64,000 nucleotides of DNA, taken from the IMG/VR virus record IMGVR_UViG_3300020599_000003, positions 64,001 to 128,000 of that record, one strand, 5' to 3'. The translations under genes were made by a program, and so were the position numbers. Every line of letters starts with the position of its first letter. The first letter of the stretch is position 1. Shown here piece after piece: positions 1 to 64,000 of the stretch. The stretch comes from a virus. The notes under the pieces are model-generated. The model did no database searches and was not told where the DNA came from. It saw nothing but the letters and a program-made list of their open reading frames with translations.

Positions 1-2029
1 GAACGCCCGTGTTGGTGACAGTCACCGTCGTGGCGTTGCTGGTCACTTCGATGCCATCACCGGCTGCGATGGTCTTCAGCACGCCGCCAGTGTCGTTGCT
101 CACCAGCGATTGACCGCCAGCACCAGCCGAAGAGATGGCTTTCAGGCGCTCACCCAGAGCATCGTCGATGCCCTTCAGGTGCGCGGTGAGGTACGCAGCA
201 GCCGCCCCCACGTAGTTGACGCCGACGTAGGAGACGATGGTGTCGAGGTCGTAGGCTTTCTTCTGACCGAGGTCCGTACCCGTCAGCACATCCTTCGCGA
301 GGTTGCGCGTGACGTTCGCCAGGACGTAGGGGCAAGCACCCGTCTTGGAGATGAACGACTGAGCCGTGTTGCTGACCCAGGTGCTGGTGTCATCCAGCAC
401 CAGCAAGCCGGTTGCCGCAGTGGACGTGATGCAGGCCACGTTGGGATCGGTGCCAAGCGCCCGCGCTTTCCGGACGGACATGATGCCGCCCATGTGCCGG
501 AACGTGTTGGCATGGCCGATGTCCATGTAGTCTGCCGTACCACCACTGCTCTCGATCACCGCCGTGCTGATCGAGGGGAAGCCGCGCACGTATACCTGCG
601 GCGTCGTACCATCGTGTTGGAGCTTGCCAGCGTTGACATATAGACCTTCGAAGACCGCAGCACCAGTCCACGCGCCGGTGGATTCGTTAGTGAGCAGAGC
701 GATGTTCGTGTTGTTGGTCTGGATGCTGATGTTGCGGAACTTGTAGCCTTCGGTCGTACCCACGCGAGTGATGGACATGCACGGCTCGGTCCCCGTATAG
801 ATGATCGCCATATCACTCATGGCGATGGGCAGCGTGCCGCCTGCCGAGACCGTGCCACGCAGCATCGTGGCGTCCTTGTTGTCGGAGCTCACCCAGCCCT
901 GCAGCCAGACGCGCTTCGACCCCAGGATCAGGTTCTCGTCGTAGTACCCAGGCGAGATCATGATCTTGGAGTTGTCGGGGGCGTTGTTGAGCGCCAGCCC
1001 GATGGTCGCGTAGGGATTGCCCTGCGTGCCGTTGCCAGTTACGGGATCGGACTCGCAGTCCACCCAGACGGTTTCAGACGGAGTCCAGGTGCCGACCTTG
1101 CTGATGTCGATGCTGAGCGCACCGTCAGTGTCCAGGACCAGACCCTCCGAGGTGGCGGGTACGTAGATGGTGCCCGGCACAGTGGCGGTCGCGACCGGAA
1201 CCGTGACGTTGCCGGTGTTGTCTGGGCTTTCACCGTTGACCGTCTTGACCGTACCACCGAACGTCGGATCGACTTCCAGGATGCCGTCAGCATCGATGAT
1301 CAGGCCACTGTCGGGCTTGATCTGGACAACGCCAGTGGAGGTGTAGGTGGCAACCTGTTCGTAGCCACCATCCATCCAGACATACTCGTTGCCGTCGCTG
1401 ACCAGCCAGTCACCAACCTTGAGATCGTATCCGTACTGCTGGCCCGCTACCGTGACGCGCCAGTAGAAGCCGATGTTGTCCTGGTCAGGTGCGGGCAGGG
1501 GCTGTCCCGTACCAGTGTCGATGTTCTGCTGAACATCGAACTGACCCGAGAATGGAGGCATCAGACCAGCCCAACGCAAATCGCCGAACAAGAAGTCCGG
1601 TAGTTCGTCCTTGGGGATCTTTCCGTTCTCGTCCAGGGAAGCGTCCACCACCCGGACCGTCACGTACAGCGACTTGTCAGAGGGTTCTATGGAAGCAGGC
1701 AGATCGACCACCACGCCATTGCGGTAGGCGACAAAGCTCGACGGGGCTGGTACCAGAGGGGCCGACAGGTCGGCATACACGCTGATCTCATAGCCTCGGT
1801 ACACCGACATGTTCAGCATGCTGAACGGAGCGATGTAGCGCCACGACCGGCCATTGCTGATGTACAGGCCCGGCTTGTAGGACGGGTTGCCGGACTCAGC
1901 CAGTACGGCAAGCTGGTAGCGTATAGACGGAGTCTTCAGGGAGGCTACAACCGATGCCGACGCGTCTTGCACCAGAGCACCAGTGTGCAGCTTCACGGGG
2001 ACCGAGTAGGGGAAGTCGGGGGCTTGCAT
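1..2029 (-). CDS. Tail fibre/tailspike with probable beta-helix domain (partial; runs off left edge)
   Basis: Not in the ORF track. Manually translated open frame from ATG 2029 (MQAPDFPYSVPVKL...) to the window edge. Contains VKTVNGESPDNTGNVTV (fibre repeat) and GNGTQGNPYATIGLALNNAPDNSKIMISPGYYDENL (typical start of a pectate-lyase-like beta-helix). Confidence 0.8.
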   Translation of the reverse strand, partial: MQAPDFPYSVPVKLHTGALVQDASASVVASLKTPSIRYQLAVLAESGNPSYKPGLYISNGRSWRYIAPFSMLNMSVYRGYEISVYADLSAPLVPAPSSFVAYRNGVVVDLPASIEPSDKSLYVTVRVVDASLDENGKIPKDELPDFLFGDLRWAGLMPPFSGQFDVQQNIDTGTGQPLPAPDQDNIGFYWRVTVAGQQYGYDLKVGDWLVSDGNEYVWMDGGYEQVATYTSTGVVQIKPDSGLIIDADGILEVDPTFGGTVKTVNGESPDNTGNVTVPVATATVPGTIYVPATSEGLVLDTDGALSIDISKVGTWTPSETVWVDCESDPVTGNGTQGNPYATIGLALNNAPDNSKIMISPGYYDENLILGSKRVWLQGWVSSDNKDATMLRGTVSAGGTLPIAMSDMAIIYTGTEPCMSITRVGTTEGYKFRNISIQTNNTNIALLTNESTGAWTGAAVFEGLYVNAGKLQHDGTTPQVYVRGFPSISTAVIESSGGTADYMDIGHANTFRHMGGIMSVRKARALGTDPNVACITSTAATGLLVLDDTSTWVSNTAQSFISKTGACPYVLANVTRNLAKDVLTGTDLGQKKAYDLDTIVSYVGVNYVGAAAAYLTAHLKGIDDALGERLKAISSAGAGGQSLVSNDTGGVLKTIAAGDGIEVTSNATTVTVTNTGV

Positions 2030-2031
2030 TT

Positions 2032-2238
2032 CTACCGTCCGTTTATTTTCTTGATTCGCTGGGAACGCTCCCACATCTCGCGGCAATCATCCACTTCCGG
2101 GTCGCAAAAGACTCCTTCCACGGGTGTACCGCAGAACAGACATCTGCCGCGAGTGTAGAGTTGCTTCTTGAGAGTCCCTCTGACCTCAGTCACAATGTTT
2201 TCTGCGTAGTCTCCGGCGAGATCGGCTACATCTGCCAT
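2032..2238 (-). CDS. Small TraR/DksA-like C4 zinc-finger protein
   Basis: 68 aa; MADVADLA N-terminal helix and CLFCG...FCD...DC cysteine cluster. Confidence 0.55.
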   Translation of the reverse strand: MADVADLAGDYAENIVTEVRGTLKKQLYTRGRCLFCGTPVEGVFCDPEVDDCREMWERSQRIKKINGR

Positions 2239-2250
2239 TCTTAACTGCTC

Positions 2251-2880
2251 CTAATTGGTAATCACGACGCGCGCGATATCGGTTCGTACTTGGCCGCTGA
2301 CCAGAGGATTGAGTTTGTAGATCACTTGCACGTGCAGAGTGTACTCGCCCGGTGGCAGCGAACTCGGCATTCGGTAAGAGGTTCCGCCCATGAGCGTCAT
2401 CGGATTTTCCGCCTCGATGATGGGCCACACATAGACGTTCGCACCTCGTGCATCCCGGAGCACAGCCATGAATCGAGCTCGCATGACCTGGGCGTCCAGG
2501 ACGATGGGGCTGGTTACTTGGAAGGACTCTCTGAGACCCTCCTTGACAGTGATGGTGGGGATCGAGTTCTGCTTGAGGGCGATGTTCTCGATCGGGGGTC
2601 GCTGAGTTGCCATGACCAGCGTGGCACCGAAGATGGCGGGCACGCAGATCATAGAAGCTACGCGGAACACCTTCTCGACGAACACAGACAGAATTGCAGC
2701 CTTGTGAGCACCAATCACTTGGGCAATGGCGCACTCGATATGGGTCGGGTGATGAGGTATTGAAGTAGGCGGGTTCATCTTGAGGCCTGAGGGGTCAACC
2801 TTCGGGATGTGGGCATCCGGGTATCCGTCGCCCAGTCGCCCAGCACACTTTTCACTTCGGTGATTCGACGGACGGTTCAT
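2251..2880 (-). CDS. Single-pass membrane protein next to holin (start may be ATG 2778)
   Basis: One hydrophobic segment (VASMICVPAIFGATLVMA) followed by a beta-rich domain (LPPGEYTLHVQVIY); overlaps the holin 3' end. Confidence 0.6.
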   Translation of the reverse strand: MNRPSNHRSEKCAGRLGDGYPDAHIPKVDPSGLKMNPPTSIPHHPTHIECAIAQVIGAHKAAILSVFVEKVFRVASMICVPAIFGATLVMATQRPPIENIALKQNSIPTITVKEGLRESFQVTSPIVLDAQVMRARFMAVLRDARGANVYVWPIIEAENPMTLMGGTSYRMPSSLPPGEYTLHVQVIYKLNPLVSGQVRTDIARVVITN

Positions 2881-3211
2881 GCCGCAACTCCTCAGTCGTA
2901 AGTGGTGGGTGGGGAACGCCGTATCGCGATCTGAATACGTGCATGAATTCGTTCCATACGCGCGAACCCATCAAGCCTGATACCCCAATCAGAAATGCCA
3001 TCAAGGGGCCGTTGATGTTCTGCCACTGGCACAGCCAGAATGTGAGCAGACCAGTGAAGCCACCGCTGAGGGCCTCAATAAAGAGACGTCCCACAGCGAA
3101 CCTCTCCATGCTGTTCAGGTAGCGGATGGCTGCGGCTACCGCTGAAAGCCCTATGACCCACAGATACGTGAGCATGGGGTAGTCAAAGGGCTCTTTGCTG
3201 TTCATGTCCAT
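2852..3211 (-). CDS. Holin (LydA/lambda-S-like, three TM segments)
   Basis: 119 aa; three hydrophobic helices (LTYLWVIGLSAVAAAI, LFIEALSGGFTGLLTFWLC, LMAFLIGVSGLMGS) and a charged C-terminus; Met-Asp-Met start. Confidence 0.8.
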   Translation of the reverse strand: MDMNSKEPFDYPMLTYLWVIGLSAVAAAIRYLNSMERFAVGRLFIEALSGGFTGLLTFWLCQWQNINGPLMAFLIGVSGLMGSRVWNEFMHVFRSRYGVPHPPLTTEELRHEPSVESPK

Positions 3212-3232
3212 AGACTGTACATCCTGAATCTA

Positions 3233-3273
3233 CGATCCCCGCGGACGCCATGATATGACGCACACGGGGATCG
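3233..3273 (-). promoter_or_regulatory. Long stem-loop just upstream of holin translation start
   Basis: CGATCCCCG...CGGGGATCG 9-bp outer stem plus a 7-bp inner stem on the minus strand; no U tail. Confidence 0.45.
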
Positions 3274-3324
3274 GGCCGCTACGAAGCCCGTGGCGGCGTG
3301 GCGGGGTGTAGAAAGAACACGAAC

Positions 3325-3714
3325 TCACGTCGGCTCCGCCTTGGCGAACGTCAATTCCGCTCGCACGGGGTTGACCCTCGCGTTGGTAATCTTCCAGCTT
3401 GTGATGGGACTGTCGATGAAGAACGCGCTGCTTACGGGGACAGTCACAGTTTGCGGAGGACCTCCCCCTATACGCGGGTAGGTCACCGTCAGATCAAGCG
3501 GGGCGCTGGTCCATAGGAAGAGAAGATTGCACGCGCCGCCAGTCTGCTCCTCCCCAGGCCCCAGGTCCAAGCGCAGGGTCACGATGTCCTGCGTGTTCTG
3601 CCACGCAGACATGTATGTGCCGATGTTGGTGGAGAGTTGGCTGGTGCTGCTCTTGACTTCGAAGCGTACAGATGCCGCGTAGGTCTGGGCGACAGGCCCT
3701 ATATAGATGTTCAC
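3325..3714 (-). CDS. Hypothetical beta-rich virion protein
   Basis: 129 aa ORF with GTG start, 42 nt downstream of a CAATTTTAT motif. Confidence 0.7.
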   Translation of the reverse strand: MNIYIGPVAQTYAASVRFEVKSSTSQLSTNIGTYMSAWQNTQDIVTLRLDLGPGEEQTGGACNLLFLWTSAPLDLTVTYPRIGGGPPQTVTVPVSSAFFIDSPITSWKITNARVNPVRAELTFAKAEPT

Positions 3715-3755
3715 GGGTGGATCCCTGCAATTTGATGAGTGCCTGGCGAGACCTT

Positions 3756-3764
3756 ATAAAATTG
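3756..3764 (-). promoter_or_regulatory. Putative phage promoter motif CAATTTTAT
   Basis: Exact copy, intergenic, upstream of a minus-strand gene. Confidence 0.6.
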
Positions 3765-3802
3765 CCCGGCATAGTAAATAAGCAGTACCCAAGGAGTACT
3801 CA

Positions 3803-4120
3803 ATGATCATCAAGCCCGAAATGGCGCCTCGTGAGTTCGACGTGCCGTGCATCTACCGCCAGACCAGCGTTCGCCGCAGCGCGGCCCTCATGTTTGACCC
3901 ATTCGTCCTCGTCAGCTTCGCAGCCACTGCCGCCTCCTACGCACTGGAAGCCTACGACTCGCAGGACAAGATTACCGAGTATCTGCGAGGCGAGTTCACG
4001 CGCCATTACGGCGGGGGCATCACGGTCGACCCCGTCTTCGATTTCCAGGGCAGTTGCGTCGCCATGGACCTCATCATTGGGGCTCCGCTGCCCTTCAGCC
4101 ACTCGATAGAGGTGCAATGA
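3803..4120 (+). CDS. Hypothetical protein
   Basis: 105 aa; AAGGAG RBS; stop overlaps the exonuclease start (ATGA). Confidence 0.75.
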   Translation: MIIKPEMAPREFDVPCIYRQTSVRRSAALMFDPFVLVSFAATAASYALEAYDSQDKITEYLRGEFTRHYGGGITVDPVFDFQGSCVAMDLIIGAPLPFSHSIEVQ

Positions 4121-5040
4121 TGCTCCTCTTCGCGGCTGACGGCAACTTCTATATTCACAAGATCTGGTTCACCATCCCCAACAAGCACAAGCTCAAGAAG
4201 GAGGTGCTCGGCCGCATCATGGCCAAGAAGATGTTGGACTTCATCTGTACGGACTACAACAAGCTCGGGGCTACTCACTGCGCGGTAGCTTTCGACGGGG
4301 GACAAAACTTCCGCTACAGCTTGTACCCAATGTACAAGGCGAACCGCAACCCCGACGGTGACGGCGGCAAGGCCCGTGAGAGGGGCGAGGACGGTCTAGG
4401 TAGTAAAGAGCTCTACCAATATCTGCCTCAGGTCATCAAGCTCCTCAAGAAGGCTGGCATCCCAGTCATACAGCATCCGAAATACGAGGCCGACGACATC
4501 CTGGCCTCACTGGCTCAACTACCTACCAATGTCGTGCTCGGCACCCGGGACAAGGACTTGTTCCAGATCCTCAACAAGCACACGAGACTGTGGTACTCGG
4601 AGAAGGGTGTCGGTCACTTCATCACTCTCAAGGATGCCCTGCAGAAGTGGGGCCTCAAGCAGTCCCAGTTCATCGACTACCAAACCCTCCTAGGAGACCC
4701 CGGTGACAATGTACCGACGATACCGTTCCGCAAGAGGACGGGACCCAAGACCATCCAGAAGTTGCTGGTTGAGCATGGCACTATCAAGGGTATCTACTCT
4801 AATGGCACTCCTCAGGAAAGGAAGGTCCTGATCGAGCACCAGAAGCAGGTAAGGATCAACCGACAGCTTGTGAGCATGGTCACTGATGTGTTGCGGCCCA
4901 AGCCGTCCCAGCTGAAGATCAAGAAGGTGAACCCCGAGCCCGGTTGGCCTGCTTCCTATCTAGCCCTATCTGATGGGGATAAGCTGTTCGGCAGCACGAA
5001 GTCCAGCACCCTTTCCGGGTTGCTACGCAGACGAAGGTAG
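4117..5040 (+). CDS. 5'-3' exonuclease / flap endonuclease (PolI-exo, T4 RNase H, T5 D15 family)
   Basis: Motifs ADGN, VAFDGG.NFRYSLYPMYKANR, YEADDILASLA, TRDKDLFQ, LLGDPGDNVP (H3TH). Confidence 0.92.
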   Translation: MMLLFAADGNFYIHKIWFTIPNKHKLKKEVLGRIMAKKMLDFICTDYNKLGATHCAVAFDGGQNFRYSLYPMYKANRNPDGDGGKARERGEDGLGSKELYQYLPQVIKLLKKAGIPVIQHPKYEADDILASLAQLPTNVVLGTRDKDLFQILNKHTRLWYSEKGVGHFITLKDALQKWGLKQSQFIDYQTLLGDPGDNVPTIPFRKRTGPKTIQKLLVEHGTIKGIYSNGTPQERKVLIEHQKQVRINRQLVSMVTDVLRPKPSQLKIKKVNPEPGWPASYLALSDGDKLFGSTKSSTLSGLLRRRR

Positions 5041-5048
5041 CCCAAATG

Positions 5049-5086
5049 AAAAGCCCCTCCCAGGGTCACGCCTGGGAGGGGCTTTT
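5049..5086. terminator. Bidirectional rho-independent terminator between convergent genes
   Basis: AAAAGCCCCTCCCAGG-GTCACG-CCTGGGAGGGGCTTTT perfect inverted repeat. Confidence 0.9.
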
Positions 5087-5107
5087 GCTATGCGGATAGG
5101 GTGCAGA

Positions 5108-5884
5108 TCACAAGGCGTTGATCTCGTCGATCACTTCGGACAGATAGTCCGGAGCGATGCTGTACAGCGCCGTGTAGAACTTGCGCATCTTGTCCTTGTC
5201 GCTCTCGCTGATAGTGGCAGCAGCCATGCGATAGATCTCGGGATCGAGGTCCACCTTGTGGGCCGACAGCATGGTGCGAGTGCTGACGACGCGGGGCGCT
5301 GACGACTGCACGCTGATCAGCTCAACGTTCTGGTTGGCTTGCGAGGTCTTGGTCACGAAGCCGTAGTCCACGTCACCAGTTTCCGTGACGTAGGCCACCA
5401 GAGCCTCTCGCTCCGGCACGGCCATGTTGACCTTCGCCAGACGCGGGGCCAGTTCGGACTCGTTGGCGGCAGCGGTCACCAACGACGACAGATCCTCTTC
5501 CTGGTGGCGGACGAGATATTTGCCAGCGGAGCCCGTCTTGAGCTCCCACACGGACTGGTCTTCGTTGTTCACCAGGACGTTGGAATTGGTGGCGAGAACC
5601 GCGTGGTACGAGGCTTGCAACTCGTGGTTGTCCACTTCACGCACTTCCGATACGGATTTGACGAATGCGACGTAGAAATCGCCCACTTCCGAAGCCTGTA
5701 CCTTGGTGAGGGAGCCTTCGACCAGAGCACCTTGGCCTTGCAGCTTGGCGCAGACGCTTTCAGCGATGTCATCGGCATCCACGTTGCCAGTGGTGGAGAT
5801 CATGACCTTCGCCAGATTGGCGTTGATCATGACCGCTTCGTTGATGTTGATGGTACGTGCGGAGAGACCTTGGAGGTTCAGCAT
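5108..5884 (-). CDS. Hypothetical virion structural protein
   Basis: 258 aa with phage-typical codon usage, directly after the tail tube gene. Confidence 0.75.
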   Translation of the reverse strand: MLNLQGLSARTININEAVMINANLAKVMISTTGNVDADDIAESVCAKLQGQGALVEGSLTKVQASEVGDFYVAFVKSVSEVREVDNHELQASYHAVLATNSNVLVNNEDQSVWELKTGSAGKYLVRHQEEDLSSLVTAAANESELAPRLAKVNMAVPEREALVAYVTETGDVDYGFVTKTSQANQNVELISVQSSAPRVVSTRTMLSAHKVDLDPEIYRMAAATISESDKDKMRKFYTALYSIAPDYLSEVIDEINAL

Positions 5885-5932
5885 GATGGTGTTTCCTCTA
5901 GAGGAGATTGGAAGACTTACCCGGCCGGGGTT

Positions 5933-6451
5933 TTAGATGTCTTCGTGGTCAGTGTAGGCGAAGGTAGCTTGGGCAGTCACCACAGTTGAACCGTTGGAGC
6001 CGTCCATGCTCTGGTCGTTGAACGCAGTCAGGAAGACGCGATGCAGCTGGATGGTGCGGACCACCGAAGGCTCGTCGTTCCAGAGAACGATTAGCGGTTC
6101 GGTCATGTAGTCCGCAGACAGAAGACCCTTGTTGGTACGCCAGTTGCGCATCCGATCCTTCCAATTGCGCATCCCGTTACGTACGGACCAGGAGATGGAC
6201 TCGACGAAGGTGACGTCCCAGGTCTGCGTGAAGGACGCGGCACCGGCGTACGGGAGGCTGATGCCGTGAGTCTCGACCTTGGCAGTCTCCACCTGGAAGC
6301 CCGGCAACGACGTGGATTGACACTTGAAGGTGATGTCCCGTGTGTCGGGCATACCGGGGATGGTCGGGAAATAGAGGTCGAAGTTCCAACCTAGGGCGGG
6401 ATCGCCAACCTCAATCATGTTCTGGAGGTTAGTCCGAGTATAAGTTGCCAT
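5933..6451 (-). CDS. Tail tube protein (T4 gp19-like)
   Basis: 172 aa; FKCQSTSLPG, PYAG, WDVTFVE, TFAY motifs; follows the sheath gene. Confidence 0.85.
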   Translation of the reverse strand: MATYTRTNLQNMIEVGDPALGWNFDLYFPTIPGMPDTRDITFKCQSTSLPGFQVETAKVETHGISLPYAGAASFTQTWDVTFVESISWSVRNGMRNWKDRMRNWRTNKGLLSADYMTEPLIVLWNDEPSVVRTIQLHRVFLTAFNDQSMDGSNGSTVVTAQATFAYTDHEDI

Positions 6452-6462
6452 GTGATTACTCC

Positions 6463-8400
6463 TTAGCCCACAGTCTGCACGACTTCGTCAACCGTGACCG
6501 TGCGCTTGGTGATCGAGAAGTCCAGATCGAGTTCGTGGATGGGGATGGTCGGGTAGAGGACCACCAGCACCTTGCGGACACCGGCGATTTCCATGTCGGC
6601 CGTGTTGTTGCGCGAGTCCGATACCAGAGCGTAGTCGCTCAGGGCTCGGGCCGTCACCATCGTGGACAGGTACGTGTCGTACGTCTTTAGCAGGGCGCGA
6701 ACAGTGAACTCGTCGTTCTGCTCTTGCAGGAAGTACAAGCCAGCGAAGTACATCGAGGTCTTGATGGTGTTGGCAATGCGTCGCACCGACAACCACGACA
6801 ACGCCGAAGCCTTGTTCTGCAGAGTGCGCTGTTCCCAGAGCGCCGTGCCAGCGCCCAGCAGGGTGCGGACATAGTTGACTTGTGCAGCCTCCATGTTGTC
6901 CATCTCCGGTTCCTCGTAGATATAACGAGTGCCGAGGATGTCCAGCAGGCCACGATTCAGACCTGCGATGGAGAACGCCGGGTTGGCGAGCTTGTCGGTG
7001 CGGGCACACAGGGCTGCGGCCCAGCCTGAGAACGGCACTAGCAGAGACTTCTGCAGGCGATCGTCAGCTTCCAGAACATCGGGGCTGAACAGAGCCGAGT
7101 AGTTCGAGTTCAGGTTCAGCGTGACTTGCCGGTAGTTGATAGCCTGTTGCGCCTTCTGGCGATCCGAGGGCACATCCAGCATTGCCACGCAGTCACCGCG
7201 CGATTGTGCCAAGCTGTCCATGGCTCGCTGAGCGATCGGGTCAGCCACGCCACCGTTGATCAGGGTACGGACCGGAACGATGTTTCGGTTGGCGAACTTC
7301 GAGGACCAGACACCTGCAATCGTGTAGGACGTAGGAGCAGCGCCAGAGGTGCCACCGTCAAGGTTCGTGCGCGGCAGATTCATGGGGTTGACCGCACCGA
7401 TCACAGTACTCAGGTTCGACGTGTAGCGCATCATGTCCGAGAAGGAGTTGATGCGGCTTTCCATCTCGGTAGTGGAGCCAGTACCGTCGTTCTCGTCGTC
7501 GAACGACACATCCCACGTTTCCACAGGCACGCTGGGGTTCACAGCCGTGTTGTAGAACTCGACCGTGAAGATCGTGCTCGCCGGGGCAGCTTGAGCCGGG
7601 TCGGTGATAGGCTTCTTGGACGTGTCGGGGACGAGCTCACCCGTATCCACGAAGGACTGCGTGCCCTGGCCGATCTGAGCAATGAGGCCCATGCCAGCAC
7701 CTGAAGTCGAGCGACCGTACAGGTTGTACCCATAGGCGTTCGGCATGAGGTCCCAGCCGATGGTGATGCTGCCTGCGGTGACCGAACCAGCGATGACCAC
7801 GGTGATGACTTGGGATGCCAGCGTCTCACCGTTGGGGCCAATGGCCGAGATCATGTACTGATATGTACCCGCCGTCATCACGCCGCCCGTGCTGCTCGCA
7901 TCGGACGTGATGTTGGTCGGCGTTGCCGGGTCCTTCGTGACGAACTCGACTGCGTAGTCATCGGCGTAAGAGCCGGGACCTGGGTCCGGATAGAACAGAC
8001 CCACACACTGCTGAGTACCGGTGACGAAGGAGTCCCAGTTCGGCGACTTCGGGTCTTCCACACCGCCAGCGATAGGCTTGAACTCCAGCGTGCCGTCCTG
8101 GTTGCGCAGGAGAGCCAGAGCAGCGTACATCGCACCCGTGCCGACAGCACGGCAGGCGTAGAGCTGATTGCCTTCGCGGAAGTAGTCGCGAGCCGTGTAG
8201 CCGGTGAAGCTCACCAGCGGATCGGCATCACCGAACTTCGCGCGGAAACCATCGTACGAGTTGTACAGGCGCACGTCGGTGGGACCCATCGAACTGACGA
8301 TAACCTCGCCCGCCGTGCTGGTGGATGCGTTGATGACGATACTGGAGAGGTCAACCTCCGTCATGTACACGTCACTGCGACGGTTCTGGATGAGAGACAT
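6463..8400 (-). CDS. Contractile tail sheath protein
   Basis: 645 aa; DVYMTEVDLS N-terminus, RGDCVAMLDVP, PFSGWAAALCARTD, SPAFSIAG-like (NPAFSIAGLNRG), LSVRRIAN sheath C-terminal motifs. Confidence 0.93.
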   Translation of the reverse strand: MSLIQNRRSDVYMTEVDLSSIVINASTSTAGEVIVSSMGPTDVRLYNSYDGFRAKFGDADPLVSFTGYTARDYFREGNQLYACRAVGTGAMYAALALLRNQDGTLEFKPIAGGVEDPKSPNWDSFVTGTQQCVGLFYPDPGPGSYADDYAVEFVTKDPATPTNITSDASSTGGVMTAGTYQYMISAIGPNGETLASQVITVVIAGSVTAGSITIGWDLMPNAYGYNLYGRSTSGAGMGLIAQIGQGTQSFVDTGELVPDTSKKPITDPAQAAPASTIFTVEFYNTAVNPSVPVETWDVSFDDENDGTGSTTEMESRINSFSDMMRYTSNLSTVIGAVNPMNLPRTNLDGGTSGAAPTSYTIAGVWSSKFANRNIVPVRTLINGGVADPIAQRAMDSLAQSRGDCVAMLDVPSDRQKAQQAINYRQVTLNLNSNYSALFSPDVLEADDRLQKSLLVPFSGWAAALCARTDKLANPAFSIAGLNRGLLDILGTRYIYEEPEMDNMEAAQVNYVRTLLGAGTALWEQRTLQNKASALSWLSVRRIANTIKTSMYFAGLYFLQEQNDEFTVRALLKTYDTYLSTMVTARALSDYALVSDSRNNTADMEIAGVRKVLVVLYPTIPIHELDLDFSITKRTVTVDEVVQTVG

Positions 8401-8403
8401 GGA

Positions 8404-8673
8404 TTACACCTCGATGACTTTGATGTGCTTGTTCAGCACGAGGTAGTTCCGGTCCACGGTATGGCCTGCCGGAAGCTTGACGTGGCGACGACCCATGACG
8501 TGCATGTAGTCCACATCGCCGTTGGCGTTGCGCAGTTGGACCGTCGCCTTGACCGAGCTGCCATTCACCACGTAGGGAACCTTGGGGGCAGTCTCCACAC
8601 GATCCTTCAGCTTCTCGGTGGTAACATCGAGCGCTTCCGGCTGGATGGTGCTGGTCGGAGTTGAGGAACTCAT
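8404..8673 (-). CDS. Hypothetical small tail-associated protein
   Basis: 89 aa from ATG 8673, ATGA-coupled to the upstream gene. Confidence 0.65.
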   Translation of the reverse strand: MSSSTPTSTIQPEALDVTTEKLKDRVETAPKVPYVVNGSSVKATVQLRNANGDVDYMHVMGRRHVKLPAGHTVDRNYLVLNKHIKVIEV

Positions 8674-9332
8674 GGTTGGTCTCCGTTTGATAAATCCCAC
8701 TGCTCGACTGCGCCTACATCATTGCCGAACTGCGCATCGAGCTTCAATTTGACGAGCTCACCAGCCTGGGCGAGCTGCACTTCAGACATGTAGCCCTTGA
8801 TTTGGACCTGAGTCTGAACCTTGTAGCCGGACTCTTCCTCGGAAGGGCTGGGACGCTCGCCAGGGACGTTCACCGTGAGATCACCGGTAGCGCCAATCTT
8901 GACGCGCAGCTTGCCAATCTCGATGGCAAACTTGAACAGTCCCATGCGGCAGGCCATCAACCAGCGCTTCGTGTACCAGAGCACAGAGTGATCACCAGCG
9001 GCTGCATTCGTCTCGTAAGTGATGTCCAGGTTGAAGATCACCGGGAGCAGACGGACGTTCACCGCAGTGTTGCCACCAGGACCGACGTTGACTACTAGCC
9101 CCTTGCGCAACAGATAGCGCGGGACATAGTGATCGGCTGACTCAGGGCTTGCTATCGTTGACACCTTGGCATACGCGAAGGGGTAGACTGGTTGGTGTCC
9201 TTCGCGACGCTGCTGTAGAATCTTGATTGCGTCGGTAGTCTGGGCGATGACGAGATCACAGCCGAACGTCTTGTAGTAGCGTTGTTGAAAGCCGTCGAGA
9301 ATACGATCCTCAATGGCGGGTATTCTTTCCAT
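8670..9332 (-). CDS. Putative tail terminator/completion protein
   Basis: 220 aa; function inferred only from its position upstream of the sheath. Confidence 0.45.
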   Translation of the reverse strand: MERIPAIEDRILDGFQQRYYKTFGCDLVIAQTTDAIKILQQRREGHQPVYPFAYAKVSTIASPESADHYVPRYLLRKGLVVNVGPGGNTAVNVRLLPVIFNLDITYETNAAAGDHSVLWYTKRWLMACRMGLFKFAIEIGKLRVKIGATGDLTVNVPGERPSPSEEESGYKVQTQVQIKGYMSEVQLAQAGELVKLKLDAQFGNDVGAVEQWDLSNGDQP

Positions 9333-9347
9333 AGCGGCTCCTATACG

Positions 9348-9385
9348 AAAAACGGGGTTGCAGAGGTCATCCCCCGCAACCCCGT
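9348..9385 (-). terminator. Rho-independent terminator after head operon
   Basis: Minus strand ACGGGGTTGC-GGGGGATGACCTCT-GCAACCCCGT followed by a T run. Confidence 0.8.
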
Positions 9386-9432
9386 CTGTCAGGAGGTCAA
9401 GCCAGAAGTCGAACCCCTGACGGAGCCTAGGC

Positions 9433-10020
9433 TCACTTGCGGCGCTGCGGCTTGACCACGACGCGGCTGGCCTGTATCGGCTTCTTGACCGGCTTGGCCT
9501 TGACGCCAGTCAGTCGGGCGATGACCGAGGCGAACTCGTTGGCTTCCTCTTCCATCGGCTCGACGTCCTCTTCCACTTCGACATCCTCGTCGAGGTCCAG
9601 GTCGTCGACATCCACATCGTCGACATCGGCTTCTTCGAGGATCTCTTCCGGCGAAGTGTCCTCCAGATGCTCGAGACCGTCGGTCGGATCGGCTTCGGCG
9701 TTGATGTCGTCACCGTTCAGCAGGCGGTCGATTTCCTCGTCGGACATTTCGTCCGAAGGGGCTTCCGCTTCAGCACGCAGACGAGCCGCCGTCATGGCTC
9801 GCAGGCCATAGGCGTTGGTGGCATCCAGCGTCTGGATCGCAGCGGTGATGCTGGGGTCCTTGACGGCCTGGAAGAAGGCGCGAGCGGCAACCGCCACGCG
9901 ACCTTGACGAGCCAGCTCTGCAGCCAGCGCCATGCAGTCCAGAGCGCGATTGTACGTCGCCAGGACCTTAGGGGCCTTCACTTGCGTGGAGGCTACGGTC
10001 TTTTGGGGTTTCTTGATCAT
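9433..10020 (-). CDS. Acidic head-associated protein
   Basis: 195 aa; basic ends and a long D/E-rich core; immediately downstream of the capsid gene. Confidence 0.7.
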   Translation of the reverse strand: MIKKPQKTVASTQVKAPKVLATYNRALDCMALAAELARQGRVAVAARAFFQAVKDPSITAAIQTLDATNAYGLRAMTAARLRAEAEAPSDEMSDEEIDRLLNGDDINAEADPTDGLEHLEDTSPEEILEEADVDDVDVDDLDLDEDVEVEEDVEPMEEEANEFASVIARLTGVKAKPVKKPIQASRVVVKPQRRK

Positions 10021-10056
10021 GTGCGTTCTCCGATAGGGTGAGAAGACTGCTAAGAG

Positions 10057-10080
10057 GGTTGAGGCCTTCGGGCCTCAACC
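10057..10080 (-). terminator. Strong hairpin immediately downstream of major capsid gene (attenuator/stability element)
   Basis: GGTTGAGGCC-TTCG-GGCCTCAACC perfect 10-bp stem; weak U tail. Confidence 0.6.
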
Positions 10081-10096
10081 ACATCCTAACGGGTCG

Positions 10097-11173
10097 TCAC
10101 ACACGAATGCCCTTCGCCACGCTTCGGGTGTTGGCGATCATCGACGCCCAGCTCTGGGTGAGAACCCACCCACGACCCGGAATACCTTCGGTTTCGATGC
10201 CGATCGGCGCCGATTGCAGCGAGTCGCGGTCGGCGTAGGCACCGTGGTTCACGGCGTCGGACACGACGTACATTTCGCCTGCGTTCAGCACGCGATGCTG
10301 TTCGTGGCGGTAGGCGTCGGAGGTCACGGTCATGCCCCACATCGTGGCGAGCTCACCGGTCAGCAGCAGTTCGTGACGCGCGATGGGCGACAGGGCGCTG
10401 TGGAACTCGGTGTTGCCGATGATGTCTTCGTACAGGTCGGCAGCGATCAGGAAGTGCGGAGCCTTCAGACCCCATTGGGTCACGTTGACGCGCAGGCTGG
10501 CGACAGAGTAGGGGGTCAGCTGACCCGACACGACCAGCAGAGGGTTGCCGTCCTGGGTGCCAGCGGCGGCGTCGGCTTGACGCTTCCACAGACGGTCTTC
10601 CGTCACCATGAAGGCTTCGGTGGCTTCCGTGTACTTCTCGCCGAGGGGGTCACCGGGCGACTGGTTCAGGTCGTTTTGGGTGATGTACGGACGGGCGACC
10701 AGCACCATTTCCGCCGGGGTGTAGAAGTTGTCCTTCACCACCTGAGTATCGACGCGGCCGGGGGCGGTCGAGACGACGGCGACGGTGTCCTTCTTGTACA
10801 TCTTGAAGCGGACGATCGAGCCTTGGGCAGGGTTCGTCTTGGCCAGGAACTTACGGGCGAAGCCCTGACGGTTCTGGGTGATGTACAGGGCGTCGGTCAG
10901 GCGTTCGCCGACCAGCTTGTGATAGCCCTTGTCCGCGAAGACCGCAGCGATCAGTTGCTTGTTCGATTCTTCCTTGGCGCGGATCTCTTCGGCCGTGGCG
11001 ATCAGGCCCGAAGCCGCAGCTTCCAGGAACTTCTTCTGCTGGAGCAGCAAGTCCTGCTTGGACGAGGCGTTCAACTCGCCGTTACGGCCGACGGCCAGCT
11101 CACCACCCGGGGTGAAGCGGTAGTCCGTCGCGACCACGGGATGCGCGGAGGCGCGAATCTTGGTTGCTTTCAT
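10097..11173 (-). CDS. Major capsid protein (HK97 fold)
   Basis: 358 aa with strongly biased codons; follows protease, scaffold and decoration genes; QGFARKFL and GELATMWGMTV segments typical of HK97-fold capsids. Confidence 0.85.
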   Translation of the reverse strand: MKATKIRASAHPVVATDYRFTPGGELAVGRNGELNASSKQDLLLQQKKFLEAAASGLIATAEEIRAKEESNKQLIAAVFADKGYHKLVGERLTDALYITQNRQGFARKFLAKTNPAQGSIVRFKMYKKDTVAVVSTAPGRVDTQVVKDNFYTPAEMVLVARPYITQNDLNQSPGDPLGEKYTEATEAFMVTEDRLWKRQADAAAGTQDGNPLLVVSGQLTPYSVASLRVNVTQWGLKAPHFLIAADLYEDIIGNTEFHSALSPIARHELLLTGELATMWGMTVTSDAYRHEQHRVLNAGEMYVVSDAVNHGAYADRDSLQSAPIGIETEGIPGRGWVLTQSWASMIANTRSVAKGIRV

Positions 11174-11212
11174 GTTGGATGACTCCTGAGTTGATGGATG
11201 TGACCTGGCCGA

Positions 11213-11899
11213 TTAGCTCAGGAAGATGCCGAGGTACGGAACTTGCGAGCTGGGCACGGCGGTGATCGTCGCATTGGCGATGACGTTGCCAGTGCCGTTC
11301 TGGTCAGTGACCTGACCGTTGGGGGCGAGCTTCACCTGCGTGGCAGCCAGCCAGTTGACCGAAGCGTCGAAGGCCGACGTGAAGATCTGACCTTTGCTGA
11401 TGTAGCCGACCTGGTCGACGTAGTTGCCGACATAGCCACCGGGCTGAGCGTTGCCGAACAGCGCAGTGCGCTCGTAGACGGTCAGGGCGTACTTGTAGGT
11501 CACCTGGACGGTGTCGCCAGCGGTCAGGCCGGAGATCACGTTGCCGGTCACCGTCACGCCACCGGTCACGGGCACGGGGGCGGGCGGAACCACCGACATG
11601 TCCATGATGCCGACTTGGCCGGCGATGGGGGTTTTGATCAAGGTGACCTTGCCGTCAGCCGGGACGACGTAGGTTTCGATGGCATTGTGGAAGGGTTCTT
11701 CGAACGCAGCACCGACCGTGTGGGCCAGGGCGAAACCGACAAAGATGTCGGAGGCTTCACCCGTCGAGGGCAGAACGCCTGCCGTCTGGTTGGTGTTGGT
11801 GCGGACGAGGGCTTGACCTTCCTCGGTGATCATGGCACCGGGGGCGACAGCGAACTCACCGCTGATCGGGCCGTGCGTCAAGGGCGCGTAGATGGACAT
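11213..11899 (-). CDS. Capsid decoration/cement protein
   Basis: 228 aa, beta-rich, located between scaffold and MCP. Confidence 0.6.
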   Translation of the reverse strand: MSIYAPLTHGPISGEFAVAPGAMITEEGQALVRTNTNQTAGVLPSTGEASDIFVGFALAHTVGAAFEEPFHNAIETYVVPADGKVTLIKTPIAGQVGIMDMSVVPPAPVPVTGGVTVTGNVISGLTAGDTVQVTYKYALTVYERTALFGNAQPGGYVGNYVDQVGYISKGQIFTSAFDASVNWLAATQVKLAPNGQVTDQNGTGNVIANATITAVPSSQVPYLGIFLS

Positions 11900-11930
11900 G
11901 GAGTATGCTCCTTAATGGTGAATTGCTGGC

Positions 11931-13448
11931 TCAGATGTTGAGGCCGTAGGTGAACAGCGGAGTTTCGCCACGCAAAACCGATTCGGTCAGCGAGGAGGCG
12001 TTGATGCTGGTGGGTGTGGAGGCCGCGCCAGCTTGCAAGGCAGTGACCTTCGCGGGGCGACGCAGCAGGGCTGCGGTGAGACCGGCAGTGACCGGAGACT
12101 GGGAGTCCTCGTCACCGTCGAACTCGTAGCCATCGTCGTCACCGTCTTCCGGGCACTCGTCGTTGGCGACGACGCGACGACGGCTGGTGACCTCGACGAC
12201 GTCTTCCGGAGTGTCGTTGACCAGATCCAGAGCTTCGGCGTAGTCAGCACGAACTTGTTCGCTCATGGCCGACAACTTGTGGGCCAGCGCCAGAGTGTTC
12301 TGGATGTAGCCTTGACCGTACGAAGCGAAGATACGCTGCAACATGCGTTGGGGGTTTTTCATGCCAGCCTGAACCAGTTCCTGCTCCAGAGCGGCACGCA
12401 GGGGGTTCTCGACTTGACTGAAGAAGTTGCGGCTGATGCCGACGGCAGCGATGGCGATCGACTGATCCAGCGCAGCTTGCTTGGCAGCTTGCACCTTGGT
12501 CAGGCGCTTCTCGATGTTGGCGGCTTCCAGCTTGATGGTCTTGGCGACCACCTTCGAGGCCGACAGCGACAAGCGCTCGGTCTTGAAGCCGTTGGCAACC
12601 AGAGCAGCCATCAGACCGTGCTTCTTGGCTTCAGCCAGCAGGAGCTGATGGTAGGCCGGAGCAGCGTAGACGTCGAGGACTTCAGCCTTCTTGGCGGCGG
12701 CTTTGGTCATGGTGGCGACGACCGTGGTGTTCTTCACAGCGCACAGCGTACCAGCGTTCATGACGAAGGCCACGTTCTGGATGGTGTCGTCCACTTGGCG
12801 AATCTCGCCGATGGGCAGCGAGGAGGGGTCTTCCTCGACATCAGCGTCGAGACCGAGTTGGTCGTCCGAACCGCTGTCTTCCGTGGCGATGTCGAGAGCC
12901 TCTTCCTCGGGGGGAGTGGGCAGCTCGTCTTCCTCGTCCTCGGCGTCCCAGTCGATATCACCGTCCTGACCTTCGTCCACGTCGGCTTCGACCATGGACG
13001 GATCGAACACGTTGACTTCGCCGTCACCGAGGGTGTCGACGTTGCCCTCACTGGCGTCGATCTCGGTATCGCCTTGTGCGTTCTCGAGCAGAGTGTCGCT
13101 GTCGTCGGTATCGAGGTAGTCCTGGACCGGATCGACGTCGTTGTCGATAGTCGAGATGTTGTTCGAACCGTCCGTACCAGCCGGATTGTCGATGTCAGCA
13201 GCGGCGATCTTGCGAGCCGATGCCCGGACCGTCTTGGACTTGGTCAAGCCCTTGTTGGTCTTGTCGTGATTGGAGAAGTGCAGGTCTCCACTCTCGTACG
13301 TTTCGGGGTCGATCAGACCGGCCGGCTCCATGGCATTGGTGACGGTCGTGTCCTCGACGTCCAAGATCGACAAGTCTTTGGGCTTCTTGTCGTGGTTCGA
13401 GAAGTGGAGGGTCCCGGCCTTCACCTTACGGAGTTGCTTGATGGCCAT
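11931..13448 (-). CDS. Prohead scaffolding/core protein
   Basis: 505 aa; very acidic N-terminal half and an Ala-rich coiled-coil; lies between protease and MCP. Confidence 0.65.
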   Translation of the reverse strand: MAIKQLRKVKAGTLHFSNHDKKPKDLSILDVEDTTVTNAMEPAGLIDPETYESGDLHFSNHDKTNKGLTKSKTVRASARKIAAADIDNPAGTDGSNNISTIDNDVDPVQDYLDTDDSDTLLENAQGDTEIDASEGNVDTLGDGEVNVFDPSMVEADVDEGQDGDIDWDAEDEEDELPTPPEEEALDIATEDSGSDDQLGLDADVEEDPSSLPIGEIRQVDDTIQNVAFVMNAGTLCAVKNTTVVATMTKAAAKKAEVLDVYAAPAYHQLLLAEAKKHGLMAALVANGFKTERLSLSASKVVAKTIKLEAANIEKRLTKVQAAKQAALDQSIAIAAVGISRNFFSQVENPLRAALEQELVQAGMKNPQRMLQRIFASYGQGYIQNTLALAHKLSAMSEQVRADYAEALDLVNDTPEDVVEVTSRRRVVANDECPEDGDDDGYEFDGDEDSQSPVTAGLTAALLRRPAKVTALQAGAASTPTSINASSLTESVLRGETPLFTYGLNI

Positions 13449-13495
13449 GTTGGTTCCTCTTGAGAAGGGTGTTAGCGTGGTGAGCGCGAACAGTT

Positions 13496-13504
13496 ATAAA
13501 ATTG
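13496..13504 (-). promoter_or_regulatory. Putative phage promoter motif CAATTTTAT
   Basis: Exact copy 48 nt upstream of the scaffold start. Confidence 0.65.
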
Positions 13505-13517
13505 TAAGGTGTGCGAC

Positions 13518-13874
13518 TCAGACTGCTACTGCATCAGAGTCCGTGATGAAGACCAGCTTGAGCTTCTTGGTCTTATCCACTTCGAACGAGAGTTCCCATC
13601 CCAACGAATTCAGGGTTTGGGCTAGTCTGATCATGGACTTGGCATTAATGGCGGGGCAGCGAACACCATTGAGCGTAACCTCTACAGTCTCACGCTGCGT
13701 GAGCCGGTCAGTGCCGCTGACAGGACGACGAGCCATCACGCTGATACCAATCATTTTCAGCATGGATTTAACTGCTGCCGCGTGTTCAGGTGAGACAGAA
13801 TCGGCATCGGCAACTATAGGTTTGCCAGTCAGGGCTGCCAGGATTTGCCTATCAGAGATCATAAGGGTCCTCAA
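13518..13874 (-). CDS. Hypothetical protein
   Basis: 118 aa; TTGA overlap with the protease stop; atypical codons. Confidence 0.55.
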   Translation of the reverse strand: MRTLMISDRQILAALTGKPIVADADSVSPEHAAAVKSMLKMIGISVMARRPVSGTDRLTQRETVEVTLNGVRCPAINAKSMIRLAQTLNSLGWELSFEVDKTKKLKLVFITDSDAVAV

Positions 13875-14665
13875 GATTGAGCAAGATCATACATGAAGTC
13901 CGACTGAGCGGGAACCCAGGCAGGATCTTCAACAGTGGAACACTCGCCGGGCGTGAGCTCGTGAGCGTTGCGGAACAGGAGAGACTCCTGATTCGAGAGT
14001 GGGTCCTTCACGATGTCCCACTCCAGAGGCTTCTTGAGTCGGTAACTGTACCTCGGATCATCGAGGCGGACGCCTGACAGACCGCAGGTGAAGTACTGGC
14101 ACGTAGCTCCCATGGAGTACGTACTGACCTCGCCACGCTGGATGCGACTGACACGATCAACTGCCTTGGTCTTGTCGAAGGCGAGCAGAGCCATGACCAT
14201 CCAGTGGCGACCATTGCCATAGTTCTTGATGCGAACCAGGGATGTATCCAGGATAATGCCCAGAGCTGTCTCGGGGTCGTCCGCCTGATGCTCCTCGTGA
14301 GTAGGGCAGCCTGTCCAAGCCTTGTAGACCAGACGATTGACCGGAGGCTCACGGAACTTAACGAGCTCGTACAGAGGGAAGGCCACGCCGTTGCGGTTGG
14401 GAATGTCCGACGGAATCATCGGCGTGTTCACCACCACGTAGTCTTCGATGTTGCTGCTGATCTTGTACTTCTTGGCAGCGAAGGGGAGCCACTTGTTGTA
14501 GTCCAGAGTCTCCTCCGGATGGGTCGTGGTCGCCCGGATGTGCTTCATGTAGTCGCGACCTTCGGCACCATCGACATCGATAGGCTTCAGACCGCCGACC
14601 ATGCGCTGACTGGTGATCTTCACACCGAAGTTACCCTTCGAGTGAATCTGAATAGAGTGCGACAT
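13871..14665 (-). CDS. Prohead maturation serine protease (HK97/herpes assemblin-like)
   Basis: NRNG, PTHEEH (catalytic His), YSMG (catalytic Ser) and ECSTVEDPA motifs. Confidence 0.75.
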   Translation of the reverse strand: MSHSIQIHSKGNFGVKITSQRMVGGLKPIDVDGAEGRDYMKHIRATTTHPEETLDYNKWLPFAAKKYKISSNIEDYVVVNTPMIPSDIPNRNGVAFPLYELVKFREPPVNRLVYKAWTGCPTHEEHQADDPETALGIILDTSLVRIKNYGNGRHWMVMALLAFDKTKAVDRVSRIQRGEVSTYSMGATCQYFTCGLSGVRLDDPRYSYRLKKPLEWDIVKDPLSNQESLLFRNAHELTPGECSTVEDPAWVPAQSDFMYDLAQS

Positions 14666-14668
14666 AAA

Positions 14669-15070
14669 TCAGCGTCCCAGAATGTAGAATTCGGCCGTGG
14701 TCGTGAACTCAATCTTGATGGCTGTGAAGTTCGGCACAGGAGCTTCGAGGATATCGCCCTCGGCCACCGAAGTCTTCTTGACCCAGATAGAGGGGTCAGC
14801 CGCAGCCGGATCCAGGTTCTTGGCCCGCGCATAGTTGGCGAGTGTGAAGGAGACGTCGACACTGCCACCGATCGCTTGAAAGAGCACGGGGAAGTTGACG
14901 TCCGGGTGCGTCTGGACATCGCTATCCTTCAGCACAAGGACATCCCCAGCCTTGCCGTGTATCTCGACGTGGGCGGAGCTGTCCGAGATGTTGCGCACTC
15001 CAGCACCGAGGGGCTTCTTACCCCAATGTACTCGACGAGCACCGTTGTTACCCAGCAAGACTGCTGTCAT
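14669..15070 (-). CDS. Hypothetical virion protein
   Basis: 133 aa in the head operon. Confidence 0.7.
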   Translation of the reverse strand: MTAVLLGNNGARRVHWGKKPLGAGVRNISDSSAHVEIHGKAGDVLVLKDSDVQTHPDVNFPVLFQAIGGSVDVSFTLANYARAKNLDPAAADPSIWVKKTSVAEGDILEAPVPNFTAIKIEFTTTAEFYILGR

Positions 15071-15090
15071 GATGGCCTCTCTTCAGTGGG

Positions 15091-15510
15091 TTAGACCGTG
15101 GGATCTTCGGCGGGAGCATCTTCGCCACCCTCGTCGGGGGTGTCGGGCGAGTCGCCTTGATCGGAGGTGCCGGTGTCGTCCTGTCCGGAAGTGTCCGAAG
15201 TGTCACCTTCGTCGGGCTGCTCGGCAACCGGATCTTCGGTCTGCTCGGCAGCAGGACCTTCGGGTTGTTCGGCAGCAGGATCTTCATCCGGCTCTTCAGA
15301 GCCACCGTCCAGAGCAGCCTTCAGGTTGGCGGGAATGTTGTCGGGGTAGGCGAGGCCGATCAGAGTCAGTGACGGCAGGACGCCGTAGTACAGCTGAGCG
15401 ATCTCGACGAACTGCTTGATGTCGGAAGCGACCAGACCTTCGACTTCGGAGGGGGTGCCACCCTTGGAGGCGATCAGGGCTTTGACCTTCGCGGCGAGTT
15501 CGGTACTCAT
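15091..15510 (-). CDS. Hypothetical protein with acidic low-complexity tail
   Basis: 139 aa from ATG 15510 (AAGGAG RBS); imperfect 8-aa repeats EDPAAEQP/EGPAAEQT/EDPVAEQP. Confidence 0.7.
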   Translation of the reverse strand: MSTELAAKVKALIASKGGTPSEVEGLVASDIKQFVEIAQLYYGVLPSLTLIGLAYPDNIPANLKAALDGGSEEPDEDPAAEQPEGPAAEQTEDPVAEQPDEGDTSDTSGQDDTGTSDQGDSPDTPDEGGEDAPAEDPTV

Positions 15511-15552
15511 GATGAGCTCCTTAGTGGGTTGTATATCGTGATGCACACGTCC

Positions 15553-15561
15553 ATAAAATTG
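15553..15561 (-). promoter_or_regulatory. Putative phage promoter motif CAATTTTAT
   Basis: Exact copy, intergenic, just after a terminator. Confidence 0.65.
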
Positions 15562-15589
15562 CGTTCAGTGTTGAAACTGGTCAAAGAAT

Positions 15590-15621
15590 AGCCCCTCCGA
15601 GGCGTGAACCTGGGAGGGGCT
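15590..15621 (-). terminator. Terminator after SNF2 helicase gene
   Basis: AGCCCCTCC...GGAGGGGCT stem; near-identical to the reverse complement of the 5049-5086 hairpin. Confidence 0.75.
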
Positions 15622-15627
15622 GGAGGG

Positions 15628-18600
15628 TTACTTCTTGCGAGGTTGATCCATCTCGTGGACGGCTCGTTCATCACTGCGGACCGGGGCCTTCCGCAGAGCC
15701 TTCAGTTCGCGTTCGAGTTCCTTGACGTTGGCGATCTGAACACCCGAGTTCATCAGGTTCTTGACCACCTCCACGGACTTCGGCACGTTGAGCGTCCAGC
15801 ACTGCAAGACGTGAGGCCCGTCGAACCACTTCGTGAGCGGACGACGAAGCTGGATGGCTTTACGAGTACCGAGCTGACCAGTCACCGGCAGAACGATGTA
15901 CATACCGTCGTTCTCGATGAGCGGGAACGGCCGGATGAGGTTGGGATCGTTGCTGGGCTTGAGCTCCAGACGCATGAAGTTCTTCATGGAGTTCTGAGTA
16001 GCGAAGCGGATGAGGCCTCCCGTGCTCAGAGACTTGCCCGACTTCAACATCAACCACATGTTCTTCAGCTGCTCGTTGAGCTCAGGCATCTTCGGATCAA
16101 GCTTCAACCCGTGCTCGGCCCACATCTTCATCTGGTTGAGCAGATGCTTGTGGTTCTTGATCTCCGCATACTTGTATGCAGGAGCAGCACGGAAGCCGAC
16201 GGACTGCAGGGCAGTGACGTTGGGGTCTGCATCCCCCGAGGGGGTGTACTCCAGAGCCAAGAAGCCGTTGATGATGATCGGCCAGATCTCGATGGACAGC
16301 TTCTCTTCAACCGGAGGAGCAACCACCTGACCCTTGCCGAGCTTCGGAACCTTCTGCTCAGCACGACGCTGCGCCTTGGTGCCTGCAATGCCTTCCACGA
16401 CGTGCAGAGGCATCTTGAGATGGTCTGCGATGGACCGACGCACCCCACCCTTCAGACGCTTGTTCATAATGAACACCGTGGAGAAGCGTTGCGTGGCCTT
16501 GACGCCCTCGTTGGTCACGTAGGTGACGGTGTTGGGGCCAATCTTGACGATCTTACCTTCACCGTTCTGCGTGTGGATCATAGCACCCTTCACGAGCGTG
16601 TTGGCCTCGGCAACCCACGCGGCCGACTGAGCTTGGAGGTCGTCCTCATCAGTCGAGTCGTCCAGCTCACTCTCTTCGGAGATCTTAATGTTCTCGTTCA
16701 GGAAGTGGTCCAGACGCACAAGGCCGAGCTGATCCTTGTAGGGCAGATCGTAGCCGGGGATGTACGGAGTCTGCTCCAGTATGGCCGCGTCCTCGGGATC
16801 GGGGGCGTGTTCGACAGGCTCCAGCGTCAGGCGGTTCTCGCCCTTGTAGCGCTCGCGGTACTCCTTATAGTCAGCATCGCGGATGTACTTGTAGTCCGAG
16901 TAGCCCTCGTAGAACTGCTTGACCTGAGGGTCGTGGATCGACTTGTACTCGTTGAGGTTGTCGAACTTCATGGAGATCACCGGCAGGTCAGGGAGCTGGC
17001 CGTACTTCGGATCATCCGAGTTGTCGTACTTGCTGACCGACAGCAGCTTGGAGTAGATGCGGCACATCTTCGTGATGTCTACAGTGCCATCCAGCAGGAC
17101 CGTGTCATAGTAGATGTGGTCGCGCTGCTCCACCTTCTTCAACTGAGGGCGACCGATGCGACTGTCGCCTTGCTCCAGAGTGCCAGGGTTCCACACCAAA
17201 CCGTCGCGGATGAGGCGGGATGCAGACTGTAGGTTGAGGCCAGTGTCCATGGATGCTGACACACCGACCATGCCGATGGTCCCCTCAGCCTCGAACTTCG
17301 CCATCGCCTCGGTTTTCTTCGCAGCCGTGTACAGCACGAAGCGCGACTTGATGTCCGGAGGCAGGGCATCGTAGATCTCCTGGGCAGACCATGTGTAGTT
17401 GGTGAACACGATGATCTTGCCTGGGATCCCCTGGCTGATGTGCTCCCGGATGAGTTCGATGATCTTGGTGATCTTCGGGCTGATGAGGTCCGGACCGGAG
17501 AGATTGGCCTTACCCCAGTCGTCCCGACCCATAGCCGTGCAGAAACGCTCCACGCGGGCGAGGTACTTCTTGAGCAGTTGCTCCATGGAGTCCGCCGAGA
17601 TATCGTCATCGGCAGCTTCCTCACCTTCATCCTCGACCTTCTCACCCTTCTGCTTGGAGAGCCACTTCTGCAGGAGCGGGTTGGACTTGGCCTTCTCCTC
17701 GATCTCCTCCATCACGTCGTTGACCAGAGCGTCGTAAGCCTTCGCTTGGTTCTCGGACATGCTGACCACGTGGAGTCGCTCGATTGCCGGAGGCAAAAGA
17801 GCAGCCCATTCCTTGCGGTAGGCACGGGCCTCCACCATGTTGCGCTTGATCTCGGCCTTGATCTCAGCTTCCGCGCCCGGACGCCACGTCTTCACGCGGC
17901 CACCAGCGAGCTCCAGGCCGTAGCGTTCGTTGAACTCCTCGCGAGTGCCGAACATCGTCGGATCGATGAGGGAGAGCTGCGATGCCAAGTCGGACACCGA
18001 GTCGTGAGCGAACGTGCCGGAGGCCAACCGCTTGTACGGGATGTCGAGGATCAGACGCTGCACGGCCTCGGTACGAGCCGACATGCGACGCAGATAGTGC
18101 GCTTCGTCGCAAGCCACGTACTGGAAGTCGAACTGCTTGAGGAACTCGATGATGTGGTAGACGTTGACGGGAGTCGTACCATACACCACGCGATCCGTGG
18201 CGATGCGCGAGCAGACATCGTAGTCCACGATCACGACCGTGTTACGCGGAGCTGTCTGGATGATGCGGGTCAGACGCTCCAGGCCGTTGGAGTTGCACGA
18301 CGCCGTGTTGATCGGCACCGGGTTCAGCTTGCCGCCCGTGAAGAAGGCGATCTCGCTGATGTACTGCGCGACCAGATGGCTCGGGCACATGATCAAGTAC
18401 GGGAAGCCCTTACGAGCCTTCACGAACTTGAGGATGTCCATGATGATGATCGGGGTCTTGCCGCCACCAGCCTGCACCGGCAGCAGAGCCGCGTGCGGGA
18501 AGTTGCGCATCTGGTTGCGGATGCGAGCTTGATGGGGGAGTTGGCCCAGCGATTCACCAGCCAGCGGCAGGGACTCGCCTTTCCATTCCGGGTCGGGGCG

Positions 18601-20106
18601 CTGATCGAAGTACGCCTTCCGACGCTCGTTGTCGCGAGTCTGATACTCAGCATAGCGAGCAGGTTCGGCATAGTGGCAGAGGAGCAGGAAGTATGGAAGA
18701 ACCTGCACCGCATACATGACCGAGTACGTCTGATAGATGACCTCAGGCGTCTCCAGGGCCTTGATCATGCCTTGGCGGAAGTAGTTGAACACTACGTTGA
18801 AGGGCGGGAACTCGGTGCTGGCGAGGTCCACCCAGCGGATGGCTTGGCGACCCGTCTTCTCTTGGAAGACCGGCAGCAGCTTCTGGATATAGTCCAGGAC
18901 TTCGTCAGTAGCCGCGATCTCGTCGGCATTGTACACGCCAGTGTCGCGAACAGTCTGAGGGTCGGGGCGGAACTCCGGCATGCCGACAGCACGACATACG
19001 CCGACCATCTGCTTGATGGGGAGCTCACCGATCACCTTGGAAGCCAGACGGACGATATGCGTGGCGTTGGGGCGACGGCAGCGCGTTAGGTCCAGAGTCT
19101 TCAGGCTACCCATCGTGTCCGTGTAGGCGAAGCGGCCATTGGCCCAGTCCACCAGAACCGGCATGTTCTTGGGGAGCTGACGGGCTTTGACGTCCTCAGG
19201 AGTGTCGTCGGGCCGCATCAGCTGAAAGGAGCCGTCCTCACGAGTACCCGCATCGAAGTACTTCTGGTCGTAGACGCTGGCCCGGTTAAGCTCACGAGGG
19301 ATCATCAGAGGATGACCCTGATGATCGATGGTCAGCATCTCGTTGTTGACCGCGGGCTTGATCATATCCGACTTCGGCATCGTGTTCGCCAGCTTGACGA
19401 TCTGGAACGAAGCCTTCGGCGGCTTGGCCGTGAAGCCGTACTGGTGCAGAGCCCACTCCATCAGCACCGAGTAGAGGTCGGCCGGGCGGATCTGGTCGAA
19501 CTGCGTGGTCGTCAGTTGCTGCGCCTCAGCAGCCTTCACACGGACGTTCAGGAAGACGTATCCGGCCTCAGTGTAGGTCAAGGTGGCATGGCAGCCGATC
19601 AGAGCGGTCTGGATCTTGGGGAAGCCAGACATGTTCTCCACGAGCTGGTTGGTATCCAGCGAAGTGGGGACGGCAACGTCGGCATGGATGATCGCACTCT
19701 TCTCGTCCTCGTTCAGTGCAGCCCACTTGAAGAAGGCGGACAGAGATGTCTTGATGGCATCCGGCCGCACGTGGAACAGGGGCAACGATACCGCGAAGTG
19801 AGGTTCTGCACCGTCCTTGGCGAGTTCCTTACGGATGCTCATGAGGCCCTTGGGGACCTTGAACATCGGCAGACCCTTCTCGCCGGGCGAGGTGATCTCA
19901 CGGATCGTCTTGCGGTCCTTGCCGAACTTGGGGTGATTGGTGATGGTGGGGGCCAGATGACGGAAGGCCATCAAAGCATATGCAACCGGAATCTGCAGAG
20001 GCAGTACCGAGTTGTACAAGAACAGGAAGTTGGATCGGTTCGCTTCACCACCGAGGATGAGGTTCGCCGGCGTGACGAGGTTCGTCGTCGGGCGCAGAGT
20101 CAGCAT
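15628..20106 (-). CDS. Large SNF2-family (SF2) helicase/ATPase
   Basis: 1492 aa; QAGGGKT (Walker A), ACDEAH (motif II), LASGT (motif III), DTGLNLQ (motif V), EQGDSRIGR (motif VI). Confidence 0.9.
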   Translation of the reverse strand: MLTLRPTTNLVTPANLILGGEANRSNFLFLYNSVLPLQIPVAYALMAFRHLAPTITNHPKFGKDRKTIREITSPGEKGLPMFKVPKGLMSIRKELAKDGAEPHFAVSLPLFHVRPDAIKTSLSAFFKWAALNEDEKSAIIHADVAVPTSLDTNQLVENMSGFPKIQTALIGCHATLTYTEAGYVFLNVRVKAAEAQQLTTTQFDQIRPADLYSVLMEWALHQYGFTAKPPKASFQIVKLANTMPKSDMIKPAVNNEMLTIDHQGHPLMIPRELNRASVYDQKYFDAGTREDGSFQLMRPDDTPEDVKARQLPKNMPVLVDWANGRFAYTDTMGSLKTLDLTRCRRPNATHIVRLASKVIGELPIKQMVGVCRAVGMPEFRPDPQTVRDTGVYNADEIAATDEVLDYIQKLLPVFQEKTGRQAIRWVDLASTEFPPFNVVFNYFRQGMIKALETPEVIYQTYSVMYAVQVLPYFLLLCHYAEPARYAEYQTRDNERRKAYFDQRPDPEWKGESLPLAGESLGQLPHQARIRNQMRNFPHAALLPVQAGGGKTPIIIMDILKFVKARKGFPYLIMCPSHLVAQYISEIAFFTGGKLNPVPINTASCNSNGLERLTRIIQTAPRNTVVIVDYDVCSRIATDRVVYGTTPVNVYHIIEFLKQFDFQYVACDEAHYLRRMSARTEAVQRLILDIPYKRLASGTFAHDSVSDLASQLSLIDPTMFGTREEFNERYGLELAGGRVKTWRPGAEAEIKAEIKRNMVEARAYRKEWAALLPPAIERLHVVSMSENQAKAYDALVNDVMEEIEEKAKSNPLLQKWLSKQKGEKVEDEGEEAADDDISADSMEQLLKKYLARVERFCTAMGRDDWGKANLSGPDLISPKITKIIELIREHISQGIPGKIIVFTNYTWSAQEIYDALPPDIKSRFVLYTAAKKTEAMAKFEAEGTIGMVGVSASMDTGLNLQSASRLIRDGLVWNPGTLEQGDSRIGRPQLKKVEQRDHIYYDTVLLDGTVDITKMCRIYSKLLSVSKYDNSDDPKYGQLPDLPVISMKFDNLNEYKSIHDPQVKQFYEGYSDYKYIRDADYKEYRERYKGENRLTLEPVEHAPDPEDAAILEQTPYIPGYDLPYKDQLGLVRLDHFLNENIKISEESELDDSTDEDDLQAQSAAWVAEANTLVKGAMIHTQNGEGKIVKIGPNTVTYVTNEGVKATQRFSTVFIMNKRLKGGVRRSIADHLKMPLHVVEGIAGTKAQRRAEQKVPKLGKGQVVAPPVEEKLSIEIWPIIINGFLALEYTPSGDADPNVTALQSVGFRAAPAYKYAEIKNHKHLLNQMKMWAEHGLKLDPKMPELNEQLKNMWLMLKSGKSLSTGGLIRFATQNSMKNFMRLELKPSNDPNLIRPFPLIENDGMYIVLPVTGQLGTRKAIQLRRPLTKWFDGPHVLQCWTLNVPKSVEVVKNLMNSGVQIANVKELERELKALRKAPVRSDERAVHEMDQPRKK

Positions 20107-20137
20107 TGGAGAGCCCTTTTGTGGCTGGAGGAATGGT

Positions 20138-20146
20138 ATAAAACTG
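20138..20146 (-). promoter_or_regulatory. Promoter motif variant CAGTTTTAT
   Basis: One mismatch to consensus, 32 nt upstream of the helicase start. Confidence 0.5.
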
Positions 20147-20202
20147 GGGAGCGCTGAAACGACAAAACCCTCCGAGAGCGTGAACTCCAGGAGGGCTTAG
20201 GA

Positions 20203-20748
20203 TCAACTGGTTTTTCTCATGAACTTCTCGACGCTCCATCCTTTGCCGAGAAGAACGATACGGACATCCTTACGTTGGGCTACCTTCGGGTTGATGTCCT
20301 GACCAAGAAACTTCAGGGTGTCCGAGTTGAGCTGCTTCACCAGGAACCACGGGTTGGTCTTGGCCAAGGATTGCCACAAGCGGTTCGCTGAATAGCTGTG
20401 GCGCTCACCCGAGATGAAGCAGTAGCCCTCGTTCAGCACCTGTTGATACAGACGTCGCATGAGCCCTCTGCCCCTGTACTCAGGTAGAAGGACACTGTGA
20501 GGGTTCACGATCTTGAAGTCGTCGAAGCCCCCGAAGCTGTTGGAGTAGCGCCCAATGACCTTGCCATCGTGGATGATGACTCGGTCGTCGTCACGCGTCC
20601 CCATGTCCTGGTAGAAGAACCCATCCCCGAGCGGCTTGAACCGCTTCGGGTTGAGGTCATCTTCCCAGACGTGCAGGTTCTTGACCTTAGTGTCCGGCAT
20701 CAGAGCCGTTGCGGACAGGCGCTGGGCGATGCGGCTGAGTGTGCTCAT
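20203..20748 (-). CDS. GNAT-like acetyltransferase with N-terminal IAxRL signal
   Basis: 181 aa from ATG 20748 (MSTLSRIAQRLSATA); acetyl-CoA motif A LLPEYRGRGLMRRLY; SANRLWQSL. Confidence 0.7.
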   Translation of the reverse strand: MSTLSRIAQRLSATALMPDTKVKNLHVWEDDLNPKRFKPLGDGFFYQDMGTRDDDRVIIHDGKVIGRYSNSFGGFDDFKIVNPHSVLLPEYRGRGLMRRLYQQVLNEGYCFISGERHSYSANRLWQSLAKTNPWFLVKQLNSDTLKFLGQDINPKVAQRKDVRIVLLGKGWSVEKFMRKTS

Positions 20749-21443
20749 ATGCGATATCCGTTGCCGTCGCTGGGGCGCGAACTGACCGAGGCAGCAGGCC
20801 AGATGCGTTTGTCGATCACCAGCTTGAGTTGCTCGGCGGTTGGTAGGCGATAGTGCGCGAGCGCAGGAAGCTCGTCGCAGCGTATGACGTAGGACAGATG
20901 CCACCGAGTTGGGTGGTCGATGGCGTCGTTGGTCAGACGGATCTGCGTCCGACGTGGATAGACTTCGACCACGTAGGCTTGGTCACGACGCTTCCAGCGG
21001 AAATGGTGTGACAGGAGAGCGTGAACCTGATTGGGCCGCACAGGCTCCAGAAGAGCATCCACCATGACCAGGAAGCCCTGACCGTTGAGGATGCTGAACT
21101 GCTTGGCCCGCTTGATATTTACCACCCTCAGAATCTTGCTGTTGTTCAGCCACTTGCTGAGTCTCATCTTCTCCGTGCGGAGGAAATTGATGATGCGCCC
21201 ATTGGCGTCAGCGCGGTTAGCGAACGCTGGCTTGCGAGTCTCGTCGCAGAGCTCCACAAAGGCTTGCACACATGCACGCCAGAGAGCCTTGGGAGGGGCT
21301 GAGGGGAACTTCTCCCGCACCGCGGTGACCGCCATACGCCATTCGGGAGCGCGGGCAGCGACGAAGAACGAGGGGATGATGTTGGGGTCAGGGGCAGCCC
21401 ACGGAGTGGCCGTCACCTGGGGCACGTAGAAGTTGAGTGCCAT
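20745..21443 (-). CDS. Hypothetical protein
   Basis: 232 aa; tightly coupled to its neighbours. Confidence 0.7.
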   Translation of the reverse strand: MALNFYVPQVTATPWAAPDPNIIPSFFVAARAPEWRMAVTAVREKFPSAPPKALWRACVQAFVELCDETRKPAFANRADANGRIINFLRTEKMRLSKWLNNSKILRVVNIKRAKQFSILNGQGFLVMVDALLEPVRPNQVHALLSHHFRWKRRDQAYVVEVYPRRTQIRLTNDAIDHPTRWHLSYVIRCDELPALAHYRLPTAEQLKLVIDKRIWPAASVSSRPSDGNGYRI

Positions 21444-21445
21444 CG

Positions 21446-22153
21446 TCAGCGAGCCCGAGCGAGACGAGCCAGCACCCGAGCAGTGATGTTCTCCATCTCA
21501 GGCTGGCGCTTGGTGACAGACGGAACCAGCGGACCGTCGTCGAGGGTGGGACCCTTGTCGAACGGCGTGTATGAACCGTCGCCCTCGGTGTCCTCCTGGA
21601 TCTCCGTGGAGTCCTTCGGGTCCAGACTCCCGTCGGACATGGTGACCCCCTTGTAGGTCATGAGGTCCTGGCCGATGTCTCCGGAGACGGAGCGCTCGTC
21701 GATGGACATATCCAGATCATCCACTCCGGGAGTCATGGCGGCCAGCAGACCAGCCTCGACAGTGTCGCCCTCTTCCTCGTCACCGAGAGCTTGCTCGTTG
21801 AAGGACTGAGCGTTCTCGTCCTCGACGAACTTCTGCTCCTCCGGAGGTTCAGCAAGGAGGGGCGCGTCAGGATCGTCCTGATCGGCATCGATGTGGTAGC
21901 CCTGCTCTTCGCGCTCGAGCTCAGACAGCATGCGATATGCCACAGCCTCCAGCGTCTCCTTGTCGGTGCCGCAGGCTTCGGCCAGAGAGTGGAATTGGGC
22001 ATCGGAGGGGGTGGGGTTGATCTCCAGGAACAGGGAGATCAGCTTCGAGTATTGTTCAAACATTTTGCGTCCTCGTGAGCGTACTTCGGATTCAGTGAAG
22101 AACCTGCCCGCCTGAGCAGCCTCACTGCGCAGCAGTTGCTGACTGATCGACAT
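21446..22153 (-). CDS. Hypothetical acidic head-type protein
   Basis: 235 aa from ATG 22153; acidic middle; C-terminal ENITARVLARLARAR. Confidence 0.7.
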   Translation of the reverse strand: MSISQQLLRSEAAQAGRFFTESEVRSRGRKMFEQYSKLISLFLEINPTPSDAQFHSLAEACGTDKETLEAVAYRMLSELEREEQGYHIDADQDDPDAPLLAEPPEEQKFVEDENAQSFNEQALGDEEEGDTVEAGLLAAMTPGVDDLDMSIDERSVSGDIGQDLMTYKGVTMSDGSLDPKDSTEIQEDTEGDGSYTPFDKGPTLDDGPLVPSVTKRQPEMENITARVLARLARAR

Positions 22154-22154
22154 G

Positions 22155-22469
22155 TTAGAAGGGGTCCTGGGTTTTTCGCTTGCCGCCGCGCTCCGCATGG
22201 AGATGGCCGTGGCGCTTGTTGTGGCAGGTATTACAGATGCAGGCAAGGTTGGACATGGAGGTCAAGCCACCACGAGAGAGCGGCTTGATGTGATGAACTT
22301 CAGTGGCGGGACTCTTGCACCAGATGCAGGTGTTGCGGTCGCGGAGGCGTACCCGCGCCGCAATCTCGTACCATCCGGCCTTCTGCTGTTGGCCGAACTG
22401 GTTCGTGTTGTAGTTGGCACGAACTATGTGCGAGACCCCCGACTTGTGGCGTCGGATGAATGGCTTCAC
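22155..22469 (-). CDS. HNH endonuclease (small, HK97 gp74-like; start uncertain)
   Basis: RDRNTCIWC...EVHHIKPLSRGG...NLACICNTCHNKRH. Confidence 0.88.
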   Translation of the reverse strand: MKPFIRRHKSGVSHIVRANYNTNQFGQQQKAGWYEIAARVRLRDRNTCIWCKSPATEVHHIKPLSRGGLTSMSNLACICNTCHNKRHGHLHAERGGKRKTQDPF

Positions 22470-22471
22470 GC

Positions 22472-22855
22472 TTACTTCCAGACGTTGATGGAACCGGCAG
22501 GGAGATCGTCGCCGGCAACCTGACCGCCCTTGACCTTGAGGATCTTCTTGACGAACCACTTGTTGTGGGGCCTGCCACGGATGTTGGTGAGGATCACGCC
22601 TTCCTTCACACCCTTCGGAGCCGAAGCTGAGTCGGACACGATGTAGGCGGTGGCCGGTGCGCGCATGCCGCCCGTGAGGCGCTCTTGCAGCACGACGAGG
22701 CTCTTGGCGCTCGGATACTTCTTGAGGATCTGGGCCGGAGTGCCACGACCGCCAGCAGGCATCCAGGCGAAATCGAGGACGGCACCCCGAGAGGGTGCAG
22801 CGGTCACGGAGGTTGCTTGCAGGCGAGCGGTGATGTTCTTCAGGATTTGGGTCAT
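22472..22855 (-). CDS. Hypothetical basic protein with ITARL signal
   Basis: 127 aa from ATG 22855 (GAGG RBS): MTQILKNITARLQATSVTA. Confidence 0.75.
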   Translation of the reverse strand: MTQILKNITARLQATSVTAAPSRGAVLDFAWMPAGGRGTPAQILKKYPSAKSLVVLQERLTGGMRAPATAYIVSDSASAPKGVKEGVILTNIRGRPHNKWFVKKILKVKGGQVAGDDLPAGSINVWK

Positions 22856-22856
22856 G

Positions 22857-24179
22857 TTAGTTTCCTCGTAGTATTGAGATCTTGTCGCCGATGGCATCCA
22901 TCTTCTTACCGATGGCGTCGGCCTTGTCCTGGATAGCTTGGCGCAACTTGGGGGACTTGACCGCACCGAACCACTTCTTGCGGAGCTTGCTGAGCAGAGC
23001 CTTCTCCTGTACAGCCAGTTCTTTCCATTGCTTGTGGAGAATCTTCAATGCTCGTATGCGACGGGGCAAGGAGTCCTGATAGCTGCGCTGGCCGATCTTC
23101 TGACGAATGTCCTCGACGTGCCGTTCGAGCTTCTTGCGGGTCTCAGGGTCCTGCTCCTTGCGGAGGTGCTTCGAAATCTCCTTGAGCTCAGCCATACCCG
23201 CGTCGTATTCCTTGCGCTTGTTGGTCTTCCCGAAGGCCAGATGCTTGAGCCGATCAGTGAACGTGGACTCAGGGTGCTCCTTGAGGTATTCCTCCTGCTT
23301 GGACTTGGCCCAGCCACGGAACGCCTCGTAGGTGGGACCAGCCTCGACCTGCGTAGGAGTAGAAGCCAGATAGCCACCCAGGGGAGCGACCAGGCGCGGA
23401 TCATCCAGGTCGGCACCCACGTCATGTACCTGACCCGATGCGCCGCCCCCGAATCCGAAGGAGCTCACCATGTTGCCAGTGGTACTCTCGCTGCCAAGCC
23501 CATAGGCGTCGTCTAGACGCCCTCCAGGACCGGAACTGCCAATCATACCATTGGTGTAGCGCGGATCCTGCGTGTTCTCACCGATGGTGGCGAAGTAGCG
23601 TCCCTGCGGAGGGTTCTGGTAGAACTCGGCGCGGAGCTCCTGATCTGCCGACACGTAGTTGGGGGCGATACCGTAGTCTTCTTCGAAGTACTCTGCACGC
23701 GCTTTGTCCAGCACTTGACGAAAGCGAGGGTCGCGGAGGGCCTTCTCGAAGTTGGGATGTAGAGGAGTCGGCGGGGTTGCTGACCAGCAGAAGTCGGTAT
23801 GCTCGTGGTTCAAGACAGGCTCGAACTCTTCGTGACACACACCCAGGAAATTGTAGTAGCTGAAGCCGGGGGAGTCGAAACGGTAGAACGGGTACAGGAC
23901 GAACTCGTCGATGTCGACCTGCCCCTCCTCCATGAACTCCCGCTTGATGGCCTGCACGATACTCTCGCCAGGATCGACCCCTCCACCAAGACACGCCCAC
24001 ACGTTCGGAGCGTCGCCAATGTTGGAGCGCTTCACGAACAGGAACCGGCCAGTGTCGGGGCAGTAGATGACCGCCCCTGCGGCCTTGCCAGTGGAGGCAT
24101 CCGAGCGCAGATGGTAGGGGATGTTGTCCGACGGCAGCTCAAGCGTCACCCGAGCGTCGCTCTTGTGGAGGGGGTACAT
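22857..24179 (-). CDS. Nudix hydrolase fused to unknown C-terminal domains
   Basis: Nudix box GGGVDPGESIVQAIKREFMEEG; LNHEH; Gly-rich linker; basic coiled-coil C-terminus. Confidence 0.85.
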   Translation of the reverse strand: MYPLHKSDARVTLELPSDNIPYHLRSDASTGKAAGAVIYCPDTGRFLFVKRSNIGDAPNVWACLGGGVDPGESIVQAIKREFMEEGQVDIDEFVLYPFYRFDSPGFSYYNFLGVCHEEFEPVLNHEHTDFCWSATPPTPLHPNFEKALRDPRFRQVLDKARAEYFEEDYGIAPNYVSADQELRAEFYQNPPQGRYFATIGENTQDPRYTNGMIGSSGPGGRLDDAYGLGSESTTGNMVSSFGFGGGASGQVHDVGADLDDPRLVAPLGGYLASTPTQVEAGPTYEAFRGWAKSKQEEYLKEHPESTFTDRLKHLAFGKTNKRKEYDAGMAELKEISKHLRKEQDPETRKKLERHVEDIRQKIGQRSYQDSLPRRIRALKILHKQWKELAVQEKALLSKLRKKWFGAVKSPKLRQAIQDKADAIGKKMDAIGDKISILRGN

Positions 24180-24189
24180 CGAGGCTCCT

Positions 24190-24492
24190 TTACTGAGGGG
24201 TGCGAGTGGGCTTGGCCGTCTTGGCCAGCTTCTTGGCGTCGTCCGGGGTAATGGTCATCACCTTGTTGATGCCGTGGTCTTCCGCCTGCACCAGACGGAT
24301 GTGCTTCCCATTGGATGAGGGGCGCACGCCGTAGACCTCGTTCTTGTCGATGACGAGCGGACCCCTGCTAGTTTGCAGAGTCAGTTTACCGCCTCGGTGC
24401 TGGAACCACTGGTATTCGTCCTCACCCTTGATGCGAGCCTCCAGTTGCGAGTGGACCTGGAGGCGAGCCGCGATCTTGGAGATAGTGTTCAT
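24190..24492 (-). CDS. Hypothetical small protein with IAARL signal
   Basis: MNTISKIAARLQVHSQLEA; 100 aa. Confidence 0.75.
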   Translation of the reverse strand: MNTISKIAARLQVHSQLEARIKGEDEYQWFQHRGGKLTLQTSRGPLVIDKNEVYGVRPSSNGKHIRLVQAEDHGINKVMTITPDDAKKLAKTAKPTRTPQ

Positions 24493-24773
24493 TTCGGCTT
24501 CTTCTTTTCCAGGAGGGATTTGGCGTGCTCCAGACGGCTCTTGTCCTCAGCGGACAGGTTATCACCGGCTCGGTTGATGTAAAATTGCAGCCTGGAAGAA
24601 GCCTGAGCGTAGTCCTCGGAGGCTCGCATCAGACCGTTGGCGATGTCTTGGGCGGAACGCGAGAAGAAGCCCTCCGGAGGGCTCCACTTCGTATCCACTT
24701 TACCCGACCACTTCTCAGCGGTGAGGGTGTTGGCGAGGGCGAGCCGCGCAGCAATGGTTCGGATTTGTGACAT
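24489..24773 (-). CDS. DUF3175-like protein with IAARL signal
   Basis: 94 aa from ATG 24773; KWS...ASSRLQFYINRAGDNLSAEDKSRLEHAK resembles the DUF3175 signature (MLxFYINRAGxNL) as recalled. Confidence 0.6.
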   Translation of the reverse strand: MSQIRTIAARLALANTLTAEKWSGKVDTKWSPPEGFFSRSAQDIANGLMRASEDYAQASSRLQFYINRAGDNLSAEDKSRLEHAKSLLEKKKPK

Positions 24774-24807
24774 AGTATCCTCGACGGGGCTTTCCGCCCC
24801 GGTTGAT

Positions 24808-25617
24808 TTACAGCACGTTGATGGGGACAATGACCGCAGCGGTGTCGCCGTTGTCTTCGTTGGTCGCCGTCAGGGAGATGGTGTAGCGACCGTAGGGGAT
24901 GTCTTCGTCACGCATCGACTCAGGCATGAGCTTGCCCTTGATGAAGTCGAAGATGTACGATTGGATATTCTGTACGACCGTGACGTCGTCGCTCCGGAAG
25001 CTGTCAGTGATCGAATCACCTTCCTGGCTGTTCCAGGAGTTGGCTGAGGCGTCGTACTCCAGCATCAGGTTCGGAGCCTGCTGACCACCGCTGTTGAGGC
25101 CAATGCTGAGGTCGATGGTGTAGTCCGACAGCTTGACGTTTTCGCCACGGCAGGCGACGCTGAATGCGAAGGCCCAGGCATTGCCATCCACATCGGAGCG
25201 AGACATCGTGTAGACGCCATTGGCATCCGAACTGACCGGAGCCGGGCTGTGTCGGTAGCGAGGGCTGATGCCAACCTGGATGGAGGCCGTGTTGCTGATG
25301 GCCCACTTGTTGACAGGGTTGCCCGAGCCATTGAGCATCCACTTGCCCTTGCCATCTAGGGTCGCATTGCTCCATAGAGTCCCGTTCGAGAAGGAGCCAG
25401 GGCTGAGCTGGCTCGCCAGAGAAACGGGCAGCACACTCGGGTATGCGAAGCCTGCGAACGCCTTGGAGATCTCGAAGGGCTGGCCGGATTGGTAGGCTTC
25501 ACTGGCAACGAAGGGCTGAACCCACCGGAGGTCCTCGATCGCGAAGGCATCGCCTTCAGTGACGGGGAAGCCAGATTCGCGCATCATCTTCTTGATTTCA
25601 GGATAGTACGATTGCAT
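24808..25617 (-). CDS. Hypothetical virion protein (beta-rich)
   Basis: 269 aa with GGAG RBS; Ser/Asn/Gly rich. Confidence 0.7.
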   Translation of the reverse strand: MQSYYPEIKKMMRESGFPVTEGDAFAIEDLRWVQPFVASEAYQSGQPFEISKAFAGFAYPSVLPVSLASQLSPGSFSNGTLWSNATLDGKGKWMLNGSGNPVNKWAISNTASIQVGISPRYRHSPAPVSSDANGVYTMSRSDVDGNAWAFAFSVACRGENVKLSDYTIDLSIGLNSGGQQAPNLMLEYDASANSWNSQEGDSITDSFRSDDVTVVQNIQSYIFDFIKGKLMPESMRDEDIPYGRYTISLTATNEDNGDTAAVIVPINVL

Positions 25618-25664
25618 GGAAACGCTCCTTGTATCTTGGCGATCGCCGATTGTGGAAGGACGTC

Positions 25665-26090
25665 TTAGGCGTAGCTCTTCGGCTTGGTAGCCGTGCCACG
25701 AGGTGTTCGAGCCGTTGACTTCGGGGTACGGGCCGTGGACTTCGGAGTCTTGGCTGTGCCCGGAGGCTTGGTGACGATGCTCTTGCCTGGCTTGATGGGC
25801 TTCTTCTTGCGCATCAAGTCCTTGGCCTTGTCGAGCTTCTGACGGTCAGCCGGGGTTGAATTACGCCCTGAACGGTTGTTCACGAAGTTGAGCTGGGACA
25901 TGGCCTTACCGTAGTCATACCGCTTCAGTAGCTCCTGTGAGATACGTGCCGGAGACTCCTTATAGAGCCCCTCCGGCGGCTTCTGGTCAGGGTTGGTGGC
26001 TCGGTACTTCTCCTTGACCTTGCGGGTCGCCTCCTTGGACCACTTCTTGTAAGCCTGGAGGCGGGCAGCAATCAGTGGGATGCAGGACAT
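25665..26090 (-). CDS. Second DUF3175-like paralog with basic repetitive tail
   Basis: MSCIPLIAARLQA; KKWS...PPEGLY...AMSQLNFVNNRSGRN...KLDKAK; C-terminal TAKTPKS/TARTPKS/TARTPRG/TATKPKS heptad repeats. Confidence 0.6.
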   Translation of the reverse strand: MSCIPLIAARLQAYKKWSKEATRKVKEKYRATNPDQKPPEGLYKESPARISQELLKRYDYGKAMSQLNFVNNRSGRNSTPADRQKLDKAKDLMRKKKPIKPGKSIVTKPPGTAKTPKSTARTPKSTARTPRGTATKPKSYA

Positions 26091-26175
26091 ACGGGCTCCT
26101 CAGGACTCGAGAGCCTTGATGGACTGCTCGGTCTTCTTGACTCCGGCGGCAGCCAGATCGCACTGACTGTGCTCC

Positions 26176-26183
26176 ATAAAATT
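26176..26183 (-). promoter_or_regulatory. Promoter motif variant (G)AATTTTAT
   Basis: Intergenic, 86 nt upstream of the 26090 start; preceded by a 14-bp palindrome. Confidence 0.5.
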
Positions 26184-26212
26184 CTCAACCTTGAGAGGTC
26201 GAAGCTTCGACT

Positions 26213-26536
26213 CTACACGCGGACGTTACCGCGATTGTCGAAGAAGCGGCCGGAGATGCGGCCGAAGCCCACGCCAGCCAGTTCCACATCCTCGTTGAAC
26301 ACGGCCACGGTGTTCCCGTGCTCGTCTTTCGCCGTGTGTTGAATCACCATCTTGGAGGGGTGGCGATCCGTCTTGAGACCGAGCTTCTTGCAAGCCGCCT
26401 GCCATTCCTTGAGGTTGCTGAAGCGGACCTCGGAGGTGGCAAAGCCAGCATCGGTTTCGACATCAGCGTCGACGGCAGTGGCACGCAGAGGGTTGGCTCG
26501 TGCGAGACGAGTAGTGATGGACTGAAGTACGGACAT
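26213..26536 (-). CDS. Hypothetical protein with ITTRL signal
   Basis: MSVLQSITTRLARANPLRATA; 107 aa. Confidence 0.75.
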   Translation of the reverse strand: MSVLQSITTRLARANPLRATAVDADVETDAGFATSEVRFSNLKEWQAACKKLGLKTDRHPSKMVIQHTAKDEHGNTVAVFNEDVELAGVGFGRISGRFFDNRGNVRV

Positions 26537-26574
26537 GCTTTATACACCTTGTAGTTTGAGAGGAGGGGCAGAGA

Positions 26575-28053
26575 TTAGAATGCGGCGCTGCGCGGGAGGC
26601 CTGAAGGGAAGCGACCCCAGATACTCGCGGGCGATACCGTTATACCAACAGAACCGATCGCACCTCGTTGCAGCGTGGAGGGATCAGCACTCCCATCACC
26701 CTGCGTGTTTCCTTTAATTATGAGGTTGGTTTTGACAGGCTTCAGGTCCTGATCCAGGCGCTGACGGATCTGATCCGCAGCTTGCTGGTAGGCGGAGGTG
26801 CGGTCAACGTTCAGGCTGATGTTGGCACCCTGATAGTCGAACGCCTTCTCAGCCTCGGCCAGTTCCTGACTTTCCAGGGCGAACATCTCGGCAGACTGCA
26901 GCCAGTACTCCCGGATGATGTTCTTGGCGTTCAGCATCGTGAAGCTGGTGAACTGGCCGGTCGCACCGTTGAAGTAGTCACGCCCACGGCGCAACCAGAT
27001 CATGATGGTCTCCGGCGGGAACAGCAGATCAGGTAGGCCATAGAGGCTGGTGCGAGCCTTGTTCACCCGAGCCTGAACATCGTTGATGGCATCCAGGATC
27101 GACGGGTTGACCACGTAGAGCTTGGCGTACTCAGTCGTCTTGGCTTCACCGGGGTTCCAGTATTGCCAGAGAATGACGTAAGGCTCCAGGCTAACGTTGA
27201 GACCTGAAGTATCCAGAGGCACGCGCCAGAGATACCCAGAGTCCACCCTCTGGTAGTCGTACACTGTCAGCGGAGCGCCCACAATGGTATTGTCGATAGA
27301 CAGCGAGACCTGCACGTTCTGCGGTAGGTAGTCCGTGACGAGGTCGATGGCTGCGGTCGTTCCCTGGAGCTCGACTGCGTCCGATGCGCCCAGAGGGGTA
27401 GTGGTCAAGCCGAGGATCGTGATGTTCTCAGCGACCGTCTGGCTCTGCACACCGTTCAGGTACAGCACGTACTGGATCTGGTACTTGCAGTCGAAGGACG
27501 TTGGCGGGATCGTGCTGGGGATGTTGATGACGCAGGAGGCTCGCACGATGTTGGACACGCCAGTCGAGTTTATGCGATACTCATAGGCCGTGCCTGCCGC
27601 TTGCGTGGTGCCATTGACGTCCAGCAGACGCCACTCCACGAAGCCACCAGCAGGATCCACATCCGGCGGGAAGACGAAGACGGCGACTCCAGTTGCGGCA
27701 TGGCCTGCTTCAATCGAGTCCACCAAATCGGCAAACTCCCCGGGATTCTGCGGAACCACGGGGAACAAAGTAGCCTCTGCGACAGTCACCGCCAGCAAGA
27801 CGATGATGGAGCGACCACTACTGAAGGTCAACTGGATCGGCGCGCCGTAGCTCACGCCGTTCATGCCACCCGACAAGTGGATGGTAGCGGTGCTGAGAGT
27901 GACGACGAGCTGGGGATTCGTGTTCGGGTAGGGCGGCTGCTGGAGGACCATACCAGTGACCGTCTCGCCCGGCTGAAGGTAGCGCGAGGTGTCGAACGGC
28001 ACGTCCGTATCAGTGCGCGGGTCCTTGAACAGGACGAAGGTCTGTTGCTTCAT
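26575..28053 (-). CDS. Putative neck/head-tail adaptor protein with N-terminal Ig-like domains
   Basis: 492 aa; FKDPRTDTDVPFDTSRYL N-terminal module; helical C-terminal region (FDYQGANISLNVDRTSAY) typical of adaptor proteins. Confidence 0.55.
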   Translation of the reverse strand: MKQQTFVLFKDPRTDTDVPFDTSRYLQPGETVTGMVLQQPPYPNTNPQLVVTLSTATIHLSGGMNGVSYGAPIQLTFSSGRSIIVLLAVTVAEATLFPVVPQNPGEFADLVDSIEAGHAATGVAVFVFPPDVDPAGGFVEWRLLDVNGTTQAAGTAYEYRINSTGVSNIVRASCVINIPSTIPPTSFDCKYQIQYVLYLNGVQSQTVAENITILGLTTTPLGASDAVELQGTTAAIDLVTDYLPQNVQVSLSIDNTIVGAPLTVYDYQRVDSGYLWRVPLDTSGLNVSLEPYVILWQYWNPGEAKTTEYAKLYVVNPSILDAINDVQARVNKARTSLYGLPDLLFPPETIMIWLRRGRDYFNGATGQFTSFTMLNAKNIIREYWLQSAEMFALESQELAEAEKAFDYQGANISLNVDRTSAYQQAADQIRQRLDQDLKPVKTNLIIKGNTQGDGSADPSTLQRGAIGSVGITVSPASIWGRFPSGLPRSAAF

Positions 28054-28084
28054 GTGCTTGGTCCCAACGTTGGGTATTAGCTGT

Positions 28085-28657
28085 CTAAAGGTACGGGTTC
28101 CGAAGCTTCCAGATCAACCGAAGAGAGGTCTTCGGTGAAGTCTGTGCCACGGTCTCGCGCTCCCACAGAAAGGAGGTCATAAGATTTGAAGACGGGAGTT
28201 CCCGAAGAATCTCCTTCAGCCAAACGTAGTTGAAGATTTGATTGAAGTTAGAGACCTCGTAGACATTCACGACGTTAGTGCGCGTGGAACCATTCTTGGC
28301 TCTGAACTCATCGAACAGGCCGATAGACCCCGCGAGGTCCTCCCAGTCATGCTTACGAAGCGAGGTGAATGCTGCTATCCGTTGGTGATTGAGTCGTGTG
28401 CCAACGGGGGCAAGCCAGTAGAAGGGCCCAGGGGCAGGGATGAACGGGACCGCCTTCGTGAGCGGACGAATTATCTCTGTCACGTAGGCAGCATTCTTGT
28501 TGACCGAACTCGGTGTATCAAAGTACGCCCCCAGCCAACGTATCGCCCGTACTACATCAGCGGGATAACTGGCCGCTGAGAGCTGAACCCAGAGGTCGTT
28601 CGTGAGGCGCGCAAGGATCCTACGCGTGATATGATTCATGGTGTCGATCTGTTTCAT
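28085..28657 (-). CDS. Hypothetical protein with ILARL signal (start 28657 or 28639)
   Basis: MKQIDT-MNHITRRILARL...VQLSA; 190 aa. Confidence 0.65.
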   Translation of the reverse strand: MKQIDTMNHITRRILARLTNDLWVQLSAASYPADVVRAIRWLGAYFDTPSSVNKNAAYVTEIIRPLTKAVPFIPAPGPFYWLAPVGTRLNHQRIAAFTSLRKHDWEDLAGSIGLFDEFRAKNGSTRTNVVNVYEVSNFNQIFNYVWLKEILRELPSSNLMTSFLWERETVAQTSPKTSLRLIWKLRNPYL

Positions 28658-28672
28658 GGTGTCGATCTGTTT
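28637..28672. repeat. Perfect 18-bp tandem duplication at gene start
   Basis: CATGGTGTCGATCTGTTT x2. Confidence 0.95.
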
Positions 28673-28688
28673 GATTAGAGAGTGCTTC

Positions 28689-28967
28689 TCACCAGTTGGA
28701 TTTGTAGCGGAAGAGGAGCTTCTCCCCTCCCATGGTTTTAGGGTAGCGCGGCTTCACACCACGCAGGGTGAGGCAGAGGTCCTCGGTCAGGTCCTTCACA
28801 GTAGCACGGCGCATATGTTCGCGGAGCTCTTCGACAAGCTCCTTTGCATCCTGGACTTCTTCCTTGTCTGCGATGCCGTGGTACTTCACATTCTGTAGGT
28901 TACGCTCTGCGTTGTGGAGATCGACTGCCAAATCCATCAGGAAGACGTGCCTGCCGTCGATCTCCAT
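28689..28967 (-). CDS. Hypothetical protein
   Basis: 92 aa from ATG 28967 (GGAG RBS). Confidence 0.6.
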   Translation of the reverse strand: MEIDGRHVFLMDLAVDLHNAERNLQNVKYHGIADKEEVQDAKELVEELREHMRRATVKDLTEDLCLTLRGVKPRYPKTMGGEKLLFRYKSNW

Positions 28968-28968
28968 G

Positions 28969-29184
28969 TCAGTCTCCGAGCAGGACCAGTGCGCGCAGGT
29001 ATGGGAGTATGCTCTTGTGCTCCTTGACGAATTGCGCCCACGCATCGGCGGGGTTCTTGGCATACACGGTCAGCGTGGAGGTGCCGTGGCTGTTCTTGTC
29101 GCCTGTGCGGACCTGGAACTGGTACTCCTGCTTCGGTACAGCCGACCGCAGCCGGTGCGCCACGCTGTTGATGATCTTGCTCAT
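28969..29184 (-). CDS. Hypothetical small protein with VAHRL signal variant
   Basis: MSKIINSVAHRLRSA; 71 aa. Confidence 0.7.
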   Translation of the reverse strand: MSKIINSVAHRLRSAVPKQEYQFQVRTGDKNSHGTSTLTVYAKNPADAWAQFVKEHKSILPYLRALVLLGD

Positions 29185-29185
29185 G

Positions 29186-29368
29186 CTAGAGCTCTCCTAC
29201 GAACTTGAACCCACCGAGCTTGCCTGAAGCGAGATCGGCGAAGTTGTCTCTGTACAGGCGCTTGGCAATCCTGCTAAATGCCTCGTTCTGATTAGCAGCG
29301 TCTTGCGCGAATGTGAGGGTGCGTGGACCAACCTTCAACTCGAAGAAGTAGGTAGTCTCAACACTCAC
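29186..29368 (-). CDS. Hypothetical small protein
   Basis: 60 aa; GTG start after AAGGAGG. Confidence 0.65.
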   Translation of the reverse strand: MSVETTYFFELKVGPRTLTFAQDAANQNEAFSRIAKRLYRDNFADLASGKLGGFKFVGEL

Positions 29369-29786
29369 CCTCCTTATCGGCTGCGGCGCGGGCGCGGAAG
29401 CCAGCCGCTGCAGTCAGGCGGGACGTAACATTCTTCAGCACGTCCGGCTTCATGTCCTTGGCAGGGGCGTCCTCAACCAGGATGTCCGTGACGAAGCCGT
29501 ACTGGTCGCACACGCAGTAGATCTTGGCCTGGAGGCGTTTCAGGATGTTGCGGAACACGAGCTTGTCGCCGTACTTGACCTTCTGGCGAGTCGGCCGCAC
29601 GTCCGCGCCGAACTTCAGGAAGGTAGCACCCATGATGGCCCCGTAGGACAGCATCTTCTGGGGTTCGATCAGGATGGCCTTCGGGTTGGCTGGGTCTTCA
29701 CCAGGCTCTTCACGAAGCTCGCACTTGATGTGCAGTAACTTGGTGATGGAGTCCGCGATAGCTTGAGCTTTCTGCTGGAGGTTCAT
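29358..29786 (-). CDS. Hypothetical protein
   Basis: 142 aa; coupled to its neighbours. Confidence 0.7.
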   Translation of the reverse strand: MNLQQKAQAIADSITKLLHIKCELREEPGEDPANPKAILIEPQKMLSYGAIMGATFLKFGADVRPTRQKVKYGDKLVFRNILKRLQAKIYCVCDQYGFVTDILVEDAPAKDMKPDVLKNVTSRLTAAAGFRARAAADKEGEC

Positions 29787-30232
29787 GGTATCTCGTCGCT
29801 CAGGGTGAGCTTGGTTGAGAGTTGTGTGCGGGCCTTGAGGTGCACTGTCAGGACCATTGCCATTGACTGGAAGTCCACGTCATACACTAGGCTGTCAGGT
29901 AGGCGCGCCCTCAGACGGATGCTGAGAAGTGTGCCGCTGGAGCCCAGACCCCACATGAGGTAGCCGAGGTCAGTGGGCTTGGAGAATAGAACCGATACAG
30001 TGTGGTTGCTGTTCTCCTCCTCTATGCTCTGCGTGAGGATGTGGACTTGGCCGAGGTCCGTGGCAAGGCGGAGTGCTGCGGAGTTCAACATCGCGATCCT
30101 GATGCGAGTCTTCGCAGCGCGCTCTGCTTCGGTTACTAGGGCGCGCACCTGAGCAAGGACGGGGTCAGTGACTTGTGAGCCCGCCGGAGCTCGCTTCTTG
30201 AAGCGGAGCCAGCGGAGCCATGCGCCCCGCAC
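29783..30232 (-). CDS. Hypothetical protein (start uncertain)
   Basis: 149 aa ORF in the operon. Confidence 0.6.
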   Translation of the reverse strand: MRGAWLRWLRFKKRAPAGSQVTDPVLAQVRALVTEAERAAKTRIRIAMLNSAALRLATDLGQVHILTQSIEEENSNHTVSVLFSKPTDLGYLMWGLGSSGTLLSIRLRARLPDSLVYDVDFQSMAMVLTVHLKARTQLSTKLTLSDEIP

Positions 30233-30236
30233 CCCG

Positions 30237-31478
30237 TTACTTCCCCTGGTTGAGGATGTGGACGATACGACGTAGCTGACGATCGTCGATACGGAAGCGC
30301 TCCTTGAAGAACTCAGCGTCTTCGTATGAGATGTCCAGCGGACCTGCCGTGCCGACCGACGTGAACACGATCTTGCGTTGGCCGGGCATGGAATCCATGC
30401 GCAGACGGGCCGTGCGCTGGTTCTTCAGCAGGCGCTTGACGTCGACGTAAAGCTCACTGCCAATCTTGCTGTAGTCATTCTTGGGGACCGCCTTCTTGAT
30501 GTTGAAGGTGATGGTTGTGCCCGAGACCTCGAAGGTGTCGATGAGATCTGCCACGCTGAACAGCGACTTGCTGATGTTGGCCGGGTCGTGCAGGAAGGCC
30601 AGCGACAGCGGTACTACGCCAAGCTCGGACGAGAACTGCTCCAGACTCAGCAAGTGCGCCACCGCCTTCACGGCCGAACCTGCCGAAGTTACTTCGGTCC
30701 CGTGACCCTGCTTGAGCAAAGAATTGGGAGTCACGTAGTCGTGTTCCAGGTAGACGTAGATTGCGGGGTCCACCTTGTTGTTGCCGACTACCCACTGGAC
30801 CACGATGTACAGGGCCGGAGTCACCGAGCCGTCATCGTTGATGGCGTCTTCCATCATCTTGTAATAGGTGAAGACGAGGGAGCCTTCACCCGTCACGCTG
30901 ATGTACAGGAAGTTCTGTGTGTTCTGGCAGGGGACATGTGCGTCGACCTCCTCGGAGATCGCGTCGATGTACTTCTGGAACGACTTCGGCACATGCTTGT
31001 TGGCCAGATCGCTGATGAAGCCGAGGCACTTCCGCAGCGCCTTGCCGACGCCCTTCTTGGCCTCGGCGATCTCACGGATCATGCCCTTGGCAGCGGGGGC
31101 GTCCTTGAAGCGAGTGATGATCTGGGACTCGACCGCTTCCAGCGTGCGGTACTTCTCGTGGAGCTCTTCAGCGAGCTTGTACTGCTTCTCGAGCGCGGCC
31201 TTGTTGGGTACAATCACGTCCACGAGATCGGGGTCCATGGTGCGCTTGAGCTTACGTAGGCGCGCACGAGCGTCATCGGCATCTTCATCGCGCAGGGTGA
31301 TGGTGAACGTTGAGTTGGACGCAGCCGACAGGCGCGTGGTGGCAGTGAGAGAGGAAGCGAGCAGCTTCTCTTGCTTGTTGACGAGCTGCTCGATCTCCTT
31401 GATCGAGACCTTGAGGTCCTTCAGGTAATCGCGATATCCTTCCAGATAGCGGAACTGAGGGATGTTTACTCCAGCCAT
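30237..31478 (-). CDS. Hypothetical conserved-looking virion protein
   Basis: 413 aa; coiled-coil N-terminal half; strong phage codon bias. Confidence 0.8.
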   Translation of the reverse strand: MAGVNIPQFRYLEGYRDYLKDLKVSIKEIEQLVNKQEKLLASSLTATTRLSAASNSTFTITLRDEDADDARARLRKLKRTMDPDLVDVIVPNKAALEKQYKLAEELHEKYRTLEAVESQIITRFKDAPAAKGMIREIAEAKKGVGKALRKCLGFISDLANKHVPKSFQKYIDAISEEVDAHVPCQNTQNFLYISVTGEGSLVFTYYKMMEDAINDDGSVTPALYIVVQWVVGNNKVDPAIYVYLEHDYVTPNSLLKQGHGTEVTSAGSAVKAVAHLLSLEQFSSELGVVPLSLAFLHDPANISKSLFSVADLIDTFEVSGTTITFNIKKAVPKNDYSKIGSELYVDVKRLLKNQRTARLRMDSMPGQRKIVFTSVGTAGPLDISYEDAEFFKERFRIDDRQLRRIVHILNQGK

Positions 31479-31511
31479 AGTAGGAGGGCTCCGAGTGTTG
31501 TACGTATTGGT

Positions 31512-31520
31512 ATTAAATTG
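31512..31520 (-). promoter_or_regulatory. Promoter motif variant CAATTTAAT
   Basis: One mismatch, 34 nt upstream of the 31478 start. Confidence 0.5.
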
Positions 31521-31532
31521 CTAGATAGAGTC

Positions 31533-31886
31533 TCAGTTGGCAGGGATGACGATTGCCCCCACACTGCGGTCAGACTCCTTCCACTTGATCTTGATGTCGA
31601 TGCTTGACCAGAACTCGGGGTTGAAGTTGCTGAACCAGAGCTCCTTCACCCTACGAACCTTGGCATAGCCGATGATCTTATTGATCAGCAGACGAGCATA
31701 ACCTCGGTAGCGCCGATCCTCGGGTACATAGATGTTCATGAGAGTCGGGCGCGAAGTCTCGTAGTCAGTGCCCACGTTCCATGGACAGTCCCAGTCCACA
31801 TCCGCGTGTGCGAAGTGCTGCTTGTCTGCCCATGCTTGAGTCTCCAACTCTGGAGTGCCGAGATCAACGAAGTAGGTGTCGATCAT
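31533..31886 (-). CDS. GNAT acetyltransferase
   Basis: LMNIYVPEDRRYRGYARLLINKII (motif A); ...NPEFW. Confidence 0.7.
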   Translation of the reverse strand: MIDTYFVDLGTPELETQAWADKQHFAHADVDWDCPWNVGTDYETSRPTLMNIYVPEDRRYRGYARLLINKIIGYAKVRRVKELWFSNFNPEFWSSIDIKIKWKESDRSVGAIVIPAN

Positions 31887-31891
31887 GATGC

Positions 31892-33115
31892 TCAGTAGGG
31901 CCTCCACTGGTAGCGCGGGCGTACTGCACGCTTGGCCTTCTGATGCTCGATGTTGCGAGTGATGAGCTCGGTCAACGCAGCGAGCACGGTCTTGTAGTCA
32001 GGATCTTCCGGCTCGGTGCGCTCGAACATGTCAGGCAGACCGTTGATGTTGATCCACTGCCAGCTATGGCTGCGCAGCCCGTCGCGGAACTGCGCATCGC
32101 TGATGAAGCTGAGCGCCTTCGGCCGCTTCGGGTTGAAGAACAGGTAGCCGTTGAGGCGCTCGCCTTCCTGGTTCACGTACAGGATCGGAACGGGTTCGGC
32201 CTTCACGTTGCTGATACTGTAGTACTTCTTGGTCAGGCCCTCCTTGGCCTCTTCCTTGCGGGTTTCAGCAGCTTCCTTCTGAGCGCGCTCCTGCGGAGTC
32301 ATGTACTCCACATTGTCGGTCGTGTCGTAGCGTTTAGGCTCCAGGCCGACCTTGCGCATCCATCCTGCCCACAGTGGGCCGTGTCCCTTATTGGCAGTCT
32401 CGCGGACCTTGTCGATCTCGGACACAGCCTGATGGCACATCTCGTGGAGGAAGACTTCAGCGAACACGTCGAAGCGTGCGTTGAACAGGCGCGGCGAGAT
32501 CATCAGCTCGCGGATGTTGTTGATGCCACCGTGCCGCCACAGGCCGCGCTTGCGCATCTGGATGCCCATGTCCCTGAGGAAGCCGAGGGTAGGCTCCTCC
32601 ATCTGGTTCTGGAACTTGTGCTGGTTCCAGTAGTGCCAGATCTTCTTCATGAAGTCGTGGCAGGCCGTGCGGGGATTGCCGAGGGCTTGGATCTTCTTGT
32701 ACAGATCGATCAGCTGATCGCTGGCCCAGGTCTTCTTGTCGACGTCGGGATTGTACGGCGGAGTGTCGACCGGAGGCAGGGGCTTCGGCGGCGTGCGCTT
32801 CTCCACCTTCTCGATGTTCTGGATCAGCACGCGCTTGCGACCTTCGTTGACGTAGATCGCGCCGAGGTTGGGCACGACCCATTGGATGCGCTTGGCGACC
32901 TTCTTGCCAGCGCCGAACGTTTTGTCCAGGATGAACTTGTTGTAATCCGTGTACTGGAGGCGGATCCAGTTGTCTTCCGGGTGGTCCTCGAACTTCAGGC
33001 CCGAGAAGCCGAGGGTGTGGAGGTAGCTAGTGGCCTTGTCCACATCGGCTTGCGATGCGACGATGGTCCGTCCAGGGAATGCGAACAGGTTATTTCCTAC
33101 ACAGATGTAGCACAT
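31892..33115 (-). CDS. SprT-like zinc metalloprotease with extra N- and C-terminal domains
   Basis: VFLHEMCHQAV (HExxH) followed by GHGPLWAGWMRKVG, the SprT signature. Confidence 0.85.
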   Translation of the reverse strand: MCYICVGNNLFAFPGRTIVASQADVDKATSYLHTLGFSGLKFEDHPEDNWIRLQYTDYNKFILDKTFGAGKKVAKRIQWVVPNLGAIYVNEGRKRVLIQNIEKVEKRTPPKPLPPVDTPPYNPDVDKKTWASDQLIDLYKKIQALGNPRTACHDFMKKIWHYWNQHKFQNQMEEPTLGFLRDMGIQMRKRGLWRHGGINNIRELMISPRLFNARFDVFAEVFLHEMCHQAVSEIDKVRETANKGHGPLWAGWMRKVGLEPKRYDTTDNVEYMTPQERAQKEAAETRKEEAKEGLTKKYYSISNVKAEPVPILYVNQEGERLNGYLFFNPKRPKALSFISDAQFRDGLRSHSWQWININGLPDMFERTEPEDPDYKTVLAALTELITRNIEHQKAKRAVRPRYQWRPY

Positions 33116-33219
33116 GAGATGTGTGATCCTCAGAATGCGCGACCGTCGCGGCGGTCAAATGAACAGGCACCGAGACGGATGGGGGCCTCCATCCCAGTCG
33201 TCTTCCACACCACGGAAGT

Positions 33220-33891
33220 TCAGCTTCTCGCGGTCTTCTTAGGCATGGTGTTCGTGGGAGATATCTTGAACCGCTTCATGAACTTCTCGAGGGTCCACCC
33301 CTTGCCGAGCAACACGAGACGTACCTCGTAGGAGTTAAGCTGCTGCTTGGTGAGACCCTCACCATGACCCAAGAACTCCGCAGGCTGATTGACGGGAACC
33401 CTGATTAGGAACCATGGGTAGGTGCGGCCGAGCTTCTCCCACATCATGTTGGCCCCAGGTGACTGGGTGCCTGACGACATGAAGCACATGCCGTGGTTGA
33501 GCGCCCACTTGTAGATAGCAGAAGCGTACCCCTTACCCTGTGCCCGTTCTGCAAATGTAGCGTGCGGCGTTAGTAGATTCTGGTAGCGCACTCTGCCAAC
33601 CCCAATAGCTTGGCGCTCGAACCTCACATAACCGACCGTATACTCTTCCTTTGATACAGGGTCAACTTCACGGACCAGGATGAGAGAGGTGGTCTTGGTG
33701 ATCGGATGTTGGAAGGTGACCAAGATCACGCCAGGAATGGCGGTGGTGATGCGCTTGATGGGCTTCTTCTCCTGCTCGGCGCGCCGGAGCATCTTGTCAC
33801 CAGCCCACAGATCTGCATATACGTCACGACTGCTCATGCCGAAGTCGAGATCCATGGCTCGGACCGTCTGTGCTGCGATTGCTTTGAACAT
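33220..33891 (-). CDS. GNAT-like acetyltransferase, paralog of 20203-20748
   Basis: 223 aa from ATG 33891; ERAQGKGYASAIYKWAL, QSPGANMMWEKL, LLGKGWTLEKFM. Confidence 0.7.
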   Translation of the reverse strand: MFKAIAAQTVRAMDLDFGMSSRDVYADLWAGDKMLRRAEQEKKPIKRITTAIPGVILVTFQHPITKTTSLILVREVDPVSKEEYTVGYVRFERQAIGVGRVRYQNLLTPHATFAERAQGKGYASAIYKWALNHGMCFMSSGTQSPGANMMWEKLGRTYPWFLIRVPVNQPAEFLGHGEGLTKQQLNSYEVRLVLLGKGWTLEKFMKRFKISPTNTMPKKTARS

Positions 33892-33893
33892 GG

Positions 33894-35123
33894 TTAGGTC
33901 CTGAAACGCCCGTAGGAGTTGTCGTGTACGCCAGTCGTGGTTTGGTACTTGGTTGGGGTGCGGCCTCGCTTCGGCAAGAGGTGATAGAGCTCCTGAGGCT
34001 GCGAGACGCGTACCGTGGCTTCCCAACCCAAGTTGAGAGCCTGAAGGGTAGACCACGGAGTAACGGCACCGACCACGAGGACACGCCCAGTCTTGGACTC
34101 GGTGATCACGTCCTGCTTGAACAGCCGAGGTACATTGGGAGAGAGCAGGACCTGGAAGGGGTCAGTACTGTCCAGCTTGCTGAGGTCAGCAGATTGGCCC
34201 ATCTTCGGGAGCTCGATGTACGCGGATTCGTGCGACAGGTTGGCCTGGAACTCGAAGTGCGTGAAGTGCGTCGGCTTGTCGAAGTCGATGGTGACCGTGA
34301 CCGTCTTGCCAGCGAAGCCAGCAATCAGGTGGTTCGTGATCGGCTGCCCATCGAAGCGGATGGTGGTGGGGACGATGAGGTCCATGTTGAACAGGCGGCA
34401 AGCATCGACACCGATGATCCCCGCGGGGATGAGGAGTTGGAACTCCAGGTGTGTGCCAACAGCCTTCCAGGGCCGTGCCGAAGCATCGATCTGGCCGTCG
34501 CGCTGGCCGATGTTCATCATGCCAACGTGGATCACCTTGCGGTAGCCGTACATCGGGCTGAAGCCACCAACGAATGCAGTACCGAAGCAGACAGGGCAGG
34601 CGATGTCCGTGATGCCGAGCGAGGACGTGTCGAATTCACCAACGAGAGCGTCGAGATCCAACTCCCGCTCAGGACCGTCGTCCTTGAACGATTCCTCGCT
34701 GAACAGCGGGATCACCAGACCGTCCGTGTTGAAGTTGGTGCTGGGCATGTTCCCTGAGTCGAATCCAGATTCCTGCCACTTCGATACAGGTGCATTTGGG
34801 CTGGTGATGGTCGGAGGTTGCCGCTGAGCATAGGGCTTGATGGAGGAGGGTGCACCGAGCATCATCTCGGTGATAGCCCCTTCGCTGAGCTTGCCGTCCT
34901 TGCCCATACGCCCCGCAAGATTGAGGCGAGAAGCGCCGCAGGTACATTTCATGCCCTGCTCGAGACGGTTGTAGACGACCCCTTGAGCACCCTGCACCAT
35001 GAAGGCCCCCATGTATCTCGTTTGAAATACCGGGGTTATTTCTTGGACTGCTTTCTGTGCGACGCTAACAGACCTGCTATTGGCGGGCAGTATTTTATTG
35101 TTCGACCGGCTTTTTACTGGCAT
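33894..35123 (-). CDS. Putative neck/head-closure protein
   Basis: ATG 35123 with GGAG RBS; CTCG...CPVCFGTAFVGGF zinc motif recalled from large-myophage neck proteins. Confidence 0.55.
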   Translation of the reverse strand: MPVKSRSNNKILPANSRSVSVAQKAVQEITPVFQTRYMGAFMVQGAQGVVYNRLEQGMKCTCGASRLNLAGRMGKDGKLSEGAITEMMLGAPSSIKPYAQRQPPTITSPNAPVSKWQESGFDSGNMPSTNFNTDGLVIPLFSEESFKDDGPERELDLDALVGEFDTSSLGITDIACPVCFGTAFVGGFSPMYGYRKVIHVGMMNIGQRDGQIDASARPWKAVGTHLEFQLLIPAGIIGVDACRLFNMDLIVPTTIRFDGQPITNHLIAGFAGKTVTVTIDFDKPTHFTHFEFQANLSHESAYIELPKMGQSADLSKLDSTDPFQVLLSPNVPRLFKQDVITESKTGRVLVVGAVTPWSTLQALNLGWEATVRVSQPQELYHLLPKRGRTPTKYQTTTGVHDNSYGRFRT

Positions 35124-35124
35124 A

Positions 35125-35510
35125 CTAATCTCCAAGTACCTTTAGGTAGGGCCTTCCTGGACAGTATATCCCGTAGTTGGTGTTCCGAATAGCGCCCAGG
35201 TTCTTGATCCGCAGGTGTTCACATGAAAGGGCATCTATCTCGCGCACATCGTCTAGGACTCGGACGATGATCGGCTGAAGACCCATGCGCGGTAGCTTAC
35301 GGATAGTCGTGCACTTGCGGTTGCGACCGCCAACCTTCGCCTCCAATACGTGGTCTCCGGAGCGATTGCCCTCCCCTTTCCTACATAGAAGGGCTGGTAC
35401 TCGAACTTGATGAACTCCCCAGTACCGGCAATCTCGTACTCGAAGGCCCCTACCTTACGTGGATCGAGCAGGACATACACGGAGAACTCGAGTACCTCGC
35501 TGTACGTCAC
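35125..35510 (-). pseudogene. Frameshifted, truncated GIY-YIG homing endonuclease remnant
   Basis: VYVLLDPRK...FYVGKG, then a one-base frameshift at GGGGAGGGC (about 35368-35376) restores RGNRSGDHVLEAK...RKCTTIRKL. Confidence 0.7.
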
Positions 35511-35622
35511 GTTCGAGTAGTAGCCTCCATCCGACCCGCCACATGATTAATGCGAGATGGTATGCAGGCGGGGATGGATTTGGAGCGGACAGGCACGCCG
35601 GTATCCTGTGTGGTGCGATACC

Positions 35623-35631
35623 ATAAAATTG
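35623..35631 (-). promoter_or_regulatory. Putative phage promoter motif CAATTTTAT
   Basis: Exact copy right after a terminator. Confidence 0.6.
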
Positions 35632-35645
35632 CGGGCAAGACGCAC

Positions 35646-35678
35646 AAAAGCCCTCCCAAGCTTGTGGCGGGGAGGGCT
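35646..35678 (-). terminator. Rho-independent terminator after tail fibre chaperone
   Basis: AGCCCTCCC...GGGAGGGCT stem followed by TTT on the minus strand. Confidence 0.8.
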
Positions 35679-35683
35679 GATGG

Positions 35684-36256
35684 TCAGGCTTCGGTGTCGG
35701 TCGTGGCGTCGAGGTTCACGATCGGATTGGTGTTGCGTAGAAGGCCAGCCACTTCCAGATAGGTCGGGAGCTCAGCAGCCGAGGTGGCAGCGAAGATCTG
35801 GTTGCGGAGCTTCTGAGCATGCGCCCCCACACGGGCAACCTCTGCATCATAGGCTTCCCGCTTCTCGACCACCTTGAGAGCGAGGTCCTCGACAGGTTCA
35901 CCGGTCGCAGCCTCGATGGCCTTCAGGTAAGGACCAGCTTCACCACCGTCGAGGACTACCTTCGCTTCCGCGTACTGCGCATCGAAGGTAGCTCGCTCGG
36001 CCGGCGAGTAGTCCCCGAGAGTGGGCGCGCGCCAATCGTTCAGGGCAGTGAGAGCCGCATCGCGGGACTGCTCGAACGGCACGTCCTCGGACTGGAGGTC
36101 GGGAACCACGCGCCAGCCCATACCGTCATGCCATGCGATGCTGCCGACCTGGACTTCAGGCGGCGGGTACAGCGAGCCGTTGCTGAGGGGCTTGTCCGAC
36201 TCGCGGGTCTGCCCGGTAGCGAAGCCCTTCTTGTCGTAGGTGTAGTAGATTGCCAT
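35684..36256 (-). CDS. Tail fibre assembly chaperone (Tfa-like)
   Basis: MAIYYTYDKKGFATG, PPPEVQVG...WHDGMGWRVVPD, ERATFDAQYAEA; TAATG-coupled to the fibre gene. Confidence 0.75.
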   Translation of the reverse strand: MAIYYTYDKKGFATGQTRESDKPLSNGSLYPPPEVQVGSIAWHDGMGWRVVPDLQSEDVPFEQSRDAALTALNDWRAPTLGDYSPAERATFDAQYAEAKVVLDGGEAGPYLKAIEAATGEPVEDLALKVVEKREAYDAEVARVGAHAQKLRNQIFAATSAAELPTYLEVAGLLRNTNPIVNLDATTDTEA

Positions 36257-37857
36257 TAGACGATATCCCATTCGGTGACCCAGATCGGGCAGTTCTCACT
36301 CTTGCCAGTGTGGGCGAAGATGATAGGCGTGCCAGGAGGGACGGTGTAGGAGATGAAGCCGCCACCTTCACCGTCATCGCGACCAAGGAGTTGGCCATTG
36401 GCGTAGATGGAGATATGGGACTCACTCCGGGTGTTGCTGAGTGAGAGGGCGCTCCACCGCGTGGTCGTGTACGAGAGCGAGTTGTTGTTCACCGAACCCA
36501 GCGAGCGGGTGATAGTTGAGCTAGTCTCGCCACCACCACCCATCTTGCGCCATGCAGTCCAGACGAGGGACTGGGTGCCTACGCGCCACCACGCCTGATT
36601 GTTGGGGTCGGTCTTGTTCTCGTTTCCGGGCGACTCCGGGAACACCTGCTGGATGATGAAGCCCTCGTAGGCGCTGATGCGCACACGCCCGCCGGTCGTG
36701 GTGCCGGGCGGCAGATTCTGCGGACGGCTGTTGCTGAAGAACGAATACTCCCCACTAGGGATGGCGTCCGTCCAGCCGGTGCCTTGGTTGAGGTTGTCAG
36801 CACTAGTCAGGATGCGTCCCGTACCGGGGGCACCGTGCAGCAGGCCAGTGACGCTCATGACGCCAGCGCGGTCCGTGATGATGCCACGGTTGGGGCGCAT
36901 CAGGCCGATGGTGTCCGCACCAGCGAGGTTGGCTTCCATCGCATCACAGACATACAGGTCAAGCGGCGAGCCGACGACAGCAGGAGTGGTCATGGGGTCG
37001 GGCTTCAGCGTGAAGACCACGTTGCTGCCGCTCAGCGCAGCGGATGCCACGGCGCGGTACAGGCCCACGCTCGGGAAGCCAATGACTACGCCTCCCACGA
37101 CGTTGGCCTTCGAGATGATACCCCAGTCAGCCACGTCAGCGAACGGGATGGTGACGGTGGATGCAGTGGCTGCCACAACGGAGGAGTCGCACGCCAGATG
37201 GTAGGTGCCTTGCGGAGACCACTCCTGGCCGAGACCCAGCGAGGAGGGGCGCGCCGGAGTCAGGGCAGTGGAACGTCCGTAGGTATCCGGCTCCTGCACG
37301 ACGATCAGGTCGATCTCCGGATTCGCCATCGTGTTCTGCGGGTAGACATCAGACCACTTGTTGACGACCCAAATGGTCTGGAGCTCGCCATTGTTGATCT
37401 GGAAGATCGCAGTGGACTGCTCCAGGTCGATCAGGCAGTTGAAGGTGTACGTGGAGGCCACGTTGGTGACCAGCGAGGAGGTCTTCAGTTGCGGCGAGGG
37501 GAACACCAGATGCGCGAACAGGACGTCCTGGTCGGGATCGTCGGGGGCGTCGTTGCTGGGGATGTACAGACCAAGCTCACCGAATTGCCACGGCCCTTCG
37601 ATGGCCGGGATCGTGCACATCACGTTGATGGTCTTCGGCGGTATATTGCGGTACGCCGTGACCGGAGCCGAGTACAGGATGTTGCCCGTCAGCTCCTGGT
37701 CGGTACGCGAAGCCTTGAAGCCGTAGCCGTCGGCGATCTTGAACTGGCGGATGTTGATCCAGGGGCCGGTGGGGGTAGCAACCGACGCGGCAGCAAGGCC
37801 GACGTCTGTGACTACGGCACTCAGGTCGAACAGGGGGTTGATATTGGGATCAGCCAT
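36256..37857 (-). CDS. Baseplate-attached tail fibre protein
   Basis: 533 aa; VVTDVGLAAA...FKIADG...FGELGLY N-terminal anchoring module; gp53-like fibre C-terminal repeats (WWRV...WTAWRK). Confidence 0.8.
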   Translation of the reverse strand: MADPNINPLFDLSAVVTDVGLAAASVATPTGPWINIRQFKIADGYGFKASRTDQELTGNILYSAPVTAYRNIPPKTINVMCTIPAIEGPWQFGELGLYIPSNDAPDDPDQDVLFAHLVFPSPQLKTSSLVTNVASTYTFNCLIDLEQSTAIFQINNGELQTIWVVNKWSDVYPQNTMANPEIDLIVVQEPDTYGRSTALTPARPSSLGLGQEWSPQGTYHLACDSSVVAATASTVTIPFADVADWGIISKANVVGGVVIGFPSVGLYRAVASAALSGSNVVFTLKPDPMTTPAVVGSPLDLYVCDAMEANLAGADTIGLMRPNRGIITDRAGVMSVTGLLHGAPGTGRILTSADNLNQGTGWTDAIPSGEYSFFSNSRPQNLPPGTTTGGRVRISAYEGFIIQQVFPESPGNENKTDPNNQAWWRVGTQSLVWTAWRKMGGGGETSSTITRSLGSVNNNSLSYTTTRWSALSLSNTRSESHISIYANGQLLGRDDGEGGGFISYTVPPGTPIIFAHTGKSENCPIWVTEWDIV

Positions 37858-37867
37858 CTAATGCTCT

Positions 37868-38656
37868 TCAGGTTGAGGTTTTGGTGAACACGCCATAGGC
37901 CGCACCATTGATGTGGACGCCCAGCGCCACGATCTCGGTGTTCTCGTCCCCCGGGAAGGCCACCACAGGGATATCGAAATTGAAGTCGATAGAGTTCACA
38001 ACGAGGTTGTAGTTGGCGATCTCGTAGAAGAAGGTCACCAAGTCAGTCGTCTCGATCGGAAGCCCACCCTTCGCCGTGAGCGTGACGTGCGTGGTCGGGA
38101 ACCACGTACCACCCTCCCAGATGGGAGTGCCGGGCGGCGTACCGTCAGGGTTCTCCGGCGTGAAGTTCAAGTACTTCGTGTCGTTCGGGTTTGCCGGGTC
38201 GTACTCCGCCCAGAGGTTCTGCATCGTGATGCCAGTCCCGAGGCAGAAGTTGATGAACTCCAGGAATCCGTAGGTGCCGCGCTCCCACCAGTAGTAGCCG
38301 AGGAAGCGACTGATGGTCGTCAGCGATTCCGTCGTGATGGAGCCTGCACTACTGAGGTACATGCCCAGACTATTGTCTTGCTGGGTGACCAGGGAGCGCT
38401 CCAGCGTGTCCCAGACTGAGGCATCCACCATGCTCCCGTTGAGGACGAGGGCCTCTACATCGGGGTTGGAGTGCCAGCCGGAGCGGAGCTCGCGGATGAT
38501 CGCTACCTTCTGGTCTACCTCGGTTGCGTAGACGTGGTCGATGATGTCCCCGTACTGCTGGAAGTAATCAGCCGTCAGGTATGGCGGTAGTAGAACCTTC
38601 CGGGGGATTTTGTAGCCCAATCGCTTGAGCTGCTGTATTCCTGAGGGATCAGGCAT
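37868..38656 (-). CDS. Baseplate wedge subunit (gp7/P2 I-like)
   Basis: YWWERGT.GFLEFINFCLG motif; synteny between J-like and fibre genes. Confidence 0.65.
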   Translation of the reverse strand: MPDPSGIQQLKRLGYKIPRKVLLPPYLTADYFQQYGDIIDHVYATEVDQKVAIIRELRSGWHSNPDVEALVLNGSMVDASVWDTLERSLVTQQDNSLGMYLSSAGSITTESLTTISRFLGYYWWERGTYGFLEFINFCLGTGITMQNLWAEYDPANPNDTKYLNFTPENPDGTPPGTPIWEGGTWFPTTHVTLTAKGGLPIETTDLVTFFYEIANYNLVVNSIDFNFDIPVVAFPGDENTEIVALGVHINGAAYGVFTKTST

Positions 38657-39062
38657 GGTGCTGGGACTCGTAGGTGAAACGGAGGACGTCGTACACGGGT
38701 CCGTAAGGCCCGTGGCTGAAGTCGGACTCGATGGACAGGAGCTTCATGGGCAGCGTGATGCTGCCGACGTTGACGACCCCGAAGTCGTACCACAGCTTCA
38801 GGCCACCGTTCTCCTTCAGCGCAGCCACGACGTCGTCCCACTTGGTGATCGGATGCTCTTCCTTCACGCCAGAGAGGTCTCGTTTGCGTTGGAAGATGTG
38901 CACGTCGATGATGAGAGACCCATTGCGGCTGCTCTGCCACACAGAGTGCACCCGGCCAGAGGCGGGGCCAACATCGAGCTTGATAGAGCTAGAGGGGAAC
39001 AAGTCACCCAGGCTCACGGTAGTCACGGAGGGTGTGCTCACGGTAGTCACGGAGGGTGTCAT
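38649..39062 (-). CDS. Hypothetical protein inserted in baseplate operon
   Basis: 137 aa; GGAG RBS; duplicated TPSVTTVS N-terminus. Confidence 0.6.
   Translation of the reverse strand: MTPSVTTVSTPSVTTVSLGDLFPSSSIKLDVGPASGRVHSVWQSSRNGSLIIDVHIFQRKRDLSGVKEEHPITKWDDVVAALKENGGLKLWYDFGVVNVGSITLPMKLLSIESDFSHGPYGPVYDVLRFTYESQHHA
39012..39059. repeat. Perfect 24-bp tandem duplication at gene start
   Basis: GCTCACGGTAGTCACGGAGGGTGT x2. Confidence 0.95.
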
Positions 39063-39069
39063 ATTGCTC

Positions 39070-40842
39070 CTAGGTGCCGTGTGATAACGACGGCAGACGG
39101 GTTGACGGGAGGACGCGCAACGTCAGGCTGTTCAGCGAGTTGTACCGGATGGGCCACTCGTTGGCAGTCTGCGGCAGGCCACCCGGATCAGGGGTGAGCG
39201 AGCCGTCGTCCGTCCAGGTAGTGGCAGTTCCGGGCAAAGTGGTGATCAGGCCCAGCTCAGTATTCTTGCGTCCATAGACGCGGATGCTGGCGGCGTTCTT
39301 GATGAGCGGCCAAGTGAACTGAATGGCGGAGCCATTGGACGTGACCTGCGGGAAGACCCACGCGTCCGGTGTGCCAACGTCCCCGTTGGTATTGGTCACC
39401 GCGAAGGAGTATGCGTACTGACGCTGCGTGAGGGTTCCCTGACCTGGCAGGACGGTGGCCGTGGCGTTGGCTGCGTGCGGCGAGCCGACCAGCATCGGGT
39501 AGGAGCTGTTGTCCACGGAGTACGCAAACTGCCCCTTGCAGGCTTCCTTGACCACGGCCACGATGTCGGACTCGTAGAAGTCCGTACCGAGCAGACCCCG
39601 GCGCGGTGAGAACCACGCAGTGATAGCGTCGGTGACATCCTTCCTGATTTGAGTAGGCGAGGCTGTGTTGCTAACGTACACGTCGATGTTGATGTCACGA
39701 GGGATCGGGATAGGATCCTGCCAGAAGAAGCGCGGCGCGTACATGGTGACCTTCTGCATGTACTTGATGAAGTCGTCCTTCTGAGCCTGCGTCCAAGGTG
39801 ACGATGTGAGGGCCGACACCCGGATCACGTTCATCCACTCCTTGGAGCCTGGGTTGATATCGCGCTGCGCCTGCGTGATGGCGTCCACGATACCTGGATA
39901 GTCCAGCACCGCCGTCTTGTATTGGTTGCCAGTAGTCGAGGAGTTGTAGTCTCCGAACGCACCGGCGATCACGTACTTGTAATCCGACGCAGGGCGCTCG
40001 TTGGAGCCCCCAGTCGGGTTGGAGATGGCCGTGCCGCTGACGGTGGGGAAGCCTGCGAAGGACACCCGGCTCCCAGTCAAGGACAGCGTGTTGGACGCCG
40101 CACCGTCGGTGACGGCATAAATCATCGTGACGGTATCATTTACCCCCGGCACGGAGCCGTAAGCAAATCGGCTGGAGTCGCTGAGGTCGGGAGTGGTACT
40201 CGCCACGCGTCCGAAGACGGCTTGCGCCCTACCGATCCTGTCGGTAAGGTCAGCATAGCCGGGTTGGTTGCGGAAGTTCCACAACGCTGCGTTTCGAGCC
40301 TGCGGGATCGCGACATTGTTGATCATCACGACGACGTCCATGTCGGAGACCACGAAGTCTGTCTCGGGAGTCTCCAGCACCTGGAAGTCTGTGCCCAGGC
40401 CCGAGGTCGTTAGCGCCTTGATCTCACCTTGGAACAGAGTGGCCTCGGTCGGCACGCCAGCGGGGATCTGGATGACCTCACGATTGAACCACAGACCACC
40501 AATGGATGCTTGCGAGAAGGCCGGGATGAACACGTCGACCGCGCTGTTAAGAATGACGCGGATCGCCGCAGGCAGCTTACGCGAAGTACGCACACCCTGG
40601 AAGCCGATGTTGGCACGGATAGCCTCGTCAGACTGAGCGGTCTCCGAGAAGCAGTCCTGCACATTGCGCATCACCTGCATCTGCAGATAGGTGCCGACAG
40701 CGGCTGCGAAGTCGATCAGAGTCTTGCTGGTCTGGATGTCCAGAGTACCTTTCCAGGCGCTCTGGGTCACTGCGTATTCGGATAGCTGCGACACGAACTG
40801 ATCGAAGTCATATGTCATGTCTGACAGAGTAAGGACGCTCAT
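39070..40842 (-). CDS. Baseplate wedge protein (T4 gp6/P2 J-like)
   Basis: YDFDQFVSQLSEY, FSETAQ, FGR...YGSVP...YAVTDGAASN, NPTGGSNER motifs. Confidence 0.85.
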   Translation of the reverse strand: MSVLTLSDMTYDFDQFVSQLSEYAVTQSAWKGTLDIQTSKTLIDFAAAVGTYLQMQVMRNVQDCFSETAQSDEAIRANIGFQGVRTSRKLPAAIRVILNSAVDVFIPAFSQASIGGLWFNREVIQIPAGVPTEATLFQGEIKALTTSGLGTDFQVLETPETDFVVSDMDVVVMINNVAIPQARNAALWNFRNQPGYADLTDRIGRAQAVFGRVASTTPDLSDSSRFAYGSVPGVNDTVTMIYAVTDGAASNTLSLTGSRVSFAGFPTVSGTAISNPTGGSNERPASDYKYVIAGAFGDYNSSTTGNQYKTAVLDYPGIVDAITQAQRDINPGSKEWMNVIRVSALTSSPWTQAQKDDFIKYMQKVTMYAPRFFWQDPIPIPRDINIDVYVSNTASPTQIRKDVTDAITAWFSPRRGLLGTDFYESDIVAVVKEACKGQFAYSVDNSSYPMLVGSPHAANATATVLPGQGTLTQRQYAYSFAVTNTNGDVGTPDAWVFPQVTSNGSAIQFTWPLIKNAASIRVYGRKNTELGLITTLPGTATTWTDDGSLTPDPGGLPQTANEWPIRYNSLNSLTLRVLPSTRLPSLSHGT

Positions 40843-40845
40843 GTC

Positions 40846-41268
40846 TTATATCCTGCTTTGGGTGGGGAGGTTGAAGTTGATTCCGGCCCCGCGCCCTGTG
40901 ATCTTGTCGATTAGGGCGAGCCGCACGCGGTAGCCCGGTAGGCTCCAGTCGATCAGGAAGCTGGAGTTCTGCTCATCCACAGTCACGCGAGGTTCCCACT
41001 GCTTGATGGCTGCGAAGGTGGCGTTCTTGACCTCGATCACAGACGTGTCGTCCATAGGCTCTTGCAGAAGCCAGTACAGGTTGGAGCCGAAGCGAGCGTT
41101 GAAGATGCGGCCTCGCGCCCCTACAGGGCAGCGAAACAGGTTGAACAGCGCGCACCATTTGACGCTCGCCAGATCCGGTATTAGCTCCGGCATGTCATTC
41201 TGGAAGATACGCGGATTTACGTCCACGTACGAACTGTAAGTCAAATTATAGGGCTGAATCGGCGGCAT
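40846..41268 (-). CDS. Baseplate gp25/W-like sheath initiator
   Basis: GARGRIFNARFGSNLYWLLQEP...IKQWEPRV. Confidence 0.88.
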   Translation of the reverse strand: MPPIQPYNLTYSSYVDVNPRIFQNDMPELIPDLASVKWCALFNLFRCPVGARGRIFNARFGSNLYWLLQEPMDDTSVIEVKNATFAAIKQWEPRVTVDEQNSSFLIDWSLPGYRVRLALIDKITGRGAGINFNLPTQSRI

Positions 41269-41289
41269 GATGACCTCGTATGTATGCGG

Positions 41290-41297
41290 ATAAAATT
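41290..41297 (-). promoter_or_regulatory. Promoter motif variant (G)AATTTTAT
   Basis: Intergenic, 22 nt upstream of the 41268 start. Confidence 0.5.
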
Positions 41298-41304
41298 CAG
41301 CGAG

Positions 41305-41592
41305 CTACCCCGCGAACACGTTGCTGCTACCGACAGCCGCCACTGATCCACAGGATATGGGGTCTCCGATGCGGGCGATACCCTTCCCTCCCACAAACAC
41401 GGTTGTGGAGGCCCCAGACAGAACGCCGTCGTGACTGCTGTCCCCGCAGCTATGCGTGAGCCAGTGGCCTCCAAGGCAGTGGGCGAGTCTGCCATTGACG
41501 TAGACGTTCACGGGGTTTCCGGAGTCGTTGGCGCGGGGTGGAAAACATCCGTGGCCAGATCCGCTGTCATTGATGCGTACGACACTCGGCAT
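41305..41592 (-). CDS. PAAR spike-tip protein (T4 gp5.4-like)
   Basis: HGCFPP, VYVNG, STTVFVGGKGIARIGDPISCGS. Confidence 0.93.
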   Translation of the reverse strand: MPSVVRINDSGSGHGCFPPRANDSGNPVNVYVNGRLAHCLGGHWLTHSCGDSSHDGVLSGASTTVFVGGKGIARIGDPISCGSVAAVGSSNVFAG

Positions 41593-41595
41593 GGG

Positions 41596-42111
41596 TCAAG
41601 TCCTTATCGGTGGTCGGTTGTTGCGTCGAGCGTTCACGGCAGCTACGAGCTGATCTCGACCAGTAGAGTAGTTCTTGAAGACCTGGAAGGTATATGTCTT
41701 GACCTCCGACCCGCCAGTGTAGATTGCCGTCACGTCGATTGACGTGATGCGATTGTTCACAGGGTCGGGGTAGTAGGCCACGACATCCGTGGAGTCGGGA
41801 GGGAGATCATCGAAGCTGTTGATCTCAGTGTCAGGGGCATTGTATGTCTGCTGATAGAACAGACGTTCGGAGAACATGCCTCGGAAGTTGATGAACGTGA
41901 TGGTGAGCGTACCCACACCACCGACAATGGACTTGTCGATAGTGTAGTTGGGGGGCCAGTACTCACCGAGAGTCCAGGTCAAGTCCGTGACGGACAAAGG
42001 AGAGTTGTCAGCAGGATCACCCGCCACCGATATCGTGAAGATCTGGTTGCCTTGGTGATCCTGGTAGATGGCGTCTGGCGGTGACGGCTCGGGGATCCAG
42101 ATGAGCGGCAT
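41596..42111 (-). CDS. Hypothetical baseplate protein
   Basis: 171 aa between spike and PAAR genes. Confidence 0.7.
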   Translation of the reverse strand: MPLIWIPEPSPPDAIYQDHQGNQIFTISVAGDPADNSPLSVTDLTWTLGEYWPPNYTIDKSIVGGVGTLTITFINFRGMFSERLFYQQTYNAPDTEINSFDDLPPDSTDVVAYYPDPVNNRITSIDVTAIYTGGSEVKTYTFQVFKNYSTGRDQLVAAVNARRNNRPPIRT

Positions 42112-42123
42112 ATCTGGCTCCGC

Positions 42124-42705
42124 TTAGTTCAGGTCGATACGCTCAGCGTTGACGCTGAAGTTGCCACCGACTTGGAAGGATGCATCCCCAGTGACCTCGT
42201 GGTGGTAGTTACCCTCGGTCCGGACGTGGAGATTACCCTTCACAGTGATGGTCAGGTTGCCGCTGGCATCTATGTGGAACGAAGTGCCCGAAGCGTGTTG
42301 GAACAGATAGTCCTTCGTCCGGGAGTTGACAATGAGCTTGGTGCCGGAAGGGTCCGAGTAGCCCCAGGAGTCGACGTCCGCGAAGTCCGGGTTGGCACAG
42401 TTTATGCAGAAGATGCCTGCATCGTAGAAGCCGTAGTCCGTGTCGTCGTCTTGCAGATCGACCCGCACCTGGGAGCCCAGGGGCGGGACGCCATACACAC
42501 CGAAGCCTTGTCCCTGCCCGAATGGGGCGAGGCGCGCGGGGGCGACCCATGGCAACGTCTCGACGGGACCTTCCATCTTGCCAGGGATAGTGACCTTGAT
42601 GCGGTTCAGTTTCTGAGGGTCGTCACGAAAAACCACCGTGCCGATGTAGTACTCTGGTGGGTTCAGTGATTCGTTGACCGAGTCGTTGAGGGTAGCATCC
42701 AGCAT
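42124..42705 (-). CDS. Baseplate central spike (gp5/V OB-fold + beta-helix)
   Basis: DDPQKLNRIKVTIPG, LPWVAP, VPPLGSQVRV, C-terminal 8-residue V.G repeats. Confidence 0.88.
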   Translation of the reverse strand: MLDATLNDSVNESLNPPEYYIGTVVFRDDPQKLNRIKVTIPGKMEGPVETLPWVAPARLAPFGQGQGFGVYGVPPLGSQVRVDLQDDDTDYGFYDAGIFCINCANPDFADVDSWGYSDPSGTKLIVNSRTKDYLFQHASGTSFHIDASGNLTITVKGNLHVRTEGNYHHEVTGDASFQVGGNFSVNAERIDLN

Positions 42706-43824
42706 CTATTTCTCCGAGCTATTGACGCCGTGGCGTTCGCACTGGATCTTGTCCAGGAAGTACGTACCCTTGATGAGGATGGACCGGGCAGTCACGAGGT
42801 ACAAGCCTGAGTTCTGCACATCAGCCTCTCCTGTGCGCACGCTGTACATGTTGCAGTTCAGCCAAGACAGCAGCGGAAAGGGGAGCGGCAGATAGTCGCT
42901 AGACAGATGCAGCTTCTGGTTGAACATCTGCGCGTAGCGAGCATTCTGATACTTCGCACGCTCCTTGGTCTCGCTGCTGTTGCCAACATCAATGCGACTG
43001 TGACGAGGCTTGCCTGTCAGGATGATCTTCTTGATGTCGGCATTGTAGTTTGGGTCGGTCACGTTGGGTGTGAACGTCAGGGTATCGACCCGGTCCGCCT
43101 TGATGAGGGACTGACGATACATCGTGGACTGGTAGCCTATGTTCTGGTTGGTGTAACCAGAGATAGACTCCGCATCGTAATGCGTGGCGAAGGCGCACCC
43201 GTCCTGGAATTGTCCGTTCACGACGGTTATCAAGGGTGCCTGTGGAGTGTTGACGTCCTTGTAGATCAGCCGGTTGGACAGATCGTAGGCAAGGGTCATG
43301 CGGGACGTGTCGGTCTTGAAGCCGTGCTGCGCCACGTAGCGTGCGAAGTCTGAGTATCGACGGTTCTGTTGATTCCAACTCTGTCTATCCGCCGTCTGCT
43401 CTCCGCTGTACTCGATACCGCACAGCTCTGCGATCCTCTGTAGTACGTCATTGGTCGTGCCGACGTAGTGCTGGAGACTGGTGCCCGCCCACCACAGTGG
43501 TGAGTCCAGATAACCCTCGATGATCCAAGTGTTACCTCCAGAAGAGTCGGGGGCCTTGGTGTGGTTGAAGAGTCGGAACGTGTATGTGGCGGGATCGTCC
43601 GTACCTGCCGCAATCTTGACCTGGATGCGCGTAGCGTCCTTCACCATCGGGACTGCATCGAGCACTCCCCAAGCATCGGAAATCTGCAGGACCATGACTG
43701 GCAGCTTCATGCCGAGCGTGGAGCCGATGTGTAGCTTCAGTACGGACATGTAGCCCGATATAGGGAGTTCAAACCCCTCGACATAAATAGATAGATTGAT
43801 TTGGTTATCGAGCTGAAATCCCAT
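42706..43824 (-). CDS. Baseplate hub (gp27/D-like)
   Basis: 372 aa directly upstream of the spike; hub-type layout. Confidence 0.6.
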   Translation of the reverse strand: MGFQLDNQINLSIYVEGFELPISGYMSVLKLHIGSTLGMKLPVMVLQISDAWGVLDAVPMVKDATRIQVKIAAGTDDPATYTFRLFNHTKAPDSSGGNTWIIEGYLDSPLWWAGTSLQHYVGTTNDVLQRIAELCGIEYSGEQTADRQSWNQQNRRYSDFARYVAQHGFKTDTSRMTLAYDLSNRLIYKDVNTPQAPLITVVNGQFQDGCAFATHYDAESISGYTNQNIGYQSTMYRQSLIKADRVDTLTFTPNVTDPNYNADIKKIILTGKPRHSRIDVGNSSETKERAKYQNARYAQMFNQKLHLSSDYLPLPFPLLSWLNCNMYSVRTGEADVQNSGLYLVTARSILIKGTYFLDKIQCERHGVNSSEK

Positions 43825-45034
43825 CCTGTATCCCCAGTAATTTCTGCTCTCCGCTCAGGCGAGCGTGAATATAAGATTGAGGTAGCCGCATCCTATAGAG
43901 TTCGGCGCCATCCTGATCGAAGAAAATCACACCAGCTGAACGAAGGGAGAATGTGAAGTTGACCCCCTTAGGTCCCGGTACTCGGAGGCGGGAAACGGCT
44001 TTGAGGTGAGGATTTCTCCGCCGTCCGTATACTCGCGTATCAAGTTCGAGGGAATATGTATCGTTACCGCAATGATAATGCTCCTTCGGTAAAGAACCGT
44101 TCAGCATAGGAACGTCCTTGTACACTTGTTCCCCAGAACAATACCTGCAACGGAATAAAGAAGTCTGAGTACCAACATACCGCTCCACGAGAACGAAGAG
44201 TGGATTGTGCCACGCTAGGCGTGCGTTAAACACAGAATCAGGGAGGGTCCGTGCCGCCCTGATTTTAGATCGAGTCTCATCAGAGACAACCCTACCGGTC
44301 TGCGCCCTAGACATGTTGGCCTTAGCTTCAGCGGAACGCTTCTGACCCCGGTTCGAAGCGGATATCTTACACCTCGTTTCATCAGAGTTGACCTTCCCAG
44401 AATGTTTAGCCGATACCTTAGCACGCGAAGCCTTAGACCATTTGCGCTGCCGATTTGCCTCACCTATCTTTATCTTAGATGCAGATGAATGACTCAACCC
44501 GGTATGGGAGATGGACATAAGCCTCCGGGTTGCGTCTGAAGGGACGTACCCACTCGCTCCATCCCCTCCATTGGTCTGGTTAGCCAAACAGCCAGTCCCC
44601 AAATCTTCGCGGCCGAAGTGATTGATTAGGAACATCTCCAGAGCCAGGGAGGTTTCCTCATCCAGACGATCGTATAGAATGTCTATGTACAGGGTACGAG
44701 ACTCGCGGAGCGCCTTCTTGATTATGTGATTCTTGTGAGAAGATTCCCTTAATCTACTGTCGTCAAAATGAACCTCTGGGCGCTTCTTAAGGCCCTTACC
44801 TATATAGTAGGACGGATGATCGCGACCGTCTGCATCCAAACTATAGACCAAATACTTCCTAGTGGTGTCGAGCTTTCTATTATTCCTCACTGCTTGCGCT
44901 CGGACTAGTTCTAAGAACGGTGCAAGTTTCCATCTTGGGGGCATTTTCTGCAGCCGGAGTCTCTTCACAAGGGTTCCGCGCAGTGAATCAGCATGCGAAT
45001 TGACAACCACATCGAATTCTTCGAGGATCATCAT
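43805..45034 (-). mobile_element. Free-standing GIY-YIG homing endonuclease with NUMOD3 repeats
   Basis: YLVYSL...YYIGKG...R, LEMFLINHFGREDLGTGCLANQTNGGDG, SDATRRLMS/SDETRCKIS/SDETRSKIR repeats; lower GC and atypical codons. Confidence 0.88.
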
Positions 45035-45207
45035 TTCGCACGCTGCTTGAGATATGCTTCGAGGGCTATGGAAACGAGCTTACTGAGCGACACAACCCTA
45101 CCACTCTCTTCAGTTAATCTCAAAGCTTCGCGACGGGCTTTAGCTTGTAGGGTGCGGCTGAGGGTGATAGAGGTGATGGCATAGCCACTCTTGGTCTTAG
45201 CGGGCAT
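45031..45207 (-). CDS. Ribbon-helix-helix DNA-binding protein (58 aa; not in ORF track)
   Basis: MPAKTKSGYAITSITLSRTLQAKARREALRLTEESGRVVSLSKLVSIALEAYLKQRAK; ATGA overlap with the endonuclease. Confidence 0.7.
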   Translation of the reverse strand: MPAKTKSGYAITSITLSRTLQAKARREALRLTEESGRVVSLSKLVSIALEAYLKQRAK

Positions 45208-45236
45208 AGCGTGTACCTTAGTAGGTTAGTAACGCT

Positions 45237-45245
45237 ATAAAATTG
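45237..45245 (-). promoter_or_regulatory. Putative phage promoter motif CAATTTTAT
   Basis: Exact copy 30 nt upstream of the RHH start. Confidence 0.65.
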
Positions 45246-45341
45246 GGCGCTGCGCCCACCCGTCGATGGGTAGCTCGAATCCCTCAACGTAGATGCCTAG
45301 GTTGATCTGATTACCCAATTGGTAAGGCATGGGTCAACCTC

Positions 45342-45683
45342 TTAGATGTTAATGGTGCGTTGTCGCGTGCTGCTCGCGGGAGTCTTCTGCGAGGCGATGT
45401 ACGCGTCTAGCGATTGCTTGGTGAACAGGTTGAGGGTGGCACCTGGATAGAGATCGGTGATCGGATCGATGATGCCATTATATGCCATGATGATATGGAA
45501 GGCGTTCTCATCGTTGTAGTAGCGATACGCGATGCCAGGGAGGTTCGCCAAATCAGCCTGCGTCAGTGTGATCCGTCGCATGAACTGGAGATTGTAGCGA
45601 ACATTGGAGTACAAGGTCGCGAAGGGCGACCGAGCAGTACCAGTGCTGTCTATTGGGGTGTTTTCGCTCCAACTATACGCCAT
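45342..45683 (-). CDS. Baseplate wedge gp53-like/LysM protein
   Basis: DLANLPGIAYRYYNDENAFHIIMAYNGIIDP...LYPG. Confidence 0.8.
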   Translation of the reverse strand: MAYSWSENTPIDSTGTARSPFATLYSNVRYNLQFMRRITLTQADLANLPGIAYRYYNDENAFHIIMAYNGIIDPITDLYPGATLNLFTKQSLDAYIASQKTPASSTRQRTINI

Positions 45684-45686
45684 GAC

Positions 45687-46712
45687 TTAGGTCCCCGCGA
45701 AGTAGTTCTGGAATTCGTTGGACTGATCGTCCACGTACAGCGGCGGGGGAAGGTCCGTGGCTTGGATGGAGCCTCCTGACCCCGGGAAAGCTTCCGGTGT
45801 GTACTCCGACTCGTAGTTCGGGTCGATGGTCTGCGTGGTGTCTGCCGTCCCGTAGACGTTATCGACGAGGTCTTCAGGTCGGATGTGGAAGATCTTCCCC
45901 AGATCCTCACGAGTGATGAGGAACATCGGCCGGAAGCGGAAGTCCACTTCGCAATACTGCATATATCCTCGGCTATCAGGCTGAGTATACACCGTCTTGC
46001 TGACGCTAAGCGGCACGATGTTGTCAAAGGTGATCTGCGTGCCGATGTCGATGGAAACCTGACTCGCCATCATGCTCTCGAGCCATGCACGAGTGCCGAA
46101 CGCAGCCGGCTCCGGGTCCTGTTGCGACGCGTTGACCGAGCCGCGAGTACCGGATTGGTTCTGGGCCGGATTGGTCTGGCTCTTCATCGTGGTCTGCGAT
46201 GCGAAGCCCTTCGGCTGGTTGAGAACCCCAGTCTGCTGAGCTTCGGGGCTGGTCGTGGACTGACCATTCATGTACCGGTCCACGTTCTCCTTGATGTATC
46301 CCAGCACCTTCTGGAAATCGATGCCACCCACCGGCGCAGTGAGCATACCGACCTTGTTGGTGCCTGCCGCGCAGAGCGACTCCAGTTGGTAGACCGGCAG
46401 CGTGACATCACGGTACGCATCCGTCTCCGCCTGGAAGACGAACTTGAGCGTGATGTCGTCGCTGGAGGTACCTGACCAGACCTGTGCAGTCATGGCTTGC
46501 CAGAGAGGCTTGGTGCCGAAGACGTTAAGTGCCTTGAGGAAGCCGCCCCCGAACAGATTGCCGAAGGCGGGCTCGTACTCAGCCGAGCTGTCGTACATGA
46601 ACTGCTCGGACAGATTGGCGTAGATGGCGAGATTCTTCGTGCCGCTACCATCCTTCACTATTTTTCTTATAACTGCGGTATACGCAGGATTGAATGTGTT
46701 TGGGGAGGCCAT
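45687..46712 (-). CDS. Baseplate tube-cap/initiator protein (gp48-like)
   Basis: AQVWSGTSSDDITLKFVF motif; synteny. Confidence 0.55.
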   Translation of the reverse strand: MASPNTFNPAYTAVIRKIVKDGSGTKNLAIYANLSEQFMYDSSAEYEPAFGNLFGGGFLKALNVFGTKPLWQAMTAQVWSGTSSDDITLKFVFQAETDAYRDVTLPVYQLESLCAAGTNKVGMLTAPVGGIDFQKVLGYIKENVDRYMNGQSTTSPEAQQTGVLNQPKGFASQTTMKSQTNPAQNQSGTRGSVNASQQDPEPAAFGTRAWLESMMASQVSIDIGTQITFDNIVPLSVSKTVYTQPDSRGYMQYCEVDFRFRPMFLITREDLGKIFHIRPEDLVDNVYGTADTTQTIDPNYESEYTPEAFPGSGGSIQATDLPPPLYVDDQSNEFQNYFAGT

Positions 46713-46715
46713 AGA

Positions 46716-47327
46716 TTACTTGTTCTCGGGGATGTTGTCGAGATTGTCCACCAGAGTGTCCATTTCTACCTTGACCAGATCCTCGCGCTCCAGGTAGGCG
46801 TTCACGCGCTCGATACGATCGTCCAGACCATTGGTGCCGCCGTTGATCGCTCTGGTCACACCGAGCGTGTCCCCGGCGCGAGCCATCTCGGGTATGCGAG
46901 GACGTTCCACTCGCCAGTACCAGAGAGCAGCCTGCACAGCGATGTCCGGTTGGGCCAGGAGGTCCGGGTTGTTGATGAGATCCAGACCCAGGAACTTGCC
47001 ACACTTCTCGTAGTTGGCGCGGCCCGTCATCTGGATGAAGCCCCGTCCACGGAACTTGTAGCCGTCGCCGACTTCGCTGTTGCCGAGGTTGAACGCGACG
47101 TAGTTGATGTCACCCGGCTTCAGGCCTGGACCCCACGGAGCTTTGAAGTCGCGCTCGTATTTGAGCTGTTGCTTGGTAGGACCCCAGATCTCATACAGGT
47201 AGACACCTTCCATGGATTCGTGCGCGAGCTGGCCCAGGAACTGAGCACGCTCTTTGGGGTCGAACATGCCCCCTTTGTTCATGCCGTCAACGAGGACGGC
47301 TTCAAAATTGAATTTCGGCTTTGCCAT
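46716..47327 (-). CDS. Glycoside hydrolase family 19 endolysin
   Basis: AQFLGQLAHES, GDGYKFRGRGFIQMTGRANY, AALWYW, TRAINGGTNGLDDR. Confidence 0.93.
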   Translation of the reverse strand: MAKPKFNFEAVLVDGMNKGGMFDPKERAQFLGQLAHESMEGVYLYEIWGPTKQQLKYERDFKAPWGPGLKPGDINYVAFNLGNSEVGDGYKFRGRGFIQMTGRANYEKCGKFLGLDLINNPDLLAQPDIAVQAALWYWRVERPRIPEMARAGDTLGVTRAINGGTNGLDDRIERVNAYLEREDLVKVEMDTLVDNLDNIPENK

Positions 47328-47340
47328 TGCTAGATCCTTC

Positions 47341-48666
47341 TTAGCGATTGGCGTCTACAACGACGCCGTTGGGTAAGCGGATGGGGTTCGGGGCTTGCTG
47401 AGGCTGCGCTTGAGGCTGAGGAGGAGGGTAGGCGGTAGCGTCCACTATAGGCTTCTGCACCTGCGCGTCGACCGCCTGTTGAGTTGCTTCTGCTACTGTC
47501 GGGGTTGCAGGTGGAGTTGCAGTGGTTGCTCCCCCATAGATGGCGGCATAACCAGCGGACCACGCCTCGAGCTTGGCCTTCGTGAGCCCCACGTACTCGC
47601 TGACGTACTCAGACTTACCATACAGGTTGTTCCGGACGTTCTTGCGAAGACCATCGGGCAGCTCGTCAATGCGCAATCCAGCGTTCGCGGCGTCGATGAG
47701 TGTCTTCACTGCGCCGGGACCTTGTTGGTGAGCGAGATACAGATTGGTGATGGTCGGGGCCACGCCCTTCGCCTTGAGGAACTTCACGTTGTCGAGGTAC
47801 AGACGAGCACCAGCATCCAGGTTGGCAGCTTCATCCATTTCCCGGCCCGCAATGCCGTACATCTCGGCAGTGGACGGGATGAACTGGAGCAGACCCTTCG
47901 CACTCTTCTCACCACGAGAGACGTTCTTGCCTCCGGATTCGATGGCGATATAGGTGAGAAAGTCCGCACGATCGATGCCGTAGCGGTCAGCGGTCTTGAT
48001 GCCGAGTGCCACGACGTGTTCAGGGAGCTTGGGACCCGAACCCATCTTGGCGGAAGAGACGGAGCCTCGGTAGTCCGTGCCAGTGCGACGAGCTTCGGAG
48101 AGGCCCAGATCCTGCGCGGTAGTCTCCACCGTGCGGAACTCGAACTCTCCTGCGTCTTCGAGACCAGCTTCCCTGTTCTTGATCGTGCGATACGCTAGAT
48201 AGGTCCCTACACCCGCAATTATGGCCCCAGACAGGATGGGGTTGGCTGCGATGAACGGCATGAGCAGCCGTATGACACTACGGAATCCGAACCAGACAAT
48301 CTTGACCATCGTCCGCACGAGGGCGGAGGTGATGCCCACTAGAGCGCGGATGACGCCTCGGCCTGCGTATATCAGGGCTTGGCCCATCGCACGGCCCAAG
48401 CCACCGACTTTGTCGAAGACCTCCACGGCTGTATCGAACCAACCTCCGTCCTCTTCGGCTACCGTAGCTAGGGCTTCTTGGCGAGCAATCATCACGCGAG
48501 CCAGAGCCTCGTTAGGGTTGTCTGAGAAGTCGTTGCGCTGTTCCGGGTGCTGGAACGCCCGACGGATGGACCGCTGAATGTTCTCGGGGGAGAGGGTCTC
48601 CTCGAAGAGTCCACTCCCAGGAGTCCCACCGAGCAGGAAGCCCGAGGCTACTGTCAGTGTGGTCAT
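47341..48666 (-). CDS. Tail-associated lytic transglycosylase (SLT domain) with TM segment
   Basis: IAIESGG, AKGLLQFIPSTAEMYG, LYLAHQQGPG; hydrophobic N-terminal third. Confidence 0.85.
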   Translation of the reverse strand: MTTLTVASGFLLGGTPGSGLFEETLSPENIQRSIRRAFQHPEQRNDFSDNPNEALARVMIARQEALATVAEEDGGWFDTAVEVFDKVGGLGRAMGQALIYAGRGVIRALVGITSALVRTMVKIVWFGFRSVIRLLMPFIAANPILSGAIIAGVGTYLAYRTIKNREAGLEDAGEFEFRTVETTAQDLGLSEARRTGTDYRGSVSSAKMGSGPKLPEHVVALGIKTADRYGIDRADFLTYIAIESGGKNVSRGEKSAKGLLQFIPSTAEMYGIAGREMDEAANLDAGARLYLDNVKFLKAKGVAPTITNLYLAHQQGPGAVKTLIDAANAGLRIDELPDGLRKNVRNNLYGKSEYVSEYVGLTKAKLEAWSAGYAAIYGGATTATPPATPTVAEATQQAVDAQVQKPIVDATAYPPPQPQAQPQQAPNPIRLPNGVVVDANR

Positions 48667-48673
48667 AGTGTTC

Positions 48674-50182
48674 CTATCGGATCATGTTGGACAGGGGGAG
48701 CAACGAGCTCCCTGAGTTGGGGACATAACCCTCACCCCCTCCAGCGGGAGGTAGCACTCGCTTCAACTCGGCATTGGCTATAGTGTTGCCTACACCGACA
48801 CGGTCATTCAGCTTGTCGCGACTGGCGGCCAGGATGATCTCAGGCTGCTTGATTTCCGCAGCGCTCATCTCGTTCTGGCCCTTCATGGCCGAGGTCGACG
48901 CGATGGTCGTGCTGGCGCTTGCAGGAGGAGTGGATGCCGACGTGTAGCCACCCCCTCCGCTGCCGGAAAGCGTAGCTTCGTCAGCCGCAGCTTGGCGGCG
49001 GGCCGCTTCAATCTTCTGCGCACGACGAGCGGCGCGCTCGCCCTGCTTACCGGCACGAGCAGCTTCCACATCCATCTGGTTGGCAGTGACTGCTCGCCAG
49101 ACGGCAGTGCCTTTGTCGCTCTCGCGGATGGCGTCAGCCTGCTTCTTCAGCTCTTCCGCCTTGGCGTTGAACTGGTCGGCTTCCTTCTCAGCCTTCTCCT
49201 GAGCTTCCCTTCGGTCGGCTTCCTGCTGGACGGGGTCCACGTCCTTGAACCCGAAGAGATCCTTCAAGTAGTTTGTGAACTCGTCAGCTTCCTTCTTGAT
49301 GAAGTCCCACGCCTGCCCCAGGAGCTTCTGGGCGTTATCAATCGTGAAGAAGTTGCCAATCTCGGCCAGCTTATCGTCGATCCACTTGCGGAAGACCGGG
49401 CTGAAGATGTAGGCCAGGCCGCCCAGCTTGGCGAGCTCGGTCAGGAGGTTCTTGCCTGCGCCCTTGGCCTTGCCGACGAAGTCGTCCTTGTACTCGTTAA
49501 ACTTGCGCCACCACTGAGTGGCCCAATTCTCGGTAGCCTCACGGTCTTCCTGCCTGCGAGCAGCTTCAGCAGCCTTCCCCTTCGGTGAGTCTGGGGAGGA
49601 CAGGATCTCGTCCAGAGAGGCTCCCCCATCTTCATAGGGGCCCTGACCCTCCTCAATCTCACGCAACACGTCTTCGACAGTCTTGCCGACAGCAGGCTTC
49701 TCCTTGGGAGTAGCCTTCTCTTTGACCTGGCCCTTGAGACGCCGGATCAGTTCGTCATACTGGGACTTGGCCGTGTCTACGGCCTCAGTGTACTGCTCTT
49801 CGCTGAACTGAGCCAGTGAGTCGTTGGCCGAGTCCACGAGTTCTTCGATGGCCTGGAGCAGATCAGAACTACGCTCCTGGTAGACTGCCGCAGTCACGTC
49901 CTTGACGAGCTGCTCGGTCTCCGCGTCGGTGAGCTCCTTGCCGCCCCTGGAACGCTTCTTGACCTCCGCGGCGATGCGCTTGTCTGCGGTAGTCTCGATG
50001 ATGTCAACCCCGCGCTTGAACACGTCGCCGGCGAGCTTACTGTATTGGTTGATCAGCTTCAATAGCCGATCCGTATCTGCCTTGGTAGCCGTTCCCTTCA
50101 AGACCTTGTCGATGGTCCCCGACTCGGCCTTAGAGAGTTCAGCCCACTTTGCAGCGGCTTTCGTGGCTGTATCTACCGCCAT
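48674..50182 (-). CDS. Tape-measure-like coiled-coil protein
   Basis: 502 aa from ATG 50182; Ala/Glu/Lys helical; follows the tail chaperones. Confidence 0.55.
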   Translation of the reverse strand: MAVDTATKAAAKWAELSKAESGTIDKVLKGTATKADTDRLLKLINQYSKLAGDVFKRGVDIIETTADKRIAAEVKKRSRGGKELTDAETEQLVKDVTAAVYQERSSDLLQAIEELVDSANDSLAQFSEEQYTEAVDTAKSQYDELIRRLKGQVKEKATPKEKPAVGKTVEDVLREIEEGQGPYEDGGASLDEILSSPDSPKGKAAEAARRQEDREATENWATQWWRKFNEYKDDFVGKAKGAGKNLLTELAKLGGLAYIFSPVFRKWIDDKLAEIGNFFTIDNAQKLLGQAWDFIKKEADEFTNYLKDLFGFKDVDPVQQEADRREAQEKAEKEADQFNAKAEELKKQADAIRESDKGTAVWRAVTANQMDVEAARAGKQGERAARRAQKIEAARRQAAADEATLSGSGGGGYTSASTPPASASTTIASTSAMKGQNEMSAAEIKQPEIILAASRDKLNDRVGVGNTIANAELKRVLPPAGGGEGYVPNSGSSLLPLSNMIR

Positions 50183-50284
50183 ATTGGGATACCCCTGGTA
50201 TGCCCCGCAAGACCCTCCGAAGCTCATGTAGGGAGCGCTTTCGGAGGGTTTTCGGAGCGGTTTTGAGAGGGTTTACGGGCCGCC

Positions 50285-50446
50285 CTATAGAGGCACCATG
50301 CCGTCCTCGATGGCCTTCTTACGGAGGTCACGCAAGGACTCAGCACGATTGGACATCCAGAACAGCTCGACTATAGGCATGGTGTCAGGCGGTTGCGACT
50401 TGAACTCCAGCATGTACAATGCTTTGCGTTCGAACAGAAGATCCAT
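50285..50446 (-). CDS. Small tail/hub assembly chaperone (gp51-like; possible frameshift extension)
   Basis: 53 aa from ATG 50446; the frame is open upstream through the end of the preceding gene. Confidence 0.5.
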   Translation of the reverse strand: MDLLFERKALYMLEFKSQPPDTMPIVELFWMSNRAESLRDLRKKAIEDGMVPL

Positions 50447-50450
50447 CCGG

Positions 50451-51590
50451 TCAAATGGGAAGAAACGAGCGGGCATCGAGCGTGATCTTGGATCGACGCT
50501 GATGCCCACACTCCGGACAAGTCACCAGAACATATTCGTCAGGGCCGTAGGACGTCGCGGCCTTTTCGAACTCCCCAATCTTCAGCAGCTCATCGTAGTC
50601 CAGGGTTTCCATGAACTCGATACGCCGAGCGAGCGGAGCGTCGGGCTCCCCTTTGATGCGGATGAGCGAGGCAGCACGACACATGTACTTCAGATCGGCG
50701 TTGTCCTCGTAATCCGGCTGGGCCAGAGCTTCCATGACGTCGATCATGAGAGCGGGCTTCAGTTCGAAATGCTCGAACTGGTACTGCGACATGTCGGGGG
50801 CGCTCCCCAAGTACTTCGTGTGGATGTTGGAGCGCGTGACCTGCATGGTGATCTGCAGCGACTCCGGAGCCTTTTTGCCTTGCTCGACTGCGAGCAGGTG
50901 TTCAGGGTTGTTGCACTTCGTCCGGTGCGTGAGGCTGGTCTTGATCTGGTTCAGGCGCAGGAAATACAGCACCCAATAGAAGTCAGGGATAGTCAGGTGG
51001 AAGGCCAGCGGCTTCTCCTGCCAGTTCGGATGCGACGTACCCAGAACATCGGACACGGCTTCCAGCAGATAGGCGTAGGACTGCGAGACATACGCCTCGT
51101 GCAGCTTGGCGAAGTGCGGGAGGCGGAACTTGCCGACGTACAACTCCTTGAACTCGTAGAATACGTAGCCGGACGGCAACTCCGCGATGGCGGTATCCGT
51201 ATCCTTGCGAGGTGTGTAGGTCGGTGGATCGAGAGGGACCGTGGGGCCTTCCGGGTGGACGATCTCCGTGGTCAGGGGCTTGATCTCCTGGGCTTCCTTC
51301 ATCCTTGCCGCGATGTGCGCCTGCAAGGCGGGGCTGATCTTGGGGAAGGGGCGTCCGGTGGCAGGATTGATCTCAGGCTGTTCGGCTTGAGAGGGTTCTT
51401 GAGAGGGTTCTTGAGGAGGTTCCTGCGTGGAGGCTCCAGGAGTCAGTCGTTGAGGTTGGCGCAGCGTCTGAGGTTCAGGCTCCGGCTGCTGGGGAGCACT
51501 CTCCTTCTGCCGGGTGAGAATGTTGTCAAGGTTGCGCTGGCGCGAGGCTGCGATGCCTTCTTGCGACAGATCGAACACTTGTCGGGTCAT
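50451..51590 (-). CDS. Baseplate hub assembly chaperone (T4 gp26-like)
   Basis: LAELPSGYVFY, LTIPDFYWVLYFLR, C-terminal CPECG zinc knuckle. Confidence 0.7.
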   Translation of the reverse strand: MTRQVFDLSQEGIAASRQRNLDNILTRQKESAPQQPEPEPQTLRQPQRLTPGASTQEPPQEPSQEPSQAEQPEINPATGRPFPKISPALQAHIAARMKEAQEIKPLTTEIVHPEGPTVPLDPPTYTPRKDTDTAIAELPSGYVFYEFKELYVGKFRLPHFAKLHEAYVSQSYAYLLEAVSDVLGTSHPNWQEKPLAFHLTIPDFYWVLYFLRLNQIKTSLTHRTKCNNPEHLLAVEQGKKAPESLQITMQVTRSNIHTKYLGSAPDMSQYQFEHFELKPALMIDVMEALAQPDYEDNADLKYMCRAASLIRIKGEPDAPLARRIEFMETLDYDELLKIGEFEKAATSYGPDEYVLVTCPECGHQRRSKITLDARSFLPI

Positions 51591-51629
51591 AGTCTTCTCG
51601 TAGTGTAGTTGATGGAACCTGACTAATAG

Positions 51630-52505
51630 TCAGAGCGGGATCCCCTGGTCTTGAGCGCCCGCGTCGATCAGGCCCGGAGCACCAGAGATGGTAACAAACA
51701 CGTCGTCGACACTGATGTCCACCGCATAGTTGACGAGGGTGTCCTTGGACGAGTCCAGAGAAATTTCAGCCACGTTTGTGATCCAGCACCCCGTGTAAGT
51801 AATGTACGCGACCTTGGAGAGGTCAGGGGCCAGGATGACGGCTGTGATGGGGCGCTTGATTTGAGCAGGCGCAGCCCACATGCCACCCCTCACGTTGGAG
51901 TTAGGGGGTGAAAATGGCACTAGCGGCGAGTTGTGCCATGCGTTCAGGTAGCGGAACGAGAGGCCCTGCGAATCCCCGTAGACCGTGAGCCGCATGTTGC
52001 CGACATCGTAACCTGCCGGATATTTCGCCTTCCGGCCGTTGCGGAAGATGGTGCGGGCCTCGTACTGGCGGAGTGGTAGAGTGGCCTCCAGGACGTATTC
52101 GTACCCGAGGCCAGTAGCACCAGACACTAGGCTGGAGGCTGAGCGGGTGAGCCCCTGAGTAACGTTTGCCGCCACGCTGGAGGCGAAGCCTGCGTTTGCC
52201 CCTAGGCCAGAGGCGAGGTCTCCAGCAGCGCCCCCGATTGCTCCCGCGACGCCACCGACTGCGCTCCCGATCATCCCGGTTCCGGACGAGATGCCGAAGT
52301 CATACCCCGGCAACTCGATGTACCACGTATGAGACAGAATCGGATCGGGGAGCTTGGTCGCGTCCTTGAAGGGATTGTAGGGGTTGAAGACGAGGTCGTT
52401 GAGAGAGGGGGCGCCGCCAGTGGTTAGATTCACGGCTGCACCAGCGACGTTGATGCCGGGGATCTTGCTGCTCAACCCCAAGGCTGTGTTCACGTCGAAT
52501 CTCAT
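51630..52505 (-). CDS. Tube-like baseplate initiator (gp54-like)
   Basis: 291 aa from ATG 52505; WYIELP, EATLP, KYPAGYDVGNMRLTVY resemble tube-fold proteins. Confidence 0.55.
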   Translation of the reverse strand: MRFDVNTALGLSSKIPGINVAGAAVNLTTGGAPSLNDLVFNPYNPFKDATKLPDPILSHTWYIELPGYDFGISSGTGMIGSAVGGVAGAIGGAAGDLASGLGANAGFASSVAANVTQGLTRSASSLVSGATGLGYEYVLEATLPLRQYEARTIFRNGRKAKYPAGYDVGNMRLTVYGDSQGLSFRYLNAWHNSPLVPFSPPNSNVRGGMWAAPAQIKRPITAVILAPDLSKVAYITYTGCWITNVAEISLDSSKDTLVNYAVDISVDDVFVTISGAPGLIDAGAQDQGIPL

Positions 52506-52678
52506 ACTGTACTCCAAGAAAAGAAGCAGGCCCAACCGACGTGCGACGGGATAAGGACCTGCCGAAAGCCGTGTAGAGGAGCATCCCGCCGAAGACTCCA
52601 ACGGCGCACGATGAGTAGTATCCTAGTAGGACTAGATTGTAATCCACTCAGTGACGTGGACGCATAGAGTCCATGCGA

Positions 52679-53131
52679 TCAAGTTCCGAAAAGAATCGCA
52701 ATCCCGCTCGGGCTGGTCGGAGCGAACGGGTTCGGGTTAGGTCTGTCGATTAGGTGCATCATCGTCGCGTCGCGCCCCTGCTCGCGGGGTGCTTCAGGGT
52801 TCATGTGCTTGCCGATGTCCACCGACTTGGTGATAGGGTCAGGCTTGCGCATGTTGATGACGATCTCCTGAGTGTCATCAGCGTCGGGCACATATTCAGG
52901 CTTGAGGTTGGTCTGATATATGAGCCACGTATTCGACATCTCCGGATCGTCCACGCGCTGGATACCGAGGTTGTCCAGCACGAAGTTGATCTGCTGGTCC
53001 GGGCAGGCTACCACGAGCTTGATTCTGCGAGTGGCACACCAGCCCTGGATGGAGATCAGATCTCGGTAGATCCGAGCCTTCACGGCGTCATTGAAGACGT
53101 CGTAGGCAATACCAAGGATTTCGGGTTTCAC
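52679..53131 (-). CDS. Hypothetical protein
   Basis: 150 aa; GTGA-coupled. Confidence 0.65.
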   Translation of the reverse strand: MKPEILGIAYDVFNDAVKARIYRDLISIQGWCATRRIKLVVACPDQQINFVLDNLGIQRVDDPEMSNTWLIYQTNLKPEYVPDADDTQEIVINMRKPDPITKSVDIGKHMNPEAPREQGRDATMMHLIDRPNPNPFAPTSPSGIAILFGT

Positions 53132-53391
53132 AGCTTCCTCCGCAAGCGAGAGGTGAGGGTGGAGTAGTCCTGGTCGTCAAGTTCGATAGCCTGCGCATTG
53201 ATGACGACAGTGTTCTGCAAGGCCGACACGAGGACCGAAGACCCCGTGCGCAGGATATGCCCCCGCACTCGAATCTCCGGCCCTTGGTAGAAGTAGGGAA
53301 CCGGAGCAGTCATTGCCAAGCGAGCACGTATCTGATTCAGAGTGGAGTCGTCGTGGTGGCTGGTCTTCAAGTGGTACATAGATCCTGTCAT
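53128..53391 (-). CDS. Hypothetical small protein
   Basis: 87 aa; contains TLNQIRARLAMTA. Confidence 0.6.
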   Translation of the reverse strand: MTGSMYHLKTSHHDDSTLNQIRARLAMTAPVPYFYQGPEIRVRGHILRTGSSVLVSALQNTVVINAQAIELDDQDYSTLTSRLRRKL

Positions 53392-55262
53392 CCGAGTTTG
53401 TGCTTGACTGCCCCCAACCTGGAGCTATTGCGCTTCATCAGGTCCAGTCGGTAGTTGGGGTCCTTGCTGGCAGTAGCAGCGATCTTCGCGATGTCCGCAT
53501 TGACCTTATGGCGCTTCTCTGCCTGAAGCATGGAAGGTACTGCTTTCCGCTTCCCGGTCCGAGTGTAGTCGTAATGTTCAGTGGGAACGCCGGGGAAACG
53601 AGCGAGCAGCGGAACCTTCGGCACATACTGGTCGTACTGCGACAGGGGGATGGTCGGCATGCGACGGTAGGAGGCTTCGGCGTGGTAATCGCCTTCGTCA
53701 GCGACGTCGTCGTAATCGCTGACCCCGAGGGAGACTTCGGAGTCGGTCTCGTGCGAGGTGTCCTTGCCAGTGATCTGTTCAATCTTCCGGCGAAGCAGGA
53801 CATCTTCATCCATATCGCGCAACAGGGCTTCCGGATCGATCTTCGCAGCGGCCATGTAGCGCAGCAGCGGGATGGGTACACCGTGCTCGGACGCCTTCTC
53901 CAGCATCTCGAACGTGTTAAACTCGTCCAGGGCTTGGAGGTCCTTCTTCCAGTGGACGCGAGGCATGATCAGGTTGGCCCGATCGTTCGCGTTGTAGAAA
54001 TAGTCCTCGAAGGTCTTGCTGCGCGTGAGGGTCGGGTCCTTGAAGAAGCCATTGATGATGGCAACCATCGGGAAGATGCGCTGGTAGAACACACGATGGG
54101 TGAGCTTCTCCCGGAATTCGTTCAGGCCCTCCAGGAACATGGAGTAGGACGATTCGTGCGCCTGGAAGGTCACACCGTCTGCGCCGAGGAACGCCTCAGA
54201 CACCCCGAGGGAGCGGAGCTTGTACTGGACGAGGGAGTCCATCACATCAGTCCACTTCCAGAAGTCACCACCCGGACGCAGGTCCGTAGCCTGGACAGAG
54301 TTGCGCGTCGTAACCCACCCACCAATGGGGTCCAGCTCGGCTGCCATGAACTGCTCAACGAGGGCGGCAAGCTCCTGGCCTGTGGGAGTCCAGTCGCTGT
54401 CGCCTGCCGTGACGTGTGTCATGGCACGCTGACGACGTTGCGCTTCTGTGAGAGTGCCACGGAACATGGCCTTCTCGAACAGATAGATGGGCAACAGGCG
54501 ATGCAAGAAGGATACGTACGGACGATCCGTCATCGGGCCACGCGGGATGAACAGCGTGGTTGCCGGGTTCAGATCGAAGCGCCCCGTGTTCAGCAAGTCC
54601 CGGAACGCCGCAGGCAGAGAGTTGATGTAGCGGAGGTTGTACTCGGAGTTGTTGTGCAGGAACTGACTGATCGCGTTCGACACCGTGACCTGGATGTTCG
54701 GGTCCTTGTTGAAGAACGGAGTGGTGCGCACCGAGCATTGCAAGGCATCGTGGATCATCGTGTCCGAGAAGCGCTTCTTGTACGCATCGTAGATCACCGT
54801 GCCACAGAAGAAGCCGTCCACAAGATGGGACCAGCCGATCTTCTGGAACATGCCCCGGAGGTTGAGCTGCGACACGGCATCCGTGTACACCCGCTTACGA
54901 TCCGGGTCGATGCCGTTCAGGTCGAAGTCCGAGAACGGGAGGTTCAGCATGAGGTCCACGACCGAGCCGCCGACGCTGTCGTACAGGTAGATGTCGCGCC
55001 AGAAGAAGTTCAGCGCGGCAGGGTCCGACAGATAGGGCTCAGCCGGGAGGATCCCTGTGAAGTAATACTGATACTGCGACGGCCACAGAGTGTTGACCAT
55101 CAGGTTCGCGCCGTTGCCCAGACCATTCAGGTTGCCGTTGCTCGGGGCCGCATCAGCAGTGAGCTGGTGCGGAGGTTTGGGCCGGAAGGTCGGCGACGAG
55201 ACAGGCTGTCCTCGCGAGGCTTGGTTGGAGGCTATAGCCCGGATGATGTGATCTTTCGACAT
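53388..55262 (-). CDS. Portal protein
   Basis: 624 aa; size, helical content, position and motifs (IYLYDSVGGSVVDLM, LGVSEAFLG) are consistent with a jumbo-phage portal. Confidence 0.65.
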   Translation of the reverse strand: MSKDHIIRAIASNQASRGQPVSSPTFRPKPPHQLTADAAPSNGNLNGLGNGANLMVNTLWPSQYQYYFTGILPAEPYLSDPAALNFFWRDIYLYDSVGGSVVDLMLNLPFSDFDLNGIDPDRKRVYTDAVSQLNLRGMFQKIGWSHLVDGFFCGTVIYDAYKKRFSDTMIHDALQCSVRTTPFFNKDPNIQVTVSNAISQFLHNNSEYNLRYINSLPAAFRDLLNTGRFDLNPATTLFIPRGPMTDRPYVSFLHRLLPIYLFEKAMFRGTLTEAQRRQRAMTHVTAGDSDWTPTGQELAALVEQFMAAELDPIGGWVTTRNSVQATDLRPGGDFWKWTDVMDSLVQYKLRSLGVSEAFLGADGVTFQAHESSYSMFLEGLNEFREKLTHRVFYQRIFPMVAIINGFFKDPTLTRSKTFEDYFYNANDRANLIMPRVHWKKDLQALDEFNTFEMLEKASEHGVPIPLLRYMAAAKIDPEALLRDMDEDVLLRRKIEQITGKDTSHETDSEVSLGVSDYDDVADEGDYHAEASYRRMPTIPLSQYDQYVPKVPLLARFPGVPTEHYDYTRTGKRKAVPSMLQAEKRHKVNADIAKIAATASKDPNYRLDLMKRNSSRLGAVKHKLG

Positions 55263-55267
55263 AGGTC

Positions 55268-55762
55268 TTATAGTCCCGTGGGGCCGTAGAACAGTTGGTC
55301 CTTGAAGGACAGGATCTGACCGCCGAAGCGCTCAGTGGCCTCCTCGGCCCATTCCTTGTGCGTTGCACCCTTCACCATGTTGATGTGGGCATTGTATTCG
55401 AGGAAGCCGTGCTTCCAACCATTGGTGGCGAGGTTACGATGCTGGACCACAGCCTTGGGGAAGTGTAGGATGCACACGATGATATCGCGGCCCTTGTGGT
55501 CGGTCCAGCATTCGAAGTGCCGGATGCGGGCGTACGGAGGGATGTCGCACTCCTCCCACGGACGCCCGGTGGTATTGCTGAACATCACCGTGCAATGCCA
55601 CTCCATGGGAGGGACGAGCTGATCGCGTTCCGGATAGGTGGCAGCAACCTCGATGAGATCGAACATCGCCTCAGGCGTGAGGTGGTAGCAGAAGTATCCG
55701 CCCTCGCGGCCGAGCACGTCGTTGGCGTTGCGGAGCTGATTGTATTCGAGGCTGATAGCCAT
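55268..55762 (-). CDS. acb1: Acb1-like 2H phosphoesterase (anti-CBASS, T4 gp57B family)
   Basis: WHCTVMFS...FECW...IVCIL...HGFLEYNAHINM matches the 57B layout (HST..YS, LEVW, HDFDDYTPHITL). Confidence 0.75.
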   Translation of the reverse strand: MAISLEYNQLRNANDVLGREGGYFCYHLTPEAMFDLIEVAATYPERDQLVPPMEWHCTVMFSNTTGRPWEECDIPPYARIRHFECWTDHKGRDIIVCILHFPKAVVQHRNLATNGWKHGFLEYNAHINMVKGATHKEWAEEATERFGGQILSFKDQLFYGPTGL

Positions 55763-55771
55763 TGGTGTTCC

Positions 55772-56641
55772 TTAGCCGGACATGAACTTGACGAGATCCG
55801 TGGAGATCGTCGTGTAGACAGATTGTACCGACGAGGCGAGGCGATTGCGGGTTTCGCGAGTCAGGTCAGAAACCTTGTCCTGGGGGGCTGTAGACAGATC
55901 GACATCCAACGTCATGAACTCACGCACCAGCGCCTCAGCCAGAGTCTTGAACGCAGGCTGGATGACGCGCTCAACCAGATGCTGAGCAAGCTGACCGCGA
56001 TCGGACTGAGCACGCGCAGAGTTGAGCGTCTCCAGGATCATGGACATCATGCTGTTGATCTGGTATACACCGTGCCGACCGCCTGAGTCGCGTACAGCCT
56101 GTTCAGCGAACGGGATCAGGTCGGTGAGCGTCTGCAGGATGGCCTTGTGTACCGTGTTGGTGGCGCTCTCGAAGTTGCCGTCTTCAAGCAACTTCTGGAT
56201 GGTCTCAACGTTCTTACCGACGATGGAGTTGCTGAGCGTCTCATCGTCGGTGAGGCTGATTCCCTGCCGATTGCGGATCCGGTCCAGATTGCGAGCAACC
56301 TTGGCAACCTTCTTGATGGCCTTCTTGACCGCACGGGGATTCGTCAATGCAGTAGAAGCTGATTTCTTGACCGCCTTCTTGACAGGATGCTGCTGACGGG
56401 GCATGGGCGCTGAGTCAACCTCACCGATGTCGTGAGCGCGGCTGTAGGCAACCTTCTTGACCACCTTCTTCACAGGGCGACTGAATTCGCCAGACAGGTG
56501 TGGAGGGGGCGGGCGCTTTACAGGACGTGGCCCACCTGAAGGAGGGCGTGGGCCTGGGGGGCGAGGACCACCGCTAGAGACACGCCCGTTCTGCACGGGG
56601 CGGCGGGGCTGCCCCTCTCGGTACAGATTGATCGTGGTCAT
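55772..56641 (-). CDS. Hypothetical protein (Pro/Arg/Lys-rich N-terminus, helical C-terminus)
   Basis: 289 aa. Confidence 0.75.
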   Translation of the reverse strand: MTTINLYREGQPRRPVQNGRVSSGGPRPPGPRPPSGGPRPVKRPPPPHLSGEFSRPVKKVVKKVAYSRAHDIGEVDSAPMPRQQHPVKKAVKKSASTALTNPRAVKKAIKKVAKVARNLDRIRNRQGISLTDDETLSNSIVGKNVETIQKLLEDGNFESATNTVHKAILQTLTDLIPFAEQAVRDSGGRHGVYQINSMMSMILETLNSARAQSDRGQLAQHLVERVIQPAFKTLAEALVREFMTLDVDLSTAPQDKVSDLTRETRNRLASSVQSVYTTISTDLVKFMSG

Positions 56642-56647
56642 GAGAGC

Positions 56648-57022
56648 TTAGTACTGATCCCACTGCTGGAAGGTAGGTTCCGGGTATGACGCAGGGGCCG
56701 GCGGAGGCATGTTCGGCATCGTGGCAACGTTCTGCCGGGGTTGCTGAGCCGTCAGCTCGGCCAGCTTCTCGTTGGTGAGGGGCAAGCACACCCGGGATTC
56801 GGGATGCACGGCGACGAACGAAGGATCCATCGAACCATCAGCGTTGCGATAGAAGATGCGGACGATCTTCATGGGCTGACGGGTGACAGGGCAGAGCAGG
56901 TTGTTCACCGTGTCCGCAGACATGTCCACCCCAGCGGACACCGGCTTCGGCTCCGGGCGCTTGCGTGCGGTGAGCGTGTTCTTCGAGGAGTCCCAAGCTT
57001 TGGGTACGCGCAGAGTGGTCAT
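56648..57022 (-). CDS. Hypothetical protein
   Basis: 124 aa from ATG 57022, ATGA-coupled to RuvC; CPVTRQPM...RVCLP. Confidence 0.65.
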   Translation of the reverse strand: MTTLRVPKAWDSSKNTLTARKRPEPKPVSAGVDMSADTVNNLLCPVTRQPMKIVRIFYRNADGSMDPSFVAVHPESRVCLPLTNEKLAELTAQQPRQNVATMPNMPPPAPASYPEPTFQQWDQY

Positions 57023-57576
57023 TTTCGGGCCTTCCGTTTGTGTAGAGGTTCTTGCGAGGTTGCTTCTGTCTGACGGATGATGTCGTCGATGTCGTACTGG
57101 ATCTTGGTGTTCAGACCCTTCTCCAAGCCGTAACATCCTTGGAAGACAGCATCGATCTGGTGCGGGGTCGTCATACATCGCTTGTAGACACCATCCAGCT
57201 TCTCCGTTTGCTTCTGGAGTGGGACCTTCCACGAGGCAGCGGTGATGACCTTCATCGGCATATCGATGAAGTGGATGCACAAGGCCCCTAGCATGATGCC
57301 AACCATCTCGACAGTCGTACCCATCAGGCCGCGAGACTGGAAGCGCTCAGCGATGATGGCTGAAGGGTTGTATTCGTTGACCCATTCCTCGACTTCAACT
57401 AGGAACTGCGACACACCGTCGCGGAAGCGGTCCTTGATGTTGTCGAGAGGGCATTCGAGGATGCCATTGGCTATGACTAGGGGCTTGTTGGATCCTCGGG
57501 GGAGCTCGACAATACCGATGCCGAAGTTGGTCTTCCCAGGGTCCAGCCCGAGTATGCGTCGGGTGGATGTTGCCAT
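57019..57576 (-). CDS. ruvC: RuvC-like Holliday junction resolvase
   Basis: ILGLDPGKTNFG, AIIAERF, TAASWK, PHQIDA. Confidence 0.85.
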   Translation of the reverse strand: MATSTRRILGLDPGKTNFGIGIVELPRGSNKPLVIANGILECPLDNIKDRFRDGVSQFLVEVEEWVNEYNPSAIIAERFQSRGLMGTTVEMVGIMLGALCIHFIDMPMKVITAASWKVPLQKQTEKLDGVYKRCMTTPHQIDAVFQGCYGLEKGLNTKIQYDIDDIIRQTEATSQEPLHKRKARK

Positions 57577-57616
57577 GATCTGGTGGTCGTGAAGCGTTGT
57601 ATGCGCGGGGCGCATC

Positions 57617-57625
57617 ATAAAATTG
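57617..57625 (-). promoter_or_regulatory. Putative phage promoter motif CAATTTTAT
   Basis: Exact copy 41 nt upstream of the RuvC start, after a terminator. Confidence 0.65.
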
Positions 57626-57649
57626 GGCACAGGATCATAGGCACCAACG

Positions 57650-57687
57650 AAAAAGCCTCCCCACAGATCGCTCCATGGAGAGGCTTT
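57650..57687 (-). terminator. Rho-independent terminator
   Basis: Minus strand AAAGCCTCTCCATGGA-GCGA-TCTGTGGGGAGGCTTTTT. Confidence 0.8.
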
Positions 57688-57692
57688 GGGCA

Positions 57693-57863
57693 CTATTCAT
57701 CGTCGCGTTCAATCTTACGCACGACGCTTTCCATGCGCTTCTTACCGATCTTGAAGAGCTTCTTGCGAGCCTTTGCTGGCGGAGCACAGCAGGCACACCT
57801 AAGACCACCGGGACCTACCTGGAAGCCTTTGTACTTGGAAAAGAATCGCTTGTTCTGGATCAT
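57693..57863 (-). CDS. Small basic Cys-containing protein (56 aa; not in ORF track)
   Basis: MIQNKRFFSKYKGFQVGPGGLRCACCAPPAKARKKLFKIGKKRMESVVRKIERDDE; AGGAG RBS. Confidence 0.65.
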   Translation of the reverse strand: MIQNKRFFSKYKGFQVGPGGLRCACCAPPAKARKKLFKIGKKRMESVVRKIERDDE

Positions 57864-57932
57864 GGGTATCTCCTATTAGGATATACGCATGAGTGCCTCC
57901 TTGTAGATAAGTGTGCGTAGGACTGGTGTTGA

Positions 57933-58346
57933 TCAGATGGGCGTGACCCGTTCACCAGCCTTGATGGTGACCACTTCGGTTGCCATGACGTGGAGGGCAC
58001 TGATCTTCGCGTCGCCCTTGGACAGATTGACCGACGGCGGCAGAAGCAGAGCCTTGCCCTGGAAGTTCTTGACGTAGTGGCGACCAGCCAGCTTGAACAC
58101 GGAGTTCTTCGGGACGTCGCTGAACTTCACCACCGACGACGCGCCCAGCTTGGCGACCTCGGAGTCGAGGTCGAACTTGCTGCCTTTGAACACGGCGTTG
58201 CTCTTGCGGGCGGCTGCGGATTTCTTGGTCACGACTTCAGCCGCCTTGGCAACGGTGCGTTTGACATTGACCTTCTTCACGACAGGCTTCTTGGCTTCGG
58301 TCTTGGTAGCCTCGGTGGGGGTCTTCTTGGTTTTGGTTTGCGGCAT
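57933..58346 (-). CDS. Basic Lys/Ala-rich (histone H1-like N-terminus) DNA-binding protein
   Basis: KTEAKKPVVKKVNVKRTVAKAA; strong codon bias. Confidence 0.65.
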   Translation of the reverse strand: MPQTKTKKTPTEATKTEAKKPVVKKVNVKRTVAKAAEVVTKKSAAARKSNAVFKGSKFDLDSEVAKLGASSVVKFSDVPKNSVFKLAGRHYVKNFQGKALLLPPSVNLSKGDAKISALHVMATEVVTIKAGERVTPI

Positions 58347-58377
58347 GTTTGTGATGCTCGTGTGCTTGTGGTTGAGG

Positions 58378-59145
58378 TTACTTGGTCTTGACCCGGTTCA
58401 GCGTGCGCCGCACCGATTCGAGGGTCTTGGGCTTGTTGGCGAGAGCGCCGGACGCGACCCAAAACTCGATTTCCTTGCGCTTGAATCGCTTGCCATTGGT
58501 GCGCAAGCTGTTCAGCGTTTGGACATCGTTCTTGTTGGCGACGCCGATCATCCAGGAGTTGAACTCGCTGGACACTTCGGCAGCATCCGTTGAGGGGTGG
58601 GCCGCCGTGGTCTGCTTGATGGTGCCGGTCCGGCTGGCAATGTAGTCGTCGGACAGATCGGGAGCGCGCTTGATGCGACCTACGTCTTCCGCAGCCAGTT
58701 CCGCGAAGGTCTTGGCTTCGCTGGCATTGCGCTGGCCGTCCATCAGCACCTTCACAGGCGCGTCTTCCAGCGAACGTGCCGACGCGGCTTGCGTGATCTT
58801 GGCTTCACGTTCAGCGATCTCGGCGCGCTCTTCGTCGGCACCCTCGTAGTTGTTCAGGAGTTCGGCGTACTCAGGCGTGATGAACTTGATCAGCTTGTCG
58901 TCGGCGTAGCGACGGAGCAGCGGAGTCTCCAGCAGGTGACGGCGAGGGACGCGATTGGTCAAGCAGTACGGGAGCCACGTAGCCGGTAGCTTGATGTGTT
59001 CGGCCGGGGCATTGGGGATCGGTACGGCCAGGATCAGCTCGCCGATCTGCTTGGTGCGCGGATGGTCGCCGGACGTGTTGATGACCCAGATGGGTTCCTG
59101 GGGATCCTGGCGTTCGACTTCGTTAATAGTCAGCTCTTTTTTCAT
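58378..59145 (-). CDS. Hypothetical protein
   Basis: 255 aa from ATG 59145. Confidence 0.7.
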   Translation of the reverse strand: MKKELTINEVERQDPQEPIWVINTSGDHPRTKQIGELILAVPIPNAPAEHIKLPATWLPYCLTNRVPRRHLLETPLLRRYADDKLIKFITPEYAELLNNYEGADEERAEIAEREAKITQAASARSLEDAPVKVLMDGQRNASEAKTFAELAAEDVGRIKRAPDLSDDYIASRTGTIKQTTAAHPSTDAAEVSSEFNSWMIGVANKNDVQTLNSLRTNGKRFKRKEIEFWVASGALANKPKTLESVRRTLNRVKTK

Positions 59146-59161
59146 AGGTGTGAGGGTCCTC

Positions 59162-59500
59162 TTATTGATTCGTGTAGAGAGTGGTAGTTCCGTCGGATAC
59201 GACAACGAAAGAGCCAGCCGGGAGTATGTTGTTTTGGTCGTACCAGACATCGCTCGCCCAGAAAGTGCCGAGCACTCCCTGACTGAACAGTTCGTACCGT
59301 ACAACTGGATCATATGCCTTTGCGAACCAGTGGTTATCGTCTTTCTGGATGTTCTCCAGGAGAACGCTGCTCAAGATGACGGTGGAACTCGGTCGGATAT
59401 TCAGAGCGATGAAGGACTTGACGTCGTTGAAGTCGCACACGGCATGTTGGTCTTGACTGGCGATGGCCGCTTCGATTTGCTCCTTCGTGAGAATGGTCAT
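59162..59500 (-). CDS. Stand-alone paralog of the major capsid protein A-domain
   Basis: 112 aa; about 20 identities over 45 aligned residues with this phage's MCP (manual alignment). Confidence 0.75.
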   Translation of the reverse strand: MTILTKEQIEAAIASQDQHAVCDFNDVKSFIALNIRPSSTVILSSVLLENIQKDDNHWFAKAYDPVVRYELFSQGVLGTFWASDVWYDQNNILPAGSFVVVSDGTTTLYTNQ

Positions 59501-59796
59501 AGGTTGGATACCTCTTTAAACTTGGATTTGATGGAGTCTGTGATGCGGATGACGACTGCCTCAGAAGGGGGACGCTCCCCAACCAAAGCAGCGATGGTCT
59601 GTGCTGACGGTGGATTGCCGTCGAAGGCGCTGGAGTACTTGCATACTCCAGTCTTCCGGTGCTTCCACGTGCAAGACCCTGAAGGCAGGGGGCATACCGG
59701 CGTGATGAGCTTAGCGTTGATGACGACGCACTTGGTATGGTCCTCACCTTCCGAGGCGGCGGAGACAAGTCCGGCCGCTAGGTTGGCTTGGTTCAT
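59497..59796 (-). CDS. Hypothetical Cys-containing protein
   Basis: 99 aa from ATG 59796; CPLPSGSCTWKHRKTGVCKY. Confidence 0.6.
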   Translation of the reverse strand: MNQANLAAGLVSAASEGEDHTKCVVINAKLITPVCPLPSGSCTWKHRKTGVCKYSSAFDGNPPSAQTIAALVGERPPSEAVVIRITDSIKSKFKEVSNL

Positions 59797-59816
59797 AGAA
59801 TACTTTACTACATTCG

Positions 59817-60521
59817 TTATGTGGAGATCTCTCGCTTGCGAGCTGCTCTGGCATCCAGCATGCGCTGTCGGTATTCGGGATCTTGCCAACGCTTTCTGAT
59901 GAAGTCACTAAAAGCTTTGCGGCGATCAGGATCATCCCAGTCCTTCTTCCTCTGTGCGGAAAGTGCCGCCCGATGTGACGGATCCTGACCGAGCTTCTTC
60001 ATTGACTGGCTCAACGTCTTGCGGTACTCTGGGTCCTGAGCAGCCTCTCTTCGCTTGGATGTCAGACGTGCCCTGTAAGAAGGGTCTTGCCAGAGCTTCT
60101 TGTTGGCGTCGCTGCGTTCCCTTCGTAGTTCTGGATCGGACCATTCAGACTTCCGTACTTCGGACATCTTCTTCCGCGTCGATTCGGAATGACGGAATCC
60201 AGACACCCCTTCGCCTCCAACTGTCAAGTTCGTCAGGCATCCTGTACCATCAACTTCTCTGCCATAGTAGGCAATCCATTCACATTCTAGTTTGAATGCC
60301 TGAGCTTCAGTAAGACTTTCGGCGAGTATCTTGATGCGGATGCGCTTGCCTTCCGCCAGATCCTTCTTGATGATGTTGTTCTTATGCGTGTTGGCACGCA
60401 ACTTGCTTTCTAGGAAGTGCTTCTCTGCGCGGTAGCCTTGGCCCTTACCTATATAGAACGGCTTCTTCTTACGCTCGCGTTACAGGGCGTACACATAGAA
60501 GATTTGCCGATTGGTGCTCAC
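59817..60521 (-). pseudogene. GIY-YIG homing endonuclease with premature TAA at codon 14
   Basis: GTG 60521: STNRQIFYVYAL*RERKKKPFYIGKG...R...LECEWIAYYGREVDGTGCLTNLTVGGEG plus NUMOD3-like SESTRKKMS; TAA at 60480-60482. Confidence 0.8.
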
Positions 60522-60688
60522 TTCGCACCCCGCTTCTTGAGCGACTGGCGGACTGCATCGCAGATGAGCTTGCTGACGGATACGTGAGGACTACCATCAG
60601 CAGAGCTTTTCAACGAGATCATCTTGAGTTGGTTCAGGAGCTTACGCTCGATACTCAAGGAGGTGACGGTGAGTTCAGGCTTCTTCAT
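60518..60688 (-). CDS. Ribbon-helix-helix DNA-binding protein (56 aa; not in ORF track)
   Basis: MKKPELTVTSLSIERKLLNQLKMISLKSSADGSPHVSVSKLICDAVRQSLKKRGAK; GTGA overlap with the endonuclease. Confidence 0.7.
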   Translation of the reverse strand: MKKPELTVTSLSIERKLLNQLKMISLKSSADGSPHVSVSKLICDAVRQSLKKRGAK

Positions 60689-60717
60689 GGCGCTAGTACC
60701 TAGTGGTTAGTAGTGCC

Positions 60718-60726
60718 ATAAAATTG
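60718..60726 (-). promoter_or_regulatory. Putative phage promoter motif CAATTTTAT
   Basis: Exact copy 30 nt upstream of the RHH start. Confidence 0.65.
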
Positions 60727-60738
60727 GGCCTGGTGTGG

Positions 60739-61725
60739 TCAGGCTGCCTTGAGGACAGACTCTCTCAAGCGTAGCAGGGATCCAACCTTATCTACTTCCA
60801 TGCCTGCTGCTATAAAATGCGCTTCGAGAAATTCAGGTATGGATATGCGGATGGCCTCGCCTTGAGCGTGGTCCACATTCATGATCGCCTTGAGGTCCTC
60901 CTTGGTGCGGAAGGAGTTCGTCTGGCGGGTAGTTAGGTGCGCCCAGTCTTCCTGAGTGACGTCAGCACCATCGCTGATGATCAGACGATACAGGATGTGC
61001 GGGCTGGCATCGGCGTTGTCGAGGTCTTCCTTCGACTTGACGATCAACGTGCGGAGCAAAACTGCTGGATCGTGACGTCGTAGTTGGACATTGTAGTCGC
61101 GAGGCGAGTTGAACCGCACGTGAGCGAAGGACTTGTCCTCGCTTTCTCCGTAGCGTGTCTGGTACAGAGTGCCTGGGAAGTACGTGTTGCGCACCCGCTG
61201 AGCCTTGTGGATGTGGCCGATGATGGCGACAGCCTTGGACTCGTCGTCGGACTTGACGGGACGCCCGTTATCGTTGACTGCTCCGGCGACATCGACGTGC
61301 GCAATGTTGAGCGCGTGAGGGTCGAAGCTACGATGCGGGAATGGTAGGAACTGCACCTTGCACCCGTCAATCAGCTTCTTCGTAGGCTTCGTGTAGACTG
61401 AGACGTTGGAGCGACGTGCCTGCATCAGCAACTGAAGGCTGTGACCTGCGGCAGGGTCGTCCCCATACATGTCGTGGTTCCCGAGGATGAAGTGGAAATG
61501 CAGCGAAGGGAACTCATCAAGCAGGCCCAGGAGGGCGATGTGCGACTCGTAGGACATGCGTGGCTTGCTGCATGTGTCACCGAGCATGAAGACGTGCTGG
61601 ATGCCGCGCTCGACTGCATAGTTGCACGGACCTCGTAGTTCATTGGTCACGAAGCTGGGACCATCCTCGACGAGGTTGAAGATGTTCCCATCGTAGTGGG
61701 CATCGCCTAATGCAATGGCTTCCAC
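60739..61725 (-). CDS. Calcineurin-like metallophosphoesterase (SbcD/Mre11/gp47-like nuclease)
   Basis: GDAH, LGDT, ILGNHD, GHIH motifs; probable GTG start at 61725 (frame open to 61815). Confidence 0.88.
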   Translation of the reverse strand: MEAIALGDAHYDGNIFNLVEDGPSFVTNELRGPCNYAVERGIQHVFMLGDTCSKPRMSYESHIALLGLLDEFPSLHFHFILGNHDMYGDDPAAGHSLQLLMQARRSNVSVYTKPTKKLIDGCKVQFLPFPHRSFDPHALNIAHVDVAGAVNDNGRPVKSDDESKAVAIIGHIHKAQRVRNTYFPGTLYQTRYGESEDKSFAHVRFNSPRDYNVQLRRHDPAVLLRTLIVKSKEDLDNADASPHILYRLIISDGADVTQEDWAHLTTRQTNSFRTKEDLKAIMNVDHAQGEAIRISIPEFLEAHFIAAGMEVDKVGSLLRLRESVLKAA

Positions 61726-61739
61726 GTTGCTACCTGTTA

Positions 61740-61993
61740 GATGAGGCGCTACCAAAGAGTACAGCGCCGGGTTGGGGTTGGGGAAGAGGACCACGCTGAT
61801 GATCGGGAAGTCCATCTCTTCGTTCGACTAGAGCTTCTCACCGTCGACTAGGACGGAACCTTGATCCAACCAGCGTTGGAGCTCACTGCGGCTGGCGGGG
61901 CTTGACCTCGCGCTTCTCCGCCTTGGTGTCCACTTCGATAGTGATGAAGTTGCAGACCTTGTGGAGGTCTGCCAGCCAGTCACGCGCTTTCAT
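61740..61993 (-). pseudogene. Degraded small gene (S4-like RNA-binding family), with frameshift and TAG
   Basis: MKARDWL...VKP; removing one base in the 61897-61900 run gives ASRSELQRWLDQGSVLVDGEKL*SNEEMDFPIISVVLFP; TAG at 61828-61830. Confidence 0.5.
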
Positions 61994-62189
61994 GCTCACG
62001 CTCCGGTAGTGATTGTGGCTTGCCGAACACTTGCTCCATCTCGGCGGATGATCTTATGATGCGAGGGCTACGTGGTAGCGTACTCACGTCGGCCTCTCGG
62101 GCCACCACATATGATGGAACATATTTACGCCGCTTGATGCGGCGAGCAATGAGCGAGATGAACTCAGCTATCAGGCGAAAGAGGTCCAT
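61980..62189 (-). CDS. Hypothetical small protein (possible sheath N-terminal-like motif)
   Basis: 69 aa; AAGGAGG RBS. Confidence 0.6.
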   Translation of the reverse strand: MDLFRLIAEFISLIARRIKRRKYVPSYVVAREADVSTLPRSPRIIRSSAEMEQVFGKPQSLPEREHESA

Positions 62190-62473
62190 TCTTGGCCTCC
62201 TTAGTTTGAGGGACTATCACAGATGACGATGTCGCAAACATCCCGACGCAGATCACGGCCGTAGTACTCGCCAGCGAGGAGCTCGCGTTCGTCGAAGATG
62301 CTGGCACGGTGCCAGAGCCCCCATCCACCACATCGGGTGCAGATGACCGTACCGTGGCCGAAGGTGGACTTGCGCGGAATGTCTGCAAGGTCGCGCAGAT
62401 GGCGACGCAGGGGCTGTCGGGGCGTTCCATTAGCGGCGACGCTGAGTCCGCCACCATTCGCAGGTCTTCCATG

Positions 62474-63280
62474 CTAGGCTCGTTTCTTTTCGTTGAAGTA
62501 TTCTTCGGATGCGGTGATCCAATCGCGCACGAACTTGGACCGCACGATATCCTCTTTCTGGAAGTCCACGTACGTCATGCCGCCGATGCGTTGCATGATG
62601 TTAATGAAGTCTTGCAGGCCCGAGGTCTCCTTGCTGCGCGTGGAGAGGTCACACTGGCGGGTGTCACCGGATACGATGATGCGTGAGTTCTTACCTACCC
62701 GGGTCATGACCGAGTTGATCTCGTGGAACGTCATGTTCTGGGCTTCGTCCACCACGATGATGGCATTGTTCCAGGTGACGCCACGCAGGAAGGATGTGGA
62801 CTTGAATACTACCTTCTTGGCCTCCTTCATGTCACTGTAGGTAGCCTCGCGACCGAAGATAGCAGCCATCGCTTCCTGATAGGGTTGCTCGTACTCGGCC
62901 AGCTTCTCGTCGACAGTGCCCGGGGTGAAACCGAGCTCACGCCCCTGGACGGCACTGCGCACAATGACGATGTGGTCCTGCTCGGCCTCCTTATCGAAGA
63001 CGGACTGGCACGCAAAGTACGAGCTGAGGAAAGTCTTGCCCGTACCAGCATGACCAGTCAGGGTGAGCGACTGGCCGGAAGCCCATGCATCCCGGGCCGC
63101 GTGCTGACGATCATTGGCGGGGCGCAGCGCACACATGTCGAGCAGCGTCCAGCGCTTCCGCTTGTCGGGTCCACGCTGACGAGCAGTTTGATCCTCAACC
63201 ACCGCTTCGAGTTCATCGTTGAGGAGCGCGGCACGTTTGCGAGCTCGTTTGGCTACTGCTGCGGACTGAGACTTTGCCAT
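62474..63280 (-). CDS. phoH: PhoH-family ATPase
   Basis: GHAGTGKT, IVRSAV, FLRGVTW, VDEAQN, VSGDTRQCDL, DIVRS. Confidence 0.93.
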   Translation of the reverse strand: MAKSQSAAVAKRARKRAALLNDELEAVVEDQTARQRGPDKRKRWTLLDMCALRPANDRQHAARDAWASGQSLTLTGHAGTGKTFLSSYFACQSVFDKEAEQDHIVIVRSAVQGRELGFTPGTVDEKLAEYEQPYQEAMAAIFGREATYSDMKEAKKVVFKSTSFLRGVTWNNAIIVVDEAQNMTFHEINSVMTRVGKNSRIIVSGDTRQCDLSTRSKETSGLQDFINIMQRIGGMTYVDFQKEDIVRSKFVRDWITASEEYFNEKKRA

Positions 63281-63338
63281 TGGATGCTTCCGTTAGAGGT
63301 TTGCAGGAGGGGCGATGGCGAAGGATCGAAAGTCCGTG

Positions 63339-63611
63339 TTACCTTCGCGGTTGGTGTGGAACTCCCCATAGATCACCTCTGCCCTCCGGACATTCAGGAG
63401 CCTTGAAGCCAAGAGGTTCTTTCTCGCCGCGCTGACCAGGACCCCAATCCAGGGCATCATACTTGCCGGTCAGGACGCCCCACGCAGCCTTCAAGCGCCA
63501 GATGAAGGGTCCACCTCCCGGGCGGCAGGGCACGTAGGTCTTGGCAGAGGGATTGCCGAGGTCTGTGGAAATTTCCCAGTCTTGGATTTCTTTGACGGTG
63601 AACTTGGGCAT
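63339..63611 (-). CDS. Hypothetical protein
   Basis: 90 aa; WRLKAAWGVLTGKYDALDW motif common in phage small proteins. Confidence 0.7.
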   Translation of the reverse strand: MPKFTVKEIQDWEISTDLGNPSAKTYVPCRPGGGPFIWRLKAAWGVLTGKYDALDWGPGQRGEKEPLGFKAPECPEGRGDLWGVPHQPRR

Positions 63612-64000
63612 TACGCTCTCCTGAAGCGTGATAGAGGACTGCCAAAGCCTGACCGCCCGACGAAGATGCCGACGGGGTGGCCTGAGGAAGCGTCATTCGC
63701 ATACACACACGCAGCCTTCTTCACGATGTCATACGTTGTGCGGAAAGTCACGGCCCATACACCTAGGACCACGGCGCGGAACACGTCGTCCGTGTAGTCC
63801 ACAGCTTTCTCAGGACACGCACCTCCACCACCTTGCTGCACGGTGAGGAACTGATGGAGCAGATGATGGACAGGCTTGTTGAGGAAGTACGTGCGGTAGT
63901 CGTCAATGTCCGCCTTCTTGATCTCGGTCGCTTCCTCAATGGAGAGCTCCGGCAAGATCAGGTTGGCATTCCATAACGTCTGCAGGAAGTTGTCGAAGTC
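63611..64000 (-). CDS. Hypothetical protein (5' partial)
   Basis: The frame stays open to the right edge (DFDNFLQTLWNANLILPELS...). Confidence 0.65.
   Translation of the reverse strand, partial: DFDNFLQTLWNANLILPELSIEEATEIKKADIDDYRTYFLNKPVHHLLHQFLTVQQGGGGACPEKAVDYTDDVFRAVVLGVWAVTFRTTYDIVKKAACVYANDASSGHPVGIFVGRSGFGSPLSRFRRA

Follow-up and report, generated by a model that had tools for sequence, protein, structure and literature searches.

In phage T4, the internal proteins IPI-III and Alt carry a capsid targeting sequence (CTS), which is removed by the prohead protease gp21. In giant phages, a gp21-like protease processes many head proteins, and many are ejected into the host; in phiKZ, 201phi2-1 and SPN3US, the propeptides of head and inner-body proteins are cut at S/A/G-x-E. 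To our knowledge, no common leader consensus has been described for propeptides of this type. The maturation and release sites of herpesvirus assemblin consist of (V/L/I)-x-A followed by S. Short peptides are also used by encapsulins, whose cargo-loading peptides anchor unrelated enzymes on the inner surface of a shell with the HK97 fold; these peptides are usually C-terminal and remain uncleaved.

The window analysed here is a stretch of 64,000 nucleotides from the 177.8-kb genome of a phiRSL1-like giant phage. An earlier note on this DNA had described one N-terminal leader on eight ORFs, and all eight were recovered on the minus strand (starts at 20748, 22855, 24492, 24773, 26090, 26536, 28639 and 29184), with the common N-terminus M-x-x-I-x-x-I-A-A-R-L followed by an Ala-ending tripeptide. 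A ninth copy was found within the ORF 53128-53391, at window position 53346. The tagged genes, with the scores of their leaders in a profile search, were:

20203..20748, minus strand: GNAT-like protein, leader-tagged, 181 aa; leader MSTLSRIAQRLSATA, 15.2 bits; the Pfam GNAT match is weak
22472..22855, minus strand: leader-tagged protein of 127 aa; leader MTQILKNITARLQATSVTA, 15.6 bits
24190..24492, minus strand: KMPT-N domain protein, leader-tagged, 100 aa; 16.5 bits
24489..24773, minus strand: DUF3175 protein (Pfam DUF3175), leader-tagged, 94 aa; 14.8 bits
25665..26090, minus strand: DUF3175 protein, leader-tagged, 141 aa; 20.1 bits; paralogue of 24489-24773
26213..26536, minus strand: leader-tagged protein of 107 aa; 12.9 bits
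28085..28639, minus strand: leader-tagged protein of 184 aa; 11.8 bits; orthologue of Motura gp158
28969..29184, minus strand: leader-tagged protein of 71 aa; 15.7 bits
53128..53391, minus strand: protein of 87 aa whose Met lies about 15 residues ahead of the tag; 11.2 bits; directly after the portal gene

For the profile, 24 leaders were taken from this phage and from three cultured relatives. When the whole genome was searched, nine places were matched at 11.2-20.1 bits and the next-best match scored 6.3 bits, while the top and second matches of the reversed-sequence control scored 10.1 and 7.2 bits. Three further copies had been proposed, of which the one in ORF 53128 was retained; those at the C-termini of ORFs 21446 (-1.1 bits) and 29358 (4.8 bits) were noise. 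An encapsulin-type cargo peptide was rejected because the tag is N-terminal, has another consensus and finds its C-terminal look-alikes only at noise level; as in encapsulins, the shell is of HK97 type, and a similar mode of action is possible. A Sec or Tat signal peptide was also rejected, because the sequences, read directly, contained neither a hydrophobic core (10 or more residues) nor the twin-arginine motif RR-x-F-L-K and showed polar residues alternating with Ile, Ala and Leu.

The bodies behind the leaders had been called unrelated. This was confirmed by BLASTP after removal of the first 22 residues, except for the two DUF3175 proteins (24489 and 25665), which were the sole paralogue pair. 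The protein at 33220-33891 is a paralogue of the GNAT-like protein but scores no leader. Pfam and PHROG searches with the 22472..22855 protein returned no match, and the 24190..24492 protein matched Pfam KMPT-N with an E-value of 4.7e-6 and 27.1 bits, slightly under the curated cut-off of 28.9. Like the T4 CTS, the tag is thus an N-terminal peptide of about 10-20 residues on unrelated proteins. Unlike it, the tag reads A-A-x-R-L-x-A and not MKTYQEFIAE, and the T4 consensus is absent from the family logo.

The cultured phages phiRSL1, BcepSauron and Motura all carry the tag, and a scan of 36 IMG/VR loci, which include these three phages, recovered it in 23. Among the tagged phiRSL1 proteins are ORF120, 123, 124, 127, 133 and 210. 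The 36 loci gave 81 matches of at least 8 bits, compared with 6 in the reversed control; 79 of the 81 had the same orientation as the connector gene, and almost every match began at Met. The family-wide form was [I/L]-x-A-A-x-R-L-x-A-[small], in which a short amphipathic helix contains an invariant Arg-Leu pair, and the logo ended with L(+1)-x-A(+3, 59/78)-[ATSG](+4, 59/78). The family-wide site is therefore R-L-x-A-[small] directly behind the helix and not the later Ala-ending tripeptide of the earlier note, although [VIL]-x-A does occur at residues 11-22 in 7/8 leaders of this phage (read from the sequences; the chance of about 4e-4 is our own rough arithmetic for a motif picked post hoc).

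Identical tag residues used the same codon at a frequency of 0.33, compared with 0.35 expected from codon usage, and similar results were obtained for the relatives L011, L016 and L010. Because synonymous codons were randomised, it is the peptide that is under selection rather than the DNA or RNA. It is hardly credible, then, that the similarity is a recombination patch, an element for translation initiation or the remnant of a recent duplication, with a functionless peptide. Such an origin would suit the position of the copies at the beginnings of genes, in a region where genes turn over like cassettes, but it is contradicted by the codon test, by upstream DNA that has no common sequence (by eye), by the unrelated bodies and by the persistence of the peptide across contigs whose connector proteins are just 36-51% identical to that of the window.

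The identity at variable tag positions was 0.39 within genomes and 0.18 between them, a difference reached by 0 of 2000 permutations. The tag evolves in concert inside each genome, and every genome has its own dialect, which is carried by the cargo orthologues of that genome. Similar tagged DUF3175 proteins were found in BcepSauron (gp253, by eye), L010 and L011, each in its own dialect and with the domain (..KWS..) beginning right behind the tag. The phiRSL1 protein ORF210, which resembles the KMPT-N protein by eye, wears the phiRSL1 dialect, and Motura gp158, also tagged, shares 33.5% identity over 179 aa with the 28085..28639 protein. Across orthologues the tag has been gained and lost, as was seen for DUF3175 and for two genes that are untagged here:

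22857..24179, minus strand: Nudix fusion protein, 35-46% identical to the tagged Nudix proteins of L013, L011 and L018
30237..31478, minus strand: conserved module protein of 413 aa, with tagged orthologues in six related contigs

The six orthologues of the 413-aa protein carry the tag and a basic linker; a known fold was looked for in the 413-aa protein and none was found. Of the cargo cluster proposed earlier, the GNAT-like and DUF3175 proteins carry the tag. In this phage, Nudix and SprT are untagged, though Nudix orthologues in three relatives are tagged. A saccharopine-dehydrogenase/homospermidine-synthase-like enzyme is also among the tagged cargo of relatives. A clade-specific conserved protein (20745-21443) lies near the tagged genes; searches detected it in phiRSL1, BcepSauron and Motura, and in neither Y3 nor Aura.

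Scans of whole records placed all tag matches in head, portal or tail modules. Two genes are landmarks for these positions:

26575..28053, minus strand: head-tail connector protein (PHROG 17327, Pfam Gp77 adaptor), at the centre of the tagged-gene cluster
53388..55262, minus strand: probable portal protein of 624 aa, assigned only by comparing position and size with phiRSL1 ORF211 and BcepSauron gp251

Two seeming outliers were found to sit past the portal gene: phiRSL1 ORF210 directly, in the same slot as 53128..53391, and BcepSauron gp253 one gene further on. In some relatives, tagged genes sit between the sheath and tube genes. The earlier note had contrasted its packaging proposal with a motif equally frequent in early proteins; no tagged gene was found in the replication and early regions of the four whole genomes scanned. 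A modular peptide that is under selection, the tag is restricted to structural modules. As in T4, the tagged genes stand among late head genes; unlike T4, each genome has 9 to about 17 of them, in a dialect of its own.

An N-terminal, short peptide with a basic residue beside hydrophobic ones could also act as a degradation or regulatory signal, read by a host AAA+ or a phage protease and limiting the lifetime of late accessory proteins. This is very improbable: conserved host proteases would not predict genome-specific dialects, one of the significant copies is preceded by 15 residues, and such a signal gives no reason for the restriction to structural modules.

The head genes that bear on the fate of the tag were:

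13871..14665, minus strand: head maturation protease (PHROG 18299), candidate tag-trimming enzyme
11931..13448, minus strand: acidic scaffold-like protein of 505 aa, the top outlier of the genome for [LIVM]-x-A-[ASTG]
10097..11173, minus strand: major capsid protein, HK97-type, 358 aa, enriched in [LIVM]-x-A-[ASTG]

Pfam and PDB sequence searches with the head protease gave no match. Its AlphaFold model (pLDDT 80) matched T4 gp21 best (5jbl_A, Z 9.8, rmsd 2.5 A over 128 aa), followed by herpesvirus proteases (VZV, Z 8.9; HCMV, Z 7.0), and H126 and S184 were invariant. As modelled, the protease has the fold of T4 gp21 and herpesvirus assemblin, so that a head protease of gp21 fold is a further predicted likeness to T4. 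A 358-aa capsid protein of HK97 type with a separate 505-aa scaffold is a difference from T4.

The earlier note had listed [VIL]-x-A sites in several proteins. This plain motif carries little information, and in the Nudix fusion it was at chance level (8 observed, 5.7 expected). The sharper [LIVM]-x-A-[ASTG] was strongly enriched in the scaffold, with 18 sites compared with 5.2 expected (z 6.0, rank 1 among 196 ORFs), and in the capsid protein, with 9 sites compared with 3.4 expected, 7 of the 9 being within the first 74 residues. Both proteins were likewise enriched in three relatives, and the motif was conserved in all four phages at the capsid protein N-terminus and about 45 residues from the scaffold C-terminus; the four capsid proteins are not independent because they are homologous, and the enrichment could partly reflect Ala-rich helices. 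The bodies of the cargo were not depleted of the motif (37 sites, 41 expected). In the scaffolds and capsid proteins of the four phages, neither the T4-type [LI]-x-E (z -1.5 to -0.1) nor the phiKZ-type [SAG]-x-E (z -1.4 to 0.6) was enriched, and the family logo showed no conserved Glu or Asp behind the tag.

At its conserved end the tag reads L-x-A-[ATSG], which matches the motif enriched in the scaffold and in the N-terminal region of the capsid protein. A tag-end motif that recurs in these two proteins is again reminiscent of the T4 CTS, here by sequence alone, but the predicted cut is after Ala and not after Glu as in T4. The phiKZ-type system also cuts at Glu, and its motif is not enriched in the scaffolds of this clade. 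The predicted rule of hydrophobic-x-Ala plus a small residue, with a conserved site near the scaffold C-terminus, is instead like that of herpesvirus assemblin, whose sites lie in the scaffold/protease precursor and not in address tags on many cargo proteins. The proposal of an Ala-type code distinct from those of T4 and phiKZ thus agrees with the scaffold and capsid protein, but fits the leaders of this phage less well, as Ala stands at +3 in just 3/8. Three leaders (24190, 24489 and 28969) do not themselves contain the strict motif, and in 25665 it is present only upstream of Arg-Leu.

We favour the reading that the tag is a head-loading tag like the T4 CTS, probably trimmed after Ala, to which we assign a probability of roughly 0.55. 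The helix would dock on a phage-encoded receptor in the assembling head, which may be the scaffold core, the inner capsid wall or the portal, and any domain behind the tag would become enclosed in the prohead. The protease of gp21/assemblin fold would then probably cut after Ala, at hydrophobic-x-Ala followed by a small residue, a rule that it apparently also follows on the scaffold and on the N-terminal arm of the capsid protein. Once freed, the cargo (here the DUF3175, KMPT-N and GNAT-like proteins; in relatives also the Nudix and saccharopine-dehydrogenase/homospermidine-synthase-like enzymes) would remain inside the head until it is delivered to the next host together with the DNA. The reason for packaging a polyamine-type enzyme is not obvious, which counts against head loading.

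The missing strict motif in half of this phage's leaders would be accommodated if the tag were uncleaved and loaded the virion through the portal, connector or tail channel rather than the scaffold core, giving ejection proteins stacked at the DNA exit. In three phages, tagged genes cluster near the connector gene and also occur immediately behind the portal gene, and some relatives have tagged genes between the sheath and tube genes, which points the same way. Nevertheless, gene order is weak evidence of physical contact, and this route, which we regard as improbable, leaves the small-residue pair after L-x-A and the motif enrichment in scaffold and capsid protein unexplained.

Any peptide-groove interaction would likewise show a short amphipathic helix and an invariant Arg-Leu pair. 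The tag might serve as a helix for docking or oligomerisation on a partner other than the prohead interior (a phage assembly chaperone or ATPase, the large helicase encoded within this module, or a host protein that is conserved); accessory enzymes would be gathered at one site of the infected cell, and the tagged proteins would never enter the virion. Metabolic cargo such as the Nudix, GNAT and saccharopine-dehydrogenase/HSS-like enzymes, which needs cytoplasmic substrates, would suit this arrangement, as would the several clade-specific conserved proteins of unknown role nearby, for example that at 20745-21443. We consider it doubtful, because tagged genes are all in late structural modules with none in the replication and early regions of four whole genomes, the dialects speak against a conserved host target, and the tag end coincides with the motif enriched in head-protease substrates.

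Extended to the whole phiRSL1/Sauron/Motura clade, head loading would amount to a programmable packaging code, which we put forward tentatively. It would combine a tag of 11-20 residues, whose dialect co-evolves with a genome-specific receptor, with an Ala-specific protease of gp21/assemblin fold, and would load exchangeable small enzymes (DUF3175, KMPT-N, GNAT, Nudix and homospermidine-synthase-like) into the head. According to PMC7824862, phage polyvalent proteins (Iyer et al. 2017, PMC5512222) are injected and contain GNAT, ADP-ribosyltransferase and nucleotide-signal-targeting enzymes; as a separate point, the paper mentions SprT-like and ArdC-like metallopeptidases of jumbo phages. GNAT, Nudix and SprT genes likewise lie in or around the present cluster; polyvalent proteins are fused giant proteins, unlike the separate small genes here, each with its own tag. 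By analogy, the two may be equivalent. Roles of the cargo in host takeover or anti-defence are guesses from domain names.

If the tag does load the head, sequence alone would list the proteins injected by a whole group of giant phages of Ralstonia, Burkholderia and Achromobacter, hosts that include plant and opportunistic pathogens. Host takeover and counter-defence would begin with the listed proteins, and a first biological context, that of injected factors, would be available for DUF3175 and KMPT-N. The T4 scheme of an address tag and a head protease would have been reinvented in a non-T4 lineage with a herpesvirus-like Ala rule, and it would offer orthogonal packaging tags for the engineering of phage capsids. 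The cultured phages phiRSL1, BcepSauron (with its relative Matilda) and Motura allow the tag to be tested directly.

We consider, with a probability of roughly 0.55, that the N-terminal leader shared by eight ORFs of the window (the tag) is an address for head loading akin to the CTS of T4, with trimming probably occurring after Ala. The window is part of a single 177.8-kb contig (bases 64001–128000), and a megablast comparison of this region with the phage collection gave no match. The capsid protein (358 aa) showed 50–55% identity to its counterparts in the Ralstonia phage phiRSL1, the Burkholderia phages BCSR5, BcepSauron and BcepSaruman, and the Achromobacter phage Motura. Every gene discussed lay on the minus strand, and the order of transcription was as follows:

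33894–35135, minus strand: conserved 413-aa protein
33891 down to 28085, minus strand: insertion-rich stretch
26575–28053, minus strand: head-tail connector protein (PHROG 17327 and Pfam Gp77)
15628–20106, minus strand: helicase of 1492 aa, after further small genes
13871–14665, minus strand: head protease (PHROG 18299)
11931–13448, minus strand: acidic scaffold-like protein
10097–11173, minus strand: capsid protein, preceded by a virion structural protein

This backbone order was the same in phiRSL1, BcepSauron and Motura. The portal-annotated gene sits elsewhere (ORF211 in phiRSL1, gp251 in BcepSauron), and by position and size only, 53388–55262 is the candidate portal counterpart here. The helicase, whose gene separates the connector cluster from the protease gene within the head module, is conserved (phiRSL1 ORF129, BcepSauron gp088 and Motura gp182) and may be a packaged DarB-like protein.

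As an earlier note had stated, eight ORFs (20203–20748, 22472–22855, 24190–24492, 24489–24773, 25665–26090, 26213–26536, 28085–28639 and 28969–29184) begin with the leader, and their sequences confirmed all eight starts. A profile built from 24 leaders (these eight and those of phiRSL1, BcepSauron and Motura) was run over all reading frames of the whole genome. Nine places were found at 11.2–20.1 bits, namely the N-termini of the eight ORFs and a ninth site, 15 residues inside ORF 53128–53391, which had also been noticed before. The best match below these nine reached 6.3 bits, and the best and second matches in reversed sequences were 10.1 and 7.2 bits. The C-terminal copies claimed in 21446–22246 and 29358–29786 scored –1.1 and 4.8 bits, within noise. 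The proteins had been called unrelated; after removal of the first 22 residues this was borne out for the eight bodies apart from 24489–24773 and 25665–26090, which are related and are both DUF3175 proteins. No match to any of the eight cargo proteins was found in PHROGs, nor to 28085–28639 in the ESM Atlas.

Several observations were made on the neighbouring genes. Two GNAT-like paralogues, 20203–20748 and 33220–33891 (35% identity), flank the cluster; the former is tagged, and the latter begins MFKAIAAQTVRAM and gave no tag score. The conserved family of 21446–22246 (including L002:9479–9931) combines an N-terminal domain with an acidic tail and is located just upstream of the helicase in 4/4 phages. 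In this phage and BcepSauron its members finish with a tag-like helix, A-R-L or R-R-L, whose score here was below significance; the family could be an adaptor or cargo. An HNH endonuclease ORF (22155–22559) would share 88 nt with the 3′ end of 22472–22855, a tagged gene, if it began at the first GTG, so the real start probably lies further in; in phiRSL1 (ORF122) and Motura (gp179), HNH genes were present in the same region.

The motif search over the genome and its relatives, which the earlier note had proposed, showed that the tag is clade-wide. It was found at the start of phiRSL1 ORF120, 123, 124, 127 and 133, and is carried by BcepSauron gp091, gp077 and gp075 and by Motura gp168, 170, 171, 174–177, 197 and gp158–164. 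In phiRSL1 it was also found at an internal Met of ORF112 (L001:378) and at a Met preceding the annotated ORF126 start (L001:9008), so both starts are probably mis-annotated in NC_010811.2. The profile scan of full records gave 9 places in phiRSL1, 4 in BcepSauron and 9 in Motura, and the matches in these complete records were confined to structural modules; that the leader is a degradation tag seems highly unlikely. Inside phiRSL1 ORF141 (L001:25386), a tag-like sequence of 7.8 bits, near noise, was observed ∼107 residues before the end. By eye, the C-terminal part of ORF141 resembles the free-standing tagged gp077 of BcepSauron, so ORF141 may represent a fusion, or else two separate genes annotated as one.

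A scan of IMG/VR with a single connector protein found nothing, and a scan with aligned connector proteins yielded 36 related loci, of which three were the cultured phages themselves. On these 36 loci the profile gave 81 matches of at least 8 bits versus 6 in the reversed control; 79 of the 81 were in the same orientation as the connector gene, and almost every one began at Met. The complete records of Erwinia Y3, Pseudomonas Aura and PaBG, and Xanthomonas PhiXhv-12, more distant phages that also have a homologous protease, contained no match to the profile.

Two apparent outliers in the full records adjoin the portal, phiRSL1 ORF210 directly after it and BcepSauron gp253 one gene on, and this slot corresponds to 53128–53391 here. 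A rival reading, in which the tag loads proteins by way of the portal, connector or tail channel and stays uncleaved, is improbable. The cargo of the slot differs between phages: an unknown 87-aa protein here, a protein similar to the KMPT-N protein 24190–24492 in phiRSL1 (ORF210, L008:2378–2698, by eye) and a DUF3175-like protein in BcepSauron (gp253, L009:2321–2590, by eye). The slot is adjoined by the conserved protein 52679–53131, which is similar to phiRSL1 ORF209; the arrangement looks like cassette exchange.

The logo of 78 distinct leaders read M-K-[I/L]-[N/Q/E]-A-A-x-R-L-x-A-[A/T/S/G]. With the conserved Arg-Leu pair as reference (Leu at +1), Ala occupied –3 in 69/78 and +3 in 59/78 leaders, a small residue occupied +4 in 59/78, and conservation stopped after +4. 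Each genome used its own version of the tag, or dialect (L-numbers denote related loci):

MKIEAAxRL[KR]A: L010, L011 and L041
MKVKLNAAxRLAA: L039
MxIQAxARLxA: Motura and L025
MIVNAKKRL: L031–L033
M-x-x-I-x-x-I-A-A-R-L: this phage

Identity at variable positions was 0.39 within genomes and 0.18 between them, a difference reached in 0/2000 label permutations. The dialects are most simply explained if each co-evolved with a putative receptor from its own genome. Phyletic profiling for such a receptor was applied to 20745–21443, which was present in the three phages that have the tag and missing from two that lack it, a weak indication. The partner might also lie outside the capsid, the tag being its docking helix; this is less probable than head loading, and we regard it as rather unlikely.

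It is the peptide that is selected, and not the DNA. Where the same residue occurred in two leaders of one genome, the same codon was used in 33% of cases, versus 35% expected from codon usage. The observed and expected values were 31% and 32% for L011, 30% and 33% for phiRSL1, and 33% and 32% for L010. Those of L039 (35% versus 27%) and Motura (42% versus 33%) exceeded expectation, and some nucleotide-level similarity is therefore left in these two. The randomised synonymous sites make continuing gene conversion an unlikely source of the dialects. A DNA- or RNA-level origin of the tag similarity was ruled out by the codon test, which contradicts a nucleic-acid-level feature and leaves it with a negligible probability. 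No shared sequence was seen by eye in the DNA upstream of the leaders, the promoter and terminator scan of 15.5–35.4 kb was at chance level, and, judged by coordinates, the majority of tagged genes touch or overlap the preceding gene.

The tag is modular and is attached to varied proteins. In this phage, BcepSauron, L010 and L011, the DUF3175 proteins are tagged in the dialect of their own genome, and the domain (..KWS..) begins directly after the tag; 28085–28639 and its orthologue Motura gp158 are likewise both tagged, each in its own dialect. A conserved 413-aa protein (30237–31478) is untagged here and in Motura, and carries the tag and a basic linker in six related contigs. It had no match in the PDB, and only uncharacterised proteins of related phages matched in BFVD. 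The Nudix protein (22857–24179) is untagged here, and its orthologues in L013, L011 and L018 (35–46% identity) are tagged. The Nudix and SprT proteins of this phage had been proposed as possible cargo, for which the tag gives no support. Pfam searches of the 78 tagged proteins found DUF3175 four times, Nudix three times, and GNAT, KMPT-N and a saccharopine-dehydrogenase/homospermidine-synthase-like enzyme once each, the others having no match. This last enzyme (L010:8449–9897, 483 aa) has the tag directly before its Rossmann fold; phiRSL1 reportedly encodes a working homospermidine synthase (PMC9992855). Effector roles of the cargo, taken from domain names, are guesses; GNAT and nucleotide-targeting domains have been noted in injected polyvalent proteins (PMC7824862).

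The protease had no sequence match in Pfam or PDB. Its AlphaFold model (35 sequences, pLDDT 80) matched T4 gp21 best (5jbl_A, Z 9.8, rmsd 2.5 Å over 128 aa), with the proteases of VZV (Z 8.9) and HCMV (Z 7.0) coming next, and H126 and S184 were invariant. The tag end L-x-A-[ATSG] was widened to [LIVM]-x-A-[ASTG] after P-V-V-A-T was seen at the capsid protein N-terminus, so the motif is partly post hoc. The scaffold contained 18 such sites versus 5.3 expected, a number reached in 0/1000 shuffles within 20-residue blocks; four permuted control motifs gave 5–6 sites. Among 196 genome ORFs the scaffold had the highest rank (z 6.0), with the capsid protein in third place (z 2.9); 7/9 sites of the latter lay within the first 74 residues. 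The enrichment recurred in phiRSL1, BcepSauron and Motura (scaffolds, z 3.1, 2.5 and 2.0; capsid proteins, z 4.0, 4.7 and 2.6, which are not independent because these proteins are homologous in all four phages). Ala-rich helices may account for part of the enrichment. None was seen in the protease or in the structural protein next to it. A [VIL]-x-A-[AS]-L site ∼45 residues before the scaffold C-terminus was conserved in 4/4 phages. Residues ∼12–70 of the scaffold hold a duplicated motif, [ST]-[LT]-H-[FY]-x-N, also conserved in 4/4 phages, with the second Motura copy degenerate.

Herpesvirus assemblins cut after Ala. These results would fit the same specificity in the present protease. R-L-x-A, however, occurs in only three leaders of this phage, and in the others the Ala-ending tripeptide described earlier is found as [VL]-x-A at residues 15–22. 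Cargo bodies did not avoid the motif (37 sites versus 41 expected). A-T-E is frequent in the phiRSL1 leaders, and A-A-T-E-Y occurs in the capsid protein of that phage. Glu-type cleavage was nevertheless rejected: Glu/Asp was not conserved across the tag family, and neither the T4 motif [LI]-x-E nor the phiKZ motif [SAG]-x-E was enriched in scaffolds and capsid proteins.

No description of the tag was found in the literature searched. Several virion proteins of PaBG are reportedly processed, and a preprint on Matilda presents proteomics of an infection time course (PRIDE PXD070006) without virion or N-terminal analysis. What is new here is the lineage, which is not T4-like and has cultured members, the tag sequence, its genome-specific dialects, and statistical support for an Ala-type cleavage rule.

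Follow-up and report, generated by a model that had tools for sequence, protein, structure and literature searches.

A GIY-YIG homing endonuclease cassette with a predicted ribbon-helix-helix gene, and its natural empty site, in a baseplate gene of an uncultured phiRSL1-like phage

Introduction

Homing endonuclease genes must spare the genome of their host, and three solutions are known: introns, inteins and intergenic landing sites. The locus described here raises the questions of how such a gene came to lie inside an open reading frame (ORF) for a baseplate-region protein, and what the very small gene coupled to it may do. The locus belongs to the 177,803-bp genome of an uncultured, phiRSL1-like soil phage. 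The window, that is, the whole stretch of DNA analysed, comprises 64,000 nucleotides (positions 64,001 to 128,000 of IMG/VR record IMGVR_UViG_3300020599_000003); positions are those of the window, and all features annotated in it below lie on the minus strand. A preliminary description, made from the sequence alone, had proposed a self-regulated mobile unit of a ribbon-helix-helix (RHH) gene and a GIY-YIG endonuclease gene, with its own promoter and candidate operator.

Two known systems are relevant. According to a review on T4-like phages (Edgell, Gibb & Belfort 2010, PMC2988022), late promoters lie inside RBS hairpins, I-TevI represses its own gene, and homing can be one-sided and illegitimate. 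A 2026 preprint (Moon, Zedaveinyte, Wiegand & Sternberg, bioRxiv 10.64898/2026.09.24.754181) reports that the RHH protein Arc binds and represses an IS605-family promoter, and its Fig. 1c places Arc homologues also beside homing endonuclease genes.

Results

The target gene (42706..43824) encodes a 372-aa baseplate-region protein (PHROG 25710); homologues in the phages PaBG and PhiXhv bear the annotation 'baseplate hub' or 'baseplate protein'. Its boundary with the cassette was read from record 5 of run X11 (1,441 nt, depth 6.58), a contig from another study, in which 42695-43751 is joined to 45258-45641 with 1,506 nt skipped and 3 + 2 other letters. Because of this join, cassette 1 was delimited as a 1,506-bp insert (43752..45257, with an uncertainty of 1 nt at the junction) that interrupts the baseplate gene at nt 73/74. 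The join 43751/45258 is a natural empty site for cassette 1. An empty-site allele had been proposed earlier as a check on the mobile unit, and the contig, which skips exactly 43752-45257, provides it: presence/absence polymorphism at a defined site was found for cassette 1, in this one contig of run X11, a run filed as bioreactor metagenome with its kind guessed as 'DNA?'. Sequencing depth in X11 was zero across the whole cassette and about 6.5 in the flanks, and the strain is a different one, with SNPs and a variable patch; the runs X10 and X14 covered small parts of the stretch.

The original 5' end of the baseplate gene (45258..45330) is now part of a 31-codon stub ORF (45235-45330). In the empty allele, this 5' end runs on into the gene body, and the gene predicted there is in frame (372 aa). 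The original 5' end starts 11 nt past a 113-aa gene, where the gene start lies in relatives; a 112-116-aa gene directly abuts the baseplate gene in Motura and BcepSauron. The occupied allele has instead a cassette-borne 5' end of 73 nt (43752..43824), which overlaps the 3' end of the nuclease gene by 20 nt. The two 5' ends agree at 45/73 nt (28/73 differ) and at 5/24 third codon positions. GC3 of the new 5' end is 0.48 vs 0.67-0.83 in the remainder of the baseplate gene, and that of the cassette is 0.52-0.54 vs 0.7-0.8 for resident genes. Judged by these values, the composition of the cassette is foreign, and cassette 1 supplies a substitute, recoded 5' end to the baseplate gene. The insertion, with all its parts intact, is called recent because the flanks differ from the empty strain by 5 letters in 1,441. 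The stub ORF, which has a stop of its own, and the substitute start together argue for a free-standing insert rather than an intron; no Rfam family, introns included, was found in 42000-62000 at E<=1. Cultured phages gave no match in a DNA search with 42700-46000, and the literature search on duplicated target 5' ends, as far as the sources were accessible, returned no relevant printed case. The resemblance of a leader 6-mer (AGGTAC) to the target junction was set aside as chance.

The nuclease gene of cassette 1, GIY1 (43805..45034, 409 aa), is an intact GIY-YIG and NUMOD3 homing endonuclease gene, the product of which ends in a C-terminal domain with Cys/His. NUMOD3 was detected by Pfam (5.8e-10), and the matches of the cassette nucleases to PHROG 314 ('homing endonuclease') were at 4.1e-22 (GIY1) and 9.4e-17. 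The columns VY..L, Y(I/V)GKG, R, H, E and N are common to GIY1, GIY3 of cassette 3 and the BcepSauron homologue, and the nuclease profile matched the solved GIY-YIG protein 9u75 at 1.7e-4. The GIY-YIG model of Pfam gave no match (LEM-3_GIY-YIG, at 0.036, was under the cut-off), and none was obtained in the PDB by phmmer with GIY1. With both the catalytic motifs and separate DNA-binding modules recognizable, the cassette nucleases are classified by sequence as GIY-YIG homing endonucleases.

A second cassette of the same layout had been described. RHH2 (60518..60688, 56 aa) is indeed coupled to a GTG start by the overlap GTGA, but the nuclease frame behind it, GIY2 (59817..60521), is broken by an in-frame TAA (60480-60482). 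This is codon 14, between the GIY and YIG motifs, where the sibling GIY3 has a Tyr codon, and the longest ORF of the frame (59817-60401, TTG start) is without both motifs. Cassette 3, which lies outside the window, shares this leader and encodes an intact 288-aa nuclease, GIY3, with no RHH gene between leader and start. Tandem W(Q/K)DPxxR repeats stand in place of NUMOD3 in GIY2 and GIY3, and identity of the catalytic domains between cassettes is 37-45%. The genome contains three sibling copies and one decayed fragment elsewhere; the earlier count of two holds for the RHH genes, of which there are 2 only, but leader plus nuclease occur three times. No duplication was found in the flanks of cassette 2, those of cassette 3 gave an 11-nt repeat only (not significant), and the 132-aa ORF downstream of cassette 3 had no phage homologue to fix its start.

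The 58-aa gene RHH1 (45031..45207) precedes GIY1, and its stop overlaps the GIY1 start as ATGA, which confirms the coupling to an intact GIY-YIG/NUMOD3 gene reported before. RHH1 and RHH2 gave a gap-free alignment of 52 aa with 29% identity (E 9e-6; identities 29-33%), and VS-SKL and a K-R-(G)-A-K tail are common to both, in agreement with the SxSKL and K-x-R-(G)-A-K motifs noticed previously. Pfam gave no match for RHH1 or RHH2 themselves. Profile search yielded a family of 17 matches, of which about 12 have a length of 54-59 aa, and 4/11 members matched RHH_1 (best 3.6e-7) and 4 RHH_3 in Pfam. The profile search of the PDB gave 2kel at 5e-4, a CopG-family RHH at 0.042 and CopG/Arc/MetJ 'antidote' proteins at 0.09-0.11, the range with ParD included being E 0.09-0.33. 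The top cluster in the Atlas was CopG RHH_1 (82% of members; score 0.93, 175 shared features). AF2 predicted helices at 18-35 and 41-57 (pLDDT 73). The homodimer model scored 0.57 vs 0.00 for the best control, a mark reached by 20/30 proteins solved as pairs and 1/23 solved as single chains, and this score may reflect likeness to solved RHH dimers. Runs agreed in at least 98% of contacts with a partner pLDDT of at least 78, and the contacts (13-13, 11-15 and helix 2) describe an antiparallel ribbon. Searches with the monomer model by Foldseek and VIA-align returned no match above noise. Both profile membership and a strand-helix-helix order with a predicted ribbon dimer were thus found, and the small proteins are assigned, on profile matches and the predicted dimer, to the CopG/Arc-type RHH proteins.

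Outside this genome, a protein 88% identical to RHH2 (P0002) was found on another 148-kb contig. A contig from an RNA library spans 45069-45219 and is weak support for expression, because DNA can occur in such libraries. No match to RHH1 or RHH2 was obtained in cultured phages by tblastn at E<=1, and the word-index search with RHH1 returned RHH1 itself only. Longer (fused) forms of the RHH family were not found, which is weak evidence. Metagenomic relatives of another family member (P0015) are RHH-tailed proteins of 103 aa, encoded upstream of a ParA-like ATPase and a 333-334-aa ORF; they were considered as an endonuclease context and rejected, the arrangement probably being one of plasmid partition, with the ATPase judged by its Walker-type N-terminus.

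The pairing of RHH and GIY-YIG genes, expected earlier in other genomes, was not found at the loci and records covered: an RHH gene of the cassette family was absent at 19/19 loci with related nucleases and from 10/10 whole phage records searched. For the proposed spread between loci in jumbo phages, there are three loci within one 178-kb genome and none with such an RHH gene among those 19 loci and 10 records.

The cassettes start with an octamer, AATTTTAT, at 45237..45244 in cassette 1 and 60718..60725 in cassette 2, which is a putative promoter. AATTTTA occurs at 18 genome sites (13 on the minus and 5 on the plus strand), 17/18 of which have a same-strand ORF start within the next 150 nt, and 11/18 read CAATTTTAT vs about 0.4 expected from base composition. 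By its distribution, AATTTTAT is a promoter-like motif of the whole genome and is not specific to the cassettes. The cassette's own promoter, as described before, is plausible, but its motif is general to the phage. The accessible literature on phiRSL1 promoters held no relevant report. AATTTTAT as the mere U-tract of a terminator was rejected, the upstream 34-mers folding at -6.9 vs -6.7 kcal/mol for random ones (p=0.38). Cassette 1 itself has a strong, terminator-like GC hairpin (TGGGCG-CAG-CGCCCA, 45244..45258) at the left end of the insert, followed by the T-run of the motif; such a hairpin is not general among motif sites (p=0.38).

Leader 1 (45208..45236) contains TACTAACC, ACTA repeats and the Shine-Dalgarno site AAGG. 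The homology of the leaders, claimed earlier, was confirmed: TACTAACC occurs 3 times in the 177,803-bp genome, every time in a cassette leader, and leaders 2 and 3 are identical in 27/27 nt vs about 75% for the adjoining coding DNA. A search of viral contigs with the leader pattern gave no match. The ACTA repeats are present as described (three at 7-nt spacing in cassette 2, two at 8-nt spacing in cassette 1), but the pattern ACTA-N3-4-ACTA is not rare genome-wide (7 vs 4.45 +/- 2.7 in shuffles). The repeats sit in the loop and inner stem of a predicted hairpin, and RNA structure alone may therefore account for them.

This hairpin is predicted at 45205..45239 in cassette 1, where UAUAGCGU pairs with ACGCUAUG (AUG inside) and ACCU pairs with AGGU of the Shine-Dalgarno site, and at 60685..60721 in leader 2, where UUAUGGC pairs with GCCAUGA and three ACTA heptads are included. 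Folding energies were -10.9 kcal/mol (z -1.9) and -13.7 kcal/mol (z -2.6; 2/200 shuffles fold as well), respectively. The calculated probability of an unpaired AUG was 0.07 with and 0.74 without the 5' arm for hairpin 1, and 0.00-0.07 and 0.74-0.84, respectively, over the three leaders. The motif is predicted to pair with the Shine-Dalgarno site and AUG in 3/3 leaders, with one compensatory A-U/G-C change among the three sequences; among the 18 motif sites, such motif-AUG pairing was found at 4, namely the three cassettes and a topoisomerase-IB-like gene. A hairpin over the RBS and AUG with the putative promoter in its 5' arm, as in T4, is thus predicted, the place of the motif being read directly. 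The predicted RNA hairpin would explain leader conservation at least as well as binding by RHH.

Discussion

The reading that we regard as somewhat probable is that of sibling, hairpin-controlled GIY-YIG cassettes, with autorepression by RHH in two of them and entry of cassette 1 into the baseplate gene by one-sided repair. Each cassette would begin with the AATTTTAT motif of the phage, serving also as the 5' arm of the RNA hairpin. Transcripts reading through from the host operon would be translationally silent because the Shine-Dalgarno site and start codon of the first cistron would lie in the 3' arm, and translation would be limited to transcripts starting just behind the motif. The first cistron of 2/3 cassettes would encode the RHH dimer, and the nuclease would be made there only by translational coupling to RHH. 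RHH would most likely bind the DNA of the leader at TACTAACC and the ACTA repeats, immediately downstream of the motif, repress the cassette promoter and keep the nuclease level low, possibly also in trans on the RHH-less cassette 3 via the identical 27-nt leader. The entry of cassette 1 at nt 73/74 would have been through double-strand-break repair that was one-sided and in part illegitimate, and the recoded start of the cassette would keep the baseplate gene working. The likely cut site of GIY1 would be near the insertion point, and GIY1 may cleave the empty but not the occupied allele.

A repressor role of RHH is plausible by analogy with Arc, and gene order and stop/start overlap are kept despite RHH identities of 29-33% and nuclease catalytic identities of 37-45%. 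Cassette 3 is intact without RHH in cis and RHH2 is intact beside the broken GIY2; RHH is therefore not a requirement of the nuclease and may have another purpose. According to this alternative, which we consider rather unlikely, RHH would be a hitch-hiker or have another job (an accessory factor of homing or repair, or a regulator of phage or host genes), and the leader would be kept by the promoter-plus-hairpin design only. Besides the two siblings just named, it is favoured by a hairpin that covers most of the conserved leader positions and by the lack of a partner RHH at all 19 loci of related nucleases. It leaves aside that TACTAACC, which is unpaired, is the same in three leaders and nowhere else in the genome, a sameness that the hairpin does not demand; that order and overlap are maintained at about 30% protein identity; and that a precedent exists in Arc, which represses an adjacent nuclease promoter. 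The toxin-antitoxin-like arrangement suggested in the preliminary description, in which RHH, synthesized first to leave no free nuclease, would neutralize the nuclease by protein contact, is improbable. RHH antitoxins (ParD, CopG/Arc/MetJ 'antidote') share with our proteins the fold, the upstream place, the gene overlap usual in type II operons and a weak profile similarity (E 0.09-0.33). However, the proteins have 56-58 aa with helices ending at residue 57, leaving no space for the toxin-binding tail that is usual at the C-terminus, and the partner is a standard homing endonuclease. A toxin is always found with its antitoxin in type II systems, whereas the genome holds 2 RHH copies and the intact nuclease of cassette 3 stands without RHH in cis, which weakly opposes the suggestion.

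That the small ORFs are unexpressed, or that the cassettes are decaying junk with an inherited layout, is very improbable: nuclease 2 is broken, a decayed fragment lies elsewhere in the genome and Pfam is silent for both RHH proteins, but about a dozen family proteins are of the same size, P0002 maintains 88% identity to RHH2 on a separate contig, the recent cassette 1 is intact in all parts, with flanks so close to the empty strain, and the RNA-library contig adds weak support, DNA being possible in the library. Hardly credible is RNA splicing as the cause of the 1,506-nt skip, with the cassette as an intron instead of a DNA allele. The join is precise and in frame, and the kind of X11 was only guessed as DNA; against this stand the absence of any Rfam family, introns included, in 42000-62000 at E<=1, the zero depth over the cassette beside flanks of about 6.5, the different strain in X11, with its SNPs and variable patch, and the filing of the run as bioreactor metagenome.

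Small regulator genes beside nuclease genes are known also from restriction-modification systems, in which the gene of the DNA-binding C protein lies upstream of the nuclease gene, often overlapping it. C proteins are helix-turn-helix proteins, and nuclease expression follows the regulator. Unlike in C-protein operons, the regulator here would be an RHH and not a helix-turn-helix protein, there is no methylase, and the purpose would be to limit a homing nuclease.

Closer likenesses are found in T4 (PMC2988022). Like Seg proteins and I-TevI, the cassette nucleases combine a GIY-YIG catalytic domain with NUMOD3-type modules; like the free-standing homing endonucleases of T4, which are inserted next to or into essential phage genes, cassette 1 lies in a phage gene; like I-TevI, segB and mobE, the cassettes have a candidate promoter in the 5' arm of a hairpin hiding the RBS, by which their own transcripts alone would be translated; and one-sided illegitimate double-strand-break repair is known there as a route to new sites. 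By this analogy, the motif-SD/AUG hairpin would be the known T4 way to silence read-through transcripts. Unlike I-TevI, which represses itself without a partner, two cassettes have a separate RHH gene as first cistron with the nuclease coupled to it. Unlike the T4 systems as presented there, the insert lies inside an ORF and provides it with a recoded 5' end in place of the original one, the host is phiRSL1-like and the promoter motif is another one. Like IS605 Arc in the preprint (bioRxiv 10.64898/2026.09.24.754181), RHH is encoded by a tiny gene beside the nuclease gene of a selfish element; in most cases arc and tnpB are transcribed divergently from a bidirectional promoter region, whereas RHH is co-directional with, and translationally coupled to, the nuclease. 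The nuclease is TnpB in IS605 and GIY-YIG here, and the likeness to that system is one of arrangement and RHH type. New here are the empty site, the distinction of the cassette-specific TACTAACC from the genome-wide AATTTTAT, and the predicted hairpins in all three leaders.

With its boundaries known to the base pair, the locus provides the states before and after a fourth solution to the sparing of the host genome, an in-ORF insert with a substitute gene start, and this natural pair points to the likely cut site. By analogy, the theme of a small RHH repressor plus a selfish nuclease, known from IS605, may here extend, in a co-directional, coupled form, to the homing endonucleases of phages. 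With three siblings (RHH and live nuclease, RHH and dead nuclease, live nuclease alone), control in cis and in trans can be compared simply, and compact nuclease modules with their own regulator are of practical interest for phage engineering. A farther-reaching reading, which is possible but doubtful, is an 'invade-and-repair' homing cassette with a travelling RHH autorepressor, trans action on siblings, 24 recoded codons and an occupied allele that resists cutting and deletion. If it is true, RHH2 beside the dead GIY2 would control the intact cassette 3 via the identical 27-nt leader, and a small regulatory network would link the selfish elements within one phage. The recoded first 24 codons would then allow the cassette to sit inside an essential structural gene without intron or intein, and the recoded copy would protect the occupied allele from cutting and make its deletion by recombination difficult.

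Insertion of cassette 1 and its empty allele

The source record (177,803 bp, direct terminal repeats, G+C content of 58%), of which the window forms bases 64001-128000, encodes a baseplate-region protein with 32-35% identity to its counterparts in Burkholderia phages BcepSauron and BcepSaruman, Achromobacter phage Motura and Ralstonia phage phiRSL1, and no match to window positions 42700-46000 was found among cultured phages at the DNA level. Cassette 1, composed of a ribbon-helix-helix (RHH) gene, RHH1, and a GIY-YIG nuclease gene, nuclease 1, is mobile and its edges are known, the join being carried by one contig from a run whose kind is a guess. Four public sequencing runs were compared over window positions 42000-46800. 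Run X11 is a bioreactor metagenome of 2023 from another study than the 2018 soil runs, which may be the source of the record, and was guessed to be a DNA run. One X11 contig of 1,441 nt (depth 6.58) covers 42695-43751 and then directly 45258-45641, with 3+2 letters different from the window, whereas both cassette 1 and its flanks are covered in the soil run X8. The 1,506-nt skip is unlikely to be the product of splicing, since no Rfam family, introns included, matched 42000-62000 at E<=1 and the depth of X11 is zero throughout the skipped stretch. The contig skips exactly 43752-45257 (minus strand), which was taken as the insert on the basis of the join and of synteny, and this empty-site allele bears out the mobile unit that the preliminary description had suggested.

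In the gene for a 372-aa baseplate-region protein (42706..43824, minus strand), the join falls between nt 73 and 74 (nt 73/74), with nt 1-73 derived from a stub ORF at 45235-45330 and nt 74 onward from the present gene. The joined gene is in frame and encodes 372 aa, and 5 of its first 24 residues differ from those of the present product. In Motura and BcepSauron, the homologue of a 113-aa gene is directly followed by that of the 372-aa gene, which agrees with the stub, starting 11 nt after the 113-aa gene, as the old start of the baseplate gene.

Along the direction of transcription, cassette 1 consists of a GC hairpin with the T-run of the promoter-like motif (together terminator-like), the motif itself, the leader, RHH1, nuclease 1 and a substitute 73-nt start of the baseplate gene, which overlaps the last 20 nt of nuclease 1. 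By composition, the substitute start is the foreign copy: its GC3 (0.48) is nearer to that of the cassette genes (0.52-0.54) and that of the stub (0.68) is nearer to the rest of the baseplate gene (0.67-0.83). The two 73-nt copies have 45 nt in common, with matches at codon positions 1, 2 and 3 in 20/24, 19/24 and only 5/24 cases, respectively, and a different codon is used at 15 of the 18 conserved residues with a synonymous choice (10.9 expected by independent draws, nominal P=0.027). Because positions 1 and 2 match and position 3 does not, and because the N-termini of distant relatives show far lower likeness at the protein level than the two copies do to each other, the donor gene was fairly close in protein sequence but had silent sites that were either saturated or deliberately changed.

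Both junctions of the insert fall at one point of the target gene, as would be the outcome of one-sided double-strand-break repair. In this scheme, the nuclease would cut the empty allele close to nt 73/74; the right end would prime on the donor at this break, whose left end would be joined without homology, and the recoded start copy would protect the occupied allele. Illegitimate one-sided homing is documented for T4 (review of Edgell, Gibb & Belfort 2010, PMC2988022).

Separately from the cassette, the X11 strain differs from the window in a 341-aa gene (45687-46712), where positions 46086-46200, a stretch of about 115 nt, show 27 letter differences and 14 gap places between flanks of about 99.6% identity; this stretch is a hypervariable patch of a baseplate/tail-region protein.

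Nuclease genes of the three cassettes

By several measures of sequence likeness, the 409-aa ORF at 43805-45034 (minus strand) is a homing endonuclease: it matched NUMOD3 (5.8e-10), PHROG 314 'homing endonuclease' (4.1e-22) and, by profile, a solved GIY-YIG protein (1.7e-4), the GIY, YIG, Arg, His, Glu and Asn columns are kept, and its weak relatives in 72 phage records are annotated as Seg-like or intron endonucleases. All ORFs of the preliminary description exist, and both the intactness of nuclease 1 and the overlap of its ATG with the TGA of RHH1 as ATGA were confirmed. We take its C-terminal domain to be the DNA-binding domain. Outside the window, a decayed copy of this domain was located on the minus strand at genome 46166-46555, antisense among plus-strand genes; it is 35% identical and contains an in-frame TAA.

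The second cassette, described earlier as having the same layout, does have an RHH gene coupled to a nuclease frame, the TGA of RHH2 overlapping the GTG of nuclease 2 as GTGA (minus strand), but this frame is broken by an in-frame TAA at 60480-60482. The stop falls at codon 14, after the GIY and before the YIG motif, where the sibling gene of cassette 3 has a Tyr codon in the alignment, and the longest ORF left (59817-60401) is without both motifs. Beyond the window, cassette 3 (genome 154205-155113, minus strand) shares this leader and encodes an intact nuclease of 288 aa with 50% identity to nuclease 2, but it contains no RHH gene; in the alignment of cassettes 2 and 3, the RHH2 gene is a clean indel between the leader and the nuclease start. 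The unit reported as present twice is thus so for the RHH gene, but leader and nuclease occur three times. In nucleases 2 and 3, the C-terminal half (window 59817-60200 and genome 154205-154700, respectively) consists of W(Q/K)DPxxR-bearing units, each about 20 aa long and repeated in tandem, a putative DNA-binding array unlike the NUMOD3 and Cys/His domain of nuclease 1.

The neighbours of cassette 3, named from their sequences, are an ORF of DNA polymerase A type and one that is primase-like, and the 11-nt repeat TGCGAGAAGGT is present at either end. Upstream, a mini-ORF (MECEKVSDAP...) is similar to ...SCEKVCDEP... in the 132-aa ORF downstream, so the locus may be a second rebuilt 5' end, a likeness not significant alone. 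The polymerase ORF upstream (genome 155209-156546) is only 445 aa long and, judged by sequence, seems to start within the polymerase domain, and the gene may be split.

Small RHH proteins

RHH1 (45031-45207, minus strand) and RHH2 (60518-60688, minus strand) encode 58 and 56 aa, respectively, and were the only two copies detected in the genome by the family HMM. The shared motifs listed in the preliminary description are present, and the two proteins give a gapless alignment of 29% identity (E 9e-6). Pfam gave no match for either of them. A full-library profile search gave 17 hits, about a dozen of which are proteins of 54-59 aa; RHH_1 was detected in 4 of the 11 aligned members (best 3.6e-7) and RHH_3 in 4, and a precomputed PF01402 hit was present in 3 of 13 members. 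The family profile matched 2kel at 5e-4, an entry titled only 'protein 56B' which we take to be the RHH regulator SvtR, and further matches were a CopG-family RHH protein (0.042), CopG/Arc/MetJ antidotes (0.09-0.11) and ParD1 (0.33). The nearest Atlas cluster was CopG RHH_1 (score 0.93, 175 shared features).

The AF2 model (pLDDT 73) contains helices at 18-35 and 41-57 after an extended N-terminus, and fold searches with the monomer model were uninformative. The predicted homodimer scored 0.57 against 0.00 for the best control, with contact agreement between runs of at least 98% and partner pLDDT of at least 78; among proteins of solved structure, 20 of 30 pairs and 1 of 23 single chains attained this score. 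The symmetric contacts 13-13 and 11-15 of the model, together with helix 2, fit the RHH ribbon, although likeness to solved RHH dimers may account for the pass. From the family profile matches, the Atlas cluster, the AF2 model and the predicted homodimer, the small proteins are RHH proteins. Two 151-nt contigs of the soil metatranscriptome run X14 match 45069-45219 and 45260-45410 at 100%, one of them covering the RHH1 ORF, which is a weak hint of transcription, as such libraries can hold DNA.

Motif and leader of the cassettes

The motif at the head of each cassette had been described as a promoter of the cassette's own; it does head each cassette, but it is not private to them. AATTTTA occurs at 18 genome sites (13 on the minus strand and 5 on the plus strand), and for 17 of these an ORF of 50 aa or more begins on the same strand no further than 150 nt behind. 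In the window, GCCCAATTTTAT was found at 8 sites when as many as 2 mismatches were allowed, all on the coding strand, against 1.37 expected, and the CAATTTTAT form was counted at 11 of the 18 motif sites against about 0.4 expected by hand arithmetic from base composition. The form (C)AATTTTAT(GG) lies strand-specifically ahead of genes on the minus strand at window positions 3763, 13503, 15560, 24586, 26183, 35630, 41297, 45244, 57624 and 60725. The motif is probably a promoter element of this phage group. Its reading as a terminator U-tract was rejected as a general one, being unsupported across sites.

Directly behind the motif, TACTAACC occurs three times in the genome, each time in one of the three cassette leaders, and is private to the cassettes within this genome. 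The claim of homologous leaders holds. Their ACTA repeats are not beyond chance. The three leaders are predicted to fold alike, with the motif UUAU(G/A)GC paired with GC(C/U)AUG(A) at the start codon and the ACC of TACTAACC paired with the GG of the Shine-Dalgarno site. Six outer pairs of the consensus fold are kept in 3/3 leaders, with one double change from A-U to G-C, and the fold is also kept in cassette 3, where the 3' arm is the start of a different gene. Pairing of AUG with the motif was found at only 4 of the 18 motif sites, namely the three cassettes and, outside the window at genome 22775-24486, a gene resembling topoisomerase IB (Pfam Topoisom_I 4.5e-19), which has the same motif-to-start-codon hairpin. 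The predicted probability of an unpaired AUG in the three leaders is 0.00-0.07 with the motif in the transcript and 0.74-0.84 if the transcript begins 6 nt behind the motif.

The arrangement predicted for all three cassettes is that described in the T4 review (PMC2988022) for T4 I-TevI, I-TevII, I-TevIII and segB and for Aeh1 mobE, where read-through messages are silent because the late promoter sits inside a hairpin that hides the RBS. Such a design would account for a large share of the leader homology, but not for the invariance of the unpaired TACTAACC or for the identity of the leaders of cassettes 2 and 3 at 27/27 positions, against about 75% in the adjoining coding DNA, which leaves room for a candidate protein site.

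Role of the RHH protein and relation to known systems

The order of RHH gene and nuclease gene with overlapping stop and start is kept at about 30% RHH identity and 37-45% nuclease identity, and because it is kept at such low identities the pair appears to be old and co-travelling. The nuclease would be made by re-initiation at the overlapping stop and start behind the RHH gene. The best-supported model, by analogy, is that the RHH protein would act as a repressor of the cassette's own promoter. According to Moon, Zedaveinyte, Wiegand & Sternberg (bioRxiv 10.64898/2026.09.24.754181), the Arc RHH protein of IS605 elements binds and represses the element's promoter (ChIP-seq, reporters), and Arc homologues adjoin homing endonuclease genes. 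The toxin-antitoxin-like arrangement that had also been considered, in which RHH protein and nuclease would form such a pair, is a weak alternative, as no tail is present behind the RHH core and one sibling nuclease stands alone.

Several points speak against an obligatory role of the RHH protein: cassette 3 is intact without it, RHH2 is kept beside a dead nuclease and the related loci searched are without it. Flanks of 0.8-5 kb on the upstream side of related nucleases contained an RHH protein of this family at 0 of 19 loci (13 viral contigs and 6 cultured phages), whole-record searches for the family found it in 0/5 viral records and 0/5 cultured phages, and no small ORF was found upstream of the BcepSauron nuclease. 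Loci were recovered for the most distant family member only, and in these a ParA-like ATPase, so named from its Walker-type N-terminus, follows RHH-tailed proteins of 103 aa.

The cassette resembles a T4-type free-standing GIY-YIG homing endonuclease in all membership features tested here. Printed cases of three of its aspects were not found in a literature search, which does not prove their absence. Relative to the literature found, the co-directional, translationally coupled RHH first cistron, the landing of the insert within an essential gene, for which it supplies a recoded start, and the natural empty allele fixing the boundaries are new.

Follow-up and report, generated by a model that had tools for sequence, protein, structure and literature searches.

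A free-standing, rapidly diverged homologue of the capsid A-domain in a phiRSL1-type giant phage, with counterparts in related genomes

Capsid paralogues of the type of T4 gp24 are full-length HK97-fold structural proteins that are built into the shell. Among the proteins that satellites use, Ccm of SaPIbov5 (an HK97-fold homologue of major capsid proteins, MCPs), CpmB of SaPI1 and Sid of P4 act through contacts with capsid proteins, and Ccm is itself capsid-derived. On the side of the host, the sensors Avs7, Avs8 and Avs10 are reported to recognize newly made MCP monomers by the face of their A-domain that forms capsomers (bioRxiv 10.64898/2026.01.04.697583). The locus compared here with these systems is a small ORF, q112, located in a stretch of 64,000 nucleotides, hereafter the window, which corresponds to bases 64001–128000 of a viral contig of 177.8 kb flanked by direct terminal repeats and belongs to a phiRSL1-type giant (jumbo) phage. 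The features of the window discussed below are the following:

59162–59500, (−) strand: q112, an intact, free-standing ORF of 112 aa derived from the A-domain segment of the MCP
10097–11173, (−) strand: MCP of the phiRSL1 type, HK97 fold, 358 aa, parent family of q112
10253–10591, (−) strand: MCP segment aa 195–307 (end of the spine helix and A-domain), collinear with q112 in the alignments and placed on the MCP model
59497–59796, (−) strand: ORF99, a small Cys4 protein (CPLPxGxCxWxHR), conserved and coupled in translation to q112, recognized from homologues and polymorphism
58378–59145, (−) strand: p255, conserved gene (PHROG 17686), downstream border of the q112 slot according to PHROG match and synteny
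59817–60730, (−) strand: mobile cassette with a 56-aa ORF and a GIY-YIG/NUMOD3-type homing endonuclease (PHROG 314, E 2e-13)
60739–61815, (−) strand: Mre11/SbcD-like phosphoesterase (Metallophos_2), conserved upstream anchor with synteny to phiRSL1 ORF296, BCSR5 and Motura gp041
55268–55762, (−) strand: Acb1 (anti-CBASS) homologue, directly upstream of a 624-aa gene (Pfam PF23474, E 3.9e-9)
57933–58346, (−) strand: lysine-rich gene of 137 aa that follows p255 and forms a local hot spot of change

The MCP of the window matches PHROG 2522, 'major head protein', with an E-value of 2.5e-71, and shares 54% identity with its counterparts in Ralstonia phage phiRSL1 and in the Burkholderia phages BCSR5 and BcepSauron. 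The nearest solved relative is the capsid protein in PDB 6wkk_A (Gp27), which is matched by the MCP family profile with E 2e-17, and an AlphaFold2 model of the window MCP (pLDDT 58.7) matches HK97-fold capsids and encapsulins. On this model, the spine helix covers residues 176–204, the strands and helices of the A-domain lie within 213–304, and the strands of the C-terminal P-domain occupy 320–357.

q112 is a homologue of MCP residues ~195–307. The pairwise BLASTP comparison with the MCP of the window gives 21 identities in 54 positions (E 4e-8), and the Smith–Waterman score is 90, compared with 29.6 +/- 4.6 when the sequence is shuffled 2000 times (Gumbel p 1.8e-8). With hhalign, residues 41–104 of q112 are placed on MCP residues 241–307 of a 39-sequence MCP profile at 90% probability (E 1.5e-6), and q112 itself matches PHROG 2522 with E 7e-4. 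When the composition correction of tblastn is switched off, the collinear region extends over residues 4–103 of q112 and 195–306 of the MCP, the N-terminal 40 aa alone having a marginal similarity (p 0.03). Since the collinear MCP segment maps there on the MCP model, q112 spans the end of the spine helix and the A-domain. It keeps the motif DP..R.E...G..G and the last strand (V.V.SD) of the MCP, relative to which it carries one deletion of 5 aa and another of roughly 16 aa. The first-pass annotation had reported an intact 112-aa ORF at 59162–59500 with 20 identities to the MCP in about 45 positions; the ORF is borne out, on the (−) strand, and the count is close to that of BLASTP. The aligned MCP stretch, given as nt ~10255–10405, indeed corresponds to MCP residues 257–306, the MCP gene does lie 48 kb away, and the absence of the E-loop and P-domain agrees with the secondary-structure map of the MCP model. 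Thus, homology supports the earlier view that q112 derives from the capsid A-domain, has diverged from it and is a free-standing ORF. Concerning its parent, the five best matches of q112 among 121 MCPs are the MCP of its own genome and four close relatives of it (73–99% identical). A foreign MCP as the donor is therefore disfavoured, q112 being an outlier to the whole MCP family with its best matches in its own clade.

q112 is not a capsid building block. Of the 36 positions in the aligned block that are conserved in at least 90% of 128 MCPs, it keeps 14 and has lost 22, and its identities with the MCP show no significant enrichment at conserved columns (p 0.09–0.41). Within this block, q112 is 17–36% identical to any MCP, whereas the most distant true MCPs retain 38–46% identity to each other, and its branch in a tree of MCPs is saturated and placed without resolution. 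The complete HK97 architecture, namely N-arm, E-loop, P-domain, spine helix and A-domain in about 350–365 aa, is reduced to MCP residues 195–307 in the 112 aa of q112. q112 thus belongs to the phiRSL1-type MCP family only in terms of the sequence homology of one domain, since the full architecture and the conserved residues both fail. AlphaFold2 run with an MCP-based alignment returned a model of q112 with pLDDT 39.3 and pTM 0.26, too poor for a fold search, and the ESM Atlas model (pLDDT 0.38) has structural neighbours at TM 0.35–0.44, which are meaningless at such confidence. Neither model thus gives the confident fold needed for the superposition on an HK97 A-domain that the first-pass annotation had proposed as a check.

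The distribution of q112 is extremely narrow. When 5.8 billion proteins were searched through a word index and 1.84 billion representatives exhaustively with HMMER, the only relatives recovered formed a cluster of 97–100% identity comprising four sequence variants, and the word search found none among longer proteins. In cultured phages, tblastn of q112 retrieved only the MCPs of Dickeya jumbo phages; scanning viral contigs with single proteins led only to the 98% cluster and MCPs, and neither Pfam nor PADLOC gave a match. q112 is limited to one phage species, in which it was found on 16 contigs from 16 sample or run accessions; no orthologues were found outside this species.

The genes around q112 are all on the (−) strand, in the order Mre11-like phosphoesterase, ORF99, q112 and p255, and a RuvC-like protein, the Acb1 anti-CBASS homologue (3.4 kb downstream of q112) and the 624-aa gene follow further downstream. 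The conservation of ORF99 and p255 extends to phiRSL1, BCSR5, Motura and several relatives from metagenomes. Homologues of ORF99 include BCSR5 QRE00087, phiRSL1 ORF297 and a protein of the metagenomic locus L019 (p 2e-15 to 4e-15). ORF99 carries the extended motif CPLPxGxCxWxHRxTGxCKY, is conserved behind the Mre11-like gene in phiRSL1, BCSR5 and metagenomic relatives, and has no Pfam family name. A scan of metagenomes with ORF99 yielded four loci, two of which (L163 and L164) were read. In these two and in L019, the p255 homologue directly follows the ORF99 homologue with no gene in the slot, while the slot is occupied by an unrelated 132-aa ORF in BCSR5 and by ORF298 in phiRSL1. Because the ORF99 and p255 homologues are adjacent in relatives and the content of the slot varies, q112 is a derived insertion into a variable slot between both genes.

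The BCSR5 132-aa ORF and phiRSL1 ORF298 were tested as candidate homologues of q112 and rejected, ORF298 being a paralogue of p255 instead. In phiRSL1, ORF298 (L017:3257–3802) looks like a shortened paralogue of ORF299, a member of the p255 family, with the common motifs W-V-N-T-S and P-x-T-W-L-P; therefore, the slot was apparently filled there by tandem duplication.

Just upstream of ORF99, and 300 nt upstream of q112, lies the GIY-YIG cassette, which is present in the window and in the contigs L038 and L041 and missing from the otherwise 99%-identical contigs L003–L011. Its insertion rewrote the first codons of ORF99, and two paralogous endonuclease loci exist elsewhere in the genome (at 108.3 kb and 154.2–154.9 kb of the full contig, G000). 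Since near-identical contigs without the cassette still carry q112, the cassette arrived after q112.

Two further observations concern the surroundings of this locus. In a 7.5-kb contig (L040, positions 1–2694, joined at window position ~59806), ORF99, q112 and p255 are found behind an entirely different left flank with an IS1595-type transposase, an HTH_3 protein and small ORFs, the break falling exactly at the cassette site; this contig represents either a third arrangement or an assembly chimera. On the other side, the lysine-rich 137-aa gene is 95% identical between contigs in which its neighbours are 99.5–100% identical, and it has 14 replacement sites, 8 silent ones and, in some contigs, indels.

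q112 has gene-like signals. A Shine–Dalgarno sequence (AAAGAGG) is located 10 nt upstream, and the ATG start overlaps the stop codon of ORF99 as ATGA. Its GC content by codon position (0.52/0.35/0.66) follows the order GC3 > GC1 > GC2, a pattern that is right in the q112 frame only, while its overall GC of 0.51 and GC3 of 0.66 are below those of the genome (0.58 and 0.74). None of the 16 contigs contains a stop or frameshift in q112, and its indels relative to the MCP, about three, are all in frame. When neutral drift to 36% identity was simulated with substitutions only, and thus with frameshifts not counted, only 7% of the sequences stayed free of stops.

The mode of change within the species differs from that of the neighbouring genes. 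Across the 16 near-identical contigs, q112 is polymorphic at three sites with at least four replacement events and no silent one, codon 106 having three alleles, whereas the flanking genes show 12 silent changes and no replacement (10 silent in ORF99 and 2 silent in p255). ORF99 is under strong purifying selection. As the contrast in replacement and silent changes is significant (Fisher p about 5e-4), q112 is not under the purifying selection seen in its neighbours, and its pattern fits either no constraint or diversifying selection; the neutral expectation for the ratio of replacement to silent changes in q112 is about 3.6:1, so that an all-replacement pattern also fits neutrality. That four events spread over 339 sites should strike the same nucleotide twice has a chance probability of roughly 2%, which is at most a hint of diversifying selection.

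ORFs of this kind recur in other phiRSL1-type phages. The class is defined as free-standing ORFs of about 110–130 aa whose C-terminal two thirds align with MCP residues 218–306, a definition that fits q112. A search of 21 other phiRSL1-type records with the MCP profile gave short additional MCP-like matches in several of them, including five further ORFs on the same segment as q112. At least 4 of the 22 phiRSL1-type genomes carry A-domain-only ORFs of 112–131 aa, at different loci, such counts being biased lower bounds, given that the first-look filter missed even q112 in its own genome; moreover, the concentration on the A-domain may be partly an artefact, since the MCP profile is most informative there and fragments of other regions are harder to detect. 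One of these ORFs, gp073 of Achromobacter phage Motura (YP_009903914), belongs to a cultured phage, is 116 aa long and matches its own MCP with p 1.4e-12. Two others, of 126 and 65 aa, are found in the IMG/VR record designated G001, and another two, of 127 and 131 aa, in the record G005. The 127-aa ORF of G005 directly follows a thyA gene that is interrupted by a GIY-YIG/NUMOD3 endonuclease, the endonuclease lying next to the C-terminal thymidylate synthase fragment (L153:1450–3145, IMGVR_UViG_3300050821_002122). Matches to a G005 mini-ORF in two further loci (L159 and L160) were discarded as a chance motif in an unrelated 207-aa protein.

Aligned together, the six mini-ORFs match the MCP profile in a profile–profile comparison at 98.6% (E 8e-16) over 89 columns, covering MCP residues 218–306. 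All six resemble MCPs more than they resemble one another, and five find their best match in the MCP of their own phage, a pattern that would speak for several separate births or for evolution in step with the cognate MCP. In four of the six, LP replaces the invariant LN of the MCPs; this shared feature appears compatible with a single origin, which it leaves open. In G005, both paralogues remain intact after diverging to 29% identity, and pN (0.50) is lower than pS (0.76); this pair offers what seems the best evidence that such mini-ORFs are kept as proteins. The earlier statement that q112 looks maintained rather than freshly broken is supported by the Shine–Dalgarno and ATGA coupling, the exclusively in-frame indels, the lack of any disrupted copy on 16 contigs and the mini-ORFs with the same boundaries in related phages, including the two intact paralogues. 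The changes within the species, all of them replacements, fit relaxed or diversifying selection and not purifying selection.

Other pieces of the capsid gene were observed as well. At L051:677–1662 (IMGVR_UViG_3300030503_000315, about 8.4–9.4 kb), four small coupled ORFs are arranged in tandem, and different MCP pieces are found in three of them. The pieces are the A-domain, a C-terminal IPGxGW together with an N-arm motif, and the A-domain core, and three of the four ORFs start with MRP(R/K)VKV or MRRQVKV, resembling the N-terminus of the MCP itself. A second class of capsid pieces comprises ORFs or open frames of roughly 130–190 aa. In the two ORFs of this class that were read, phiRSL1 ORF279 (L055:2529–3032) and BCSR5 QRE00052 (L056:2285–2833), the C-terminal end matches the N-arm region of the MCP (profile positions 67–120, motif NRxGFxRRxL), and matches at 190391–190528 of BcepSauron (G011) and at 198597–198701 of G009 were assigned by profile range only. 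No N-arm-type piece was found in the genome of the window.

The reading that we prefer, with a rough probability of 0.4, is that q112 is a real, fast-evolving accessory gene acting as a mimic of the capsid A-domain, with a putative role as a decoy. In this reading, the part of the lineage's own MCP gene that encodes the A-domain (aa ~195–307) was copied into the junction of ORF99 and p255, and the protein has since changed very fast, losing the residues needed for capsid building. The data establish the origin of q112 from the A-domain, its boundaries, its insertion, the recurrence of such ORFs and the mode of sequence change; translation, folding, any binding and the decoy role are inferences. 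If translated and folded, q112 may be a soluble mimic of the A-domain surface that is exposed on the unassembled capsid monomer, and it could compete for whatever binds this surface. The likeliest partner would be a host immune system sensing newly made capsid protein, while binding to the capsid protein of the phage itself or of a competitor would be less likely. Because Avs7, Avs8 and Avs10 bind the A-domain face of new MCP monomers, the decoy idea has a concrete target, and the Acb1 anti-CBASS homologue 3.4 kb away also counts for the reading of q112 as a mimic. No phage-encoded A-domain decoy is described in the study of these sensors (10.64898/2026.01.04.697583) or in the other literature searched. 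Moreover, a mimic of the A-domain might trigger a capsid sensor instead of blocking it. The wider idea, namely that giant phages have time and again derived short soluble versions of the A-domain from their own capsid protein and retain them as fast-evolving decoys, which would blunt sensors like Avs7/8/10, Dsr1 or CapRel that detect new capsid monomers through this very surface, we regard as rather doubtful.

The main competitor of the mimic is a decaying relic: illegitimate recombination would have placed a copy of part of the capsid gene in a slot prone to recombination, where it is still open by chance and travels as an operon passenger without a role. Polymorphisms that are all replacements, as expected without constraint, the loss of most MCP-invariant residues, the lack of a predicted fold, the orphan status of q112 and its GC3 below that of the neighbours are consistent with such decay, as are a hypervariable slot beside a mobile endonuclease cassette, with a third, unrelated left flank in L040, and the 7% of substitution-only drift simulations that remain open. 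Nevertheless, the frame has survived saturating divergence with indels in frame only, the Shine–Dalgarno sequence and the ATGA coupling are in place, 16 contigs are devoid of any broken allele, and the domain boundaries and size recur in four phages, one of which holds two long-diverged intact paralogues. We consider a relic somewhat less likely than the mimic, and it deserves serious weight. The origin of the fragment has also been sought in the GIY-YIG endonuclease, either through the repair of an endonuclease-induced break with capture of capsid-gene sequence or through an endonuclease that took adjoining capsid sequence along when it moved. Such a by-product scenario covers the origin of q112 and not its function, and is compatible with the other readings. 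The polymorphic cassette 300 nt upstream of q112 and the position of the 127-aa G005 mini-ORF directly behind an endonuclease-split thyA invite it, but q112 is present in contigs without the cassette, which consequently came later, no endonuclease was seen beside Motura gp073 or the G001 array, and with three such endonucleases in the genome a chance proximity is not negligible, all of which makes it the least probable of the explanations considered.

Alternatively, q112 could modulate or poison capsid assembly, a free A-domain binding monomers at the capsomer interface and thereby adjusting how the phage's own head assembles or how large it becomes, or blocking assembly by co-infecting relatives or satellites. 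The A-domains of HK97-fold proteins make contacts around the 5- and 6-fold axes, the mini-ORFs track the MCP of their own phage, and q112 sits between packaging/nuclease genes and the 624-aa gene, all of which would suit a partner of assembly. However, the MCP-invariant residues that would form such contacts are mostly replaced in q112, the patchy distribution is at odds with a core assembly pathway, and fast replacement change is unusual in a structural partner; an assembly modulator is accordingly improbable, if slightly less so than the endonuclease scenario. The recurrence of the same domain and boundaries at different loci, tracking the own MCP, points to a selected function or to a specific generating mechanism.

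If the decoy reading is true, q112 would represent an undescribed class of anti-defence genes, born from the structural gene that it protects. A phage-made mimic of the capsid face gripped by sensors is a concrete and testable candidate for counter-defence, for which Motura gp073 provides a cultured handle. If q112 is only debris, it documents how fragments of structural genes seed orphan ORFs in the accessory slots of phages.

Compared with the systems described so far, q112 is a sequence homologue of the A-domain segment of the phiRSL1-type MCP and is devoid of the N-arm, the E-loop, the P-domain and most of the spine helix; unlike the MCP, it lies 48 kb from the head genes. It resembles T4 gp24, the vertex protein and paralogue of gp23, in that both are duplicates of the capsid gene of the same genome, but q112 is a single-domain fragment, unlike the full-length paralogues of the gp24 type. 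Ccm, CpmB and Sid are encoded by satellites, and Ccm has the full fold, whereas q112 belongs to the 178-kb genome of the phage itself and lies among conserved phage genes. Avs7, Avs8, Avs10, the Dsr1 sensor, CapRel and Lit/Gol are host proteins that recognize newly made MCP, while q112 is encoded by the phage; it derives from the very part of the MCP that Avs7, Avs8 and Avs10 bind (10.64898/2026.01.04.697583), which makes these sensors a possible target. The literature searched contains no description of single-domain capsid fragments that persist as genes of their own. Full-length capsid paralogues such as T4 gp24 and the capsid-redirecting proteins of satellites are the nearest described kinds to q112, and the recurrent A-domain-only mini-ORFs of phiRSL1-type phages are new here.
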